From Pseudomonadota bacterium (lineage in GTDB: Bacteria; UBA10199; 2-02-FULL-44-16; JAAZCA01), in the NCBI GenBank assembly GCA_043798915.1, contig JAZDOG010000101.1:21150-85149 (forward strand): DNA of 64,000 bases. The letters are read 5' to 3'. Positions 1-64,000 of the stretch are shown here, in pieces; the stretch's first letter is position 1; each line of letters opens with the position of its first letter. Below the pieces are notes generated by a model. That model was given only the letters and a program-made list of their open reading frames with translations, was not told where the DNA came from and ran no database searches. The position numbers and the translations under genes were made by a program.

Positions 1-2
1 CC

Positions 3-1490
3 GTTAAGGATAATGAAAGTCTTCTTCAAAAAACAAAAAGGCTTTTAGCCAGAGTAGACGGTTTTCGAATGCTTGGCTTTATCGCGGAGGGCGTTGCATT
101 AGTTCATGGCGTTCCTACAGGAGGTATCCTATATCGTGGCGTTTCTGCAATTTCAAATTTAACTGATGGCATTCAAGGCGAAGAGTATCAGGATTTAACA
201 AGATCAGCGTCAGAAGTTATTGGAGAAGTAAAGAAGCTCATCAAGCCACCCCCCGATGAAACGCCACCACAGCAAATTGAAGCCTTCAGAAAAGAGTATA
301 GCGAAATCCTAAACGAACTAGGCAAACCACTTATAGTAATCATTGATAATCTTGACAGGTGTCTTCCTTCAAATGCTATTCATACTCTGGAAGCGATTCG
401 TTTGTTTTTATTTTTACCTAACACTGCTTTTGTTATTGCAGCAGATGAGGAGATGATAAGAATTGCGGTTGCAGAATATTTTAAGGGGTCGTCAGGACGA
501 CACCATATTGATTACCTAGATAAGCTTATTCAGGTTCCAATTAATGTTCCTAAAGCTGGTTTACTCGAAATTCGTTCGTACCTTTTTATGCTTTTTGCCA
601 TAGAACACGGAGTGGAAAGCGATCAACTAGAAACCTTACGTAAGGGACTGGAAGTTTCACTGCAAAGGTCCTGGAATGAAGATCCTATTTCTAAAGATGC
701 TGCACTTAAGCTAACTGGAAAATCTGAGGATGGAAAACTAGCTACGGCATATGAGTTGGCCGATAGAATTGCGCCAATATTAGCAACGTCGCCCATTATT
801 CACGGAAACCCTAGAATTGTTAAACGTCTGCTCAATGTAGTAAGAATGCGGAGCAAAATTGCAAGGCGGCGTGAGATGCCCCTTAGCGAAGAAGTAATTA
901 CAAAACTAGTGATTTTTGAACGTTGCGCTGGAGTAGAGGCTACCACCGAACTTTATAAGTTAGTTGATGCAGAATCTGGAAAACCAAAAATTCTGACTCA
1001 GCTGGAAAGTGCCGGCACAGAAGAACTTCCGTCTGATGCTCCAAATAGCTGGGGCAATAATCCCACGACCAAAAAATTCATTTTGGATTGGATAAAGCTT
1101 GAACCATCGCTCAAAGATAAAGACCTGCGTCCAGCTATTTACCTTTCACGGGAAACAATGCCTATAGGTGCCTATGTTATAGGGTTGTCTCCTAAAAGTC
1201 GGGAAGCTTTAAATACTCTGGCAAATGTTAGTGCAATCTCGTCTCCTGAGGGAAAGAAAACGGCAGAAAGCATACCATTAGAAGATAGGGTTCCTGTTAT
1301 GGAGGGAATTGTTGATCATCTACGCGAAGTTGCAGATTGGTCGAAACAACCAAAGGGATTTGCTGGGGCTGTGTTGCTAGCTGAGATTTCCCCAGATGCA
1401 GCCAAAATATTTAAAAGGTTTGCCGATGGTTTAGGCAACAAGAAACCGTGGATGAACGCTATGATTAAGGATAAAGAATGGAATAGGTAA
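3..1490 (+). CDS. qatA: KAP-family P-loop NTPase, QatA-like (5' end lies outside the window)
   Basis: Frame is open back to base 3. Has Walker B 'LIVIIDNLDRC', 'YLDKLIQVP' and 'GNPRIVKR' motifs typical of KAP NTPases, and sits upstream of QatB- and QatC-like genes. Confidence 0.85.
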   Translation, partial: VKDNESLLQKTKRLLARVDGFRMLGFIAEGVALVHGVPTGGILYRGVSAISNLTDGIQGEEYQDLTRSASEVIGEVKKLIKPPPDETPPQQIEAFRKEYSEILNELGKPLIVIIDNLDRCLPSNAIHTLEAIRLFLFLPNTAFVIAADEEMIRIAVAEYFKGSSGRHHIDYLDKLIQVPINVPKAGLLEIRSYLFMLFAIEHGVESDQLETLRKGLEVSLQRSWNEDPISKDAALKLTGKSEDGKLATAYELADRIAPILATSPIIHGNPRIVKRLLNVVRMRSKIARRREMPLSEEVITKLVIFERCAGVEATTELYKLVDAESGKPKILTQLESAGTEELPSDAPNSWGNNPTTKKFILDWIKLEPSLKDKDLRPAIYLSRETMPIGAYVIGLSPKSREALNTLANVSAISSPEGKKTAESIPLEDRVPVMEGIVDHLREVADWSKQPKGFAGAVLLAEISPDAAKIFKRFADGLGNKKPWMNAMIKDKEWNR

Positions 1491-1494
1491 TAAA

Positions 1495-2247
1495 ATGGGA
1501 ACATCTCAATCAAGCCCAGGTCCCGTTGGCATATCTCCCTTGGTGCCGCCATGGGGAGATGATCAGCCACAGAAACCCTTACCCCCACCTGAACCTCGAA
1601 GGTTTGCGAGCTTTCGACAATCGCTTGGAAGCTTTGTTAAGGACAGAGACCTGGGGAAACTTAAGTCAGTGCTTGGTCACTATGCATCCACTGCATCTGG
1701 TGGTGGTAAGATAGTTGCTCGTCGCATGAACGGTGCAGCGCAGGCTGGCGCAGATCTGTATAATTTTCTCAGTGGAGTTCAAAAGTCTACTATCAAAGAG
1801 GCCGCGTTTAATTTAGCTGCATTGGCCAATCAACCATGCGAAGTGGCAATCAACATAATTGTTCAGGCGCTCACTGAAGATGGAGGAGATGCTGATAAAA
1901 ATCGAGCATCCATGACAAATGCATTATGTGAAGCTCTCGATGGGATTGACACTTTTGATCCAATGAAAATTACGGATGAGATTATCCTCACTACGATGAT
2001 TTGTTTTCTGACTGAAAGTATTTTTCATCAAATAGTAATGGATGCTGGTAAAGCGTGGAACAAAGCAGACACCCCTTCAAAAGTCGTGAATGCTGAAAAT
2101 GATTTGAGAGAACTTATTAAGGCAGTCGTCGATAAATATATGGCCCCCAGTTTATCAGGAAAAGTTAATTCATTTACTCGTCAGAGGATGCTTCGACTTG
2201 AGAAAGAAGTGTTGGTTAACGTATGGGCGGAATGGGAGACCTATTAG
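1495..2247 (+). CDS. qatB: QatB-like anti-phage protein
   Basis: N-terminus 'MGTSQSSPGP...PLVPPW' is characteristic of QatB; lies between a KAP NTPase and a QueC-like gene. Confidence 0.8.
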   Translation: MGTSQSSPGPVGISPLVPPWGDDQPQKPLPPPEPRRFASFRQSLGSFVKDRDLGKLKSVLGHYASTASGGGKIVARRMNGAAQAGADLYNFLSGVQKSTIKEAAFNLAALANQPCEVAINIIVQALTEDGGDADKNRASMTNALCEALDGIDTFDPMKITDEIILTTMICFLTESIFHQIVMDAGKAWNKADTPSKVVNAENDLRELIKAVVDKYMAPSLSGKVNSFTRQRMLRLEKEVLVNVWAEWETY

Positions 2248-3542
2248 TGACAAGAGTGATAATTCATCATGATTGCAATAAGCTTCCACGCCAACGAAAA
2301 AGGTTGGTCTCGGTGCACATTTATGGCTTGGGCAATGGAAACTGTTCTAGTATTGGTCATCCTCTAATCGAAAAAATTAAGCGGCTCGGTATAACACTGT
2401 CTCCGGCTGTGATGGATTTCCTTACGATTGCCTTGGCGGTTAATGCGGCTGATTCGTTTGTTAAACGCCGAGAAATGGTTGATGGATGGACACGAGAAAT
2501 TATTTTGCAGGTTTCGCTTTGTGAACCAGAGTCATGGTTAAAGGTAAAAAGTAGGCTTGAAAAAACTCTACGCTTTCTAAGCGGCGATTTATGGAAGTTG
2601 GAAATTAATGATAATGGCTTCAAACCACCCAAACCATATAGAAGCCAAGATCGTTTTAAGTTGTTAAGATTGAAAGGGCTTGATTCTGTTAGCCTGTTTT
2701 CGGGTGGGCTAGATAGCGCAATAGGTGTTATTAATTTGCTAAATGAAGGCAAAAAACCACTTTTGGTTAGCTATGCATACAGAGGTGACAAGTCTCATCA
2801 AAACGCTGCTGAAAAGTATCTTCAAGGTGAATATTCAAGGTTTTGGGCTAACGCGTATCCTCAATCAGCTAATGGAGAATATGAAATTAGCATGCGCACT
2901 CGTAGCATTAACTTTCTCGCCTTAGGGATAATTGGATGCTACGCTGTTGGATATGTGAATGGTTTAAAGAATCTTCCCCTTTATGTGCCGGAAAATGGTT
3001 TTATATCACTTAATGTGCCCTTAACGCCACGCCGCATTGGTTCATTGAGTACACGAACTACACATCCATATTTTCTATGTTCTATTGAGGAAATTTTACA
3101 ATGTGTTGGCATTAATAGTAAAATAATTAACCCTTACCAGTTTCAAACAAAGGGAGAAATGGCGCAGTTATGCAGCAACCTGAATATCCTGAAGAATATG
3201 GTTTCGAAAACAGTATCGTGTGGCCACTGGAAAAGAAGGAACAAACAATGTGGCTGCTGTGTTCCCTGTATAATAAGGAGGGCGGCTATTAAACAAGCTG
3301 GATTGAATGAACCTGCACTATATCATTTTCAAGACCTTAAGAGCGTACTTAATGACGATAATACGAAAGATGACCTCTTTGCTCTTTCAAACGCAATATC
3401 TCACTTGTCATCGCGAAATATAAACTCATGGATAATGAATAGTGGGCCTATACCATCGAAGCAATTTGAAGATTATAAATCGCTCTTTACGCGAGGATTG
3501 AAGGAAGTCGAAAGTTTCTTGCTGGGCGAGCATGTATTATGA
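2247..3542 (+). CDS. qatC: QueC-like protein, QatC
   Basis: PP-loop 'SLFSGGLDS', 'RTRS', 'ENGFISLN', 'STRTTHP' and Zn-binding 'SC...CGCCVPCIIRR'. GTG start overlaps the qatB stop (tagtg). Confidence 0.88.
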   Translation: MTRVIIHHDCNKLPRQRKRLVSVHIYGLGNGNCSSIGHPLIEKIKRLGITLSPAVMDFLTIALAVNAADSFVKRREMVDGWTREIILQVSLCEPESWLKVKSRLEKTLRFLSGDLWKLEINDNGFKPPKPYRSQDRFKLLRLKGLDSVSLFSGGLDSAIGVINLLNEGKKPLLVSYAYRGDKSHQNAAEKYLQGEYSRFWANAYPQSANGEYEISMRTRSINFLALGIIGCYAVGYVNGLKNLPLYVPENGFISLNVPLTPRRIGSLSTRTTHPYFLCSIEEILQCVGINSKIINPYQFQTKGEMAQLCSNLNILKNMVSKTVSCGHWKRRNKQCGCCVPCIIRRAAIKQAGLNEPALYHFQDLKSVLNDDNTKDDLFALSNAISHLSSRNINSWIMNSGPIPSKQFEDYKSLFTRGLKEVESFLLGEHVL

Positions 3543-3624
3543 CATTAATGTTAATCTCTACTCAAAATCTGATTCACCGTGTCACTTTGTTAAAGACGTA
3601 GAAATGCAAGGAGCGATAAACAAT

Positions 3625-4743
3625 ATGAAAAGTTCTGAAGCAACCAAGTTAAACATCGATTCATCACCGTCGATTTTGCCACGTCCAATACTCGTGGCAA
3701 GCTTTACTCAGAGAATGGATTCGTGCCTGTCTGGTGACTCCCTACAACCTCTCCTCCTTCTCGGCAACGCACGAACCGTCCTTGACCAATTCCCTACATC
3801 ATCCATCGATTTTGCTATGACCTCGCCGCCATATTGGGGAAAACGTGAGTATGAAAGCGGAGGTATTGGTCTTGAGAATAACTACGGGGATTTCATCCGT
3901 AATCTGTCGGATGTGTTTATGGCACTTTCTCGTGTTCTTAAACCAGAGGGCTCATTCTGGCTCAACATAGGCGACACTTACCAGGATAAAAAATTGGTGG
4001 GTATTCCTTGGAGGGTAGCACTAGAACTTACAGATAAACAGGGCTGGATTCTTCGTAATAGTGTAATCTGGAATAAAATCAAGAGTGGAATGGACAACAC
4101 TAAAGATAGGCTCGGAAATATTCACGAACATGTATTTCACTTTGTTAAACAACCAAAATATTATTACGATGCTGATGCTATTCGCTCAAAACCAAGAGAG
4201 GCACGAATAGTGAATGGCGCTGTTGTATCTGCTACCGGAGTATCAGGCGTTCGCTACAAGCGACAAATCGAACTCTCTACATCATTGAATAAAGAGGAAA
4301 AACAGGCGGCTTCCAAGGCGTTGAGCCAGATTCTGACAGATGTAGGTGCAGGAAAAATCTCAGATTTTCGAATGATTATTCGCGGACAACAACGTGCAAC
4401 ACACTCTGACAAAGAAAAGGTGTCAGGAAGGGCAAAGGAATTGCGTGATAAAGGATTCTACTTCCTTCGGTACCATCCAAACGGAAGCAAGCCAGCCGAC
4501 GTGTGGGATATTATGCCAGAAGATACACAACAAAGGAAGATGCATTATGCATCGTATCCAGTCGACTTATGTCGGATTCCTATTCTTGCAACTTGTCCTC
4601 CCGGAGGCGTGGTGCTCGATCCGTTCTGTGGAACCGGTACAACACTTATTGCAGCTCGTAACCTTGGGCGAAAGTCAATTGGAATTGACATATCAAGTCA
4701 ATACCTGAAAATTGCGGAGGAAAGATGCACGACGCTTCTATGA
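3625..4743 (+). CDS. Beta-class amino-DNA methyltransferase (N4-C/N6-A; SPPY suggests m4C)
   Basis: Motif IV 'TSPPY' precedes motif I 'VVLDPFCGTGTT'. Start is uncertain: the ORF is open from 3532 and AAGGAG lies upstream of the ATG at 3625. Confidence 0.9.
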   Translation: MKSSEATKLNIDSSPSILPRPILVASFTQRMDSCLSGDSLQPLLLLGNARTVLDQFPTSSIDFAMTSPPYWGKREYESGGIGLENNYGDFIRNLSDVFMALSRVLKPEGSFWLNIGDTYQDKKLVGIPWRVALELTDKQGWILRNSVIWNKIKSGMDNTKDRLGNIHEHVFHFVKQPKYYYDADAIRSKPREARIVNGAVVSATGVSGVRYKRQIELSTSLNKEEKQAASKALSQILTDVGAGKISDFRMIIRGQQRATHSDKEKVSGRAKELRDKGFYFLRYHPNGSKPADVWDIMPEDTQQRKMHYASYPVDLCRIPILATCPPGGVVLDPFCGTGTTLIAARNLGRKSIGIDISSQYLKIAEERCTTLL

Positions 4744-5591
4744 GTACAGTTGTCGAACTATTTGGTCATGCCGTTGATAGCCAGCGGAAAGATTGGGCAC
4801 GTGTTGTACGTAATCAGCAATGTCCATTTTTAGAAAAGACATGTTACAAGGTTCGAAAGAGCGATCCTAATATCTCAATAGGTTCATGTACTGTACTCTA
4901 CGGTAGGACCAAAGAACCTGTTGTTATCTGCCCAACACGCCTTCTTGAACGACACCAGATATTCACCGATTGCTTGCATCTTTTAACCATGCATGAGCCG
5001 GGGAATGAGCTCCACATTATTCCCGAAGTTTCAATACCTGGTGGAAGCGTTGATTATTTCTTGGCTTCCGCGCTAAAGGGAAAGGTAAAAGATTTCGTTG
5101 GTATCGAGATTCAGACGTTGGATACTACAGGTACCGTGTGGCCGGAACGTCAGCGACTGCTCAAAAAACTTGGAATTCCGCGTAGAGACAAAGAAGAGTT
5201 ATCCAACAAGTCCTACGGTATGAACTGGAAAATGACCGCCAAAACGATCTTAGTCCAGATGCACCATAAGATTCAAACTTTTGAGCATGTCAACAAAAAG
5301 CTAGTACTTATCTTACAGGATAAACTTTTCCAGTACATGACTAATGAATTTACATTTGGACATTTAAATAAACCGGCAATCCTGGGCGATTCAATGCATA
5401 TGCATGTGTATCAATTAGAAAAGCAGGTTAACCGACTGTTTAAGTTAGGGATGAATGCTCGATTAAGCACGGACTCCGAAGGAATTGCGGCATGCCTTGG
5501 TCTCCAAGCGGAAGCTCGAGTTGAGTTGACTCAAATTGTTGCTGCTCTTGAAGCGAAGCTATCTCCAAGCACGCTTCTCAAGCCAGTATAA
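4740..5591 (+). CDS. NotI-family type II restriction endonuclease-like protein
   Basis: 'ELFG', Cys cluster 'CPF....C.K.RKS......GSC..........ICP.R' and PD-(D/E)xK-like 'VDYFL...GIEIQTLDTTG'. ATGA overlap with the methyltransferase stop. Confidence 0.75.
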   Translation: MSTVVELFGHAVDSQRKDWARVVRNQQCPFLEKTCYKVRKSDPNISIGSCTVLYGRTKEPVVICPTRLLERHQIFTDCLHLLTMHEPGNELHIIPEVSIPGGSVDYFLASALKGKVKDFVGIEIQTLDTTGTVWPERQRLLKKLGIPRRDKEELSNKSYGMNWKMTAKTILVQMHHKIQTFEHVNKKLVLILQDKLFQYMTNEFTFGHLNKPAILGDSMHMHVYQLEKQVNRLFKLGMNARLSTDSEGIAACLGLQAEARVELTQIVAALEAKLSPSTLLKPV

Positions 5592-5729
5592 CTGTGGTTG
5601 TTCCAAAAGGCATCGGCCTTAGAAAAAGAGTTTCCCGATGTGGAAGTTGTTGAAGATGTTGGTTTTTAAATGGGGGTGCTGCAAAAGTGGTCAGTTGTGA
5701 GCAATTGATGCAGATGTTATTTCAGCGCG

Positions 5730-5912
5730 GTTACTGAGGACTGCATAACTTATTGCGCAGATGACACAGGATGATGAGCCGAGACAAGGAAGATGAGCAA
5801 AAAGCGCGGAGGCGTAGCCATAGCTACGTTGAGCACTTTTTGCGAAATCTGACGCAGTCGCAGGCCATCAGCCGAAGTCAGATGTGTAATAAGTTATGCA
5901 GTCCTCAGTAAC
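5730..5912. repeat. Long palindromic element (MITE/REP-like) with perfect 25-bp terminal inverted repeats
   Basis: gttactgaggactgcataacttatt (5730-5754) is the exact reverse complement of 5888-5912; the interior is also self-complementary. Confidence 0.85.
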
Positions 5913-6141
5913 ATATGCTAACCAAACGGTGCGAGCTGGCTTCATGGGATCCCCGCGGCGCTCCTCGGTTGCCACGATCTCCATGGCAAAACCCGCGCCT
6001 CGGGATGACAGGCAGGGGGAGAAATGAGCAGTTTGCTCGTTCATTCAAGGCCGACTGGCTGATTTGCTCCTGCCACTAAACCTCCGGCGGGCAGGTAGGG
6101 CGCGGCAATCGGGGGAGAGCAAGAGACCTAGAGGCCATAAT

Positions 6142-7155
6142 ATGAAACTAGTCAAACGATTGGATAATCAATTCGCCGAAGTTGTAAGGATGATTCATGA
6201 GGCCCGGTACAATGCTATCAAGAGCGTCAACACCGAGCTGGTCAAACTATATTGGAGCATAGGCGGGTATGTCAGCAGAAAGATCGAATCCGCGGAATGG
6301 GGCGATGCCGTTGTGGACAGCCTTGCCGATTTCATTCAAACTAACGACCCGGAATTTAAGGGTTTTACGCGACGGAGCCTTTACAGGATGCGCCAGTTTC
6401 ATGAAACATACCCGCAGAAGAAATTTGTGTCGGCAGTGCTGACACAAATCAGCTGGACCAACCACCTGCTCATACTCTCCAAAACTAAATCAATGGAGGA
6501 GCGTAAATTTTACCTGATGTTATCCGTGAAGGAAAAATATAGTTCGCGCGAGCTTGAGCGTCAGATAGACAGCGGTTATTATGAACGAGCAATGCTTTCC
6601 AGGAAAAAAGTGTCGCCAGCGCTGATACAAATTCACCCTGGTATAACAGACGTTTTCAAAGACATCTACGTTTTGGATTTCCTGAGTCTCCCAGCGATGC
6701 ACAGCGAAAAAGACCTTCAAACAAGTATTGTTGCCAATTTAAGGGACTTTATCCTTGAATTCGGCAAGGATTTTACATTCATCGGCCAAGAATATCGAAT
6801 TCAAGTGGGTAAGAACGACTATTTCATTGATCTTTTATTCTTTCACCGAGGACTGAAATGTCTCGTTATGATCGAATTGAAGATAACCGATTTTAAGCCG
6901 GAGTATCTTGGCAAGCTGAATTTCTATTTGGAAGCGCTGGACCGCGATATTCGAAAAGAGGGAGAAAATCCAAGCGTAGGCATTATTCTATGCAAGTCAA
7001 AAGACGATGAAGTTGTGGAATACGCGCTCAGCCGCAATCTATCGCCTGCCATGATTGCTGAATATAAAACAAAGCTCATCCCTAAAAAAATATTGCAGAA
7101 GAAGCTACACGAGTTGTTTATGCTAAACGAACCAGACATAAAGAATGACAGGTAA
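6142..7155 (+). CDS. YhcG/DUF1016 PD-(D/E)xK nuclease-domain protein
   Basis: 'VNTELVKLYWSIG', 'GFTRRSLYRMRQF', 'SRELERQI', 'DLLFFHRGLKCLVMIELK', 'ENPSVGIILCK'. Confidence 0.92.
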   Translation: MKLVKRLDNQFAEVVRMIHEARYNAIKSVNTELVKLYWSIGGYVSRKIESAEWGDAVVDSLADFIQTNDPEFKGFTRRSLYRMRQFHETYPQKKFVSAVLTQISWTNHLLILSKTKSMEERKFYLMLSVKEKYSSRELERQIDSGYYERAMLSRKKVSPALIQIHPGITDVFKDIYVLDFLSLPAMHSEKDLQTSIVANLRDFILEFGKDFTFIGQEYRIQVGKNDYFIDLLFFHRGLKCLVMIELKITDFKPEYLGKLNFYLEALDRDIRKEGENPSVGIILCKSKDDEVVEYALSRNLSPAMIAEYKTKLIPKKILQKKLHELFMLNEPDIKNDR

Positions 7156-7320
7156 TTGAGTGAGCGGGGATACGATACTTAATTCGTCGCACTACTGGCA
7201 ACGGGAGCTATAAAGCAAAAGGGACCCAGTGAAGGGCCCCCAAGCTCTAGAATTAGTGATCTTGCGATCGTCTTAAGACTAACAGAGTGTGCTGAATAAA
7301 TCAAGCCCAGCTGGAGAGGG

Positions 7321-7386
7321 TTGTATGAAAAATCAGTTGTTAGGAATTTCCGAATAACTGCCGCAGATGGGAAGAGTTATGACATG
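7321..7386 (+). pseudogene. Fragment of a RhuM-family gene
   Basis: Translates to LYEKSVVRNFRITAADGKSYDM, matching the RhuM core motif; no intact ORF surrounds it. Confidence 0.6.
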
Positions 7387-7388
7387 GG

Positions 7389-7536
7389 GAAAGTGATGGA
7401 ACCGATGATTTGTCGAGCGGCGTCTGAGCGAGCCGAAATCAGCAGCCTTAAAAGCTCGGCGAGCGAGGCGCAGGCGAACCGCCGGCGTCTGAGGCGGTGA
7501 GCCGTAGCGAGACATATCACCGGTTCCATCACTTTC
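7389..7536. repeat. Palindromic element with 16-bp perfect (about 26-bp imperfect) terminal inverted repeats
   Basis: gaaagtgatggaaccg (7389-7404) pairs with cggttccatcactttc (7521-7536). Confidence 0.8.
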
Positions 7537-7540
7537 ACAG

Positions 7541-8857
7541 ATGTCCATGGTTACACTCCTCAGATTCATAGTCTGGTTCTTGGGGTGGGCGGCGAGGCCT
7601 TTCAGGCGCAAGTGGCGCCCCGGTATGCCCATCGAGTGCCTCGTCGTCGGCTATGGCGGCGCCAACAACACGGGCGCTGAGGCGAGGACGGTCGAGGCGA
7701 TCCGGCAGATGCTCGATGCCGATCCCCGCATCCGCGTCACGCTCACCTCGCTCGACAGGGGGCAGACCCTTCGCTACATCGAGGAAGCGGAGCGCCTTCG
7801 CGTGGCCCAGATCGATCCGGTCTTTCTCGTGAGCGTCCTCCTCCTCGTCCTTCGCTCCGACATCGTGGTGCTGGTAGAGGGGAGCTGCTTCAAAGAAAAC
7901 TTTTCCTCGGCGCTCCTGTGGTTCTTCCTCTATGCGGCGGACCTGGCCCACAGGTTCGGGCTGCCTACGGTCTCCTACGGGGTGGACGCCGGCAAGCTGT
8001 CGAAGAAAAACCGGGGCTGGGCCGCAGCGGTTGCCAATCGCATGGACCTGCTGATGGTCAGGACCGCCGCCGCCGCGCGCGTCCTGCGCTCGATGGGAGT
8101 GGGGCGCGAGATAGCCGTGACGACCGACACCGCCTTCACGATCCGGCCGGAAGGACGGGAGTGGGTCGAGACGATCCTTACATCTCAAGGCATAGACCTC
8201 AAGAGGCCCGTCGTGGGGATCGCCTTCGAGGAATTCTTCTGGTGGCCGGTCGTGCCGTCGATCTGGCGCGCCATCCTGGGGGTCAAGAAGGACCGCTACA
8301 AATCGATCTATTACCACTCGTGGGGTACCGAAGGGAAGGTGAAGAGCCTCCTCATGAGGGAGCAGGTGGCTTCCTACGCAGACTGGGCCGCGTCGGAACT
8401 CGGCGCGCAGGTGATCTTTTTTGCGATGGAGAGGCTAGACATCGGTCCTTGCCGCGACGTGCAGTCGCTGATGAAATCGAAATCCATCCTGATCGACTCG
8501 GACCACGCGAACGCGCGCCAGGTCGCGGCGCTCCTGCGCTCGCTCGACTGGCTTGTCACGTGCAGATATCACGCGCTGGTGCTGGCCATGGGGGGCTCCG
8601 TGCCGACCATCGGGCTTGCGCACGACGAGCGCATCACGGCGATCATGGATGAGTTGGGCTTCATCGACGAGGGTTTCATCTCTCACGAGGAGCGGCGGGT
8701 GTTCGATCTCCTGAAGGAGAAGACGCTCCTGCTCAGGCGCGATTCCGCTCGCTTCCGGCGCGCCATCGAGCACGCGATGCCGGGCTATCTCGACCGCATG
8801 GCCGAGAACGGCAGGCGCTTCGCAGCCCTCGTCAAAGAAAGATTCCCTTCGGAATAG
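7541..8857 (+). CDS. Polysaccharide pyruvyl transferase family protein (CsaB/WcaK-like)
   Basis: 'VGYGGANNTGAEA' at the N-terminus and 'CRYHALVLA...VPTIGL' near the C-terminus. Confidence 0.75.
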   Translation: MSMVTLLRFIVWFLGWAARPFRRKWRPGMPIECLVVGYGGANNTGAEARTVEAIRQMLDADPRIRVTLTSLDRGQTLRYIEEAERLRVAQIDPVFLVSVLLLVLRSDIVVLVEGSCFKENFSSALLWFFLYAADLAHRFGLPTVSYGVDAGKLSKKNRGWAAAVANRMDLLMVRTAAAARVLRSMGVGREIAVTTDTAFTIRPEGREWVETILTSQGIDLKRPVVGIAFEEFFWWPVVPSIWRAILGVKKDRYKSIYYHSWGTEGKVKSLLMREQVASYADWAASELGAQVIFFAMERLDIGPCRDVQSLMKSKSILIDSDHANARQVAALLRSLDWLVTCRYHALVLAMGGSVPTIGLAHDERITAIMDELGFIDEGFISHEERRVFDLLKEKTLLLRRDSARFRRAIEHAMPGYLDRMAENGRRFAALVKERFPSE

Positions 8858-8919
8858 CGATGAGACGCCCTGTTTTTCCCCTATGAAACGGTTTTTTTTC
8901 CTGCTACAGGCAACGCTCG

Positions 8920-11324
8920 ATGCGACCGGAGATGCGCGACATACTGCCCTCAGTGAGAAGCCCGTTCCGCTACATCGGCGGCGAGGTGGGGGCGCGTGCG
9001 AAGTCGTGGGACGCGGCGGACGTGCGGATATGCCTCGCCTTCCCGGAGGTATATGAGCTCGGGATGAGCCATCTGGGGCTCGCGATCCTCTATCATATTA
9101 TCAATGACCAGCCCCGGATGCTCGCCGACCGTGTCTTTGCCCCCTGGCATGACATGGAGGCGGAGCTTTCGCGCTGCAATGTCCCTCTCTTTGCGCTTGA
9201 GTCCGAGCGCCCCCTCTCGGAGTTCGACATCATAGGTTTTTCCCTGGGGTATGAGCTCACGTACACGAACGTCCTCAATATGCTGAAGCTGTCCGGCATC
9301 CCATTGCGTTCCGAAGAACGGTCTCGAGTCTCAGGTCTCGAGTCTCAAGTCCCGGTAATTATCGCCGGCGGCCCCTGCACGTTCAACCCGATGCCGATGT
9401 CTCCATTCTTCGACGCGATGGTCATCGGCGACGGCGAGGGTGCGATAATCGGAATAGCGAACGCTGTTGCGGAATGGAAGGGGAGCGATGTGCCGCGCCT
9501 TGCCCTCTTGAAGAAGCTGGCAACGATCAAGGGCGTCTATGTGCCTCTTATTCGAGACTCGAGTCCCGGCAAGGCCCACGTCTCCGATCTCGATTCAGCT
9601 CCATTTCCAGGTGTGCCCCTCGTCCCGCATGCCGCTACGCAGGAGCGCGTGGCGGTCGAGGTCGCTCGCGGCTGCGCGCGTGGTTGCCGGTTCTGCCAGG
9701 CCGGATACATCTACAGGCCGGTCAGGCAGCGCTCGGCTGCGCGCGCTGCGGGGCTCGCATGCGACGGGCTCATGGCGACGGGCAACGAGGATTTTTCGTT
9801 CCTCTCGCTCTCGATCGGCGACTGGCCGCCGCTCACGGAGGCGCTCCTCTCGGTGCATGACGGCATCGGGGGTCTCCCGGTCAACGCGTCGCTGCCCAGC
9901 CTGCGCGCCGAATCGCTCACACAGCCGGTGATCGATGCGCTCGGCCGCGCGCGGTCCGGCAGCTTCACGCTCGCGCCCGAGGCTGGCAGCGAGAGGATGA
10001 GGCGCTTCATCAACAAGGGCAACACGGACGACGACCTCTACGCATCGGCAGAAAAAGTTTTCAAGAGCGGCTGGCACGCGATCAAGCTCTATTTCATGAT
10101 CGGCCTGCCCGGAGAGACGCCGGACGATATCGAAGGGATCATCCGTATATCAAACCGTTGCCTCGACATCGGCAGGCGGCATTGCAGGCGCCCCGAGGTC
10201 ACGGTTTCAACATCGACGTTCGTTCCGAAGGCGCACACGCCATTTCAGTGGGAGAGGCAGATATCGATCGATGAGGCCCAGGCGATCCAGGGTGAGCTCA
10301 AAAGGCGCCTGAGGCGTCCCGGCCTTTTCTACAGGTGGCACGATGCCGGGATGAGTTTTCTGGAGGGGGTGTTCGCACGCGGCGGTCCCGAGATCGCTCG
10401 CGCCGTCGAACTGGCGCACGAGAAGGGGGCGCGCCTGGACGGCTGGGAGGAGTTCTTTGATCTGGCGAGATGGAGGGAGGCCTTTGCGGAGGCGGGGGTG
10501 GCGCCGGAGGCCTGTCTCGAGGCGCGCGACACCGACGCAGCGCTGACGTGGGATCATCTGGGCGTGGGTCCCTCGCGCGAGTTTCTGATCCGCGAGCGCG
10601 AGAAGGCCCATGCGCTAGAACCCACGGAGGATTGCACTATCGGAAAGTGCTCCGCGTGCGGGGTGTGCGATTTTGAAGAGGTGAAGAATAGAATTGTAGA
10701 TTCGACTGGAACTCGTTTCGAAACGCTGCGAGGGGTGACTCCTCCTGGGGAAGCTGGGGAGGGGAACCGACGCGCAAGCGGCGGGGAGGGGGTTTCCCCC
10801 TCCGAAGTTGCTTCCCAAGGAGGAGTCACCCCGAAGCAGCGCTATCGCTTTCGCTATCGCAAGATCGGCCGCGCCGCGTTCCTGGGTTCCATCGAGGCGC
10901 TGGACGCAATCCGCCGCGCGCTCAGGGCGTCGGGCCTCAAGCTCAACTACAGCGAGGGTTTTCATCCGCGCGCTAAAATAAGCGCAGGGCCGGCGCTTCC
11001 GGTGGGTATCGAGAGCGAGGCGGAGTTCATCGATGTCGAAATATGCGGCGGCGCCGATCCGGCCGATATCATGAGCCGGCTCGCGGGCCGCCTGCCGGAC
11101 GGGATGGAAATAGCCGAGGCGGGCGCGCTTGCACCGCCGTACAGTTCCATAGAGGGATCGATAGCCTCGACCAATTACGAGGTTTACCTCCAAGGCGGCA
11201 GCGTGATAAGGGTCTCCATCCTGAACGCAAAGCCTCTGAAAAAAATCAAGGATGTGCTGGCTGAGGAGCATGGCCTGGACGGCGATGCGCTCAAATCGGC
11301 GATAATAAGAAAGGTCGGAATAGA

Positions 11325-11343
<19 letters not shown>
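8920..11343 (+). CDS. TIGR03960-type B12-binding radical SAM protein fused to a TIGR03936/DUF2344-type domain
   Basis: 'FPEVYELGMSHLG', CxxxCxxC 'CARGCRFC', 'CSACGVC', C-terminal 'YSEGFHPRAKIS...ALPVGIESEAE'; directly upstream of rng. Confidence 0.9.
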
Positions 11344-12851
<1,508 letters not shown>

Positions 12852-12930
12852 GTTGACTTTGAGGAGGGGGATGGGCTAGGTAACCCCGCTCATTGGGCGC
12901 ATAAACGTGTCAGAAATAAAGGAGTTTACC

Positions 12931-13242
12931 GTGTACGCGGTCATAAAAACAGGCGGCAAGCAATACAGGGTGACCGAGGGGATGAACCTCAAGGTCGAAA
13001 AACTCGAAGGCGACATCGGGGCCAAGCTCTCGCTCGATGAGGTTCTCATGGTCGGCGGCGACGGTGAGCCGAAGATCGGCACCCCCCTGGTCTCGGGCGT
13101 TGCGGTCGCGGCCGAGGTCGTGAAACAGGCCAAGGACAAAAAGATCCTCGTTTATAAAAAAGAGCGGCGGAAGGGCTATGAAAAGAAATATGGCCACCGC
13201 CAGCAATATACGGAACTCAAGATAACGAAGATCAATGCATGA
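12931..13242 (+). CDS. rplU: 50S ribosomal protein L21
   Basis: 'YAVIKTGGKQYRV...GHRQQYT'; AAGGAG precedes the GTG start. Confidence 0.97.
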   Translation: MYAVIKTGGKQYRVTEGMNLKVEKLEGDIGAKLSLDEVLMVGGDGEPKIGTPLVSGVAVAAEVVKQAKDKKILVYKKERRKGYEKKYGHRQQYTELKITKINA

Positions 13243-13262
13243 CAGCATGAGTGGAGTGAGCG

Positions 13263-13526
13263 ATGGCACATAAAAAATCAGGCGGTGCAGCGAAGAACGG
13301 CCGCGACAGCCACGGCCAGAGGCGCGGCGTCAAGCGCTATGCGGGCCAGTTCGTGAAATCCGGCAACATCATAGTCAGGCAGTGCGGCACGCGCGTCCAT
13401 CCTGGAAAGAACGTAGGTTTGGGCAAGGACTATACGATCTACGCGACGGCCGACGGAATAGTCGAATACAAGCGCGGCCGGAATGATCGCAATTTTGTGA
13501 GCATCATCCCGCAGATAAGTGAATGA
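13263..13526 (+). CDS. rpmA: 50S ribosomal protein L27
   Basis: '[16 protein letters not shown]...[10 protein letters not shown]'. Confidence 0.97.
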
Positions 13527-13554
13527 TGACATTGGCGCATGACTGAATAAGTCG

Positions 13555-13582
13555 AAACCCTCTGGCATCCAGAGGGTTTTTT
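13555..13582 (+). terminator. Intrinsic terminator between rpmA and obgE
   Basis: Stem-loop aaaccctctgg-cat-ccagagggttt running into a T-tract. Confidence 0.75.
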
Positions 13583-13591
13583 ATTTAAAAT

Positions 13592-14596
13592 ATGAAATTC
13601 ATAGACGAAGCCATAGTTGAAGTCATTGCCGGCGACGGCGGCAAAGGGTGCGCGAGCTTCCGGAGGGAGAAGTACGTCCCGAAGGGCGGGCCCGATGGCG
13701 GCGACGGCGGGCGCGGCGGCAGCGTGATCTTCCGCACGGATGGCGGGCTCACCACGCTCATGGATGTGAAGTTTCGCCACCGTTTCAAGGCCCAGAGCGG
13801 CGGGTACGGCAAGGGAAAACAGATGACGGGTTTAAGCGGGGAGGATGTTGTCATTCGAATTCCGGTCGGCACGGTCGTCTTCGATGACGATAGCGGCGAG
13901 GTGCTCTTCGACCTCGACAGGAAAGGGGCCGACTGGATCGCGGCAAAGGGCGGCAAGGGCGGCCTGGGCAACATGCACTTCGCATCATCGACCCATCAGG
14001 CGCCGCGGGAATTCACCGAGGGCAGGAAGGGAGAGCAGAGGCGCTTGAGGCTCGAGCTCAAACTTCTCGCGGACGTGGGGCTCGTGGGGCTTCCAAACGC
14101 TGGCAAGTCGACGCTCATCTCGTCTGTTTCAAACGCGCGGCCGAAGATCGCAGATTATCCGTTCACGACAATAACTCCGTGTCTGGGCCTCGTGAAATTC
14201 TCCGAGGAACAAAGCTTCGTGATGGCCGATATTCCCGGCCTCATCGAGGGCGCGCACGATGGCGCGGGGATGGGGGTCCAGTTTTTAAAGCACATCGAAC
14301 GGACGCGGGTGCTCGTCCATCTGATCGACGTTACAGATCCTGCCCATCCGGACCCGGTGAAGAGTTATAAGACCATTCGCCGGGAGCTTAAATCGTTCAA
14401 GGCAGATATTACAAAACGTCCGGAGATCGTCGTCCTGACGAAGATGGATATCACGGAGGCGCGCGAGGTGTGCGACGATGTGAAGAAGAAGCTGAAAAAA
14501 GCCGGCGCAAAAAAAGTGCTGGCGGTCTCCGCACCGGTGCACGAGGGGCTGACCGCGCTGCTCGGGGAGATTGCGAAATCGCTGTCAAAAGGTTAA
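13592..14596 (+). CDS. obgE: GTPase ObgE/CgtA
   Basis: 'FRREKYVPKGGPDGGDGG', 'GLPNAGKST', 'YPFTT', 'DIPG', 'TKMD'. Confidence 0.97.
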   Translation: MKFIDEAIVEVIAGDGGKGCASFRREKYVPKGGPDGGDGGRGGSVIFRTDGGLTTLMDVKFRHRFKAQSGGYGKGKQMTGLSGEDVVIRIPVGTVVFDDDSGEVLFDLDRKGADWIAAKGGKGGLGNMHFASSTHQAPREFTEGRKGEQRRLRLELKLLADVGLVGLPNAGKSTLISSVSNARPKIADYPFTTITPCLGLVKFSEEQSFVMADIPGLIEGAHDGAGMGVQFLKHIERTRVLVHLIDVTDPAHPDPVKSYKTIRRELKSFKADITKRPEIVVLTKMDITEAREVCDDVKKKLKKAGAKKVLAVSAPVHEGLTALLGEIAKSLSKG

Positions 14597-14631
14597 TATG
14601 CTACAGATTATTTCAAAAGGATGAGCCATCT

Positions 14632-15003
14632 ATGAAAAAAGAAAAGTTTGCCACATCCCGCGCGCTGGCGAAGAGGATCGCAGAGATCGCCGATGACCAC
14701 AAGGCGGTCGACATCGTCGTCCTCGATCTCAAGAAGCTCACGAGCTTCACGGATTACTTCGTCATAGCCAGCGGCGCGTCGGATCGCCAGGTGCAGTCGG
14801 TCGCCGGCGCGATATCGGAGGAGCTCAAAAAAGCTGGCAGACGCCCTTTGGGCGAAGAGGGTTTAGGGAGCGGACAGTGGGCGCTCATCGACTATGGCGA
14901 GGTCGTCGCGCACATCTTCTATCACGAAGAACGCGATCACTATCAGCTCGAAAAGCTTTGGCACGATGCCCCGCGCGTCGTCTTCAAGGGGATAAATTCG
15001 TAG
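14632..15003 (+). CDS. rsfS: Ribosome silencing factor
   Basis: 'KAVDIVVLD...TDYFVIASG...WALIDYGEVVAHIF...Y.LEKLW'. Confidence 0.95.
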   Translation: MKKEKFATSRALAKRIAEIADDHKAVDIVVLDLKKLTSFTDYFVIASGASDRQVQSVAGAISEELKKAGRRPLGEEGLGSGQWALIDYGEVVAHIFYHEERDHYQLEKLWHDAPRVVFKGINS

Positions 15004-15097
15004 ATGAGTTACAAAATTCGCTTGACAGCGATCCCCGCTTTGTACTAGTAGGCCGCCTCTTGTTGGCAGTGCCCTGAAAAAGTCTGCAAAAAACCAC

Positions 15098-15124
15098 GCA
15101 ACTTTTTTGAGAAACGGACGATAC
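15098..15124 (+). promoter_or_regulatory. Putative sigma-28 (FliA/WhiG)-like promoter
   Basis: GCAACTTT-N11-GACGATAC; same motif and spacing as at 25041-25067. Confidence 0.55.
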
Positions 15125-15200
15125 ATGGGTTCTCCTCCGCGTTGAGGAGGCCAGCCAACCAGTCAAATAGTGCGAATCAACCGCAGAGGAGGATGTGATC

Positions 15201-16610
15201 ATGGGTAAGGAATCAATGGGACCAGTGGAAAGACTTGTGCCAGGCGTTTTAAGGGCGTCTCATTTGCCCAATTCGCTGGGTGAGCACGATGCGGATAAAG
15301 TCAACGCAGCTTTGGATGCGCTCGGGTGGGGGGATACCGCCATCAGAACGGTCGATGAGTTTCTTGAATCCAATCGCAGGGCGTGGACGCCTGCGGGGTT
15401 GAAGCGTCTGTCATCGCGCAGATCCTCTGTTTCTGACGCTCAGGGATTCTCTTTTTCTGGCGCTCAGCGGCGATTCTGGATGGCAGCGATTCCAGGCCTT
15501 CCGGAGTCCGGCCATGTGGATGGACGGCATTATACATTATCTTCTCTCCTCAGTGCTAAAATCCCCCAAGGCGCCTTTGCAGCGATGCTGAGGGATGTTT
15601 TGAAGCAACGGTTTAAGGGCGATATTTTTGCTATGGGTGCGACGCTGGGAATGAGAGATGAAAAAGGGAAAATTTCTCCGGACCGTCTGGCTGAGTTGGA
15701 AGGGTATATGTCTGGCAATAAACTCCCTGAGAAATATGCCAAGGTGGTGAATCTTTCCAGAATATTCAATGTGGATGAGGCTGACAGATTCACCTATGCC
15801 TGGCTCTCCGATGCCTACAGGGCTTCTGGGGGCTTCGTTTCCAGGCCGCGCCCTGAAGCGGTGCGCTTTGAAATCCTCCTCTTTGCGGTGCCCAGGATGC
15901 TGGGCACCGAGGGTTTTGATATCAGCGACGGAATAACGCCTGAGCTCATCGGCAGTGTCATGTTAAATGCCGAGCGAGCTGGTTTTGACATGAACAAGGT
16001 TTCCAATGTTGTGCACCAATATGCTTCCCTTTTCCCCGCATTGGCGGCCTACCGGCCGCAGGTGCGCAAGAGAGGGCCATTATTAGGTGCGCTGATGACC
16101 GCCTTCGGCGCTTCGGCGGGGGTGGTGCTGGAGAAGGGGCCGGCCGCGGCGAAATCGGTCGCGGCGCTGGAGGATGAGGACGACGCCCCCATTGAGGTCG
16201 TTACCGATTCTGAAACGTTTAGGTCGGTTCGCAGATATGCTTCGGTGCGTGACCTGGTTGAACATCTTAAATCCACCTTCGAGAGGGACGTCGTAAGATT
16301 ATTTGGCATGTCTTTTCCGCAGATATGGAAAAATATTATAGACGGGAACAGACAGGACCTTGTGCGGCGCGCCTTGAAGGTAGCGGCGTGCGAATCGACA
16401 ACACGACAAATTGCGCTCTTGCGTTTCAAGATAGCGCTGCTTCAAATGGCCAAAGCGGACGGGCTTACGCATCATCACCCTTCGGCTGCCGCGCGTGCGC
16501 ACCTTGAAAACTCTGGCGAAGGCGCTGCTGCTGATGAGGCTCAGGCTGCTGCGGCTCAGGCGGCTGTTGCGGCGCCTGCGGGGGCAGTTGTTCCAGTGCC
16601 AGCGTTATAG
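15201..16610 (+). CDS. Orphan hypothetical protein with Ala-rich tail
   Basis: Long ORF with GAGGAGG RBS and its own terminator; no family recognised. Confidence 0.75.
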   Translation: MGKESMGPVERLVPGVLRASHLPNSLGEHDADKVNAALDALGWGDTAIRTVDEFLESNRRAWTPAGLKRLSSRRSSVSDAQGFSFSGAQRRFWMAAIPGLPESGHVDGRHYTLSSLLSAKIPQGAFAAMLRDVLKQRFKGDIFAMGATLGMRDEKGKISPDRLAELEGYMSGNKLPEKYAKVVNLSRIFNVDEADRFTYAWLSDAYRASGGFVSRPRPEAVRFEILLFAVPRMLGTEGFDISDGITPELIGSVMLNAERAGFDMNKVSNVVHQYASLFPALAAYRPQVRKRGPLLGALMTAFGASAGVVLEKGPAAAKSVAALEDEDDAPIEVVTDSETFRSVRRYASVRDLVEHLKSTFERDVVRLFGMSFPQIWKNIIDGNRQDLVRRALKVAACESTTRQIALLRFKIALLQMAKADGLTHHHPSAAARAHLENSGEGAAADEAQAAAAQAAVAAPAGAVVPVPAL

Positions 16611-16625
16611 GAGCTTGAATTCACA

Positions 16626-16671
16626 GGCCGGCCCTCCCCTGGATCCGTCGAAAGGGAGGGCCGGTTTTTTT
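16626..16671 (+). terminator. Intrinsic terminator
   Basis: ccggccctccc...gggagggccgg followed by a T-run. Confidence 0.75.
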
Positions 16672-16696
16672 ATGGCCGTGAAGCGGCGCATGTGCT

Positions 16697-17383
16697 TTGC
16701 TTTCCGGCATGCTTCTCAAGACGCTCAGACGCGCTGCGGGTTTCGCCGCCGATGCGCTCTATCCGCCGCGGTGCCCGCTCTGCGATGCGTTCGTGGCCGC
16801 GCGCGACGAGCCATGTGAAGATTGCTCCGCTTCCCTCAATATCCTCGAAGCCGATGCCTGCCTTTTGCATCTTTCCCGCAGCTGGTTTTTGCGCTGCCGC
16901 TCCCGCTTTGCGTATGACGGTCCGATCAGGAATGCGCTCCAAGGTTTCAAATATGGCGAGAGGCTCGATCTCTTGAGATTTTTGACCGCGGCGCTTGCGG
17001 AGGAAGCCCGCCGGATGGGCGGGCTGAACCTCGTGGTTCCCGTTCCCCTGCATCCGAAGAGGCTCGGAAACCGCGGTTTCAACCAGTCCGCGCTCCTTGC
17101 CACGAGGCTGGGAAAAATATCTGGCGCGCAGGTCGAACTGGGCGCCCTCCTGCGCACGCGCGACATAGCGCCTCAGGTCGGCCTCGAGAGGGCGGAGCGG
17201 ATGGAAAATGTGAAGGGGGCATTCGCGGTCGATGAGAAGCGGACTGCGAAGATAGCTCTGAGAGACATCCTCCTCATCGACGACGTCCTCACCACCGGCG
17301 CCACCGTCAACGAGTGCGCTCGCGCCCTCATGAAATCCGGCGCGAATTCCGTATCCGTCCTCACAGTTGCGCGAACACTGTGA
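16697..17383 (+). CDS. comF: ComF family protein (zinc ribbon + PRTase)
   Basis: 'YPPRCPLC', 'VPVPLH...RGFNQS', 'LLIDDVLTTGAT'. Confidence 0.9.
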   Translation: MLSGMLLKTLRRAAGFAADALYPPRCPLCDAFVAARDEPCEDCSASLNILEADACLLHLSRSWFLRCRSRFAYDGPIRNALQGFKYGERLDLLRFLTAALAEEARRMGGLNLVVPVPLHPKRLGNRGFNQSALLATRLGKISGAQVELGALLRTRDIAPQVGLERAERMENVKGAFAVDEKRTAKIALRDILLIDDVLTTGATVNECARALMKSGANSVSVLTVARTL

Positions 17384-17450
17384 AGGAGGCATCTCATATT
17401 GACTGTCGTTGGGCGTCCGTGCTATCTTGGCGTAAATTCAGGGGAATATC

Positions 17451-18266
17451 GTGAATGACATTTTAAAAATAATGGAGGATCTGGCCAGGCGCGCGGGCAG
17501 GATCCAAATGGAGCGCCTGGGGCACGCCCATAAGATCGAGTACAAGGGCTCGATCAACCTCGTCACAGAGGTCGATCACGAATGCGAAGAGCTGATCGTC
17601 TCCGGCATCCAGAAGAATTTTCCCGGCGACGATTTTTTGGCGGAAGAGGGGACTGTTGGTCACCCTCCCCTTCATCCCCTCCCATCGAGGGAGGGGAAAA
17701 AGAGTAAATGGATCATCGACCCGCTCGACGGCACGGTCAACTACGCTCACGGTTTTCCTTTTTTCTGCGTTTCCATTGCGCTCGAGCGCGATGGAGAGCT
17801 CGCGGCAGGCGTGATATACGACCCGAACCGCGACGAGCTTTTTGCTGCGGAAAAAGGCCGCGGGGCGACGATGAACGGGGCGCATATCCGCGTGTCGGCA
17901 GCGCCCATCCTCAAGCAGTCGCTCCTGGCCACCGGATTTGCCTATCACGACTACAACGCTGGTTCAAACGAGCCGGTGGCAAACTTCGACAACTTCGAAA
18001 ACTTCGTGAGGCGCTCGCGCGCCGTCCGCCGACCCGGATCCGCCGCGACCGATCTGGCGTGGGCCGCATGCGGCCGGATCGACGGCTTCTGGGAACTCTA
18101 TCTCAAACCATGGGATATGGCTGCCGGCGCCGTGATCATCCGGGAGGCAGGGGGCAGCGTGACAGCGTTTGACGGCGGCCCGTTCGACCTGTATGGTGAC
18201 GAAATCCTGGCATCGAATGGCAGGATACATGATGAGATGATCGAAGTGCTTAAGGCAAAGAGATGA
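17451..18266 (+). CDS. suhB: Inositol monophosphatase
   Basis: 'WIIDPLDGTVNY', 'GSAATDL', 'WDMAAG'. Confidence 0.92.
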   Translation: MNDILKIMEDLARRAGRIQMERLGHAHKIEYKGSINLVTEVDHECEELIVSGIQKNFPGDDFLAEEGTVGHPPLHPLPSREGKKSKWIIDPLDGTVNYAHGFPFFCVSIALERDGELAAGVIYDPNRDELFAAEKGRGATMNGAHIRVSAAPILKQSLLATGFAYHDYNAGSNEPVANFDNFENFVRRSRAVRRPGSAATDLAWAACGRIDGFWELYLKPWDMAAGAVIIREAGGSVTAFDGGPFDLYGDEILASNGRIHDEMIEVLKAKR

Positions 18267-18928
18267 TCGATCCGAATAAAAAAGATCCCACGTCGGTTTC
18301 GCCTTCGGATGTCTGCTACAGGGCCTTCGAGCTCATGGCCGCAAAGCAGTACGTCGATGCGGAGAAGCTCCTGGCGGCCAACATGTCGCGCTCCGACGAC
18401 GACGCAGCAATCGCCCTCTACCATTCCGCGATGGGGGTCCTCTTCAAGATGCAGGGGGAGTATAAGACCGCCTGGAAGCACTACGAGCGCGCCGAGAAAC
18501 TCCTCCCGGATGACCCTGCGCTCAAGATCATCTCGGCCAGGCTCCTCATCGAACAGTTCGCCGAGTACGGTCAGGCGATAAAGAGGGCGAAGAAGGTCCT
18601 TGATCTGATACCCGGCAACCCCGTTTTCGCGCATCAGGCCTATACCACCATGGGGCTCGCCCACATCCGCAAGGGCGACAGGAAGAAGGCGGTGAAGATG
18701 CTGGGTCTCTCGCAGTGCGATGACTTCAGGGGGTTCGTCTCAGCGAAGAACGTCGACTTCGGGCTCGTCGAGGCGCTCGTCAAGCGCGGCGTCGGCATCG
18801 AGGCGTGCAGGGTCTTTCTCACGAAGGCGAAGGCCTTTGCCGAAGCGACGCGGGAGCAGCAATATATAAATCTCCTCGACCGGATGCTCGCTGCCTTCGA
18901 CACAGAATATTCCTCCAAAGAAATATGA
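18263..18928 (+). CDS. TPR-repeat protein
   Basis: TPR-like helices such as 'MGVLFKMQGEYKTAWKHYERAEKLLPDD'; overlaps both neighbours by ATGA. Confidence 0.7.
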   Translation: MIDPNKKDPTSVSPSDVCYRAFELMAAKQYVDAEKLLAANMSRSDDDAAIALYHSAMGVLFKMQGEYKTAWKHYERAEKLLPDDPALKIISARLLIEQFAEYGQAIKRAKKVLDLIPGNPVFAHQAYTTMGLAHIRKGDRKKAVKMLGLSQCDDFRGFVSAKNVDFGLVEALVKRGVGIEACRVFLTKAKAFAEATREQQYINLLDRMLAAFDTEYSSKEI

Positions 18929-20316
18929 CTCAAGCCAGGCTGATAGACACCCACGCCCACCTCACATTTCCGGAGTTCGACTCGGACCGCGCCGCGGTCC
19001 TTGAGCGCGCATGGGAGACGGGCCTCGATGACATTGTCCTCGTCGGCGCCGGCGAGGGGTTGGAAGGCAACGCGCGCGCGCTTGAGCTCGCCCGCACGGA
19101 CGAGCGCCTCTTCGCGATCGTGGGCGTGCATCCGCACGACGCGGGGAAGATGGAGGTCTCGTGGCTGGGGGAGCTGGAAAAGTTCGCTGCGGACGAGAAG
19201 GTGGTGGCGATCGGCGAGGTCGGGCTCGATTATCACCACAAGGAAACCGATCCGGATGTCCAGCGTAAATGTTTCAGGGGGATGCTCGCCCTGGCGGAAA
19301 GGGCGGGCAAGCCCGTCGTCATACACGATCGCGAGGCGCACGACGACGTGTGGCGGATCATCGAGGAGGTCGGCGTCCCGAAGCGGGGCGGCCTCTTCCA
19401 TTGCTTCTCCGGGGATTCCAGGTTTGCCGGCTGCGTGACGGAGGCAGGTTTTCATATCTCCATTCCCGGGGTGGTGACGTTTAAAAACGCGAGGATCCTT
19501 CAGGAGGTGGTAGCCGACATTCCGCTCGAGCGCATGGTGATAGAGACGGACTGCCCCTTTCTCGCCCCGGAGCCGCACAGGGGAAAGCGGAACGAGCCGG
19601 CCTTCGTCTCTCTGGTGGCGAAGAAGATCGCCGAGATCAAGGGGCTCTATCCCGAAGATGTCGCGCGCGTGACGACCTTGAACGCCAGGCGCCTCTTCGG
19701 TCTGCCCGGCTGCGAGCTCGAGCCCCACATCGCCTATCGGATCCGCAATTCGCTCTATCTGAACATCACTAACAGGTGCAATCTCGCCTGCCGCTTCTGC
19801 CCGAAGTTCACCGACTACGAGGTGAAGGGATATTACCTGAGGCTCCACACCGAGCCGGACGTCGAACAGATATTCCAGGCGATGGGCCAGCCCGAGAACT
19901 ACGACGAGGTCGTCTTCTGCGGGTACGGCGAGCCGACGCTACGCATCGAGGTGCTCAAGGCCATCGCAAAGCGCATGAAGGAGAAGGGGGTCGCCAGAGT
20001 CCGGCTCAACACCGACGGGCTGGCGTGTCTCCTCTATGGGCGCAACGTCCTTCTGGAGCTCGCCGGGCTCATCGACGCCGTCTCCGTCTCGCTCAATGCC
20101 TCCGATGCAGAGACCTACACGAATAATTGCCCTTCCAGATTCGGGCTCGATGCGTACAATGCTGTCTGCGCGTTCATCGCGGAAGCGAAGCGCCACATCC
20201 CGGAGGTTACAGCGTCGATCGTCGCGCTTCCGGGCATCGATGTCGAGGCGTGCCGCAGGAAGGCCGCGGAGCTGGGAGTGCCTCTGCGCGTGAGAGAATA
20301 CATGAATGTTGGGTGA
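18925..20316 (+). CDS. TatD-family hydrolase fused to a TatD-associated radical SAM domain
   Basis: 'IDTHAH', 'GEVGLDY', 'ETDCPFL', then 'LYLNITNRCNLACRFC' and 'VVFCGYGEPT'. Confidence 0.9.
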   Translation: MTQARLIDTHAHLTFPEFDSDRAAVLERAWETGLDDIVLVGAGEGLEGNARALELARTDERLFAIVGVHPHDAGKMEVSWLGELEKFAADEKVVAIGEVGLDYHHKETDPDVQRKCFRGMLALAERAGKPVVIHDREAHDDVWRIIEEVGVPKRGGLFHCFSGDSRFAGCVTEAGFHISIPGVVTFKNARILQEVVADIPLERMVIETDCPFLAPEPHRGKRNEPAFVSLVAKKIAEIKGLYPEDVARVTTLNARRLFGLPGCELEPHIAYRIRNSLYLNITNRCNLACRFCPKFTDYEVKGYYLRLHTEPDVEQIFQAMGQPENYDEVVFCGYGEPTLRIEVLKAIAKRMKEKGVARVRLNTDGLACLLYGRNVLLELAGLIDAVSVSLNASDAETYTNNCPSRFGLDAYNAVCAFIAEAKRHIPEVTASIVALPGIDVEACRRKAAELGVPLRVREYMNVG

Positions 20317-20340
20317 CTATTCAGTTCCGCTTAGCCAGGT

Positions 20341-20399
20341 TGTCATCCCAGCGGGTGTAAGCTGGGATCCAATGGATTCCTGCTTTCGCAGGAATGACA
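20341..20399. repeat. REP/dRS3-like double-hairpin element
   Basis: tgtcatcccagc...gctgggatcc-aat-ggattcctgc...gcaggaatgaca; a related half-element lies at about 5946-6010. Confidence 0.7.
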
Positions 20400-20447
20400 A
20401 ACAAGAAGCACCTGAATAGTTACTAAATTGATAAAGATAAAGGGAAC

Positions 20448-20479
20448 AAAAAAGGCGCCCCCAGGAGGGCGCCTCTTTT
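20448..20479 (-). terminator. Terminator (probably bidirectional) downstream of hup
   Basis: aaaaaggcgccc-ccagga-gggcgcctctttt. Confidence 0.7.
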
Positions 20480-20501
20480 GCAAACTCTTTGAGAGCAGGC
20501 T

Positions 20502-20774
20502 TTACAGTACCCAATCCTTCAGCTGTTTGCCCGGCTTGAAGCGCGGAACGCTGCGAGCCTTGATCTGGATCTCAGCCCCCGTCTGCGGGTTGCGGCCGGT
20601 GCGAGCGCGACGCTTCGACACATAGAACGTCCCGAAGCCCGTCAGCGTGATCTTGTCCTTCTTGCGCAGGCACTTTCCGATGTTGTGCGTGACCGTATTG
20701 AGAACGTTCTCCGCCATCGACTTGGAGATCTTGCAGTCCTTCGCGATATAGTTGACCAATTCGGCTTTCGTCAT
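20502..20774 (-). CDS. hup: HU family DNA-binding protein
   Basis: 'MTKAELV...GFGTF...RTGRNPQTG...PRFKPGK.LK'. Confidence 0.93.
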   Translation of the reverse strand: MTKAELVNYIAKDCKISKSMAENVLNTVTHNIGKCLRKKDKITLTGFGTFYVSKRRARTGRNPQTGAEIQIKARSVPRFKPGKQLKDWVL

Positions 20775-21112
20775 TTGGTTTCACCCCCTTCCTGGAATAG
20801 ATTCATGCGACAGCTGTCTACGAAAACATTGGTGCGCGTGCATCTGCTGCCGTACGTTGCGTGAAAAATACGCAAGCGTCCCCTCCGTGTCAAACAAAAA
20901 GATTCGGCGGACGTCGATTTTTTCTATGCTGGCGAGTGAGGAACATGTTGCGGCGGTCGAGCGAAGCGACCCGCAGTCGAAACACAGCTGTCGGCAAAAA
21001 GCGTGCCAAGGCAGCTTTGCGGTCTCTCATCCCTTCAAGAATTCCTTGAACTTACCGTTGACATTTGGGGATTCAGCGTGCAATTTAGCTGCCTCCAATA
21101 GCGAGGCAAGCA

Positions 21113-23544
<2,432 letters not shown>

Positions 23545-23548
<4 letters not shown>

Positions 23549-24372
23549 CGCGTAAAATTACAATCGGTGTCATGGTCTGCATCGTTCTCTTTAGCCTGCA
23601 GGGCTGCAAGCCCAGGGGCTTTGATGCGGATTTCAAAGCGGCAGAGGCGGCGGTCGGAATTGGCGACAACGACGGCGCGCTGAACGCCTACCGCGCCGTG
23701 GTCGATCGCTACCCGGCCGATCCGCGCCGGTGCGGCGTCCTCCTCAAGATCGCAGATATCTACGACACCTCCCTCCACGACGACATCTCCGCCGCCCGCG
23801 CCTATGCGAGGGTGATAAAGGAATATCCGCTCTCCGATGTGTCGGTGCCGGCTCGCGAGCGCCATGCGCTGCTCATGGAGAAGAAGGGCGATTTCGACGG
23901 CGAGATCGAGGACTATTCCGATCTGCTCAAACACTTTCCCGAGAGCCCCGACAGATACAGATACCGCGTGCTCATGGCCGGCGCTTATCTTTCTCAGCGG
24001 AACTTCGGGCAGGCCAGGATGGAGATCAAGCCCCTGCTCGATGACAGACAGATTCCGCCTGAGGTGCGCGAGCAGGCGCTCTTCGTCGCCGGCGAGAGCT
24101 TCTTTCTCGAGGACCATCCGGAGAAGGCCGCGCCATATTATCAGCAGATGCTCAGGGAGTTCCCGAATTCAAAGCTGGCGTCCGAGGCCGAGCTCCACTT
24201 CGCGACGTGCGCCGAGGAGATGGGCTATCTTGGGACGGCCCGCGACATCACGAGGGACGCCGCACGCGACTATCCCAACAAAAAGGTGATCGATGCGAAG
24301 CTCAAGAGCATAAAGGAGCGGGCCACAAAGCACGCCGAGCCGGCACCGCCGGCAGGACAGAAGAAGCCCTGA
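23545..24372 (+). CDS. TPR lipoprotein (BamD/CpoB-like)
   Basis: Lipobox 'LQGC' and TPR repeats with 'YP/FP.S' turns. Confidence 0.7.
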
Positions 24373-24447
24373 ACCATCTAAAAAGCGGTTTACAAACAGC
24401 GCCACCATGGGTTAGCCTCCGGCGCCTTGAAAGGAAAAGGAGATCAT

Positions 24448-24882
24448 ATGGCAAACGAACGCACGCTGGCCATAATCAAGCCCGATGCCCTCGAGAAGGG
24501 GATCATCGGCGAGATATGCAGGAGGATCGAGGACGCCAGCCTCAAGATCGTCGGCATGAAGATGTTGAAGCTTGAGCGCCAGCGCTCCGAGGGTTTCTAT
24601 GCCGTCCACAAGGGCAAGGTCTTCTTCGAGAGCCTCACCAAGTTCATGACATCCGGCCCCTGTGTCGTGATGGCGCTCGAGGGTGCAGGTGCGATCAAGA
24701 AGTGGCGCGAAACGATGGGTGCCACGAACCCGGAGGAAGCGGCCGAAGGGACGATACGCCGCGACTGGGGGACGAACATCGAGCGCAATGCCGTGCACGG
24801 TTCCGACGCCCCGGACACAGCAAAGTTCGAGATCGCATATTTCTTCGAGTCGAATGAGATAGTGCAGTATGAGTGGGTGTAG
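24448..24882 (+). CDS. ndk: Nucleoside diphosphate kinase
   Basis: '[11 protein letters not shown]...NAVHGSD'. Confidence 0.97.
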
Positions 24883-24903
24883 AACCCGTCGCTCGTGACT
24901 CGT

Positions 24904-24972
24904 GTGTATCAAATCATCGACCATACCGCCGATGCAGGCCTCTGGCATGCGCAGGTGATCTTCGACATCTGA
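24904..24972 (+). pseudogene. Internally deleted archease remnant
   Basis: Reads (M)YQIIDHTADAGL-WHAQVIFDI*, i.e. the archease N-terminal DHTAD motif joined to its C-terminal motif. Confidence 0.7.
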
Positions 24973-25040
24973 AATCCCCTTTTAAAAGTCCTTTAATGTC
25001 AATAACTTGAACGCCGGGAAACGTCCCCTGCATTTTTCAC

Positions 25041-25067
25041 GCAACTTTGTCTGAAACCCGCCGATAA
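25041..25067 (+). promoter_or_regulatory. Putative sigma-28 (FliA/WhiG)-like promoter
   Basis: GCAACTTT-N11-GCCGATAA; the -10 box equals the sigma-28 consensus. Confidence 0.65.
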
Positions 25068-25110
25068 ATGAGGTGGAGCAGAACCTTCCCCTGTTTATCA
25101 GGAGGTAAAG

Positions 25111-27351
25111 ATGGCGGTCTGTGGAAGGAATCGAATCAAGTGCAAAACCTTGGCTGATCTTCCGGTCTGCGACCCCCAAAAGGACTGGAATTTGCTCAAG
25201 CTTGACCCGCTCAGCATGGAGACTCCGGAGTGGATGGGGATCGATCACCTGCTTGTAAATAAGACCGCCACTCGAGGCACGGTCCTTCGTTTTGTCCGAC
25301 CGGAATTATTGGAAGATTTGAAAGCGTCGTTATCCGAAGGATTTCGCCCGACCGAACCTGCAGAGCTGGATGAATTCATATCCCAGGATACTGTCAGAGC
25401 ACACGGATATGCCGGCTTCTGCAAATCTACGCATGTGATTAAGGATGATGGCAGGCAGCTGTGGGGCGTATACAAGTGGCACGGCACTCCCAGTGAATAT
25501 CTCGCTGTTTTCAACAAGTACAATTCCGACAAACACATCCAGATGGAGTCCAACGGTTTCGAACTCTCCGTCGAGGAGATGACGGGCTTGATCGGGGCGC
25601 TGAAACTCGGAAGCAAGGACTACTACTGCGACGGAGATGGTTGTCCCCGCGAACTGCCTGTCCAATCGCAGAGCGCCTGCGGATCCAACTACACCAAGGG
25701 CACCTATTTTTTCACATCGAAACCCGAACGCCTCAATAACCTGATCGAGATGCTCGGGAAGAAAAAAGAGGGGGATGGCTATCAGCTGAAGGTCGGCGGT
25801 CTCGCCGATCTCCGCCGGGAGGAGTTGATCAAACATTTGAAGGACATCCTGCCCAAACCGTCGGAGCAGAAAACGCCACAGTACGTATGGTGGCTTGTTG
25901 GCACCAATTTCCTGGTGGCTGCGGCCATCGTGGGCCCCCAGCTCAAGGAACTCTATCGGTGGTGGAGGGGCAGGGTGAAGACGGTGGATTTTGGGGCCAT
26001 CGTGAAAAAGAAGATCGAGGCCGATTCCTCATATACGGTGAAGGGCCGCGAGGCCGAGGCGAGGGAGGCCTGGAAGATGACGGACGCGGATCCAGGAATC
26101 GATGAATTTCCGCATCTGCTGATCGATCTCGCGACCGGCGAGGGCAAGGACAAGCTTTACGAGGAGATGATAATCCTCAAGGAGAAGGGCGACCCGTCCG
26201 TGCCGGAAAGATGGCGGAACGCCGCCGTCGTGGATGTGGATCCTGCCAGCTTTCAGTCCGACACCAAATGGCGCGGCAATGTGGCCGACAAGGTGACCGA
26301 GATCGGGGAAAAAGCCAGGAAGGGCCCGTTGGTAGTGAGGATGCGCGAAGGGGATAAAATATTCCTGAGCGGGGGGGCTTCAAGCAGCGACTCCGAGGTG
26401 GTCGCCGGGCTCATGCTCGCGAAGCTGGAGGAGCCAGGGGTGCGCGAAAACCTCCTTCTGGTGATAACCACGAGCCGCGGCGATGAGATGATTGCGAAAC
26501 ATCCGGATCTTTTCCGCCGCTTCAACAAGCCCGGGCTTCACATCTTCAGCGTGGCCGAAGTGATCGATGCCCTCGACGGGCCCACCAGGAAGGCATACGA
26601 AAAGAAACGAGGCGTCAAGATTCCGCGCGAGGTTATCGGCGCGGCTGCGCGCATTGCTGAATCCTATTACCGGCCATCGAGGGTCGTCGTGAATGCAACG
26701 ACAAGAAAAGAGTTCATGCTTGCGCGCTTCGACGCCACGAAGAACCTCCTGTCCGATGCCGCAAAGATGGCCGCGAAACGCGGCAAAGGAACGGTTGTCA
26801 CGGTCAGCGACGTCATCGCCGCGGCAGAGGGGCGCATCGGCAAAAAGCTCGATCACGGTCAGGTCGAGGCCAGGATCGAAAAAGAAAGAGGGGTGGAGGA
26901 GGCGGCCAAGGCCAGGGCGGGCACGGAAGCGGCGCCAGCAAAGGGTGGTGCGCCTGTGTGCAGGGCGGACGAGGCCCCTGGCGAGCGGCCGGCTCCCGTT
27001 GATAACAGGACTGAGGCCTTGCGCCTTGTGATCGTTGCAGACAGAGAGTTGTCCACCCGGCTGCCGCGATACGACGATTTGCCTGAGGCAAGAAAAAGAG
27101 CGATTGTGGACTGCTTATATAAAACTTTGTTGGATAATGGCTTCAGGCAGACATATGTCCGGGATGGCAGAATAACGGCTGGGGGCTTAGAACAATTGAT
27201 CGCTCGCGTAAAAGGGTATGCATCAGTCGCCGCGCCGGAAGGGCCGGTGCGTCCTGAACGAGCGGCCGATGCTGATGGTGCTGATAAGGATGGCAGAAAA
27301 AAGGACACTGAACGTGATAAGGGGCGAAGGGGCGAAGTTCCGGGCAAATAG
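25111..27351 (+). CDS. Orphan protein: unknown N-domain, hydrophobic helix, degenerate ClpA/B NBD1-like AAA+ domain, shared C-terminal module
   Basis: 'VKGREAE', 'ATGEGKD', 'VPERWRN', 'TKWRG', 'LFRRF', 'YEKKRGVKI', 'AAARIAESY' are colinear with ClpB NBD1; AGGAGG RBS. Confidence 0.7.
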   Translation: MAVCGRNRIKCKTLADLPVCDPQKDWNLLKLDPLSMETPEWMGIDHLLVNKTATRGTVLRFVRPELLEDLKASLSEGFRPTEPAELDEFISQDTVRAHGYAGFCKSTHVIKDDGRQLWGVYKWHGTPSEYLAVFNKYNSDKHIQMESNGFELSVEEMTGLIGALKLGSKDYYCDGDGCPRELPVQSQSACGSNYTKGTYFFTSKPERLNNLIEMLGKKKEGDGYQLKVGGLADLRREELIKHLKDILPKPSEQKTPQYVWWLVGTNFLVAAAIVGPQLKELYRWWRGRVKTVDFGAIVKKKIEADSSYTVKGREAEAREAWKMTDADPGIDEFPHLLIDLATGEGKDKLYEEMIILKEKGDPSVPERWRNAAVVDVDPASFQSDTKWRGNVADKVTEIGEKARKGPLVVRMREGDKIFLSGGASSSDSEVVAGLMLAKLEEPGVRENLLLVITTSRGDEMIAKHPDLFRRFNKPGLHIFSVAEVIDALDGPTRKAYEKKRGVKIPREVIGAAARIAESYYRPSRVVVNATTRKEFMLARFDATKNLLSDAAKMAAKRGKGTVVTVSDVIAAAEGRIGKKLDHGQVEARIEKERGVEEAAKARAGTEAAPAKGGAPVCRADEAPGERPAPVDNRTEALRLVIVADRELSTRLPRYDDLPEARKRAIVDCLYKTLLDNGFRQTYVRDGRITAGGLEQLIARVKGYASVAAPEGPVRPERAADADGADKDGRKKDTERDKGRRGEVPGK

Positions 27352-27354
27352 GAG
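27011..27354 (+). repeat. Diverged direct repeat, copy 1 (copy 2 at about 29246-29583)
   Basis: Shared blocks gatggcagaataacggctg, cgcgtaaaagggt.tgcatcagtcgccgcgccgg.agggccggtgcg and ggcaaataggag. Confidence 0.85.
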
Positions 27355-27362
27355 GACATGCT

Positions 27363-28178
27363 ATGACGGTATACAATATTGATCCGACGACAAAAGTTGT
27401 GCTGGATGGTCCATACCAAGGGGAGATCGTGGCGCCCTGCTCCGAGCTCTCCGGCACGATGCGCCTGCCTGATGTGCTCTTGTCCAGGGATGAAGGCGTG
27501 GCGATACGTTCCCGGCACAATCTGAACACATCGCAATTCCATCTGGATATCGAGTCGCCGGTGAATGGTGTTTACTGCATGGCGTATAAAAATCCCTCGA
27601 TGAACAAGTCGTTCGTTGACAATTTCAAGTGTTCCTACGTGGGAGAATCGCCCGTGATGGCATGGTTCCGCGACTTGGTGCCTTTTATGGAGACATCCAG
27701 ATGCTCGACAGTGAAAAAGGGCATGAAGCCTTTTCTTCCGCACGAGGAGCCCGGGGAACTCGCTAAACTCTGGGATGGCACTCGCAACGGTCTGACGTTT
27801 GCCGTTGGCATGGCCATCGTGGACAGGGTGCTGAAGAGGTATGCCGGCTGGTCTCCGCTGGAATCGGCTTTGAAGACTGCCGCAAACTGGATGGGAAGGG
27901 GTGGGCCTGGGAGCGCAGGCGGCGCGGGCGGTGCAGCAAGCGGCGCAGGCGAAGGCTCCGGGGCCAGTGGGGCGCCACCTGCTGCCGAGGCCCCCGGAGG
28001 TCCTCCACAATCAACTTTCAGTCTTCCTTCGATCCCTGTTCCAACGCCGGAAGAAGCCGCAAAGATAGGAACATGGATGTTGATTATGGGGATTATGGGA
28101 ATTATGCTCGACAGTGCATTGAAGGCAGCGTGTCCAGTCTTTATAATAAGGCCCGCCGAAGAGAGAGTGGAGGCCTAA
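27363..28178 (+). CDS. Orphan hypothetical protein with Gly/Pro-rich linker and hydrophobic C-terminal helix
   Basis: AGGAGG RBS 11 nt after the previous stop; no family recognised. Confidence 0.7.
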   Translation: MTVYNIDPTTKVVLDGPYQGEIVAPCSELSGTMRLPDVLLSRDEGVAIRSRHNLNTSQFHLDIESPVNGVYCMAYKNPSMNKSFVDNFKCSYVGESPVMAWFRDLVPFMETSRCSTVKKGMKPFLPHEEPGELAKLWDGTRNGLTFAVGMAIVDRVLKRYAGWSPLESALKTAANWMGRGGPGSAGGAGGAASGAGEGSGASGAPPAAEAPGGPPQSTFSLPSIPVPTPEEAAKIGTWMLIMGIMGIMLDSALKAACPVFIIRPAEERVEA

Positions 28179-28203
28179 AGATAGTTGGAATGGAGGAAGT
28201 CCT

Positions 28204-29580
28204 ATGGCTGGCCCAGATGGCAAAATACCCAAGGCACCTGGTTCGCCTGGCGTCGAAATCGATAGTGATTATGCACGCCAGTTAGGTTGCAGGCCGGGTG
28301 AAGAAGATCCTCCCGCCGATGCATGCCGGACTGCAATAGAGCCTGACAGGTATACGTCGGCGAGCCTCCCCACTCCGCCCCCCACTGCTCCATTTGCACC
28401 GCCAGGGCGTTTTGCGCCTGCCCCGCCAACGGCATCAAACGCAGCAAGCGAGGCAGCGACAGCTACAGGCTCGGCGGTCTCCGGGAAAGGCCCTCTCGAG
28501 ACTGCCAGGTTTTTTAGAGAACTCGCTGCCGAAACTCTGCAGGAAACAAAGAGGCCAGGCGTAAATGTATCCGCTTTAGAGGCGCAGGCAGCTGTGCTTA
28601 TTCTCGACGCGGTTGTATTGGAGCAGGAAAATGGCGGGTCAAGCGCGCGATTTACAGGGGGACTCAGGCAGGTTGCAAAAAATAGAGCCGATTCCATTTT
28701 AGATGAAGCCCGCAGGGCACAGAGGTCAGGAGCGGAGAGGTTGAGGTCAAGCGACGACGGGAAATTCTCCGAGGGGTTGGATTTAATTATGGCCGCCAGC
28801 AGAGGATATGATCTAGCGCGCCTGCTCTTCGAAACCATCGATCTTGACCTCGAGAGCGCAATTCGTGGCTCGGAGCAGGTTGATTTCTTGAGGAAGGCGG
28901 CGGAAAAAGCGTTTTCACGCAAGAAGTATCTACAACAGGCCCTCGACTTGTTTGACCTGGCTTTGCAAGCAAGCGGTGGCAGTGGTGATTCCCTGGAAAA
29001 ACTCAGGATTATAAGAACCCAAACCGGAGGTACCAAGAAGCTTGTGAGATTCTATCAAAAAGCGCTTTCTTCGCCTGTTCCGCAACTTTTACAGCAACGA
29101 CAATTTTCTTTGCCTGGATACGACAATGCCGGGCCTGTAGATATGAGCAAGGCTTTTGCGAATTTACGTCGTTTCAGGATTGCTCCGGACTCTCCTCTGC
29201 CGCCTCAAGCCTTGCCGTTGGCAAGTTCCCCGCAGACGCTCGAGGCTGAGGCCATCAGTCTTACGGCCGATGCAGTCAGTGAGTTGCCCAGCCGGTTGCC
29301 GGGATACCGCGATTTGCTTCCGGAGAGAAAGGCAGAGATTGAGGGCTCCATATATAAAAATTTATTGGATGGGGACTTCAGGAGTGCATATATCCGTGAT
29401 GGCAGAATAACGGCTGAGGGTTTCGAACAATTGGCTGCCCGCGTAAAAGGGTCTGCATCAGTCGCCGCGCCGGCAGGGCCGGTGCGGCCTGAGCGAGCGG
29501 AGGATGATCGGCCGGTCAGGGACGACAGGGATGGCAGAGAGGACGTTGAACGCGCAAAGGGCAAAGTTTTTGGCAAATAG
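28204..29580 (+). CDS. Orphan helical protein with Pro-rich N-region and shared C-terminal module
   Basis: GGAGG RBS; the last ~110 aa are homologous to the C-terminus of 25111-27351. Confidence 0.72.
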   Translation: MAGPDGKIPKAPGSPGVEIDSDYARQLGCRPGEEDPPADACRTAIEPDRYTSASLPTPPPTAPFAPPGRFAPAPPTASNAASEAATATGSAVSGKGPLETARFFRELAAETLQETKRPGVNVSALEAQAAVLILDAVVLEQENGGSSARFTGGLRQVAKNRADSILDEARRAQRSGAERLRSSDDGKFSEGLDLIMAASRGYDLARLLFETIDLDLESAIRGSEQVDFLRKAAEKAFSRKKYLQQALDLFDLALQASGGSGDSLEKLRIIRTQTGGTKKLVRFYQKALSSPVPQLLQQRQFSLPGYDNAGPVDMSKAFANLRRFRIAPDSPLPPQALPLASSPQTLEAEAISLTADAVSELPSRLPGYRDLLPERKAEIEGSIYKNLLDGDFRSAYIRDGRITAEGFEQLAARVKGSASVAAPAGPVRPERAEDDRPVRDDRDGREDVERAKGKVFGK

Positions 29581-29642
29581 GAGATGGAGTTTCGAGGCAT
29601 TCCAGTGGGCCGATCCCGAAATGCTGAAAGAAATGCTGAATC

Positions 29643-29680
29643 AGGGGACGTTTCTCCCCCCGAAAAGAGAAACGTCCCCT
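29643..29680. repeat. 14-bp-stem hairpin (REP-like or terminator)
   Basis: aggggacgtttctc pairs with gagaaacgtcccct. Confidence 0.7.
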
Positions 29681-29708
29681 TTATCCTGGAGAGGTGTGAC
29701 TTTGGTTG

Positions 29709-30839
29709 TTAGAATATGAGCTGATATTTAGTTGCCGGTCCCTTCCCCTTTTTCTGCAGAAAGCGTTCCTCCAGCAATATATTCAAGGCATAAACCGCGG
29801 TGCGCCGCGGAATTTTAGTGTATTTCACAACATCCCCTGTGCCGAGCTTTTCTTCCGGATGCTCCTTGAAACAGGCAAGGACCTTCCTGGGCGCCTCTGC
29901 CAGACTCAGGAAATCATCGTATCTTCTGGCGTAGAATTCAATGTCATGCCGCAGAGCGGCGGAGATCATTTTGAGCATGAAGGTCAGGAAATATTCGATT
30001 TTGTATTTCTTCGGGTCCTGCAGGAATCTCCCTTTCGAACACTTTCTCAGGACCAGATAATATTCCTCCTTGTTCTTTTCGATGTGCCGGTCGAGCGCGA
30101 TATATGGCATGATTCCAGCCAGGTTTTTGTCGTCTGACTGAAGGATTGCGAGGGCAAAGAGACTTCGCCCGATGCGTCCGTTTCCGTCCTGAAAGGGATG
30201 TATTGCCAGAAAACGGAAGACGAGTTCGCATGCGACGGCGATGCTCCATGGATGCGCCTTGAGATTTGCGTTGTACCAGTCGATGAGTTCATGCATTGCC
30301 GCGATCGTGACCGGGCCCGGATCGGCAGTCTTGAGGACATCCTTCACTGTGTTGGTGCCCAGGATCATCTCGATCACGCTGTTCGGAGAGGTCTTGTATT
30401 TGCCGAGGTAATGCGCAGCAGGAGGGTAAAAACGGAGCAGCTCGGCATGCAGTCCTCTGACGGTCGTTTCCGAGAGCGGAAACAGCTCTCTCGCCTGCGC
30501 ATAGACGATGGTGAGCATATTGCGGCAGCCAGCGACCTCCTCGACGCTCCTCTCGCTCTCTTTCGAGAGCTTGTTTTCGATGTATTTCTTTTTCTGAATG
30601 AAGGCGGTCGGCCTGCCGTCCTGGCTGAGCATTTCATCCATCCAGTCGATTTCGACGTCAGTGAGGATGGCATTTTCGATCCTGGTCGTGGAGCCTATCG
30701 TGCTTATCAGGGCATATCTATGAATTGACTGTTGATGGTCAGGGGAGAGGGTATCGAGAAATGCCCGCTTTTCAGCAGATAAATCAGTGATTTCTTTAAG
30801 TTTTTTTGTCAGATCGTCTGTGATGTTGAAAGAAAGCAT
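29709..30839 (-). CDS. Fic family protein with C-terminal winged HTH
   Basis: 'HPFQDGNGRIGR' and inhibitory-helix-like 'STTRIEN'. Confidence 0.9.
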   Translation of the reverse strand: MLSFNITDDLTKKLKEITDLSAEKRAFLDTLSPDHQQSIHRYALISTIGSTTRIENAILTDVEIDWMDEMLSQDGRPTAFIQKKKYIENKLSKESERSVEEVAGCRNMLTIVYAQARELFPLSETTVRGLHAELLRFYPPAAHYLGKYKTSPNSVIEMILGTNTVKDVLKTADPGPVTIAAMHELIDWYNANLKAHPWSIAVACELVFRFLAIHPFQDGNGRIGRSLFALAILQSDDKNLAGIMPYIALDRHIEKNKEEYYLVLRKCSKGRFLQDPKKYKIEYFLTFMLKMISAALRHDIEFYARRYDDFLSLAEAPRKVLACFKEHPEEKLGTGDVVKYTKIPRRTAVYALNILLEERFLQKKGKGPATKYQLIF

Positions 30840-30850
30840 GCAGATAGATT

Positions 30851-30910
30851 GTGCAATATTGTGCAACTATATGCAACTATTTATTGCACAATATTGCACG
30901 ATACTGCACA
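30851..30910. promoter_or_regulatory. Operator-like array upstream of the fic gene
   Basis: Perfect 16-bp inverted repeat gtgcaatattgtgcaa / ttgcacaatattgcac within a 10-bp-periodic TGCA array. Confidence 0.6.
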
Positions 30911-31058
30911 TCTAAATCATCTGCCGGTTTCACTTTCGTCCATCTCTTCTCATTCCACGCATGGTTGCGCCACAGGAGGATATTGAGGGAGACGAAGATT
31001 GCGGCGTTGTAGAGGAACAGCGCGCCGTTGAGCAGCGCCGAACGTATTTTTTGTTTTA

Positions 31059-31745
31059 TCATTCCAAGAGCTCCAAAAGCGTGTGCGAGATCTGCTGCCC
31101 CAGGCGCCTTGCCTGCGATGTGAGTTTTCTCAGTTCCGTCTTCGTGAGAGGCTCGATCGTGCCCATCGAGCTCACGAGATAGGCGATGTGGGCGACGTGC
31201 TCCAGGTGCTCCATCCGATTGAAAGCGTCTTCGAGGTCCCGGCCCAGCACCAGCACGCCGTGCCGCTGAAGGAGGAACGCGTTGTGCTTCTCGAGCAGGG
31301 GCCTCAGCACCACCGCCATCTCGTCCGTGCCGGGCGTGGCGTACGGAACCGATGGCACGGGTCCGATGTAGATCGCGAGCTCCGGCAAAAGCATCTCAGT
31401 GAGGGAGATGTCCGCCAGCGAGCAGGCGAGGCAATAATGGGGATGGGCATGGATAGCGGCGCCGACATCGCGGCGGAGCTTGTACACCGTGCGGTGCATC
31501 GAGGTTTCGGACGAGGGGCGGGTCTTCGGATCGTGCGGCGCGCCATTCGCGTCGCAGGCGACAATCTTCGAGGGGATCACGGCGTCCTTGCGCGTGGCGG
31601 CTGGCGTGATGAGAAAGCCTTTTTCATCGCGCACCGACACGTTGCCGCTGGTCGCCACAAGGTAGCCGCGATCGTACAGGCGGTGGCATACATCGGCCAT
31701 CGCCGCGCGGGGATCCTGCTCCCATTGTTTGGCTTCGGAATGCAT
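31059..31745 (-). CDS. Class II aldolase/adducin family protein
   Basis: 'SGNVSVR', 'LITP', 'PSSE..MH..VY', 'HAH', 'HGV'. Confidence 0.9.
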   Translation of the reverse strand: MHSEAKQWEQDPRAAMADVCHRLYDRGYLVATSGNVSVRDEKGFLITPAATRKDAVIPSKIVACDANGAPHDPKTRPSSETSMHRTVYKLRRDVGAAIHAHPHYCLACSLADISLTEMLLPELAIYIGPVPSVPYATPGTDEMAVVLRPLLEKHNAFLLQRHGVLVLGRDLEDAFNRMEHLEHVAHIAYLVSSMGTIEPLTKTELRKLTSQARRLGQQISHTLLELLE

Positions 31746-32761
31746 CACACCTCTTCGATCAGCTCCTCTTCCGCCCAGACTTTTTTGCGCTCGTGGGCGC
31801 CGAGGAAGACTAACCCTAAGGCTATCCAGAACGCGGCCCTGAGCCGCTTTGCAATCTGAATCGTGATGCCCAGCGCCGGGTCGAGGTGCAGCAGATAGAG
31901 CACGCCGCTGTATGCGCCCTCCATGACGCCGAAGGCGCCAGGGACGAACGTGAAGACCGCGTTGACCATCGGCGCGAGCGCCGTGAGCACCAGCGCCGCG
32001 AAGAGCGTGAAGTCGTCCGAGACGACGCGGCCGATGGCATATATCTCGATGATGCCGATCGCTCTCCCGGCGATGTGGTAGCCGAGAGCTATCAGGAAGC
32101 CCCTGTGGCTCTCCTCGTAGAAGTCGATGATGTGGGTGTCGAGCTCGGTGAATCTCCTCACGGTCTTTTCCGAAAACTCGCGCTTGATCCCCAAACGCTG
32201 GCAGAGGTTGAATATCAGGCTGAAGAAGCCGCGCCGCTGGTGGATAAATATGAAGGCGATGAATGCTGTCGAGATGAGGACGACGATCGGGACGCCGTAC
32301 TTGATGTTCGACGGCAGCGCGTCGAAGGTGACGAAGGACGCCACGATCCCGGCGAGGATAACGATGAGCGTCGCCGCGCTGTGGAGCGTTCTGTCGACGA
32401 CGACGGAGGCCGCGCCCTCCGACATCCTGAAGTTCTTCTTGAGGAGATGGATGCGCATCGGATCGCCGCCGATGAAGTTGGCTGGCGTCATCGTGTTCAC
32501 CGCCTCGCCCATGATCTTTATGCGGAAGAGATCCCAGAATCCGATGCCGTCGCCCAGACGGTGCAGGAACTGCATCCAGGCGGCGGTGTAGAGGGCATAC
32601 CAGCAGGCGGACATGATGAGTATCGGAACGAAGAGCCATCCGATCTCGGTCATGTTCGCGATGATGGTGTGGATGCCGATTTTTCTGACGAGTGCGACAA
32701 GCAGCGCGATGCCGATCGCGAGGCAGATATAGCGGAGCTTTTTTGCGAGATAGGATGTCAT
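31745..32761 (-). CDS. Flippase-like (UPF0104 / LPG-synthase TM) membrane protein
   Basis: Multi-TM protein with 'N..TPA..IGGDP.R', 'SVVVDR', 'VPGAFGVMEG'. Confidence 0.82.
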   Translation of the reverse strand: MTSYLAKKLRYICLAIGIALLVALVRKIGIHTIIANMTEIGWLFVPILIMSACWYALYTAAWMQFLHRLGDGIGFWDLFRIKIMGEAVNTMTPANFIGGDPMRIHLLKKNFRMSEGAASVVVDRTLHSAATLIVILAGIVASFVTFDALPSNIKYGVPIVVLISTAFIAFIFIHQRRGFFSLIFNLCQRLGIKREFSEKTVRRFTELDTHIIDFYEESHRGFLIALGYHIAGRAIGIIEIYAIGRVVSDDFTLFAALVLTALAPMVNAVFTFVPGAFGVMEGAYSGVLYLLHLDPALGITIQIAKRLRAAFWIALGLVFLGAHERKKVWAEEELIEEV

Positions 32762-33480
32762 CTGAGATAGTCCGGGTTCGCGTTGAGCGTCGATTCGGCG
32801 TTCGCCAGATCATCCGGCGTGTCGACCTCGAGCCATTTTATGCCTGTGGCGTCGCAGATGTTCACCGGGCAGCCTTCGCCCTCGAGCTTTGCGAGCGCGC
32901 ACTCCACCGATGCCGCGTCGCCTTCGGAACTCCTCGCTGTTCCGACCGAACGGCGGTAAGCGGGGAGGCTCGCTTTATCGCAGCAGGTCATCCCGATATA
33001 TCCGCCGTCGAAGTCGGCGAGCTCCTTGTGTATGCGCGCGAGGCTGCCGTCCGGGCCCAGCTTCACCTTCATGTCGTCGGCGACGAGCGCCCTGTCGAAA
33101 TCGCAGACGGCCGAGATGCCATTTTTGCGTTCGGCGATTCGCATCATGAGCCGCCTGGGGTAGATGTGGTCGACGTTCATCACGAGCAGGTCGGAGCAGG
33201 CCAGCGGCAGGGCCGTCTCTATGCTCCTGATGCTGCCGTCCCTGAAATGCGGGTTGTGTGACGTCTTCGCGTCCGGCCTGTGTTCCTTGAGGAACGATTC
33301 AAGGCGCTCCGCGCCGAAGCCGGTCACGACGATCCTCTCCGTGATCATGGGATTGTCGAGAAAGTCCATCACGCGGAGAATCAGCTCGCGGCCGGCGACG
33401 CGCACGAGCGCCTTCGGGCTCTCGCTCGTCAGATCGCCCAGCCTCACTCCCATCCCGGCTGCAAGAATGATTGCCTGCAT
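32758..33480 (-). CDS. NTP transferase (LicC/IPCT-like cytidylyltransferase)
   Basis: 'AIILAAGMGVRL...PKAL', 'WLEVDTPDDL'. Confidence 0.85.
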   Translation of the reverse strand: MQAIILAAGMGVRLGDLTSESPKALVRVAGRELILRVMDFLDNPMITERIVVTGFGAERLESFLKEHRPDAKTSHNPHFRDGSIRSIETALPLACSDLLVMNVDHIYPRRLMMRIAERKNGISAVCDFDRALVADDMKVKLGPDGSLARIHKELADFDGGYIGMTCCDKASLPAYRRSVGTARSSEGDAASVECALAKLEGEGCPVNICDATGIKWLEVDTPDDLANAESTLNANPDYLR

Positions 33481-34124
33481 CAGAACATCCCTTTCAGCTC
33501 CGATAAATTCGCGATCACTTTGACGTCGCCGAATTTTTCAATGAATTGATGGCGCGTGAAGGTGCCTTCCTTGCCGATGAAGGTGATGCCGGAATCCCTC
33601 GCGCGCTCGCCGTCCTTGATGGAATCGCCGACGAAGGCGATCGAGGAGCGATCGACGCAAAATTTCCGCTCCACCGCAGCGAAGTGATCCTCGCCCTTCT
33701 CGAAGTTCTCCTTAAACCCCATCACCATGTCAAATTCAAGCCCCGCGTTGTTCACATATCTTTCCACGAGCTCCTGAAAATTGTTGGAGGAGATCGCCAT
33801 CCTGATGCCGCGGCCCTTGAGATAGGCGAGCGTCTCCGGGGCATCTTCGAAGAGCGGCTCCCTGAAGTATCCTGCGAGCTTTGTCTTTTCGAACTCCTGG
33901 GCGGTCGCCGCGTTGGCTGGATCGCCTGGGAACAGCGCCTCCAGCTGCTGGAAGAACGGGAGGCCGGATGTCTCGAGGTATAGGCGCCTTGCCTCCGCGC
34001 TGTCCACGGGCAGACGCCTGGGCATGACTTCCGCAGCGATGTCGGCGAAGGCCTCCATCGAATTGACGAGCGTGCCGTCGAAGTCGAAGACAAGAACGTC
34101 GCTTGTGACTCGTCGCTCGTTCAT
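33480..34124 (-). CDS. HAD-family phosphatase
   Basis: 'FDFDGTLVNS', 'FVGDSIKD'. Confidence 0.88.
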   Translation of the reverse strand: MNERRVTSDVLVFDFDGTLVNSMEAFADIAAEVMPRRLPVDSAEARRLYLETSGLPFFQQLEALFPGDPANAATAQEFEKTKLAGYFREPLFEDAPETLAYLKGRGIRMAISSNNFQELVERYVNNAGLEFDMVMGFKENFEKGEDHFAAVERKFCVDRSSIAFVGDSIKDGERARDSGITFIGKEGTFTRHQFIEKFGDVKVIANLSELKGMF

Positions 34125-35500
34125 GCGGTTTCTGCCTCCGGATTCGTCTGCACGGCAAACTGCATGTCGGGCCTCGCCGCCAACGGTTTGGCTGCAGGCG
34201 CCGCGTGCTTTTCCGGTGTCAGGCTGAGATACGTGAGAATGATCGCAGACACCGTCGTGCCGAAGGCCGTGATGAAGAGCCACCAGTAGAGGACCCCCGC
34301 CACCGCAAAGAGGAGAAATGCGAAGGAGAAGACGTCCTTCTTGAGCGTGTATTTGCCGTATTTAATAAGGATGAGGAGCCAGCGCGGCTGCCCCGAGAGC
34401 TTCTGCAGGTATTCCGTGTCGAAGGTGACGAAGCTCGCCGACTGCGTGTTTCTCTTGAGATATCTGATCATCCAGAAGAACGTGATTGCGGTCGAGATGA
34501 GCATGATAGCCCCGGCCAGATAGGCCACGTGCGAGTGGGTGTGGCGCCAGTAGCCAGCGATGAGGCCAGTCATGAAGCTGCCGAGGGAGAGGTTGTCGGA
34601 GATCGAGTCGATGTATTGTCCGAACTTGCTCGTCCGGAACGTGAGCTTTGCCACCTCGCCGTCGCATCCGTCGGCTATTGAGGCGATCTGGAAGAGGATT
34701 GCGCCGAGGAGTATGACGTCGTAGCGATGCCCGTCGGCGACGAATACGCCGGAGAAGAGGCCGATCACGATGTTGACCGCCGTGATCGCGTTTGGGCCCA
34801 CCCAGAGCTTGGAGAGCAGGATGCTTACGGGGAGCGAGAAGCGCTTGTTGATGTATTTGGCGACCGGCCCCTGGGCTGAGTGCCGGATGGCCTCGGTGAG
34901 GAATTTTTCGGCCACGGCGCGGTCCCTGCGTCTCTTCACCAGGAACGTGTTGATGGCGAGCGGCTTTTCTACGAAGCGCGCCGAGCCCGCTTCCACCAGG
35001 CGCCGGAGGCAGCTCTCGATAGAGCGAGGCCGCTCCTCCGTGAAGGCCTCGAGCGCCCTCCACACCGATTGAGCGACGTCGATGACCGGGAGAGGAAGCA
35101 CGCCTTCACGGCAGGTGATGACGCCTCCGTTCGCCAGAGGCGCGGCCCTGATCGTCGACACCATCTCCTTTTCAAAGAGGAGGTTCGCGTTGATGACAAG
35201 ACATCGGTTGTCCGCTTCGTCGGCGAGGCGCCGTGCGATCTCCGGGCTCACCCGGTAGGGCTCGTCATAGCTTATCATCTCGATCGCCGGGAGCTGGCTA
35301 TCTCTGTATCTCTCGAGAAAGTGCCCTATCTTCTCCCGCTGCGTTTCGGCGACGAGGAGGATCACCCGTTCGATCCCGGCCTGGGCGAGCGTCATGATGC
35401 CGCGGACGATGATCATGATGCCGGCCACCTTGTCGGTGGCCATCATCATCGCCTCCGGCGTATCGGAGGGGACATATAAAATAGCCTGGCTGTTCTTCAT
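34121..35500 (-). CDS. CDP-alcohol phosphatidyltransferase with degenerate NTP-transferase-like N-domain
   Basis: 'PNAIT' and 'DGCDGEVAK...SKFGQYIDSISD'. Confidence 0.88.
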   Translation of the reverse strand: MKNSQAILYVPSDTPEAMMMATDKVAGIMIIVRGIMTLAQAGIERVILLVAETQREKIGHFLERYRDSQLPAIEMISYDEPYRVSPEIARRLADEADNRCLVINANLLFEKEMVSTIRAAPLANGGVITCREGVLPLPVIDVAQSVWRALEAFTEERPRSIESCLRRLVEAGSARFVEKPLAINTFLVKRRRDRAVAEKFLTEAIRHSAQGPVAKYINKRFSLPVSILLSKLWVGPNAITAVNIVIGLFSGVFVADGHRYDVILLGAILFQIASIADGCDGEVAKLTFRTSKFGQYIDSISDNLSLGSFMTGLIAGYWRHTHSHVAYLAGAIMLISTAITFFWMIRYLKRNTQSASFVTFDTEYLQKLSGQPRWLLILIKYGKYTLKKDVFSFAFLLFAVAGVLYWWLFITAFGTTVSAIILTYLSLTPEKHAAPAAKPLAARPDMQFAVQTNPEAETA

Positions 35501-35597
35501 GCAGAAGTTCTAGCTAACTAGCAGAAATCATTGAAACTTGTAAAGAAAATTCAATTGACTGTGGAAAACCGCTGTGGTAGCCGAAGCACCCTGTCAT

Positions 35598-36551
35598 ATG
35601 CGCCATAAATCGCCACCAACCCTCCGGGGCCTCTGGTATTACCTCCGATGCAATATGAGGAGGTCCCCTCTCCTTGTAAATCTGGAATTTACAAAACATT
35701 GCAACGCCAGGTGTTCGTTCTGCACGTGCTGGCAGGCGGACTCGGCCGGGGAGCTTGCGGACTACGGCCCTGTGATCCGGAAATTCAAGCCGGTCGTGGT
35801 CTCGGTCTCCGGGGGAGAGCCGCTCCTCAGAAAGAACTACGCGGAGCTGCTCAAAGGCATCCGGCCATGTTGTCATTATCTCGTGATCATCACCAACGGC
35901 GCGCTGCTCAACGCCCATTCGGCCGAAAAGCTCCACGACGCCGGCGTCGATCAAATCTGCGTTTCGCTCGATTTTCTCGGAAAAAAGCACGACGAGAACC
36001 GGCAGGTGGAGGGCCTCTATGACCATCTGGCCAGCACGATCCCGGCGCTCACGAAGGCTGGCTGCCGGATTGTGCTCAACACCGTCATCATGGAGTCGAA
36101 CCTGGGGGAGGTCCTGCCGATCGCCTATCGCGCGAAGGAGTGGGGCGCGATGCTCTCCTATTCCGCGTATTGCGCGCTCAAGAGCGACAGCGATGACGGG
36201 ATGGTGAGGGCCGGGCGCTACACGCAGCTCATCGGAATCGTGGATGAGATCCGAAAGCTCAAGCGCAAGCTCGGGCACATCAAGAATTCGGACTATTACC
36301 TCAAGGCGCTGCCGGCCTACTTTCGCGATGGGAGCATGCCGGGTTGCCGGGCGGGCTATCGCTGGCTTCAGGTGACGCCGGACGGCTACGTCCAGCAGTG
36401 CTCGGAGCTCCCGAGGCTCTGCCACTATACGGAATTCACGAGGGAGAAGCTCAAGCCCGCTGTGTGCACGAAATGCTGGTATACCTGCCGGGGCGAGGCG
36501 GAGGCGTCGCATCTGAAACCGGGGCGGCTGATCGAGCTGATCAGGGCGTAA
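35598..36551 (+). CDS. Radical SAM protein with C-terminal Cys (SPASM/twitch-like) extension
   Basis: 'CNARCSFC', 'SGGEPLL', 'CRAG...PDG.V..C...CTKCW..C'. Confidence 0.88.
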   Translation: MRHKSPPTLRGLWYYLRCNMRRSPLLVNLEFTKHCNARCSFCTCWQADSAGELADYGPVIRKFKPVVVSVSGGEPLLRKNYAELLKGIRPCCHYLVIITNGALLNAHSAEKLHDAGVDQICVSLDFLGKKHDENRQVEGLYDHLASTIPALTKAGCRIVLNTVIMESNLGEVLPIAYRAKEWGAMLSYSAYCALKSDSDDGMVRAGRYTQLIGIVDEIRKLKRKLGHIKNSDYYLKALPAYFRDGSMPGCRAGYRWLQVTPDGYVQQCSELPRLCHYTEFTREKLKPAVCTKCWYTCRGEAEASHLKPGRLIELIRA

Positions 36552-36664
36552 AGACGGCATTTTATGTTTTCCCTTGCACGACCTTGAGATTGCCGTTATA
36601 AACACGCGGATTTTTCGCGCACGATAACTATACCGTTACAAACGGTGGAAAGGAGATGGTTAGC

Positions 36665-36889
36665 ATGAAAAAGATTCTCGCAGTGGCCGTAGCGCTGACG
36701 ATCTGCAGCCTCTATGGGCTGGGATGTCAGAAGAAAGCGGTGGACCAGAAGGCAGGGGGACCGGCGAAGATGGAGCAGAAGTTGATGCCGCCACCGCCAC
36801 CGCCACCGCCACCGACGCCGACGCCGCCAGCTGGCGCGGAGCAGCCGGCAGCGCCTGCAGCGCCTGCAGCACCGGCGCCTGGCAAGTAA
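36665..36889 (+). CDS. Small Pro/Ala-rich lipoprotein
   Basis: Signal peptide ending 'GLGC' and a poly-Pro tract; AGGAG RBS. Confidence 0.7.
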   Translation: MKKILAVAVALTICSLYGLGCQKKAVDQKAGGPAKMEQKLMPPPPPPPPPTPTPPAGAEQPAAPAAPAAPAPGK

Positions 36890-36967
36890 CAGGCAAGTTG
36901 AGCAAAGGTGTGTTGTTATCTGAAACACAAGTTTCCGCCGATCGAGGCGGGAGAGGAGAAAGTAACT

Positions 36968-37420
36968 ATGAAGTTATTGAAAGTGGTAGTGATAGCTTTG
37001 GTCCTTTCGGTTCCGGCACTTGTCATGGCGCAGGCCCCGTCCGCATCCACATCGCCTTCGAAGGCGACCGACACGGCAGCGGCGAAGGCCCCGACGACGT
37101 CGCCTTCAGCGACGACGGCAACGAACGCCCCGACGACGTCGCCCTCAGCGACAGCGACGAAGGCCACGACAACGACGGCAGACACAGCGGCGAACAAGGT
37201 TGCTTCGACGCCAGATACGAAGACGTTCGAAGGGACGATCAGCAACATCAACAAAGAGAAGAACAGCTTCACGCTCAAGGACAACACCGGCAGCACGCAG
37301 GACATCGCCTACAATATGCTCAGCACGCTGAAGACCGGCGATAAGGTGAAGGTCAACGTGAAGAAGGATGGCAGCAACTGGACAGCGACCAAGGTCGAGT
37401 CCACGACGACCACGAAGTAA
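36968..37420 (+). CDS. Secreted Thr/Ala-rich protein with small OB-fold-like C-domain
   Basis: Signal peptide ending 'VMA', repeated 'APTTSPSAT', and 'EGTI..I...SFTL...LKTGDKVKV'. Confidence 0.72.
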   Translation: MKLLKVVVIALVLSVPALVMAQAPSASTSPSKATDTAAAKAPTTSPSATTATNAPTTSPSATATKATTTTADTAANKVASTPDTKTFEGTISNINKEKNSFTLKDNTGSTQDIAYNMLSTLKTGDKVKVNVKKDGSNWTATKVESTTTTK

Positions 37421-37447
37421 TGTGATCGTTATCTGAAATCTGCAGAT

Positions 37448-37483
37448 GCAGCGGCCGCCCACAAGGCGGCCGCTGTTGTTTTT
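37448..37483 (+). terminator. Intrinsic terminator
   Basis: cagcggccgcc-cacaa-ggcggccgctg followed by a T-rich tail. Confidence 0.75.
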
Positions 37484-37581
37484 AAATGGTTTTCATCGAG
37501 ATAATCCTGTTTTGGTTTAAATAAGTTCTTATATGTAAAGCATAAGTTGACATATTAATATTATATTAAACTAATGGGTTA

Positions 37582-37627
37582 GGATAATAATGTTTACACA
37601 TATAGATATATGGTGCTATTATTATCC
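37582..37627. promoter_or_regulatory. Inverted-repeat operator upstream of abiEi
   Basis: ggataataat ... attattatcc immediately before the ATG; AbiEi proteins are known to autoregulate through promoter inverted repeats. Confidence 0.55.
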
Positions 37628-37629
37628 AT

Positions 37630-38238
37630 ATGGGGAAGACTGATATCTTCATGAAGGCGGAGGTGATCTTTCGGGCTCGTGGAGGGATCCTTCGGACATC
37701 CGAAGCGATCGAACTTGGGGTCCACCCCCGCACGCTCTACGCAATGAGAAGCGAAGGTTGGATAGTCGAACTGGCGCGTGGTCTCTATCGGCTCGCTAAA
37801 TTCCCTGACCTCAAGTCCCCTGACCTTGCGATTGTTGCATCGAAATGTCCGGGTGGAGTCATCTGTCTCATTTCAGCCCTTTCCTTTCATGGAGTCACGA
37901 CACAGATCCCGCATCAGGTCGACGTCGCGCTCATGAGGGGACGGCGCCCGCCGAGGATCACCTATCCCCCCATCAGGGTCTTCCGATTTGGCAAGGAAGC
38001 ATTCGGGGACGGGATCGAAACCCACACGATCGATCACGTCACGGTCCGGGTGTACAGCGTGGCGAAGACGATCGCCGATTGTTTCAAATTTCGCAATCGC
38101 ATCGGGATCGATGTGGCTGTCGAAGCTCTCAAACTCAGCCGCGAGCGCCGCAAGGCCACGCCGGCAAAAATCATGGAATACGCCCGCATCTGCAGGGTGG
38201 AGCGGGTGATTCAACCCTATCTGGAGGCAATGATATGA
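37630..38238 (+). CDS. Type IV TA antitoxin, AbiEi family
   Basis: 'RGLYRL', 'ICLISALSFH..TTQIP', 'KTIADCFKFRN.IG.DVA.EAL'. Confidence 0.88.
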   Translation: MGKTDIFMKAEVIFRARGGILRTSEAIELGVHPRTLYAMRSEGWIVELARGLYRLAKFPDLKSPDLAIVASKCPGGVICLISALSFHGVTTQIPHQVDVALMRGRRPPRITYPPIRVFRFGKEAFGDGIETHTIDHVTVRVYSVAKTIADCFKFRNRIGIDVAVEALKLSRERRKATPAKIMEYARICRVERVIQPYLEAMI

Positions 38239-39149
38239 AGGCAGAAGCCAAAAGGAACATGGCTCACTCCGTCCATCAGCGTCTGCTCAATGTTGCGCGC
38301 GGGACGATGCGCCCTTTCAATGAGTTGCTGCAGCACTACGCCATCGAACGCTTCCTGTATCGCATCGGGAGGTCGAAACATGCCGAAAAGCTCTTGTTGA
38401 AAGGAGCGTTGCTCCTCCGTGTCTGGAACGTCCCGATGGCCCGGCCCACGATGGACATCGATCTCCTTGGCAGGGTGACTGGAACGCAAGATGAGCTCGC
38501 TGTGATTCTCAAGGATTGCATGCAGATCGAGGTAGAGGACGATGGCCTCGTCTATCTGCCCGACACTCTCAGGATTGAAGCGATCACGAAAGAGGCCGAT
38601 TATCAGGGGACGCGGATGAGGTTCACCGCAAAACTCGGCAACGCACGCGTCCAGGTACAGGTGGATGTGGGTGTCGGTGATATCGTGTATCCCCGTCCCG
38701 TCTGGATCGACTTCCCTACGATTCTCGGGAACGAATCGCCTCATCTTCTGGCATACACACCAGAGAGCGCCATCGCCGAAAAGTTTCAAGCGATGGTGGC
38801 GCTGGGTATGGCGAATAGCCGAATGAAGGACTATCACGACATCTGGATGCTGGCGAATACCCTTGAATTCGACGGGAAGATTTTCTCAGAAGCGATCAGG
38901 AGGACGTTTGATCGGCGAGAGACACGGCTTCCAGAATTGACGCCACCTGCCCTGAACGAAAAGTTTCATTCAGACGAGACGAAGAGGACTCAATGGAGCG
39001 CTTTCATCCGTGGACTGAAGCTCAAGGATGCATTGGCCCTGGAAAATGTGGTCGTCCTTGCGGCTCAAATGCTGATGCCTCCGTCGATCGTGATGTCGGC
39101 GAACAAACCATTCGAGATGAAGTGGAACCCCGGCGGGCCGTGGAAATAG
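38235..39149 (+). CDS. Type IV TA toxin, AbiEii/AbiGii nucleotidyltransferase
   Basis: 'ERFLYRI', 'LKGALL', 'RPTMDIDL', 'AEKFQA', 'NSRMKDYHD'. Confidence 0.9.
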   Translation: MKAEAKRNMAHSVHQRLLNVARGTMRPFNELLQHYAIERFLYRIGRSKHAEKLLLKGALLLRVWNVPMARPTMDIDLLGRVTGTQDELAVILKDCMQIEVEDDGLVYLPDTLRIEAITKEADYQGTRMRFTAKLGNARVQVQVDVGVGDIVYPRPVWIDFPTILGNESPHLLAYTPESAIAEKFQAMVALGMANSRMKDYHDIWMLANTLEFDGKIFSEAIRRTFDRRETRLPELTPPALNEKFHSDETKRTQWSAFIRGLKLKDALALENVVVLAAQMLMPPSIVMSANKPFEMKWNPGGPWK

Positions 39150-39478
39150 CATTCGGTGAAGACCTCAAAAGCTCATCAAACGGAGCAAATGTGCTGATTG
39201 TTTAAGGCCTTGTTATTAAAAACTTGTTTTTGATCCGTCTGATGGTTTTTTTAGTGCCGAGGATCGGAGCCCCCTCCGTAGACGACCCGCCACGACTGCG
39301 CAACGTCGTGGCGGGTCACTCCGGGGACCCGCATCCCTAACGACACCGGCTGTACAAAACACAGCCGCTTTCGTAAGGGCTGCGTGTCGCCCCGACTCTT
39401 CATGGGCAGGTCGTCGGTTCGATTACGACCAGGACGCAAAAAGCAACGCCCCCTAAAAAATGGGAGCGTTGCTTTTTG

Positions 39479-39551
39479 AGCCGAGGATCGGAATCGAACC
39501 GACGACCTGCTGATTACGAATCAGCTGCTCTACCAGCTGAGCTACCTCGGC
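39479..39551 (-). tRNA. tRNA-Thr(CGT)
   Basis: GCCGAGGTAGCTCAGCTGGTAGAGCA-GCTGA-TTCGTAA-TCAGC-AGGTCGTCGGTTCGATTCCGATCCTCGGCT folds to a cloverleaf; CCA is not encoded. Confidence 0.95.
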
Positions 39552-39656
39552 GAATTTTTTCCCGATACACGATATTCGATATACGAATATCGAAATTTTG
39601 CGCCAGCATAATCCGTATATCGTGTATCGGAACAAATTTCGCTAGCGCGAAATTTG

Positions 39657-39740
39657 TGCCGCCCCCCGGAATTGAACCGGGACGGGATTGCTCCCTCGTG
39701 ATTTTGAGTCACGCGCGTCTGCCAGTTCCGCCAGGGCGGC
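39657..39740 (-). tRNA. tRNA-Leu(CAA)
   Basis: Anticodon arm CGTGA-CTCAAAA-TCACG, long variable arm GGGAGCAATCCC, T-loop GTTCAAT. Confidence 0.95.
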
Positions 39741-39754
39741 GAATAACACATGCA

Positions 39755-39982
39755 TTATGATGCAGTCTTCTTCTTGGAACGCTTGCCATTCACTTCCTCT
39801 GTCACCTGGCGGACCTTGCCGTCGGCTATTTCGCGCAGCGAGATGACCGACTCGCGATTTTTGCAGTTCACGATTGGTTTTGAGCCCTTGTAGAGCTGCT
39901 TGGTGCGCTGGGCGGCGAGGTGCACGAGCGAGAAGCGGTTGTCGACGTAATCGAGGCAATCCTCAACGGTGACGCGTGCCAT
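39755..39982 (-). CDS. rpoZ: RNA polymerase omega subunit
   Basis: '[21 protein letters not shown]'. Confidence 0.95.
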
Positions 39983-40126
39983 TGCAAACCTCCAATAAAC
40001 CTGCCTGTAAGTGTACGAGAGACTACTTTTACGGGGTGTCCCCCTCTAGTAGGATTGTCGCAGAAAGTCAAGGAGTTCGAGCTGTTTGACTTAGGAAGCG
40101 AGGGCATGGTACCTCTTTGATATCCC

Positions 40127-40987
40127 ATGGGCTTCAGGTTTGCCGACAAGGTCCTATCCGTCCTCTCTGCCATTCGGGCCGCCGGTTTTTTTTCACGGCA
40201 GCGCGAGAAGGCTCTCTTCAAGTCGGAGTTTCTGGCGACGATAAGCCACGAGCTGCGCACGCCCCTCACGGCCATCATCGGATTTTCCGAGCTCCTCATG
40301 GAGGGCGTGATGGGCGAGCTTACGGAGGAACAGAAGGAGTGCCTGGGCGAGGTCCTCCATAATTCGGCGGACCTCCAGCGCCTCATCAACAGCCTCCTGG
40401 ATATCACGAAGATCGAGGCGGGGAGGATGAGGCTGGATGTGCATGAATTTGACCTCACGGAGACTGTGAGGAGGGTCTGCCGCTCGATTGCCCCTTTTGC
40501 AGAGAAGAAGCGGCAGGAACTCCAGATCAAGCTTCCGGATGGCAAGTTGTCCGTGTGCGGCGACGAGCGAAAGATTCAGCGATCCATTTCAAGCCTCCTT
40601 GCCAACGCCAACAAGTTCACGGAGGAGGGGGGGCACATAAGGGTGGGCGTCCGAAGCTTTGGCTCGTGGGGCGAGATCAGGGAGCGCGCGGGGTGGTGGC
40701 GGCGCCCGGCAAAAGGCGCAGACGTCTTCCGTTCCGGGTGCGTGGAGATCTCCGTGGAGGATGACGGCATAGGCATTCAGGAGAATCAGCTGGACCGTGT
40801 CTTCGAGGCGTTTCATCAGGTGGATGGCGGAGTGACGCGAAGCTTCGGCGGCACCGGGGTGGGTCTGGCGCTTGCGCGGAAGTTCGTCGAGATGCACGGC
40901 GGCTTCATCTGGGCGGAGAGCGAGCTTGGCAAGGGGGCGAAGTTCACGGCGGTGTTGCCGCTGAAATCCGTGAATCGTGAATCGTGA
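40127..40987 (+). CDS. Histidine kinase (HisKA + HATPase_c) lacking a sensor domain
   Basis: 'SHELRTPL', 'NANKFT', 'DDGIGI', 'GTGVGL'. Confidence 0.88.
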   Translation: MGFRFADKVLSVLSAIRAAGFFSRQREKALFKSEFLATISHELRTPLTAIIGFSELLMEGVMGELTEEQKECLGEVLHNSADLQRLINSLLDITKIEAGRMRLDVHEFDLTETVRRVCRSIAPFAEKKRQELQIKLPDGKLSVCGDERKIQRSISSLLANANKFTEEGGHIRVGVRSFGSWGEIRERAGWWRRPAKGADVFRSGCVEISVEDDGIGIQENQLDRVFEAFHQVDGGVTRSFGGTGVGLALARKFVEMHGGFIWAESELGKGAKFTAVLPLKSVNRES

Positions 40988-41055
40988 ATCGTGGATTTTT
41001 CTGTTTTATCTTGCATCCTTAACGTGTATAATCCGTCGCAACAGGGGATACTTTG

Positions 41056-42021
41056 ATGGGAGGAATAATCCGCCAGTATTCATGGATTGTCGATCTGGTG
41101 GGGATTCTGCTCTGCTCTTTCTTTCTGGCAAAGATTACGGGCATCTATGTCGGCCGAGGCATAGAGATCAAGCGCTCTGTAGGGGTTTTAAAGCCGGCCG
41201 ATATTGCACCGGCTGAGAAGAAACAGATCGATGCCTCGACGTACGCAGTCATCGGAGAACGCAATATCTTCGATGCCTCGGAGAGGGCTGCGCAGGGTGA
41301 AGGAGGCGAGGGTGCGGGTGTAGTTGAGGCAGAGACCGTGCCCACCGGCGAGGCCGTGAAGACTAGCCTCAATATCGCCGTCCTCGGCGTGCTGGTCGTG
41401 GGCGACGGTCGCGACACCCGCTCGACAGCCACTGTTTCGGGAGGCGGGGGCGGCAAGGAGAAGGACAAGGGGAAAGCGGCCGTCTACGCGGTGGGCGATA
41501 CCGAGAGCTTTGCACCAGGCACCAAACTCACGCGCGTGCAGCCAGACCGGATTGAGTTCGTAAACAGCGGGCGGTTGGAGTATGCCGAGGTCGCCTCGGA
41601 AGTCGGCGCCAGTATCTTCGGGCCGCCGAAGCGGGAAGAGGTGGTTGCCAAGGAGCCCGCGGCCAAGGCGGAGACCAAAGGCCCCCTGGTCAAGGGCGAG
41701 GCGCCGGGAAAATTTACTGTCGACCAGCGCGAGATAGACGAGGCGATGCAGAACCTGGACCGCCTCTACACAGACATAAGGGCGGTGCCTAACTTCTCAG
41801 GCGGCAAAGTCTCCGGCATGAAGATACTTTCGGTGAAGGGCGACTCGCTGTTCGCAAAGCTGGGTTTGAGGCGCGGCGACGTCCTTCAGAAGATAAACGG
41901 CATGGAGCTGGACGTGAAGCGCGGTTTTGAGATATTCAATCAGCTCAAAGACCAGAAGAACATAACACTCGACCTTCTGCGGCGGGGGCAGGCGACAACA
42001 CTTGATTATGAGATACGATAA
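41056..42021 (+). CDS. gspC: Type II secretion protein C (with PDZ domain)
   Basis: N-terminal TM, 'RNIF', C-terminal PDZ 'LGLRRGDVLQKING'; first gene of the gsp cluster. Confidence 0.85.
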   Translation: MGGIIRQYSWIVDLVGILLCSFFLAKITGIYVGRGIEIKRSVGVLKPADIAPAEKKQIDASTYAVIGERNIFDASERAAQGEGGEGAGVVEAETVPTGEAVKTSLNIAVLGVLVVGDGRDTRSTATVSGGGGGKEKDKGKAAVYAVGDTESFAPGTKLTRVQPDRIEFVNSGRLEYAEVASEVGASIFGPPKREEVVAKEPAAKAETKGPLVKGEAPGKFTVDQREIDEAMQNLDRLYTDIRAVPNFSGGKVSGMKILSVKGDSLFAKLGLRRGDVLQKINGMELDVKRGFEIFNQLKDQKNITLDLLRRGQATTLDYEIR

Positions 42022-44527
42022 AAATAAAATCGTCGCTCGCTGGATGGTTCTCATTGCGCTGCTGGCACTGCCGATCGCAGCCCATGGGCAGCCGACCTCA
42101 GGCGCTCCTGCTGCAACGACGCAGGGCGGGGTTCGTCTTCCCACGCCGCAGCCTGCCCCTCCGCCGGCAGCGGTTCCGACACCGGCTCCGGCCAAGGAAG
42201 CCAAGGGCGGCGATGAGGCAGCTGGCGGCGAGGCAAGAGAGAAAGAGAATGGGCAGGCCGCGGCCGGGGAGATCCCGGGCAACAGCGACATGGTCTACCT
42301 CAACGTTCAGGACCAGGAGATCAAGGACGTCATCAAGCAGATCAGCAAGGCTACGGCCAAGAACTTCATCATAGACGACAAGGTGCGCGGCAAGGTCACG
42401 ATCATGTCTGAGAAGACGATGACCAAGGAGGAGGCCTATCAGGCATTTCTCTCCGCGCTCGAGGTGGTCGGCTTCACCACAGTGATAGGGCCGGGCGGCA
42501 TCATCAAGATCGTGGCGCTCAAGGACGCCGTCACCGCGCCGATTCCGATCCATGTCGATTCGACGCCCTATACCGACAGCTATGTGACGAGGCTCATCGC
42601 GCTGAGGAACATAAGCGCGCTCGAGATGTCGAACGCCATCAAGGGGCTCATCTCCAAGTCCGGCAACATGTTCGCCTATCCCGCCACGAACACCCTGATC
42701 ATCACCGATTCGGGCACGAACATAGACAGGCTCATGAAGATCATCAAGGAGCTTGATCAGGAGGGCCCCCAGCAGGTGCTGGAGATCATCCCGGTCAACT
42801 ACGCGGATGCGAAGGATGTAGCCGCGAAGGTACTGCAGCTCTTTGAACTGGACAAGACGGGCCAGGCCAAGGCGGCCAGGCCCGGCGGCGGAGCCGAGCT
42901 CGAGGAGATCAAGGACGTCAGCAAAATCATCGCCGACGAGCGGACGAACTCGCTCATCGTGCTGGCTTCCAAGCGCGCGATCGACAAGGTGCGCGGCATC
43001 ATAGCCAAGCTCGACATTCCTCTCCAGGTCGGCGACACCGGCAGCATTCACGTCCACTATCTCAAATACGCCAACGCGGCCGCGATGGCCCAGACCCTCG
43101 CCGCCATCGCCTCCGGCAAGGCAGCGCCTCCCGCCGCCAAGCCTGCCGCGGCCGGCGAGAAGGGCAAGACGTCGGCTACCCCAGCTCCGACCGCCGTCGC
43201 GCAGCTCGAGGGAGGCGTTACGATCGGCGCCGACGAGACGACCAACGCCCTCATCATCACCGCGTCGGCTAAGGACTATCAGATTCTCGTCGATGAGCTG
43301 ATCTCAAAGCTCGACATACCGCGCCGGCAGGTCTACCTCGAGGCGATTGTGATGGAGCTGTCGGTCACTAAAGGCCAGACCGCTGGCGTCTCCGGCTTCG
43401 GCGGCGGAGGCAATAACTCGGTTATCGGCTTTGGCAACTCGGGGTCGAGCGAGTTCAACGTTTTGCAGGGCCTCTTCAATCCTGCCAGCTTCTTCTCGAC
43501 CCCGGGCCTCCTGGGCGGGCTGCTCTCGAAACAGAGCGTCACCATAGACGTGCCGAAGAGCGGCGGCGGGACGACGGCGGTCACCATCCCGGCCTTTGCC
43601 GCGTTTTTGAATCTCCTGCAGACATATCGCGATGCGAACATCGTCTCGACACCCAACATCATGACCCTCGACAATCAGAAGGCGTCGATTGAAGTCACCC
43701 AGACGCAATATGCGAACAGCACGACGACCGTCGGAACCGCGGGCGCGGTGACGACTTCGCCCATTCCCCTAGAGGCGGGCTTGACGCTCGAGATCACCCC
43801 CCAGATCACGGAGGGCGATGCGGTGAGGCTCGAGATCCACCACAAACTGTCGAACTTCACCGGGGCTCCCAACGCGAGCGGCGCCGCCCCGCAGACCAAG
43901 CGAGAGATCACCACGACCGTGGTGGCGATGGATGGCCAGACGGTGGTCTTGGGCGGCCTCATGCAGGATATCACCACGCACCAGAAGAGCAAGGTGCCGA
44001 TCCTCGGCGACATACCGCTCATCGGCCTGCTGTTCCGCAGCAGCACTTCGACGAACGACAAGAGCAACCTCCTCGTCTTCATCACGCCGCACGTGATCAA
44101 GGACCCGAGCGACTTTGCAGAGATCAGCAAGGTGAAGATCGAGCAGCGCAACACCTTCATCGACAAGAACTACGGCAAGCGCCAGCAGCAGTCGATAAAG
44201 GATACGATAGCGACGCACAGGGCCGACCTCCTGGAATTCACGCCTTCGATAGCGTACACGAAGGGCTCGTCGACAATGCCGCCGGTCACAGCAGCTCCGC
44301 CTGCGCCGCTTGCGGCTGCGATGCCTGCTCCTTCCCCTCCAGCGCCTGCCGCGAAACCTCCCGTGATCAGCATATCGCCTGTGGACGCCAATGCGCCGCC
44401 GGAAGCCGCCGCGCCAAAATCGCCGAAGGTAAAGTCCAAGGCGAAGGCCGCGGCGCCCAAACCGGATCAGAAGGCGCCGTCTGCGCCGGGAACGAAGGAT
44501 TCGGGGGAGATAGACACGGCGTATTAG
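42008..44527 (+). CDS. gspD: Type II secretion secretin
   Basis: 'KNFIIDDKVRGKVTI', 'DERTNSLIV', 'KVPILGDIPLIG.LF', 'NLLVFITP'. Confidence 0.93.
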   Translation: MRYDKNKIVARWMVLIALLALPIAAHGQPTSGAPAATTQGGVRLPTPQPAPPPAAVPTPAPAKEAKGGDEAAGGEAREKENGQAAAGEIPGNSDMVYLNVQDQEIKDVIKQISKATAKNFIIDDKVRGKVTIMSEKTMTKEEAYQAFLSALEVVGFTTVIGPGGIIKIVALKDAVTAPIPIHVDSTPYTDSYVTRLIALRNISALEMSNAIKGLISKSGNMFAYPATNTLIITDSGTNIDRLMKIIKELDQEGPQQVLEIIPVNYADAKDVAAKVLQLFELDKTGQAKAARPGGGAELEEIKDVSKIIADERTNSLIVLASKRAIDKVRGIIAKLDIPLQVGDTGSIHVHYLKYANAAAMAQTLAAIASGKAAPPAAKPAAAGEKGKTSATPAPTAVAQLEGGVTIGADETTNALIITASAKDYQILVDELISKLDIPRRQVYLEAIVMELSVTKGQTAGVSGFGGGGNNSVIGFGNSGSSEFNVLQGLFNPASFFSTPGLLGGLLSKQSVTIDVPKSGGGTTAVTIPAFAAFLNLLQTYRDANIVSTPNIMTLDNQKASIEVTQTQYANSTTTVGTAGAVTTSPIPLEAGLTLEITPQITEGDAVRLEIHHKLSNFTGAPNASGAAPQTKREITTTVVAMDGQTVVLGGLMQDITTHQKSKVPILGDIPLIGLLFRSSTSTNDKSNLLVFITPHVIKDPSDFAEISKVKIEQRNTFIDKNYGKRQQQSIKDTIATHRADLLEFTPSIAYTKGSSTMPPVTAAPPAPLAAAMPAPSPPAPAAKPPVISISPVDANAPPEAAAPKSPKVKSKAKAAAPKPDQKAPSAPGTKDSGEIDTAY

Positions 44528-44540
44528 GTGCTCTAAATCT

Positions 44541-46238
44541 ATGGAAACACGCAGTCTGGGTTCCATTCTTCTCGAGACGAGCTCCCTCACGGAGGAGCAG
44601 CTGGAGCAGGCGCTCGCGGTGCAGCGCGAGCGCGGCATCAAGCTCGGCGAGGCGCTCGTCCAGCTCAAGTTCCTCCGTACGGAGGACATACTCAAGGCCC
44701 TCTCCATCCAGCTCGGATTTCCCTATGAGAACAAGATAGACATCGAGACCATCCCCACCGATCTCATAGCAAACCTGCCGATCAACTACGCCAAGCAGAA
44801 CGAGGTGCTGCCGCTGAAGAGGGAGGGCAACGCGGTCCATGTTGCGATCGCCGACCCCACGAACTTCTATGCGCTGGATGACCTTCGCCTGCTCTACGGC
44901 TGCGACATCAAGCCCACGATCGCCTCCTCATACGAGATCGTGAACGCGATCAACGCGGTCTACAACAAGGCCACCGGCGGCGGCGAGGATGAGATAGAGG
45001 ACCTGGGCGACGGGTCGGAGATCGCCGACGAGTTCAACGAGCCGGTCGATCTGCTCGATGCCGATGACGAGGCGCCGATCATCAAGCTCGTGAACACACT
45101 GCTCTTCCGCGCCGTTAAGCAGAAGGCGTCGGACATACACATTGAGCCGTTCGAAAGGGAGCTGAAGATCAGGTTCCGCATAAACGGCATCCTCTACGAC
45201 ATCATGGTTCCTCCCAAGCGCGCTCAGAACGCGATCATCTCCCGCGTCAAGATCATGAGCCAGCTCAACATCGCGGAGAAGCGAATCCCGCAGGACGGGC
45301 GAATCAGGATCAAGATAGCGGGCAAGGACATCGATATCCGTATCTCCACGATCCCCACCGCCCACGGCGAGAGCGTCGTCATGAGGCTCCTCGACGCCGG
45401 CTCCGTCCTGCTCGATATCGACCAGCTCGGGTTTTCAAGGTATAACCTCGACATCTTCAAAAAGCTCCTCGAGCACCACAACGGCATCGTGCTGGTGACG
45501 GGCCCCACCGGCTCCGGCAAGACGACGACGCTCTACTCGGCGCTCTCGCGGCTCAACACCAATGAGGTGAAGATCATCACGGTCGAGGATCCGGTTGAGT
45601 ATCAGTTGAACGGCGTGAACCAGATGCAGGTGAATCCGAAGATCGATCTCACGTTCGCATCGGGGCTGCGCGCCTTTCTCCGCCAGGATCCGGACATCAT
45701 CCTCGTGGGCGAGATCCGCGATCGCGAGACCGCGGAGATCGCCATCCAGGCCTCCCTCACTGGCCACTTGGTGCTATCCACCCTCCACACCAACGATGCG
45801 CCTTCGTCGATCACGAGGCTCATCGAAATGGGCGTCGAGCCCTTCCTCGTCGCATCGTCGGTCCTGGGGATCGCGGCGCAGAGGCTCGTGCGGACGGTCT
45901 GCCACGAGTGCGCGCGAAAGTATATGCCCGAGGATAAGGAACTCGCCGAAATAGGGCTCACCTCCGCCGACCTCAAGGGGCGGCAGATATTCAGGCCGGT
46001 GGGTTGTCCCGCATGCATGGAGACGGGCTATGCGGGTCGCGCCGGAATCCACGAGATAATGCTGGTGTCGGACCCCGTGCGCGCGGAACTGATGAAGGGG
46101 TCGGACGCGACCACGATAAAAAAGGTGGCTGTTGCGCAGGGCATGAGGACGCTGCGCGAGGATGCAGCCCAGAAGGTGATTCAGGGGCTGACGACGATAG
46201 CCGAGGTGTTGCGCGTCACGCAGGAAGAGAGCAGCTGA
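44541..46238 (+). CDS. gspE: Type II secretion ATPase
   Basis: 'ASDIHIEP', 'GPTGSGKTT', 'LRQDPD', 'TGHLVLSTLHTN'. Confidence 0.93.
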   Translation: METRSLGSILLETSSLTEEQLEQALAVQRERGIKLGEALVQLKFLRTEDILKALSIQLGFPYENKIDIETIPTDLIANLPINYAKQNEVLPLKREGNAVHVAIADPTNFYALDDLRLLYGCDIKPTIASSYEIVNAINAVYNKATGGGEDEIEDLGDGSEIADEFNEPVDLLDADDEAPIIKLVNTLLFRAVKQKASDIHIEPFERELKIRFRINGILYDIMVPPKRAQNAIISRVKIMSQLNIAEKRIPQDGRIRIKIAGKDIDIRISTIPTAHGESVVMRLLDAGSVLLDIDQLGFSRYNLDIFKKLLEHHNGIVLVTGPTGSGKTTTLYSALSRLNTNEVKIITVEDPVEYQLNGVNQMQVNPKIDLTFASGLRAFLRQDPDIILVGEIRDRETAEIAIQASLTGHLVLSTLHTNDAPSSITRLIEMGVEPFLVASSVLGIAAQRLVRTVCHECARKYMPEDKELAEIGLTSADLKGRQIFRPVGCPACMETGYAGRAGIHEIMLVSDPVRAELMKGSDATTIKKVAVAQGMRTLREDAAQKVIQGLTTIAEVLRVTQEESS

Positions 46239-46241
46239 TAA

Positions 46242-47474
46242 ATGCCAATCTTCGAATACGCCGGTATTGATTCAAAGGGCAAACGGGCCGCGGGGACCGT
46301 CGATGCGGACAACGAGCGCGTCGCGCGCGTCAAACTGCGCAAGATGGGCGTCTTCCCGACTTCGATTGGCGCCGAAGGGGCCATGAAGCAGAAGGTCGGC
46401 TTGGGCATGAACTTCGACGTCTCAAAGTATTTTCAGCGCGTGAAGGTGCAGGAGATCGCGATTATGACCCGGCAGCTGGCGACGCTCGTGGGCTCCAGCA
46501 TCCCGCTCGTCGATGCCCTCACGGCGCTCGTCGACCAGATCGAAAATCCCAAACTCAGAAATGTCATCTCCCGCGTCCGCGAGAAGGTGATCGAGGGCGG
46601 CCGCCTCTCCGACGCCCTGAAGGGCTACCCCAATATCTTCAACGACCTCTATGTCAACATGATAGCGGCGGGCGAGGGGAGCGGCGCGATGGAGATCGTG
46701 CTCCAGAGGCTCGCCGATTTCACGGAAGGGCAGTCGAAGTTGAGGTCCAAGGTGATAGGCGCGATGGTGTATCCGATCATCATGGCCGTCGTGGGGTTCG
46801 GTCTCACGACTTTTCTTCTCACCAACGTCGTCCCGCAGGTCGCTCAGATGCTCCAGGACACCGGCAAGGCGCTGCCGCTCCCGACGCGGCTCCTCATGGG
46901 TGTCTCCGGGGCCCTTGTCCACTACTGGTTCATCTTTCTCCTCCTCATTCCGCTTGCGATCTACGGCGTGAGGCGTTTTCTCAAGAGCCCCGGCGGAAAG
47001 GCCTGGTGGGACAAAAAGGCGCTCAAGCTTCCGCTCTTTGGAAAGCTGTCGCGGATGGTCGTCATATCTCGCTTTTCGCGCACGCTGGCGACGCTGCTTT
47101 CGAGCGGCGTGCCGCTGCTGACCGCGATGGACATCGTCCGCAACATCATCACCAACACCAGGCTCAAGGAAGTCATAGAGCAGACACGCGACAACGTCCG
47201 CGAGGGGCAGAGCGTTGCCGAACCGCTCCGGCGCAGCGGCGAATTCCCGGCGATCGTCACGCACATGATAGCCATCGGCGAGAAGACCGGCGAGCTGGAG
47301 AAGATGCTGGAGAGGGTCGCGGATACCTACGATGCCGAGGTGGACAACACGGTCTCGGCGATGACGACGATACTGGAGCCAGTCATGATCCTCATCATGG
47401 CCGGCGTGGTGGGCTTCATCGTCCTCTCCATCATGCTGCCGATGCTACAGCTGCAACAACTGGCGGGCGGATAG
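46242..47474 (+). CDS. gspF: Type II secretion inner-membrane protein F
   Basis: 'TRQLATL', 'AMVYP', 'GEKTGELEKML', 'LEP'. Confidence 0.93.
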   Translation: MPIFEYAGIDSKGKRAAGTVDADNERVARVKLRKMGVFPTSIGAEGAMKQKVGLGMNFDVSKYFQRVKVQEIAIMTRQLATLVGSSIPLVDALTALVDQIENPKLRNVISRVREKVIEGGRLSDALKGYPNIFNDLYVNMIAAGEGSGAMEIVLQRLADFTEGQSKLRSKVIGAMVYPIIMAVVGFGLTTFLLTNVVPQVAQMLQDTGKALPLPTRLLMGVSGALVHYWFIFLLLIPLAIYGVRRFLKSPGGKAWWDKKALKLPLFGKLSRMVVISRFSRTLATLLSSGVPLLTAMDIVRNIITNTRLKEVIEQTRDNVREGQSVAEPLRRSGEFPAIVTHMIAIGEKTGELEKMLERVADTYDAEVDNTVSAMTTILEPVMILIMAGVVGFIVLSIMLPMLQLQQLAGG

Positions 47475-47544
47475 GAAGGGCTTGCTTTTGTCGCAGAATT
47501 GCCGATAATCCGGAGCACAGTTTACAGCTAAAAAGGAGGGGGAG

Positions 47545-47997
47545 ATGTTTGGCAAACTTGGGAATTCACGCGGTATGACGCTGATCGAAATCATGGTCGT
47601 CCTGGCGATCATGGGCGTCATCATGGCGTTGGTCGGCACGAGCGTTATGGACAGGCTGGCCACGGCAAAGGTCCAGGCGGCCAAGGCGCAGATCAAGGGC
47701 TTCGAAGATGCGCTGGAACAATACCATCTGGACAATGATGCCTATCCCTCGACGGATCAGGGGCTCGAGGCGCTGGTGGCCAAGCCGTCGGGCGGGCGCG
47801 TCCCCAAGCACTATCCGGCAAAGGGGTACCTCAAGGGTGGCAAAGTCCCGAAGGATCCCTGGGGGGAGAACTATAGATATTACAGCCCTGGTCTTCAGGG
47901 GCATGAGTATGAGATCTACGCGAATGGCAAGGACAAGCAGGAGGGCACCGAAGATGATGTCGCCTCCTTCGAGTCCGAATCTGGCGGGGGCGAGTAA
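47545..47997 (+). CDS. gspG: Major pseudopilin
   Basis: 'G-MTLIEIMVV', 'YPSTDQGLEALV', 'PKDPWG'. Confidence 0.93.
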   Translation: MFGKLGNSRGMTLIEIMVVLAIMGVIMALVGTSVMDRLATAKVQAAKAQIKGFEDALEQYHLDNDAYPSTDQGLEALVAKPSGGRVPKHYPAKGYLKGGKVPKDPWGENYRYYSPGLQGHEYEIYANGKDKQEGTEDDVASFESESGGGE

Positions 47998-48019
47998 TCC
48001 ACAGAACATTTGAATTCAG

Positions 48020-48063
48020 CGAGCCGTCCGACGTCTCTTTCAGATTCAGACGTGGACGGCTCG
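48020..48063 (+). terminator. Stem-loop after gspG (partial terminator or mRNA stabiliser)
   Basis: cgagccgtcc.acgtct ... agacgt-ggacggctcg. Confidence 0.55.
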
Positions 48064-48088
48064 TTTCGCGTTATGAAAGGCGCCATAA

Positions 48089-48790
48089 TTGAGTAAACGT
48101 CGATGCCATGAGGCCGGCTTCACCCTTTTCGAGGTCATGGTCGCGCTCATGATCGTGGGCCTGATGCTGGGCATCGTCGTCGTCGGAATCGGCAGCTCTA
48201 TCGACAAGCGCATGAAGAACACATCCAACCACTTCGCATCGATGATCCGCTATCTTTACAACAAATCCGCGGTCGAGGGGCTCTACATCCGCCTCGTCAT
48301 CGATCTGGACGAGCGATCGTACTGGGTGGAGGCGAGCGCCGATCCGGTCGTCGTGGCGAAGGAGGAGGGCAACAAAAAGAAGACGAAGGCCGATGAGCAG
48401 AAGGCGAAGGACGAGGAACAGAAGAAGAAGAAGAGGCAATCGCCGAACGCCGGAGCCAAGGATGTCGCGGGCCCGCCGGAGGGCAAGGCGGATGAACCGG
48501 GAAAACTCAAGGTGCCCAAGCCGCAGTTCAGCCCCCTCGACGCATATCTGCTCCGGCCCTCAAAGCTCCCGGATGTGATCTTTTTCAAGGATGTGCAGGT
48601 GGAGCACAAGAGCGCGCCCGTGGAGGGCGGCACGGAATCGATATACTTCTTCCCGAACGGCTACGTGGAGAAGGCCGTCATCAATTTTCGCGACGAGAAG
48701 GACGAGGTCAACTACTCGATCGAGACGAACCCGATCAACGGGCATGTGAGCATCGATAATCGGTACAGGAGCATGCGCGATGAGAAATAA
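48089..48790 (+). CDS. gspH: Minor pseudopilin H
   Basis: 'G-FTLFEVMV', 'IYFFPNG'; position in the cluster. Confidence 0.8.
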   Translation: MSKRRCHEAGFTLFEVMVALMIVGLMLGIVVVGIGSSIDKRMKNTSNHFASMIRYLYNKSAVEGLYIRLVIDLDERSYWVEASADPVVVAKEEGNKKKTKADEQKAKDEEQKKKKRQSPNAGAKDVAGPPEGKADEPGKLKVPKPQFSPLDAYLLRPSKLPDVIFFKDVQVEHKSAPVEGGTESIYFFPNGYVEKAVINFRDEKDEVNYSIETNPINGHVSIDNRYRSMRDEK

Positions 48791-48791
48791 C

Positions 48792-48886
48792 TTCCCCTCC
48801 TTTGTAAGGAGGGGATAGGGGAGGTAGATCAGCATTGAAACAGCGGTCTACCCCACCCTGACCCTCCCCTTACAAAGGGGAGGGAA
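48792..48886. repeat. Inverted pair of CCCTCC(CC)-N-GGGAGGG REP-like hairpins
   Basis: ttcccctcctttgtaaggaggggataggggaggtaga pairs imperfectly with tctaccccaccctgaccctccccttacaaaggggagggaa. Confidence 0.75.
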
Positions 48887-48896
48887 CGGAGTTGTT

Positions 48897-49367
48897 ATGG
48901 AAAGAAGAAGTGGATTGAACATTGGTTTTACGCTCTTGGAGGTCATGGTCGCCATGGCGATCCTGGCCGGATCGCTCTCCGCGATCATTGGTCTCACCGG
49001 CAACGCGATGATAAGGAGCGGACGCGCCGAGAAGATGCTCGTGGCCACGATGCTGGCGCGGCAGAAGATGGCTGAAATCGAGATCGATATCGAGAAGGGG
49101 CGGCAGAAGGGAGAGTTCCCGGACGAGAAGAGCGAGGACGGCAAATTTGAAGAGCCGTTTGAAAATTATACCTGGAAGATGGAAATCAAGCGCGTCGAGC
49201 TGCCTGCCCCGGTGATGGGCGAGAAGGGCAGCATGCAGGACGTCGTGGGGAAGCAGCTGACCAAGGAGATAAGCCTCACGGTCCGCGAGCTCAATCTCTC
49301 GGTCCTATGGAAGGACCGTGGAGAGGAACAGTCGTACGACTTGGTGACGCATATTGTGAAATTATAG
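48897..49367 (+). CDS. gspI: Minor pseudopilin I
   Basis: 'G-FTLLEVMVAMAILA'; position in the cluster. Confidence 0.82.
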   Translation: MERRSGLNIGFTLLEVMVAMAILAGSLSAIIGLTGNAMIRSGRAEKMLVATMLARQKMAEIEIDIEKGRQKGEFPDEKSEDGKFEEPFENYTWKMEIKRVELPAPVMGEKGSMQDVVGKQLTKEISLTVRELNLSVLWKDRGEEQSYDLVTHIVKL

Positions 49368-49381
49368 CTGGTTGTTAAAAA

Positions 49382-50134
49382 ATGGCATGCAATCGCAGAT
49401 ACATTGCAGGATTTACGCTCCTGGAGGTCATGGTCTCGGTCGGCATCCTGGGGCTCATCATGACCCTCGTCTGGGCCAGTTCCTCCCAGAGCTTCAACGC
49501 AAAGCGCCGCATCGAGACGAGGAGCGACATCTACCACCAGGGCACGGTTGCGCTGCGCAAGCTGACCGACGATATCACGGTGGCCTTCCTCGCCGTGCGC
49601 GCCGGTCAGGCACCGCTGGCGGTGGCTGCACCGGCAGGAGGGCAGCCTCCACTCCCTCTGCCGACCCCGGCGCCTGCGACATCGGGGCCTTCGACCAAGA
49701 CGTTCTTCATAGGGATGGACAAAGGGGAACACGATGAAGTCAGGTTCACGTCGTTGTCGCACCTGAGGCTTTTCAAGAATGCGAAGGAATCGGATCAATG
49801 CAAGGTCGAATACAGCGTCGCCACTTCGGCAGAGGACCCGGGAAAACTCGATCTCTTGAGGAGCGAGGACGTATGGCTGGACGCGACGACAGACGTCAAG
49901 ACCAGGGGCATCCCGATTGCCGAAAACATCAAGAGCTTCAACCTCGAGTACTACGATATCCGGACCCGCGAGTGGCGCAAGGAGTGGGACGCCGAGAAGG
50001 GCGACTGGCGCGGTCTGCTCCCCATGGCGGTGCGGGTGAGCCTCACATTTCAGGATCCGGACGATGAGAAGGCGAGTATACAGATGTCGACGGCTGTCTT
50101 GCTCCCGCTGTCCAGGGGGCCGCTGGAGTACTAG
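49382..50134 (+). CDS. gspJ: Minor pseudopilin J
   Basis: 'G-FTLLEVMV', 'W...WD......LP.AV.V'. Confidence 0.82.
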   Translation: MACNRRYIAGFTLLEVMVSVGILGLIMTLVWASSSQSFNAKRRIETRSDIYHQGTVALRKLTDDITVAFLAVRAGQAPLAVAAPAGGQPPLPLPTPAPATSGPSTKTFFIGMDKGEHDEVRFTSLSHLRLFKNAKESDQCKVEYSVATSAEDPGKLDLLRSEDVWLDATTDVKTRGIPIAENIKSFNLEYYDIRTREWRKEWDAEKGDWRGLLPMAVRVSLTFQDPDDEKASIQMSTAVLLPLSRGPLEY

Positions 50135-51478
50135 ATGAAACTGTTTCGCTTAAATAAAAAAGGTGTTGCGCTTCTTGTCGTCCTGACCGCCATCGCGGCC
50201 TTGACCACCATGGCCATCAGCTTCTCCTACAACACAAACGTGAGCTACCATCTGGCTGTGAATGAGCAGAACCGCCTCAAGTCATATTATCTCGCCAAGT
50301 CCGCCTACAATTTCATGCTGCTCGAGCTCAAATTCGACAGGGTCTTCCGCCAGGCAGTCCAGAGCCAGAACCTCGGGCAATATCTGGGCGGCAATGCGCA
50401 GCTGCCGCTCTGCCAGCAGTTTCCGATGTCGACAGGCCTTATCCGCGCGGTGTTCACCGGGGGGGGGCTCCCGGGCATGGGCGGCGGTGAGGAGGGTGGA
50501 GCTGGGCCGCCTGCGGCGGAGGGAGGCGAGGCCGCCGAGGGTGAAGCGGCCCTGGAAAAGATGCGCAAGGGGACATCGATCTCAGAGGAAAAGAGCGCGG
50601 CCGAGTTTCTCGATTTCGAGGGGGATTTCGACGCCGAATGCATAGACGAATCCACGAAGATCGACCTCAACAGCTTCGCGGGCCTTAAAGCGACCGCTGC
50701 TGCGGAGGGCGCAAGCCCGCTGGATCAGTACAAAATTTTCCTCCTCAAATTTCTCTCCCGGCCGCAGTTCGAGCTCCTGTTCAGGGAGGACGATCTCCGC
50801 ATCCCGGACGTGGTCGGGAACATCGCCGACTGGATCGACAAGGACGCAGGGGGAAACAAGGGCGCGGCGCGCGCTGTCTACGAGGGGGCGGGCATCCCCT
50901 ACGCGGCCAGGAACGGCAAACTCCTGACGCTCCTCGAGGCCTATCTCATCGACGGCGTCATGGACGACTGGTTTGCGCCCCTGATGGACATGTTCACTAT
51001 CTACGGCGACGGCAGGATCAACGTATGCACCGCGAGTCTGGATGTGGTGGAGGGGCTCATCCACCGCTATGTCGATTCCACCCCATCGCTGCCTCCTCTG
51101 AGGCTCGAGGATCCTGTGGAGATGAAGAAGCTCACAGATGCCGTGCTGATGCAGTGCTCATCCGGCGCCACCGGCGACCAGCTCAAGGCTCAAATATCGT
51201 CGGGGCTCGACGCGGCGATAGGTGCCGTATCATCCGGCACGCCTGTCCAGCCTCCAGCGGCGCCAGGGCAGCCGGCGCCGGGACAGGCCCCGGGGGCAGC
51301 CCCAGGCGGTCCGCCGCAGTACACGGGTTTTGCAGCGTACCTGAACACCGCAAGCCGCTATTTCACCCTCAAGCTCGCCGGACAGATCCACGATACGACC
51401 ACGAGGATCAAGGTCGTGATAGACATCAAGGATAATGACCCGAAGAAGTGGAAGCTTTTGTACTGGAAGGTGTATTGA
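50135..51478 (+). CDS. gspK: Minor pseudopilin K
   Basis: 'KG-VALLVVL', 'DESTKIDLN', 'IADWIDKD', 'INVCTA'. Confidence 0.85.
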   Translation: MKLFRLNKKGVALLVVLTAIAALTTMAISFSYNTNVSYHLAVNEQNRLKSYYLAKSAYNFMLLELKFDRVFRQAVQSQNLGQYLGGNAQLPLCQQFPMSTGLIRAVFTGGGLPGMGGGEEGGAGPPAAEGGEAAEGEAALEKMRKGTSISEEKSAAEFLDFEGDFDAECIDESTKIDLNSFAGLKATAAAEGASPLDQYKIFLLKFLSRPQFELLFREDDLRIPDVVGNIADWIDKDAGGNKGAARAVYEGAGIPYAARNGKLLTLLEAYLIDGVMDDWFAPLMDMFTIYGDGRINVCTASLDVVEGLIHRYVDSTPSLPPLRLEDPVEMKKLTDAVLMQCSSGATGDQLKAQISSGLDAAIGAVSSGTPVQPPAAPGQPAPGQAPGAAPGGPPQYTGFAAYLNTASRYFTLKLAGQIHDTTTRIKVVIDIKDNDPKKWKLLYWKVY

Positions 51479-51535
51479 CACCAAATTTGAGGTTTTGAAA
51501 AAGCGTTCCAGCTGTGATACTTTGCGAGAGTTACT

Positions 51536-53146
51536 ATGCCACACAGAATAATCGGCATCGACGTCGGCAGCTACTCGGTCAAGGTCGCCATGATCGAGCG
51601 GAGCTTCAAGTCGTTCGCCTTCGTGGAATTCTACGAGCGCCGCATACAGTACAACGAGCTCCTGAGCCCCGATGAATCCGTTGCCATCGCCATCCAGGGG
51701 CTTGTGGACGATCACAACCTCCAATGGGAGGCGGCCTGCTCGGGCTTCCCGGCGCAGAGGGTGACATCCAGGCTCCTCACCTTTCCGTTCGGCAGCTCCA
51801 AGAAGATAGATCAGACCGTCCAGTTCGAGATCGAGAGCTACATACCCTTCAGCGTCGAGAACGTCGTCGTCGACTATGTCGTCGTGTGGCACACGAAGGA
51901 CGCCTCGCGGGTGATGGTGGTCTATGTCCAGAAGAAGGACCTCGTGCGCGAGCTCACGATGCTCGGGACCGTGGGGGTCGACCCGCGCTTCATCTGCATC
52001 GAGGGCGTGGAGCTTGCAAACCTCATCAACATGGGGATGGTCCCGCCCGAGGGGGCCTATGCCATAATCGACGCCGGCCATGAGAAGAGCACGGTGACGA
52101 TCTGTCATGGCAGGCGCATGGGCTACATACGCGCCATATCTCTGGCGGGGAAATCGATCACCGCGGCGATAGCTGCGCGCATGGGGCTTCCGTTCGAAGA
52201 GGCCGAGAAGCTCAAGATCGAAATGGGGAACTTGAGCAAACCGGCGGAAGGCGAGACGGTGGACGATCTCACCCGCGGCGTGGGGGAGGCTATTCGCGGT
52301 GTGGTGGATGAGTTTCTCCTGCATCTCAGGCAGACGCTCTTTGCCTACAACGAGAGCGAGGGCATCCCGGTGTAGGGCATATACCTCTGCGGCGGGACGT
52401 CGCGCCTGCCGGGCTTTGATCGCTATATCTCGGATGCGCTGAAGCTCAACGTGACCTATCTCAACTGCTCCGATTTTCACTTCAGCCACTTGGACCGCGC
52501 AGACGCGCACCGGCACGTCATACCTCAGGCGCTGGCGCTGGCGCTCCGCGCCGCGGCCGGCGGCGGCCCGGAGATAAACTTGAGGCGCGGGGAATTCGCC
52601 TTCAAGGGCGACGTCGAAGAGTTAGGAGGGAGCGTCCGGCGGGTGGGGATCGTGCTGGGGCTCATCGTATTCCTGGCGCTCGTAAGCTTCACCGCCAAAT
52701 ACTATTCGGTCAAGCGACAGATAGACAAGATGCGGGGCGACGTGGTGGCTCTCGTTCGGCAGGCCATTCCGGCGACGCCGGCGCGGGCGGTGGGCAGCCC
52801 GAAGGCTGCGATCGGGCTGATCAAATCGAAGGAGACCGAGATCGGCGACCGCATCACGCAGCTCAAGTCGGTGGCTGGCGTATCGCCGCTGGACGTGCTG
52901 AGGGAGGTGTCGGCCGTTCTCCCGCCGCGCAAGGATCTGAAGGTCGAGATATCCGAGCTCAACGTGGCCGGCGACAGGGTGACGATGTCCGGCTCGGTCG
53001 ACGACTTCAAGGCCGTGGACACATTCAAACAGGCGCTGGAAAAATCCACCCTCTTCACGGGCATCACGACAGGCGATGTAGGCAAGGGAGTGAAGGGCGA
53101 GGTGAAGTTCAAGCTCTCCATGGAAATTGCGAAAGAGAAGGAGTGA
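51536..53146 (+). pseudogene. gspL: GspL (PilM/actin-like + TM + PilN-like) interrupted by one in-frame TAG at 52373-52375
   Basis: 'IGIDVGSYSVK...IDAGHEKS...IPV*GIYLCGGTSRLPG...INLRRGEF'; both ORF pieces are in the same frame. Confidence 0.8.
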
Positions 53147-53150
53147 TGCC

Positions 53151-53756
53151 GTGGCACTCAAGGTAGGAAACTTAAGCCTCGAACGGCTCAGGATTGCGAA
53201 TCTCTACAGCGCTTATTTCGGCATGACCCCGCGCGAGCAGACCATAGCGCTCGTCGCCGCAGTGGCCGTGCTGCTGCTGATAATAGTCCTGCCGGTGGCA
53301 GTTGCATCCGGCCGCATCGGCAAGCTGGAGAGCGACGTCTCTGACGGCAAGAAACAGTTCAGGGAGATAATGCGGGCCATCGAATCCTACGATCAGAAGA
53401 AGGCCAGACTCGCGCAGACGCAGCAGATGCTCGCCGGCGGTTTTGATCCGACACTCTCCAGCACGATCGAATCGATCGCGGAGTCGAACGGAATGAAGGA
53501 CAAGATCGACTCCCTCAAGGAGAAACCCTCGGCGCCGTCGGAGACGTTCGATGAGTCCTCGGTGGACGTGCGCCTCAAGAAACTCTCCCTTCAGCAGGCC
53601 GTCGATTTCCTCTATGCGATAGAGCACCAGCCGGACAAGGTCTTGAGGCTCAAGCAGCTTTCGATAAAGACCAGATACGACAACAAGCAGGATCTCGACG
53701 TGTCGTTCACCGTTTCCACGTTCAAGCTGCTCGAGGGCGCTGCAGAAGGGGCTTAG
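53151..53756 (+). CDS. gspM: Type II secretion protein M
   Basis: 'MTPREQ' followed by a TM helix; position between gspL and gspN. Confidence 0.78.
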   Translation: MALKVGNLSLERLRIANLYSAYFGMTPREQTIALVAAVAVLLLIIVLPVAVASGRIGKLESDVSDGKKQFREIMRAIESYDQKKARLAQTQQMLAGGFDPTLSSTIESIAESNGMKDKIDSLKEKPSAPSETFDESSVDVRLKKLSLQQAVDFLYAIEHQPDKVLRLKQLSIKTRYDNKQDLDVSFTVSTFKLLEGAAEGA

Positions 53757-53757
53757 A

Positions 53758-54675
53758 ATGGGTTTGAAGTTTCTCAAGCTCGTTGCATACGTGGGGCTGT
53801 TCGTATTCAGCTTCGTGTTGTTTCTCTATTGGTTCTTCCCCTACGAGGTCCTGAAGGACAGGATAACCGGAGCGATCGAGCAGCAGCTAGGGGGCGGCGT
53901 CGAAGTCGACATGAAGGACTTGAAACCCTACTGGTTCACGGGCGTCGACGTGTCGGGGCTCACCATAGGTGCGGCTGGGGGAGGCGGCAAGGCCGCTCCT
54001 CTGGTCGAGTGCAAGAGGGTGAGGGCGCGCGCGTCGTTTTTCTCGCTGCTGTTTGGAAGGCCCAGCGTGTCGTTCGACATAAAGATAGGCAAGGGCGAAA
54101 TTTTCGGGAGCGCAAGCCAGTCCGATGAGGTCTTTTCTGTCGACGCGGACCTGGACGGCGTCGACCTCGGCAACTTCAAATTTATCCCCTCGAGCACGGG
54201 GCTCTCGGTCTCCAGCAAAATCAGCGGGAGCGTCGTCCTGCATGTGGATCGGCAGAATCCGGCCAATTCTACGGGCAGCTTATCGCTGTCGCTTCCGGAG
54301 CTCAAGGTTGCGGCCTCGGAGGTGAAGCTGGGCGAAATGGCTGTGCCGCTGCCGGATTTTGTCATCTCCAATGGCCGCGAGTCCCGGATGAAGCTGGATG
54401 TCGGCAAGGGGACGATCACGTTGGAAAACTTCAAGCTGTCGGGCGGGGACCTGGGGGTGGATCTCAAGGGCAAGGTCTTCCTCTCGACGAAGCTCGAGAA
54501 CTACCGGTTCAATCTGAACGGCTCTTTCACCGTATCGAAGAAACTCTCGGATGCGCTGCCGTTCCTCTTCATCGTCGAGCAGCAGAAGCAGCAGGATGGC
54601 AGCTACCCGCTCTCCGTCACGGGGCGGATCGTCAAGCCGACGATCAAGGTAGGGACGTTTACGGTGCCGATGTAG
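53758..54675 (+). CDS. gspN: Type II secretion protein N (deltaproteobacterial type)
   Basis: 'FLYWFFPYE.LK.RI' followed by a beta-rich body; last gene of the cluster. Confidence 0.78.
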   Translation: MGLKFLKLVAYVGLFVFSFVLFLYWFFPYEVLKDRITGAIEQQLGGGVEVDMKDLKPYWFTGVDVSGLTIGAAGGGGKAAPLVECKRVRARASFFSLLFGRPSVSFDIKIGKGEIFGSASQSDEVFSVDADLDGVDLGNFKFIPSSTGLSVSSKISGSVVLHVDRQNPANSTGSLSLSLPELKVAASEVKLGEMAVPLPDFVISNGRESRMKLDVGKGTITLENFKLSGGDLGVDLKGKVFLSTKLENYRFNLNGSFTVSKKLSDALPFLFIVEQQKQQDGSYPLSVTGRIVKPTIKVGTFTVPM

Positions 54676-54711
54676 ATCAGCTCTTCGTTTCAACACCATC
54701 ACACATGAAGA

Positions 54712-56250
54712 TTATGCCCCTTTGCTTGTAGCGCCTTCTCCGTAGGCATCTCGCACGGTCTTTTCCATCTCGGCCACCTCGTCATCGGTCAAAAAATCGA
54801 AATGGCTTCCCCGTTTGCCGGCTGACAGCCGGCCATGGTTCTGGAGGCAGAAACGGATGAACAAGTCGATCTGCCGGTCGGGCATGTCCACGATGGACTG
54901 AATGGCGGCCTTGGTGCGGTCGTAGTTGGCGAGGAATGCCAGCTCGTCGGCCAGTTCCGTGTCGATGGTTTTTTCGATGAAGGCGAACAGCGCCTCAGCC
55001 TGGGGCGTCATGTCAATATAGCGATACCATACGGCCGTGTCGTTGTGCACAATCATTCGGCCTTCATCGTCCAGCGAGTATTCCACCAGAGGCATCAGCG
55101 GCCGGGAGAAGGCTTCCAGCGATGCGTCGTAATCGGCCGGGTTCTTGAGCATGGCTGCCGAGACGGGCAACATGACTCCCTCGTCTCGCCAGAAACCGCC
55201 AAGCGCCAGAATATTGTGGATCAGGAAGCGGTGGATTCGCCCGTTGCCGTCCTCGAACGGGTGCAGGAACACGAACCCATATGCCACTAAAGCGGCGTGG
55301 ACGACGGGTGGAACGCCGCCTGCTGCGATCTTTGGATGCATGGCTGTCAGACCATCCATCAAGCCGGGCAGGTCTTCGGGCCTGGGGCACACGAAGTGAA
55401 CTCGCTCTTGCTGCCATGTCACCGTTTCACCGACATAGTTCTGCGTCTTGCGAAAGTCGGTCGCGGCGAAGCGCGGATCGACGATCCGGTTCTGAAGGCC
55501 GATCAGGTGCGCCTTGTCGCAGAAATCCTCGCGCTCGGCCAGTTGCAGGAGGGCGATGAACCGCTCGGTACGATTCGCGCTGGGCTTGATGTGCTCGATC
55601 TCGAAGGACGACTTTGTCTCTTTCGTGTAGAGGTAGCTGAGCGCCCTCTTGAGCAGTTCCGGCGGATAGGTGGCCACGACCTCCCGGCATCGCTGTTTGA
55701 GATCGGCTGCATCAAAGCGGCGGAGTGTTTCCGTTCGACGGACGGTTGGGCAGAACCGGCCATCGCCAAGAAGATTGTCGTTGATCCGCTGCCGGCGGAC
55801 CTGCCGGGCTGCAAGGCTTGTGTAGTATTCTTCCGGCTTAAGCAGGTCGACGTAGCTGCCGCGCGTGAGGTCGCCCAGCGTCAAGCGGTTGCCGGTGAGC
55901 AGCTCGTACAGATACCACAGCCGCCGCGCGTACTTGCCGGTCGGTCTGGATTGGACGTAGGCAGTGAATTCGCTCTCGTCGGCTGCGCGGAAGATACAGG
56001 CCAGGATCGCCAGGTTCGTGCCGTCATACTTGAGTGCGAATTCCAGGTGGCCGCCCAGCGTGTCGCCCGGCCAGTACCGGGATATATAGGTCTCTCGCAC
56101 CACACTGCCGGTCGAGTGGGTCCGATGCGTCCCGCTTGTGGCGACGTAAGATTCGTGCCAGTTGGGGATCACCCGGAGACCAAGGCGTTCAATGAGAGCA
56201 GCGTAACCCGCTGGTCGAAGCCCTGATCCTTGAGGATCGTTTGCGGCCAT
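54712..56250 (-). CDS. Large Fic family protein
   Basis: 'HPFEDGNGRIHR', 'ETKSSFEIE', 'VDMPDR'. Confidence 0.9.
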   Translation of the reverse strand: MAANDPQGSGLRPAGYAALIERLGLRVIPNWHESYVATSGTHRTHSTGSVVRETYISRYWPGDTLGGHLEFALKYDGTNLAILACIFRAADESEFTAYVQSRPTGKYARRLWYLYELLTGNRLTLGDLTRGSYVDLLKPEEYYTSLAARQVRRQRINDNLLGDGRFCPTVRRTETLRRFDAADLKQRCREVVATYPPELLKRALSYLYTKETKSSFEIEHIKPSANRTERFIALLQLAEREDFCDKAHLIGLQNRIVDPRFAATDFRKTQNYVGETVTWQQERVHFVCPRPEDLPGLMDGLTAMHPKIAAGGVPPVVHAALVAYGFVFLHPFEDGNGRIHRFLIHNILALGGFWRDEGVMLPVSAAMLKNPADYDASLEAFSRPLMPLVEYSLDDEGRMIVHNDTAVWYRYIDMTPQAEALFAFIEKTIDTELADELAFLANYDRTKAAIQSIVDMPDRQIDLFIRFCLQNHGRLSAGKRGSHFDFLTDDEVAEMEKTVRDAYGEGATSKGA

Positions 56251-56511
56251 TTTAATCTCCTGAAAAACGCTTACAATATAGAATTATTGTTTATATATGG
56301 GCTATAGTCAAGAAAAACGTTTACGAGATGGTCAAATAATGGCGTTATACGGAGCCAGGCACGTGAAAATTCATTACAAGATGTACAAAACACTTATATA
56401 ATAGGCCTTGATGGGAATTATGATTATCTTAGGGCAGTAACACCGTCAGACGGATCGAAGTGCTGTAGCGTTTTCTTCTTTCACTCGCACTTTCGTGACT
56501 TGAGCCTTTTT

Positions 56512-56787
56512 TTATCTGTACACCTCTTTGCGATGGCCGATATCGATGACGACGATCAAAAGATGTGAACGGCGGACTTCATAAATTACGCGGTACGGTC
56601 CCACGCGATATTTGTTTAAACCTTTAAGTGCTCCCTTCAGGGGGACTCCAATATCGGGGTCAGCCGAAATGCGATCAATGGCACGAGCAATTCTTGCGCC
56701 GATAGAGGGCTGTGCCTTCATGATCAGGTCAAAAGCCTTCTCAGCCTGTCTGGTAAGTTCAACGCGGAAGGACACCTTGACCCTCAC
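56512..56787 (-). CDS. RelE/ParE family toxin
   Basis: 'PLKG.LKG..KYRVG.YRVIY.......V.VIDIGHRKEVYR'. Confidence 0.9.
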   Translation of the reverse strand: MRVKVSFRVELTRQAEKAFDLIMKAQPSIGARIARAIDRISADPDIGVPLKGALKGLNKYRVGPYRVIYEVRRSHLLIVVIDIGHRKEVYR

Positions 56788-57053
56788 AGTTTATATTTTG
56801 CCTTGACCTTATTCCAATTTACGGTCCTGCCTTTTCTTGCCTCGCGTATCCCTTTTTGGATCCTTTTCAAATTGTTCTTGTCTTCCATTTCCTCGGCGGT
56901 ATCGACCAGGCTTTCAAAGTCATCCATGGAGAGCAGGATAGCGATAGGTTGGCCGTGTTTGGCGATGATATAGCGGTCCAGGTGTTCATCGACATCCTCG
57001 ATGATGCTGGGAAGTCTCGGACGCAACTGCTTGAGCGTGACGTAATTGTACAT
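56784..57053 (-). CDS. Phd/YefM family antitoxin
   Basis: 'IIAKHGQPIAILLS.DDFESL'; overlaps the toxin start. Confidence 0.88.
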   Translation of the reverse strand: MYNYVTLKQLRPRLPSIIEDVDEHLDRYIIAKHGQPIAILLSMDDFESLVDTAEEMEDKNNLKRIQKGIREARKGRTVNWNKVKAKYKL

Positions 57054-57134
57054 GGCATCTCCTTTCCGCCTGATTCAAAGTGTACTTTAATGTGTATACA
57101 TTGTCAAGTGCGGTTTTTGAACTAGCAGAAGGTA

Positions 57135-57446
57135 TTACTTCTTGTCCTCGAACACCACTTCGCCAGGTTTTATATAGCCTAGTTCAGATCGGACGGAGGC
57201 TTCCAGATTCGCCGGATCCGAGAGCAGCCTCTTCTCCTCCGTGAGCCTGTCTATGTCGTCGTTGAGGGAGCGGCGCTCCGTGGCGAGGCGGTTCTTCATA
57301 TCGAGGAGCCTGCGCATCTGGTATATCCCTTTGTCGCCCAGGATGACAAACCAGAAGAAGGCGCCCATGACCGCGATGACGATCATCCTGACCGGAGTCA
57401 GGAAATGGAGAACCGAGGAGAGGATTGTCTGGATGCGTTGTTTCAT
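57135..57446 (-). CDS. ftsB: Septum formation initiator (FtsB/DivIC family)
   Basis: TM helix, 'GDKG', coiled coil, 'R.ELGYIKPGE'. Confidence 0.82.
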   Translation of the reverse strand: MKQRIQTILSSVLHFLTPVRMIVIAVMGAFFWFVILGDKGIYQMRRLLDMKNRLATERRSLNDDIDRLTEEKRLLSDPANLEASVRSELGYIKPGEVVFEDKK

Positions 57447-57448
57447 TT

Positions 57449-58468
57449 TTAAAACAGTATCGCCTGGCTGTCTGCGGCGGGCGTGAGGTTGAAGTGCGCA
57501 TAGGCGAGCTTGGTGGCCACGCGCCCGCGCGGGGTGCGGTGCAGATAGCCCAGCTGAATGAGGTATGGCTCGTAGACATCCTCGAGGGTGTCCGCCTCCT
57601 CGTTGATCGCCGACGATATCGTGTCGATGCCCACGGGCCCCCCGGAAAACTTCTCGATGATGGTCCTGAGTATCTTCCTGTCCATCTGGTCCAAGCCCTT
57701 CTCGTCGACTTCCAGGAGTGTGAGCGCCTCGCCTGCCACGGTCCTGTCGATGTGCCCGTCCGCCCGCACCTGGGCGAAGTCGCGGACGCGGCGCAGGATC
57801 CTGTTTGCGATGCGCGGCGTTCCGCGCGACCGCCTTGCGATCTCCATGGCCCCGCTCGCATCTATGTCGACCGAGAGCTTCACGGCGGAGCGCTCGATGA
57901 TCACGGCCAGATCCTCCGGCGGATAGAAGTCGAGCCTGGCGGTGACGCCGAAGCGGTCCCGTAATGGCGAAGTGAGGAGACCGGCGCGCGTCGTCGCCCC
58001 CACGAGGGTGAAGCGCGGGAGCTCGAGCTTGATCGTCTTCGCCGATGGCCCTTGTCCAACGAGTATGTCGAGTTTGAAGTCCTCCATCGCGGGGTAGAGG
58101 ATCTCCTCGACGACGCTGCTCAGCCTGTGGATCTCGTCTATGAAGAGGACGTCGTGGTCCTTGAGATTCGTGAGGATCGCAGCGAGGTCGCCGGCGCGCT
58201 CGATCACCGGGCCGGAGGTTGATGTGATCCCTACGCCGAGTTCCGCCGCGATGATGTTGGCGAGCGTGGTCTTGCCCAGCCCCGGGGGCCCGGAGAATAG
58301 GACGTGGTCGAGATGTTCGCCGCGCTCTTTGGCCGCCTGGATGAAGAGAGAGAGCCTCTCCTTTACTGCACTTTGCCCAACATACTCCGAGAGGTTGCGC
58401 GGGCGGAGCGTGACTTCGACTTTTTTCTCTTCATCGATAAGCGGCGCTGGTGACAGTGTTGGGTTCAT
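57449..58468 (-). CDS. ruvB: Holliday junction helicase RuvB
   Basis: 'LRP....YVGQ', 'GPPGLGKTT', 'RGTPRIANR', 'RTPRGR'. Confidence 0.97.
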
Positions 58469-58477
58469 ATCGTTTTC

Positions 58478-59068
58478 CTACACACGGCAGAGTTCTTTGA
58501 GTGCCGCGCGGATCGAATCCTCGATAGGCTGATTATCCGACCAGCCCGCTTTTCTCAAGGCCGTTTCTGCGACGGCGCGCTGATAGCCGAGGTTGGTCAG
58601 GGCGGACACCGCGTCTTCATAGGCGCGGCCGCGGACGGAATAGCCGGCAGCGGCGAGCGGCATCTCGCGGGCTAGCTTGTCTTTGAGCTCGATGATGATC
58701 CTCTCGGCGGTCTTTTTGCCTATGCCCGGGATCGTCGAAAGCCGAGCGCGATCTTCGCCGGCTATTGCCTGGACGAGATCCGAAGCCGGGATGCCAGAGA
58801 GGATCGCCAATGCCGTCTTGGGGCCGACCCCCGAGATCGAGATCAGCCTCTGGAAGAGGGTCTTCTCATCCGCTGTGGCGAAGCCGAAGAGGGAGAGCTG
58901 ATCCTCGCGCACATGGGTGTGGACGTTGACGCTCGCTTTTGCGCCGATCTCGGGCAGCGACGAGAAGGTGGTAAGCGACACGAGCACGCGGTAGCCCACT
59001 CCCCCGACGTCGATCACGCAGTGATCCGGGCTCTTCGATGCGAGGGTGCCTGTGAGGTATGCGATCAT
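58478..59068 (-). CDS. ruvA: Holliday junction DNA-binding protein RuvA
   Basis: 'GVGY', 'VREDQL.LFGF', 'SGVGPKTA', 'PGIGKKTAERI'. Confidence 0.97.
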   Translation of the reverse strand: MIAYLTGTLASKSPDHCVIDVGGVGYRVLVSLTTFSSLPEIGAKASVNVHTHVREDQLSLFGFATADEKTLFQRLISISGVGPKTALAILSGIPASDLVQAIAGEDRARLSTIPGIGKKTAERIIIELKDKLAREMPLAAAGYSVRGRAYEDAVSALTNLGYQRAVAETALRKAGWSDNQPIEDSIRAALKELCRV

Positions 59069-59559
59069 ATGCTCATTTCTATTCTTCTTCTCAGTCCTTC
59101 AGAATTGCAATGGCATATTGCCACCGCAAGCGCGTCGGATGCGTCTTCCATGGCGATCTCGGGGAGGCCCAGGATAACGCGCACCATCTGCTGGATCTGG
59201 TTCTTGGTTGCCCTGCCGTTGCCGGTGACCGCCTGTTTGACCTCCGAAGGGGAGTACTCGGCTATGGCGAGCCCGGCCGATGATGCCGCAAGGATCGCGG
59301 CGCCGCGCGCATGGCCAAGGATGAGAGAGGACCTGGCGTTCTTGGCGAAGAAAACATTCTCCACGACCGCGATGTTCGGCCGATGCGTTTTGATGAGCGA
59401 TGTGAGGCTGGAATGGATATCGCCGAGGCGCTGGGCCAGCGACTGGCCCGCGGCCGGCCGTATGCCGCCGTTGTCCAGGTGTCGGATCGAATTCCCATCT
59501 AATTCCACGATGCCGTAACCTGTGACCGTGCTTCCGGGATCGATACCTAGAACGCGCAT
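59065..59559 (-). CDS. ruvC: Holliday junction resolvase RuvC
   Basis: 'LGIDPG...TGYG', 'GHARG', 'DASDALAVAICH'. Confidence 0.97.
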   Translation of the reverse strand: MRVLGIDPGSTVTGYGIVELDGNSIRHLDNGGIRPAAGQSLAQRLGDIHSSLTSLIKTHRPNIAVVENVFFAKNARSSLILGHARGAAILAASSAGLAIAEYSPSEVKQAVTGNGRATKNQIQQMVRVILGLPEIAMEDASDALAVAICHCNSEGLRRRIEMSI

Positions 59560-59565
59560 AAAGGC

Positions 59566-60309
59566 CTAAACCAGTGCTTCCATCGTTTTTGCGTCGATGT
59601 CGAAGTTGGCGTAGACGTTCTGGACGTCGTCGTGGTCCTCAAGCGCGTCCATGAGCTTGAGCATCTTCTCTGCGGCCGAGTGGTCGAGCTTCACGGTGTT
59701 CTGGGGGACCATGCTCAAGGAGGCCTCGATGTATTTGAGGCCTTTGCCGTCGCAGGCGCTCTTCACCGCGTCGTAAGAGGCGGGGTCGGTGGTGACCGTG
59801 AAGATGCCTTCCTCTTCGCCTATGTCCTCGGCGCCTGCCTCCAGGGCCGTGTTCATCAGGGCTTCCTCGCCGACGGATTTGTCGAAGGTCAGCACGCCGC
59901 GCTTGGTGAACATCCAGCCGACGCAGCCGGCCGCGCCGAGGTTGCCGCCCGATTTTTCGAAGATGTGCCGAAGCTCGGCGACCGTGCGGTTACGGTTGTC
60001 CGTGAGGGCGTCCACCATCACCGCCACGCCCGCGGGGCCGTATCCTTCGTAGGTCACCTCTTCGTACTGAATGCCTTCAAGCTCGCCGGTTCCTTTTTTG
60101 ATGGCTCGCTCGACATTGTCCTTGGGCATATTGGCTGCACCCGCCTTGTCGAGGACAGTGCGAAGACGGGGGTTTCCACCCGGATCACCGCCCCCGATCC
60201 GTGCGGCAATAGTGATCTCCTTGATGAGCTTCGAGAAGATTTTGCCTCGTTTGGCATCTGCGGCCCCCTTCTTGTGCTTGATGGTTGACCATTTTGAGTG
60301 ACCGGACAT
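59566..60309 (-). CDS. yebC: YebC/PmpR family protein
   Basis: '[14 protein letters not shown]', 'YEGYGP', 'DDVQNVY.N'. Confidence 0.95.
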
Positions 60310-60388
60310 ACTGAAAACCTCCGCTTTTATGTGGCTGTATACGGCTTGGCGGAACCTAGCAAAAAGTGCGTGCGGATGTAAAGACCCT

Positions 60389-61447
60389 TCATTTCAGCAG
60401 TCCGTTGAAGTCCTCGACGTTCTTGGCGCGGCGCCGGGCCTCCTCGATCTCTATAATTCCACCCTTCGCCAGCTTTGCGAGCGACTGGTCGAGGGTCACC
60501 ATCTGGCTCTCCTGCTGTCCCATCTGCATCTGGGCGAATAACTGGTGTGTCTTGCCCTCCCGGATGAGGTTCCTGATGCCTGAGTTCGGCAGCAGGATCT
60601 CCAGTGCCAGGGTGCGCCCCCCCTTCACCTTGGGCAGGAGCTGCTGGCAGAACACCCCCTCGAGGATGAATGCCAGCTGGGTGCGGACCTGGTTTTGCTG
60701 GTGCGGGGGAAAGACGTCGATGATGCGATCGATCGTCTCCACGGCGGAGTTTGTGTGGAGGGTGGCGAAGACAAGGTGCCCCGTCTCGGCGACGGTGATC
60801 GTCGCCTGGATCGTCTCCAGGTCGCGCATTTCGCCGACGAGCACCACGTCCGGGTCCTGCCTCAAGATGTGCTTGAGCGCCTGGGTGAACGAGAGGGCGT
60901 CATGGCCCACTTCGCGCTGGTTGATCAGGGATTTTTTCTGTGTGTAGAGGTATTCGATCGGGTCCTCGATCGTCACGATGTGCTCGCTCCTGGTCTCGTT
61001 GATCCGGTCTATGAGCGAAGCCAGCGTCGTCGATTTGCCTGAGCCCGTCTGGCCCGTGACCAGCACGAGACCTCGCGACTTGGTGATGATCTTGAGCATG
61101 CTCTCCGGCAGCCCCAGGAAATCCGGCTTTGGGATGTCGAACGGGATCACGCGGAAGGCGCCCGCAACCTGGTCGATCGACCAGAAGACGTTCGCACGGA
61201 AACGGGCCAGGCCCTTCATTCCGAACCCTAAGTCGATCGCGCGGTCGGCCTCGAAGCGCATCACCTGTTCCTGGCTCAGGCACTCATAGCAGATCTCCTG
61301 CGATTCCTCCGCCGTGAGCGAAGAGTCTCCCACCGGCTGGAGGCGGCCGTCGACGCGTATCTGTGGAGGGAGCCCCGCGTTGATATGGAGATCGCTCCCC
61401 TTCTGCTCGACGACTTTTACAAGAAGGTCTTTGAGTGTGTGTTTCAT
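60389..61447 (-). CDS. pilT: Type IV pilus retraction ATPase
   Basis: 'GSDLH', 'RFRAN', '[10 protein letters not shown]', '[14 protein letters not shown]', 'IRNLIREGK'. Confidence 0.92.
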
Positions 61448-61674
61448 CTGTTTATCCTCGCTGTTTTGAATACCTGTGAAAATAGCAGATATGCGGGACA
61501 GAGCACAACAAAAAGCTGCCTCCTCCAGCCAGTGAGTTGTCTATTGCTGGACCTAACCGCAGCAGCGTCATTATAGGCTTTCGTTGTGTTGTCCCTCCCC
61601 AAGACTCCTCCGAAAAATAGTGTGGCATTTTTTACTATTGCTTAATTCTATTCTTTTGAGTAACCATCTGTTCG

Positions 61675-61932
61675 ATGGAAAAGACAATTCAGTTTTCGAA
61701 ACACGCACTTGGGCAGATGGATGAACGCGGTATCTCCCAAAACGAGGTTGTTGAGGCGATCAGAAGCGGTGAACAATCGCCGGCCAAGAAGGGGCGATTG
61801 TCCTTTAGAAAAAACTTTGTATTTGAGAAAATGTGGGCAGGGCGTTTCTATCGTATAAAACAGGTGGTGCCCATTGTGATTGAAGAAAAGCTGTCGCTGG
61901 TCGTTGTGACGGCGTTCTCGTTTTACTTTTGA
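61675..61932 (+). CDS. DUF4258-like protein (putative toxin)
   Basis: 'FSKHA..QM.ERGIS..EV..AI..G', 'VVVTA'. Confidence 0.75.
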   Translation: MEKTIQFSKHALGQMDERGISQNEVVEAIRSGEQSPAKKGRLSFRKNFVFEKMWAGRFYRIKQVVPIVIEEKLSLVVVTAFSFYF

Positions 61933-61943
61933 AAGGAAATAAC

Positions 61944-62159
61944 ATGAAGCTCAGTTACGATCCTTCCGTCGATGCCGCATATATCAGGTTTGAAGAGGGC
62001 AAATTCGAAGTGACCACGCAGAGGCTTTCGGAAGATATTGCTGTGAACTATTCCGCGGATGGAAGAATAGTGGGTATCGAAATTTTATCGGCCAGCGAGC
62101 ATCTGTTTAAAAACAAGAAAGAACCCGTCGTAGAGCTTGAAAATCTCAAAGTAGCGTGA
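61944..62159 (+). CDS. DUF2283-like protein (putative antitoxin)
   Basis: 'YDPSVDAAYI.F...GRIVGIEIL.AS'. Confidence 0.82.
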   Translation: MKLSYDPSVDAAYIRFEEGKFEVTTQRLSEDIAVNYSADGRIVGIEILSASEHLFKNKKEPVVELENLKVA

Positions 62160-62191
62160 TGTTCAAAACAAACTCTGTATCTTCTCCATAA

Positions 62192-63811
62192 TCACTTTTT
62201 GTCGCCGGTGTCTGCCGGGACCTGAGGGGGCTTTTTTTCCTGCTGCTTCATGTATTCCATCAGCGGATGCTCCTTCAGCGTCAGCTCGGCTATGAGTTTC
62301 TTGAACTTAGGCTCATCCTTGAGATAGACGAATCCTTCGGCGGGGTCGGCGTAGACCAGCCGCCATTTCGGGTGTTCCCAGAGGTATTTGTGGAGGTAGC
62401 GCATGTTCCAGGCCGAATCGGATTTGAACAGGAGATAGTCGAAGCCCCACTGCCGGTCTAGATCCTCGAAGTTTCGCGCCAGCTGGAAGGCATCGATGAA
62501 CCTCCGGTAGAAGTCGTCGCCGTAGACCGGCGTCCTCCCGTCGATGAATACGCGCGTCTCCGGCCAGAGGCGGAATATGAGGTAGCCGCCGAGACCCATC
62601 TCGTTGAACATCCTTCCTCGAATGTCGTGTTCCTGCAGAAAATCGATCATCCCCTCCTGCGCGAAGGCTTGGGTGGTGCCGACGCCCAGCTCTCCGGTGA
62701 CCCCGCCCTTGAGCGTCGCCGGAAAGCCGTGCGAGAGCAGAAAAGCCGAGAGCCCGAAGATGGCGAAGAGGTGGCCCCACGAGCGGAGGCGCCCCTCCGA
62801 CGCCGGCAGCCTGATCTTCGCGGCTGTCCCTTTGAGGTTGAAGAATGCGATGGGGAGGTTCACGATTATGAAGTCGGCGGTGAACCGACGCCCCTTGAGG
62901 ATCATGATCGAGGTGAGGATGGTGAGCATCAGGTGGGCGAATTTTGCTCTCCGGCGGCCGACAATATAGGAGACGAGCACGAGGACGAGCACGGCGCGAA
63001 AGACTATCTGCGAGACGACGATGTCATAGCGCGGGTCGAGCACCGGGAGCCATTCCTGAGTGTAGGCGAGGATCGCGGTCATCCTGTGGAAGATGTCCAG
63101 CGGAAACAGGATCACCTCGACCCCGAAGGGATTGAGCATGCACGCGGCGACGCATGCCAAGCCGACGAGCCACAGGTGCCGGACCTTCTGCCAGCCGAGC
63201 GTCGTTCCTCCGAAGTAGAGCTGGATCGATTCGCCGAGCGCAAATGCCAGGACGAGCTGCGGCCCGAATGCCCCGCCCCCATGCAGGTTGATCCACAGGA
63301 CCTGGAGGAGCGGCAGCGCCCACAGCGCCTTCCGCTTGGCCCTGGAGAAGCGGTTGAGCTCCAGACAGAAGAGGGCGATAAACAGCGAGGTGAAGAGGTA
63401 TGGACGGTCCGAGATCCTGTCGGCGATGCCGATGAGGAGGATCATCGTTCCCCACATCGCGGCGCTCGTGGAGTCGAGAAACAGCCGCATCGTCCTGTAA
63501 AAAAAGTATACGATCCCGGCCGTCAAAAGGAATTTGAGCGCCGTGAGCGAGGCAAAGCCGGCTGTGTTGAAGATCAGCCACACGAGGACCTGGTGCAGCC
63601 ATTCGCCGTTCATCCAATAGGCGCCCGCTGCCGTGTAGGAGAAGATGTCGAAGCGGGGGATCGATTTCCACAGCCAGATGACCTCGCCGGTCTTCAAGTG
63701 CCACCAGACATCGAAGTCGATCACCTTGGTGGCGCCGGCGGCGATCACCGCACCCGCGATGGCGAGCGCCCATATGAACGGCCTCGGGCGTCTTTCGATG
63801 AAGAATCGCAT
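62192..63811 (-). CDS. Polytopic membrane protein, GT-C glycosyltransferase-like
   Basis: 'DFDVWWHLKTG', 'LWINLHGG', 'NPFG', 'GGYLI', 'FIDGR' and many TM segments. Confidence 0.7.
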   Translation of the reverse strand: MRFFIERRPRPFIWALAIAGAVIAAGATKVIDFDVWWHLKTGEVIWLWKSIPRFDIFSYTAAGAYWMNGEWLHQVLVWLIFNTAGFASLTALKFLLTAGIVYFFYRTMRLFLDSTSAAMWGTMILLIGIADRISDRPYLFTSLFIALFCLELNRFSRAKRKALWALPLLQVLWINLHGGGAFGPQLVLAFALGESIQLYFGGTTLGWQKVRHLWLVGLACVAACMLNPFGVEVILFPLDIFHRMTAILAYTQEWLPVLDPRYDIVVSQIVFRAVLVLVLVSYIVGRRRAKFAHLMLTILTSIMILKGRRFTADFIIVNLPIAFFNLKGTAAKIRLPASEGRLRSWGHLFAIFGLSAFLLSHGFPATLKGGVTGELGVGTTQAFAQEGMIDFLQEHDIRGRMFNEMGLGGYLIFRLWPETRVFIDGRTPVYGDDFYRRFIDAFQLARNFEDLDRQWGFDYLLFKSDSAWNMRYLHKYLWEHPKWRLVYADPAEGFVYLKDEPKFKKLIAELTLKEHPLMEYMKQQEKKPPQVPADTGDKK

Positions 63812-64000
63812 CGGCGGGCTATAGCACATAGCCGGCGGCATGGCAAAAGTCCTCAGGGGCCAGGGCCTCGGCAAAGTAGAGTAAGCCCCTAAGTGGTATT
63901 GGAAAAAGTTTATGCTGGCCAATTATTTTGCGATCTGCTAGGCTGTCCGCATGAATCCCCCGTTTCCTGATGGTTGTTTGGAAGGCCTGGTCGTTCGTCC

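Follow-up and report, generated by a model that had tools for sequence, protein, structure and literature searches.

The AAA+ module of P0001, a 746-residue protein encoded in the 64 000-nt window analysed here (all positions are those of this window), descends from NBD1 of the Clp/Hsp100 proteins, and its likeness to them is far beyond chance. The AAA+ fold and the Clp origin are in themselves ordinary; the probably membrane-anchored NBD1-only form of the protein, its active site and its evolutionary behaviour are not. P0001 belongs to an unnamed, fast-evolving and lineage-restricted family from a small group of uncultured bacteria. The reading that we prefer, and hold tentatively, places it at the core of a membrane-associated conflict or recognition system, so far undescribed, whose parts are coupled in the manner of adaptors.

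Ancestry and architecture of P0001

P0001 is a whole gene, an open frame at positions 25111..27351 of the + strand (as are the parts of P0001 and the genes P0004 and P0005 located below), with an AGGAGG Shine-Dalgarno sequence 7 nt upstream of its ATG. Searched as a single sequence, the protein matched ClpL (6lsy) among PDB sequences at 1.9e-6 over residues 342-525, phrog_4871, 'ATP-dependent protease', at 2.2e-10 over residues 342-522, and the NCBIfam ClpA model TIGR02639 at 8.1e-5 and 21 bits, to be read against a cut-off of 993 bits. With the family profile, the matches to the PDB were HSP101 at 3.4e-24, ClpA at 3.2e-19, ClpL and ClpC at 2.2e-18 and ClpB at 1.6e-16, all of them confined to NBD1. 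In the AlphaFold2 model, pLDDT is above 90 across the AAA part (residues 290-600), and a Foldseek search of the PDB with this model ranked ClpA D1 first (7uiy_D, E 1.3e-11, 294 columns, rmsd 3.8 Å), followed by ClpC, ClpB and Hsp104 NBD1. An earlier note on this DNA had claimed colinearity with ClpA/B NBD1, which the profile and structural matches bear out, and the motifs and hydrophobic helix that it quoted all lie in P0001 where it had placed them. Nothing observed here speaks to the mimicry of a host or prey Hsp100 that the note had suggested; the genome encodes a canonical ClpB of its own, of 863 aa.

The order of parts in P0001 is an N-domain, a hydrophobic helix, the Clp-NBD1-like AAA+ module, a C-terminal helical module and a charged tail. 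The N-terminal domain (residues 1-250; 25111..25860) is of mixed alpha/beta type according to alignments and models, and the hydrophobic helix, YVWWLVGTNFLVAAAIVGP (residues 258-276; 25882..25938), is a putative single membrane span. The AAA+ module, consisting of a large domain and a lid and homologous to Clp/Hsp100 NBD1, covers residues 290-600 (25978..26910). After residue 606 the model contains a four-helix module and a disordered tail only: the former (residues 632-705), together with the conserved linear motif ASVAAPEGPVRPER (residues 704-717), lies at 27004..27261, and the tail, rich in K/R/D/E and disordered in both sequence and AlphaFold2 model, lies at 27262..27351 and ends in Gly-Lys, many relatives of P0001 also ending in GK or KK.

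The likeness to Clp/Hsp100 NBD1 (ClpA, ClpC, ClpB/Hsp104, ClpL, Plasmodium HSP101) is one of fold and of colinear motifs: a GR box before Walker A (VKGREAE is found at residues 310-316), a VP(E) helix, an aromatic-Arg-Gly pore loop, the catalytic Glu, the sensor-1 Thr, an RRF Arg finger and an NBD1-type lid. In contrast to the Clp/Hsp100 proteins, P0001 lacks Clp_N, NBD2, the ClpP-docking part and apparently the M-domain, and ahead of its AAA module lie a hydrophobic helix and an N-domain whose fold is unrecognised. It thus falls outside class 1 of the Clp proteins, having one AAA+ module and neither NBD2 nor Clp_N. The lack of Clp_N, which like that of NBD2 had been proposed in the earlier note, follows from Pfam giving no match at all (zero families at E <= 0.01), and a second AAA module was seen neither among the sequence matches of P0001 nor in its model. 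To judge from the secondary structure of the model, residues 480-600 hold no long coiled coil such as the M-domain inserted in the NBD1 lid of ClpB and ClpC.

As the note had also supposed, this architecture belongs to no named family: for the P0001 family, weak Clp or AAA matches were the most that Pfam, NCBIfam, PHROGs and PADLOC gave. A few literal literature searches, and those on membrane-helix Hsp100 NBD1 pseudo-ATPases, found no description of the family, which cannot show that none exists. To our knowledge, membrane-anchored NBD1-only Clp derivatives are not a described class.

Hydrophobic helix and N-domain

P0001 is probably anchored in the membrane by its hydrophobic helix, to judge from the sequence features around it. 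The AlphaFold2 helix spans residues 260-286, and the basic stretch RWWRGRVKT directly follows the hydrophobic segment. The membrane-anchoring helix of the earlier note is present and suitable, but it is only moderately hydrophobic, with a Kyte-Doolittle 19-residue mean of 1.44 over residues 258-276. At the same place, a value of at least 1.5 is reached in 16 of 26 scanned family members (the paralogue P0028 included), 15 of these 16 being richer in K/R after the helix than before it.

The N-terminal region contains Cys residues at positions 4, 11, 20, 104, 173, 178 and 190, two of which, C20 and C104, are near-invariant across family alignments. Comparisons of its fold gave a best E of 0.33 with Foldseek on a separate model (pLDDT 70) and a best Z of 3.6, none reaching 5, with VIA-align against 48,161 chains; in the Atlas there was no usable feature match and the structural rows had TM <= 0.36. 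That the fold goes unrecognised is not evidence of a new fold. It would be unusual for 250 residues to lie outside with no signal peptide ahead of them, which counts against the topology proposed below.

A deviant and possibly rewired active site

Both nucleotide-binding motifs of P0001 are deviant. The Walker A motif is LATGEGKD (residues 340-347; 26128..26151) and the Walker B motif VRMREGD (residues 409-415; 26335..26355), so that neither the canonical GxxxxGK[ST] nor hhhhDE is present, the Lys and the Glu being retained. The Walker A Thr and the Walker B Asp are truly lost, as the earlier note had said, because HMMER pairs them with D347 and R412; it pairs the catalytic Glu with E413. The pore-loop-1 equivalent is KWRG (residues 386-389; 26266..26277), which is KYRG in Clp, and the family alignment places the sensor-1 strand ITTSRG (452-457) and the Arg-finger motif LFRRF (467-471) at 26464..26523.

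Across 56 aligned family sequences, Walker A ends in GKD in 40, its Lys (K346) is present in 54 and the catalytic Glu (E413) in 52; R469 and R470 of the Arg finger are found in 47 and 52, respectively. The sensor-1 position, T453, is Thr in 42 sequences and Ser in 5, and the pore loop, W387-R388-G389 in P0001, has an aromatic residue in 38, Arg in 48 and Gly in 55. An Asp precedes the catalytic Glu in eight sequences, every one of which has GK[TS], and in none of the 40 with GKD; family-wide, this position is occupied by Ser, Pro, Lys, Arg or Glu. Two residues past the Glu there is a family-specific Asp (D415), where Clp has His. In a sister group (P0041, P0049) that shares this N-domain and helix, the motifs are still GKS and IDES; the NTPase of the group matches ClpC1/ClpB NBD1 at 2.3e-5.

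Seen in this alignment, the motif changes are conserved family traits and not random ones. Since the residues for hydrolysis and threading are kept and the deviant positions are themselves conserved, the label 'catalytically degenerate' given in the earlier note is doubtful, and we favour a motor that still works, its Mg2+ site being rewired. The module would still bind Mg-ATP, the Walker A carboxylate standing in for the lost Walker B Asp in holding Mg2+, with E413 as the catalytic base. The Walker motif is the most conserved motif in biology; we know of no precedent for an Asp in Walker A, nor, among P-loop NTPases, for a carboxylate moved from Walker B to Walker A, and a literature search on a GKD Walker A in AAA+ proteins found none. 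The family thus provides a natural experiment, in which a carboxylate has taken the place of the Walker A hydroxyl and that of Walker B is given up, with the other catalytic residues all kept. If the enzyme is active, it would represent an alternative way of holding Mg-ATP and a warning against 'pseudo-ATPase' labels drawn from motif loss alone.

The chief alternative, which was the view of the earlier note and which we consider unlikely, is such a pseudo-ATPase, binding ATP at most and forming a static membrane ring or platform on which the carriers of its C-terminal module are organised. It would account for the replacement of two canonical Mg2+-site residues, and P0001 is more deviant than most members, with Leu at Walker A position 1, Arg just before the Walker B Glu and Trp in the pore loop; the P0001 copy could accordingly be less active than its relatives. 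The Pfam AAA model also misses P0001 and reaches 11 of 24 family members. However, at 30% overall identity the Glu (52/56), the Arg finger (52/56), sensor-1 (47/56) and the pore loop are all kept, and the replacements are conserved rather than random. Moreover, the Torsin activators LAP1 and LULL1, true pseudo-enzymes that are AAA+-like, lack both Walker motifs, going by an extract of PMC4999309.

A C-terminal module shared by five proteins

A C-terminal module of ~110 aa is common to five proteins of the same genome: P0001, P0005, P0025, P0028, which is an AAA paralogue of P0001, and P0029, a TPR protein. In P0001 its helices cover residues 632-650, 659-674, 676-682 and 690-705, with pLDDT of about 74-83. 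The last ~115 residues of P0005 are 54% identical to the module of P0001, the two appearing in the DNA as a repeat (27011-27271 and 29246-29506) of 79% identity, and dS among module copies is only 0.24-0.62. Among 1.84 billion representatives, the version found here is carried by no further protein. A word-index search with P0001 residues 625-746 returned P0001 itself only, and says nothing about the spread of the module, because the four other carriers in the same genome were missed as well. None of the five copies matched Pfam at E <= 1, save for one DUF6550 match at 0.1; a weak EAD9 match (0.0066) occurs in one other family member. One weak AAA_16 match (0.0033) falls on P0028, and TPR matches fall on P0029.

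For P0025 there are sub-threshold leads towards a nuclease-toxin-like protein: the Atlas clusters nearest to residues 60-480 are Tox-REase-7, -2 and -5 (0.84-0.87), together with PD-(D/E)XK models, and a PD...EVK motif is visible by eye. Against PDB sequences P0025 matched nothing below E 2, and the word-index homologue search with residues 60-480 found only P0025 itself.

Operon and gene neighbourhood

P0001 is apparently the first gene of a three-gene operon. The second, P0004 (271 aa; 27363..28178), begins 11 nt past the P0001 stop and encodes a Cys-containing N-domain, a Gly/Ala/Pro-rich linker and a C-terminal hydrophobic segment; the third is P0005 (458 aa; 28204..29580). A recurrent partner, encoded downstream, is a small P0004-like protein that has hydrophobic segments: among 15 loci with enough flank, its gene is directly 3′ of the AAA gene in 6 and within two genes in 2 more, and it is missing in 7. 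Complex prediction for P0001 (residues 1-610) with P0004 scored 0.00 in two runs without controls, a result that bears neither way on binding.

Pfam, NCBIfam and PADLOC gave no family for P0004, P0005 or P0025. A SoFic-type Fic gene adjoins the operon (PADLOC 4.8e-30), and IS200-like transposases stand beside two related loci. No PADLOC-DB 2.0 model matches the 9-11 AAA-family proteins tested, P0001 and P0028 among them, nor P0004, P0005, P0025 or P0029. In a scan of positions 24300-30000, six promoter-like sites were found against 2.3 expected, none of them in the 228-nt gap upstream of P0001; terminator-like sites in this interval were at chance level, and no inverted repeats were detected around P0001-P0004-P0005.

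Distribution and evolution of the family

Among 1.84 billion representatives searched, the family has 53 matches at E <= 1e-3, of which 21 at E <= 1e-30. It is present in 15 of the 93 genomes of the phylum, namely in 11 of the 12 other genomes of the same GTDB family, in 3 of 9 in the rest of the order and in 0 of 71 elsewhere. P0001 is thus no 'orphan', as the earlier note had called it, having at least 53 representative relatives; a word-index homologue search with P0001 found only 2 relatives.

In five genomes the AAA gene of the family stands at the same gyrA-TPR-ndk site. Identities at this site are 78-80% for gyrA, 77-84% for ndk and 48-52% for the TPR protein, and only 24-32% for the AAA protein. 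Two near-identical strains, with flanks about 0.3% divergent, differ in the AAA gene by 29 nt and 25 aa, and the N-domain holds 21 of the changes. The dN/dS for this gene is 3.9, a value that rests on 29 differences; 14 of these cluster in 65 nt and could represent a single recombination tract. The N- and C-terminal modules have been exchanged with neighbouring genes. Because a fixed site goes together with 24-32% identity between genera, with these strain changes in the N-domain, with exchange of the end modules and with a C-terminal module spread over five proteins, the family hints at a conflict or recognition system that has gone unstudied, in a poorly known phylum of uncultured bacteria with small genomes.

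Retention of the gene at one site by housekeeping genes in nearly all genomes of the family fits a core function of the lineage at least as well as it fits a defence island, and perhaps better. P0001 could then be a lineage-specific housekeeping unfoldase or extractase of the envelope, similar to a protease-less FtsH or to Msp1, with P0004 as adaptor or substrate and no role in conflict. The presence in 11 of 12 related genomes, the constant place after gyrA-TPR-ndk, the conserved pore loop and the recurrent small partner with hydrophobic segments would all agree with this. Such machines, however, rarely fall to so low an identity beside neighbours at ~80%, rarely show an excess of amino-acid change between strains and rarely swap modules with neighbouring genes, and the partner is lacking in nearly half of the loci; a purely housekeeping role therefore appears to us quite improbable.

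Type-III export genes

The genome carries a type-III export gene set (FliH/SctL, an SctN-type ATPase, YscO-like, FliM/N, FliOPQR and FlhA) and gave no match for flagellin or for rod/hook proteins. P0001 and its relatives could in principle be exported or translocated effectors, for example through a non-flagellar type-III-like apparatus; the helix would then enter the membrane of a target, and the C-terminal module with the basic tail, or the N-terminal motif of the relatives, would be the sorting signal. The motif in question, M-x-[SG]-G-G-[EQ], is common to the AAA and P0004 families of other genomes, where it lies downstream of real ribosome-binding sites. The moderate hydrophobicity of the helix, the fast protein evolution and a C-terminal module present on five proteins, one of them with nuclease-toxin-like leads, are also in keeping with export. 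Nevertheless, no family locus lies near the type-III genes, and both P0001 and P0004 are without the N-terminal motif; C-terminal type-III signals are not known to us. The type IV and type VI markers PF02534, PF03135 and PF05943 (VirD4, VirB4, TssC) were unmatched in the genome, which is 97% complete, and an ATP-driven ring with a basic stretch past its helix suits a resident inner-membrane protein. Export has, in our opinion, a low probability. A flagellar origin of the type-III genes, considered as an explanation of the family, was rejected, no link being seen in any locus.

Finally, that P0001 is a decaying gene or a chance ORF is extremely improbable, for nothing beyond the two motif changes speaks for it, and the intact 746-codon frame with its ribosome-binding site, the confident AlphaFold2 fold, the conserved relatives and a dN/dS of about 0.12 between the congeneric orthologues L009 and L010 (with dS saturated) lead us to reject a pseudogene and the neutral decay that the earlier note had envisaged.

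Proposed mechanism and comparison with known systems

In the conflict or recognition system that we prefer, P0001 would form Clp-like rings at the cytoplasmic face of the membrane, its pore loop gripping a polypeptide, and the variable Cys-containing N-domain, beyond the membrane, would serve in recognition or sensing. The C-terminal module may act by homotypic binding, like the effector-associated domains (EADs) of NTPase conflict systems, and thereby couple the ring to P0005, P0029, P0028 and P0025. The whole would be an undescribed membrane-associated conflict system, serving either defence or cell-cell recognition. A bolder version, somewhat unlikely in its full detail, is that a Clp-derived motor with a shifted Mg2+ carboxylate (GKT...hhhhDE to GKD...hhhh[S/P]ExD) is the ATP-driven hub of an immune or kin-recognition system, with a rapidly diversifying outside sensor, a small partner in the membrane and, at the C-terminus, a Death-domain-like adaptor for the recruitment of effectors, for instance a restriction-endonuclease-fold toxin.

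Three groups of known proteins resemble parts of this picture. In FtsH, Msp1/ATAD1 and Bcs1, a hydrophobic anchor precedes a single AAA+ module, whose aromatic pore loop is on the ATP-containing side of the membrane, and in this anchor and single module they resemble P0001. They belong, however, to the classical AAA clade, whereas the Clp NBD1 matches of the P0001 family beat those to Cdc48/p97 by more than 10 orders of magnitude; they are also not known to have an N-domain or C-terminal module of the P0001 type, and FtsH has a protease.

The Walker A motif of Torsins ends in GKN. With their partners LAP1 and LULL1, Torsins are Clp-related AAA+ proteins that work at membranes with a non-canonical active site; they resemble the D2/HCLR type and lack an Arg finger, which the partner supplies (as far as an extract of PMC4999309 goes). 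The P0001 family, by contrast, is of NBD1 type and has an RR finger of its own.

As for EAD systems, the NTPase cores described in an extract of Kaur, Burroughs, Iyer and Aravind (2020, PMC7159879) are STAND, MoxR-vWA or GTPase, whereas the core here is a Clp-like AAA+ and the module matches no Pfam EAD model. The arrangement is otherwise the one by which the same extract defines EADs: a small, helical, non-enzymatic module is carried by an NTPase core and by other proteins, encoded next door and elsewhere, and copies of the module from the same genome resemble one another most.

Origin and architecture

P0001, the AAA+ protein under study, is encoded by an intact open reading frame of 746 codons (25111-27351, + strand), with an AGGAGG 7 nt 5′ of the ATG. 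In an AlphaFold2 model (mean pLDDT 79.7), computed from an alignment of 24 family sequences (A1), five parts can be told apart: an N-domain of mixed alpha/beta structure (residues about 40-250, pLDDT about 75-95), a long helix (260-286) with a hydrophobic stretch (258-276) in it, an AAA+ module (290-600, pLDDT mostly >90), a four-helix module (632-705, pLDDT about 74-83) and a disordered, charged tail whose last residues are Gly-Lys. The N-domain fold (model pLDDT 70) had no recognised match with Foldseek (best E 0.33) or VIA-align (best Z 3.6).

Against PDB sequences, P0001 alone matched NBD1 of ClpL, ClpC and ClpA, the top match being 6lsy (1.9e-6, residues 342-525). It also matched PHROG 4871, ‘ATP-dependent protease’ (2.2e-10), and NCBIfam ClpA at 8.1e-5, yet with 21 bits for a cut-off of 993. 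A Pfam search with P0001 matched no family; PF00004 was detected in 11 of 24 family members. The family profile, searched against PDB, found Plasmodium HSP101 (3.4e-24), ClpA (3.2e-19), ClpL and ClpC (2.2e-18) and ClpB (1.6e-16), always on NBD1, and Cdc48/p97-type proteins ranked below at about 1e-10 or weaker. With the P0001 model, the top Foldseek match was ClpA D1 (7uiy_D, E 1.3e-11, 294 columns, rmsd 3.8 Å), followed by ClpC, ClpB and Hsp104. Neither a second AAA+ module nor a Clp_N domain was found in Pfam, in the PDB profile matches or in the model. P0001 is thus a Clp-NBD1-derived protein, and an earlier note, whose quoted motifs are all in place, was right on this origin, on the architecture of one AAA+ module and on the absence of a named family.

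The same note took the protein for an orphan, which it is not: when 1.84 billion representatives were searched exhaustively with HMMER, 53 proteins (query counted) matched at E ≤1e-3, of which 33 at E ≤1e-10 and 21 at E ≤1e-30. Relatives in public records come from MAGs that carry the labels Myxococcales, Deltaproteobacteria or Pseudomonadota. Among the 93 species genomes of the window's phylum, 15 had a member by the family profile at E ≤1e-35; these include 11 of the 12 others in its GTDB family and 3 of the 9 that make up the remainder of the order, with none in the 71 genomes elsewhere in the phylum. The genome that contains the window (2.34 Mb, 97% complete) also encodes a second, divergent AAA paralogue, P0028 (contig C71), and a canonical 863-aa ClpB.

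A probable relocated carboxylate in the active site

In P-loop and AAA+ enzymes Mg2+ is bound directly by the Walker A Ser/Thr and through water by the Walker B Asp, while the Glu, sensor-1 and Arg-finger residues take part in hydrolysis. In the HMMER alignments, LATGEGKD falls on Walker A GxxGxGKT and VRMRE on Walker B hhhhDE, so that Thr has become Asp (D347) and Asp has become Arg (R412), the catalytic Glu (E413) being kept. Residues were counted over 56 non-redundant aligned sequences, made up of the family and some ten canonical Clp sequences also caught by the search. The Walker A Lys is present in 54, and the last residue of the motif is Asp in 40 and Thr or Ser in 10. The catalytic Glu is found in 52, with Asp in three more; it is preceded by Ser (20), Pro (14), Asp (8), Glu (6) or other residues (8), and 34 sequences have an Asp two residues past it. 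The pore loop has an aromatic residue in 38, Arg in 48 and Gly in 55, sensor-1 is Thr in 42 and Ser in 5, and the Arg finger residues R469 and R470 occur in 47 and 52. Asp precedes the Glu in eight sequences, every one of which has GKT or GKS, and in none of the 40 GKD sequences; since the sequences fall largely into two clades, this exclusion counts as one or a few events in evolution and not as 40 separate ones. In a sister group (P0041, P0049), this N-domain and helix are joined to an NTPase with GKS and IDES that matches ClpC1 and ClpB NBD1 at 2.3e-5. A literal-term literature search found no precedent for a Walker A GKD.

Because the Glu, sensor-1, the Arg finger and the threading loop are conserved at an overall identity of about 30%, it is likelier that the family is enzymatically active, with a carboxylate that has moved, than that it is dead, and ‘catalytically degenerate’, as the earlier note had it, is probably wrong. 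That P0001 is a pseudo-ATPase scaffold seems unlikely to us. P0001 deviates more than the typical member (Leu at Walker A position 1, shared with P0013, Arg preceding the Glu, Trp in the pore loop) and retains all the near-invariant family residues. Nor is the gene decaying neutrally, the outcome that the earlier note had set against its own proposal, since the congeneric orthologues of loci L009 and L010, 58% identical, give dN 0.31 with saturated dS, that is a dN/dS of about 0.12 or less.

Membrane anchor and diversification

The P0001 helix is borderline, at 1.44 in a 19-residue Kyte-Doolittle window, and 16 of 26 scanned members (P0028 included) have a segment of at least 1.5 at the same place. 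In 15 of these 16, Lys and Arg are more numerous after the helix than before it. The positive-inside rule is used to orient membrane helices; by this rule, the AAA+ module is predicted to be cytoplasmic and the N-domain to lie outside. The P0001 N-domain has no signal peptide; its C20 and C104 are nearly invariant in the family, which would suit a putative extracellular disulfide.

Strains L013 and L014 are near-identical, with 1-4 nt changed per 500 nt of flank. Their AAA genes show 29 nt differences leading to 25 amino-acid changes (dN/dS 3.9), of which 21 fall in the N-domain (residues 47-347), with 14 nt within 65 nt, whereas the adjacent P0004-like gene has a dN/dS of 0.11. The pattern, which represents few events, is consistent with a putative outside domain under diversifying selection or subject to patchy recombination.

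The locus and its partner genes

Upstream of P0001 lie gyrA (21113-23548), a TPR gene (23545-24372) and ndk (24448-24882), followed by a 228-nt gap. P0004 (27363-28178) starts 11 nt after the P0001 stop, and P0005 (28204-29580) 25 nt after that of P0004. Convergent with this operon is a 385-aa Fic-domain gene (29709-30866, − strand; PADLOC SoFic 4.8e-30, phrog_5978 4.3e-32); an aldolase gene also lies downstream on the opposite strand. The gyrA-TPR-ndk-AAA order recurs in four other family genomes (L029, L030, L032, L033), with identities to the window's copies of 78-80% for gyrA, 77-84% for ndk and 48-52% for TPR, but only 24-32% for the AAA protein, three of the four belonging to a second subfamily with GESGVGKD and YFPE[IL]AD. 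The site is therefore stable and its occupant fast-changing or replaced by paralogues. Other family loci lie between unrelated housekeeping genes. Further upstream, a 503-aa ORF (18805-20316, +) with a TatD-type DNase/hydrolase domain (5.1e-82) and a radical-SAM domain (2e-16) represents an unusual fusion or else two genes joined in ORF calling. The G+C content is 41-50% over 1-8000 and 54-63% over the remaining window.

A profile of P0004 and four relatives found a P0004-like gene in 8 of 15 loci: directly 3′ of the AAA gene in the window, L009, L010, L013, L032 and L036, and within two genes in L029 and L038. It found none in L011, L012, L030, L031, L033, L035 and L037. L013 stands also for L014 and L028, which represent this locus or a nearly identical one, and L007, L008 and L015 were excluded for their short flanks. 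P0004-like proteins are built like small versions of the AAA proteins, with a Cys-containing N-domain, a hydrophobic segment and a basic or low-complexity stretch. Many proteins of both kinds start M-[FVIL]-[SG]-[GA]-G-[EQK] (e.g. L009:2647; L030:8863, − strand; the P0004-like genes of L009, L010 and L013) after good ribosome-binding sites. This start, missing from P0001 and P0004, could be an export or processing signal.

A shared C-terminal module

Four other proteins of the genome end in a stretch that is 50-58% identical to the C-terminal ~115 residues of P0001: P0005 in the same operon, the paralogue P0028, P0029 (TPR repeats) and the 919-aa P0025. The latter two form a gene pair (C31:25190-29353, − strand; L034:7191-11354) beside an IS200-like transposase gene (L034:6086-6814). 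The DNA segments 27011-27271 and 29246-29506 share 79% identity, and their similarity continues through the stop codon. The 10 pairs of copies have a dS of only 0.24-0.62 and dN/dS of 0.51-1.17, so the copies are young or homogenised and, on average, weakly constrained, around an almost fixed core (LP.Y..L, RDGRIT, AS.AAPA.P.RPER). None of the five copies matched Pfam at E ≤1, and no carrier of this version was found outside the genome among the representatives searched. In L011 it is the N-terminal ~200 residues of the AAA protein that are shared, with the product of a 1495-aa gene upstream. In P0011, P0019, P0026, P0032, L012:7374-10163 and L033:6412-9561, long C-terminal extensions, rich in Gly/Ala and hydrophobic stretches, replace the helical module; they may be membrane-inserting effector parts.

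Kaur et al. (PMC7159879) describe effector-associated domains (EADs) as small, helical and non-enzymatic, with one copy on an NTPase core and others next door and elsewhere, same-genome copies being closest to each other, and propose that they couple effectors to NTPase cores by homotypic binding. The P0001 module resembles them in all these features of size, fold, placement and kinship, but the NTPase cores that they describe are not Clp-like.

Among the carriers, P0025 has internal ~110-aa repeats. Its residues 60-480 come closest to the Atlas clusters Tox-REase-7, -2 and -5 (0.84-0.87, below the bar of 0.9), several PD-(D/E)XK models match them by structure, and PD...EVK is visible by eye; P0025 is a sub-threshold candidate for a restriction-endonuclease fold, a lead and not a result. 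Directly downstream of P0028 is a 1628-aa ORF (C71:17177-22063; L035:9178-14064) that matches no Pfam family.

Possible functions

Our preferred reading, held tentatively and at somewhat less than even odds, is that P0001 is a hub of conflict or recognition, a membrane-anchored, probably active Clp-NBD1-derived AAA+ ring. The N-domain would be its diversifying sensor, P0004 its small membrane partner, and the EAD-like C-terminal adaptor would join the ring to other proteins of the genome. An exported effector family is improbable, more so than the pseudo-ATPase scaffold; a type-III export gene set in the genome keeps the idea alive, but no family locus lies near these genes. A lineage-specific housekeeping extractase is equally improbable. 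VirD4, VirB4 and TssC had no match in the genome, nor had flagellin (PF00669) or rod/hook proteins (PF00460).

The type-III set (C20:50700-63300, L043:6767-19332; C42:16881-19058, L040:12882-15059) comprises FliH/SctL, a SctN-type ATPase with a T3SS_ATPase_C domain, YscO-like, FliK-like, FliM/FliN, FliOPQR and FliG-like genes, together with TPR genes and a sigma-54 activator with a YscD-like FHA domain. The FlhA/SctV gene stands apart from them, right after secA and ahead of a CHASE2-cyclase gene.
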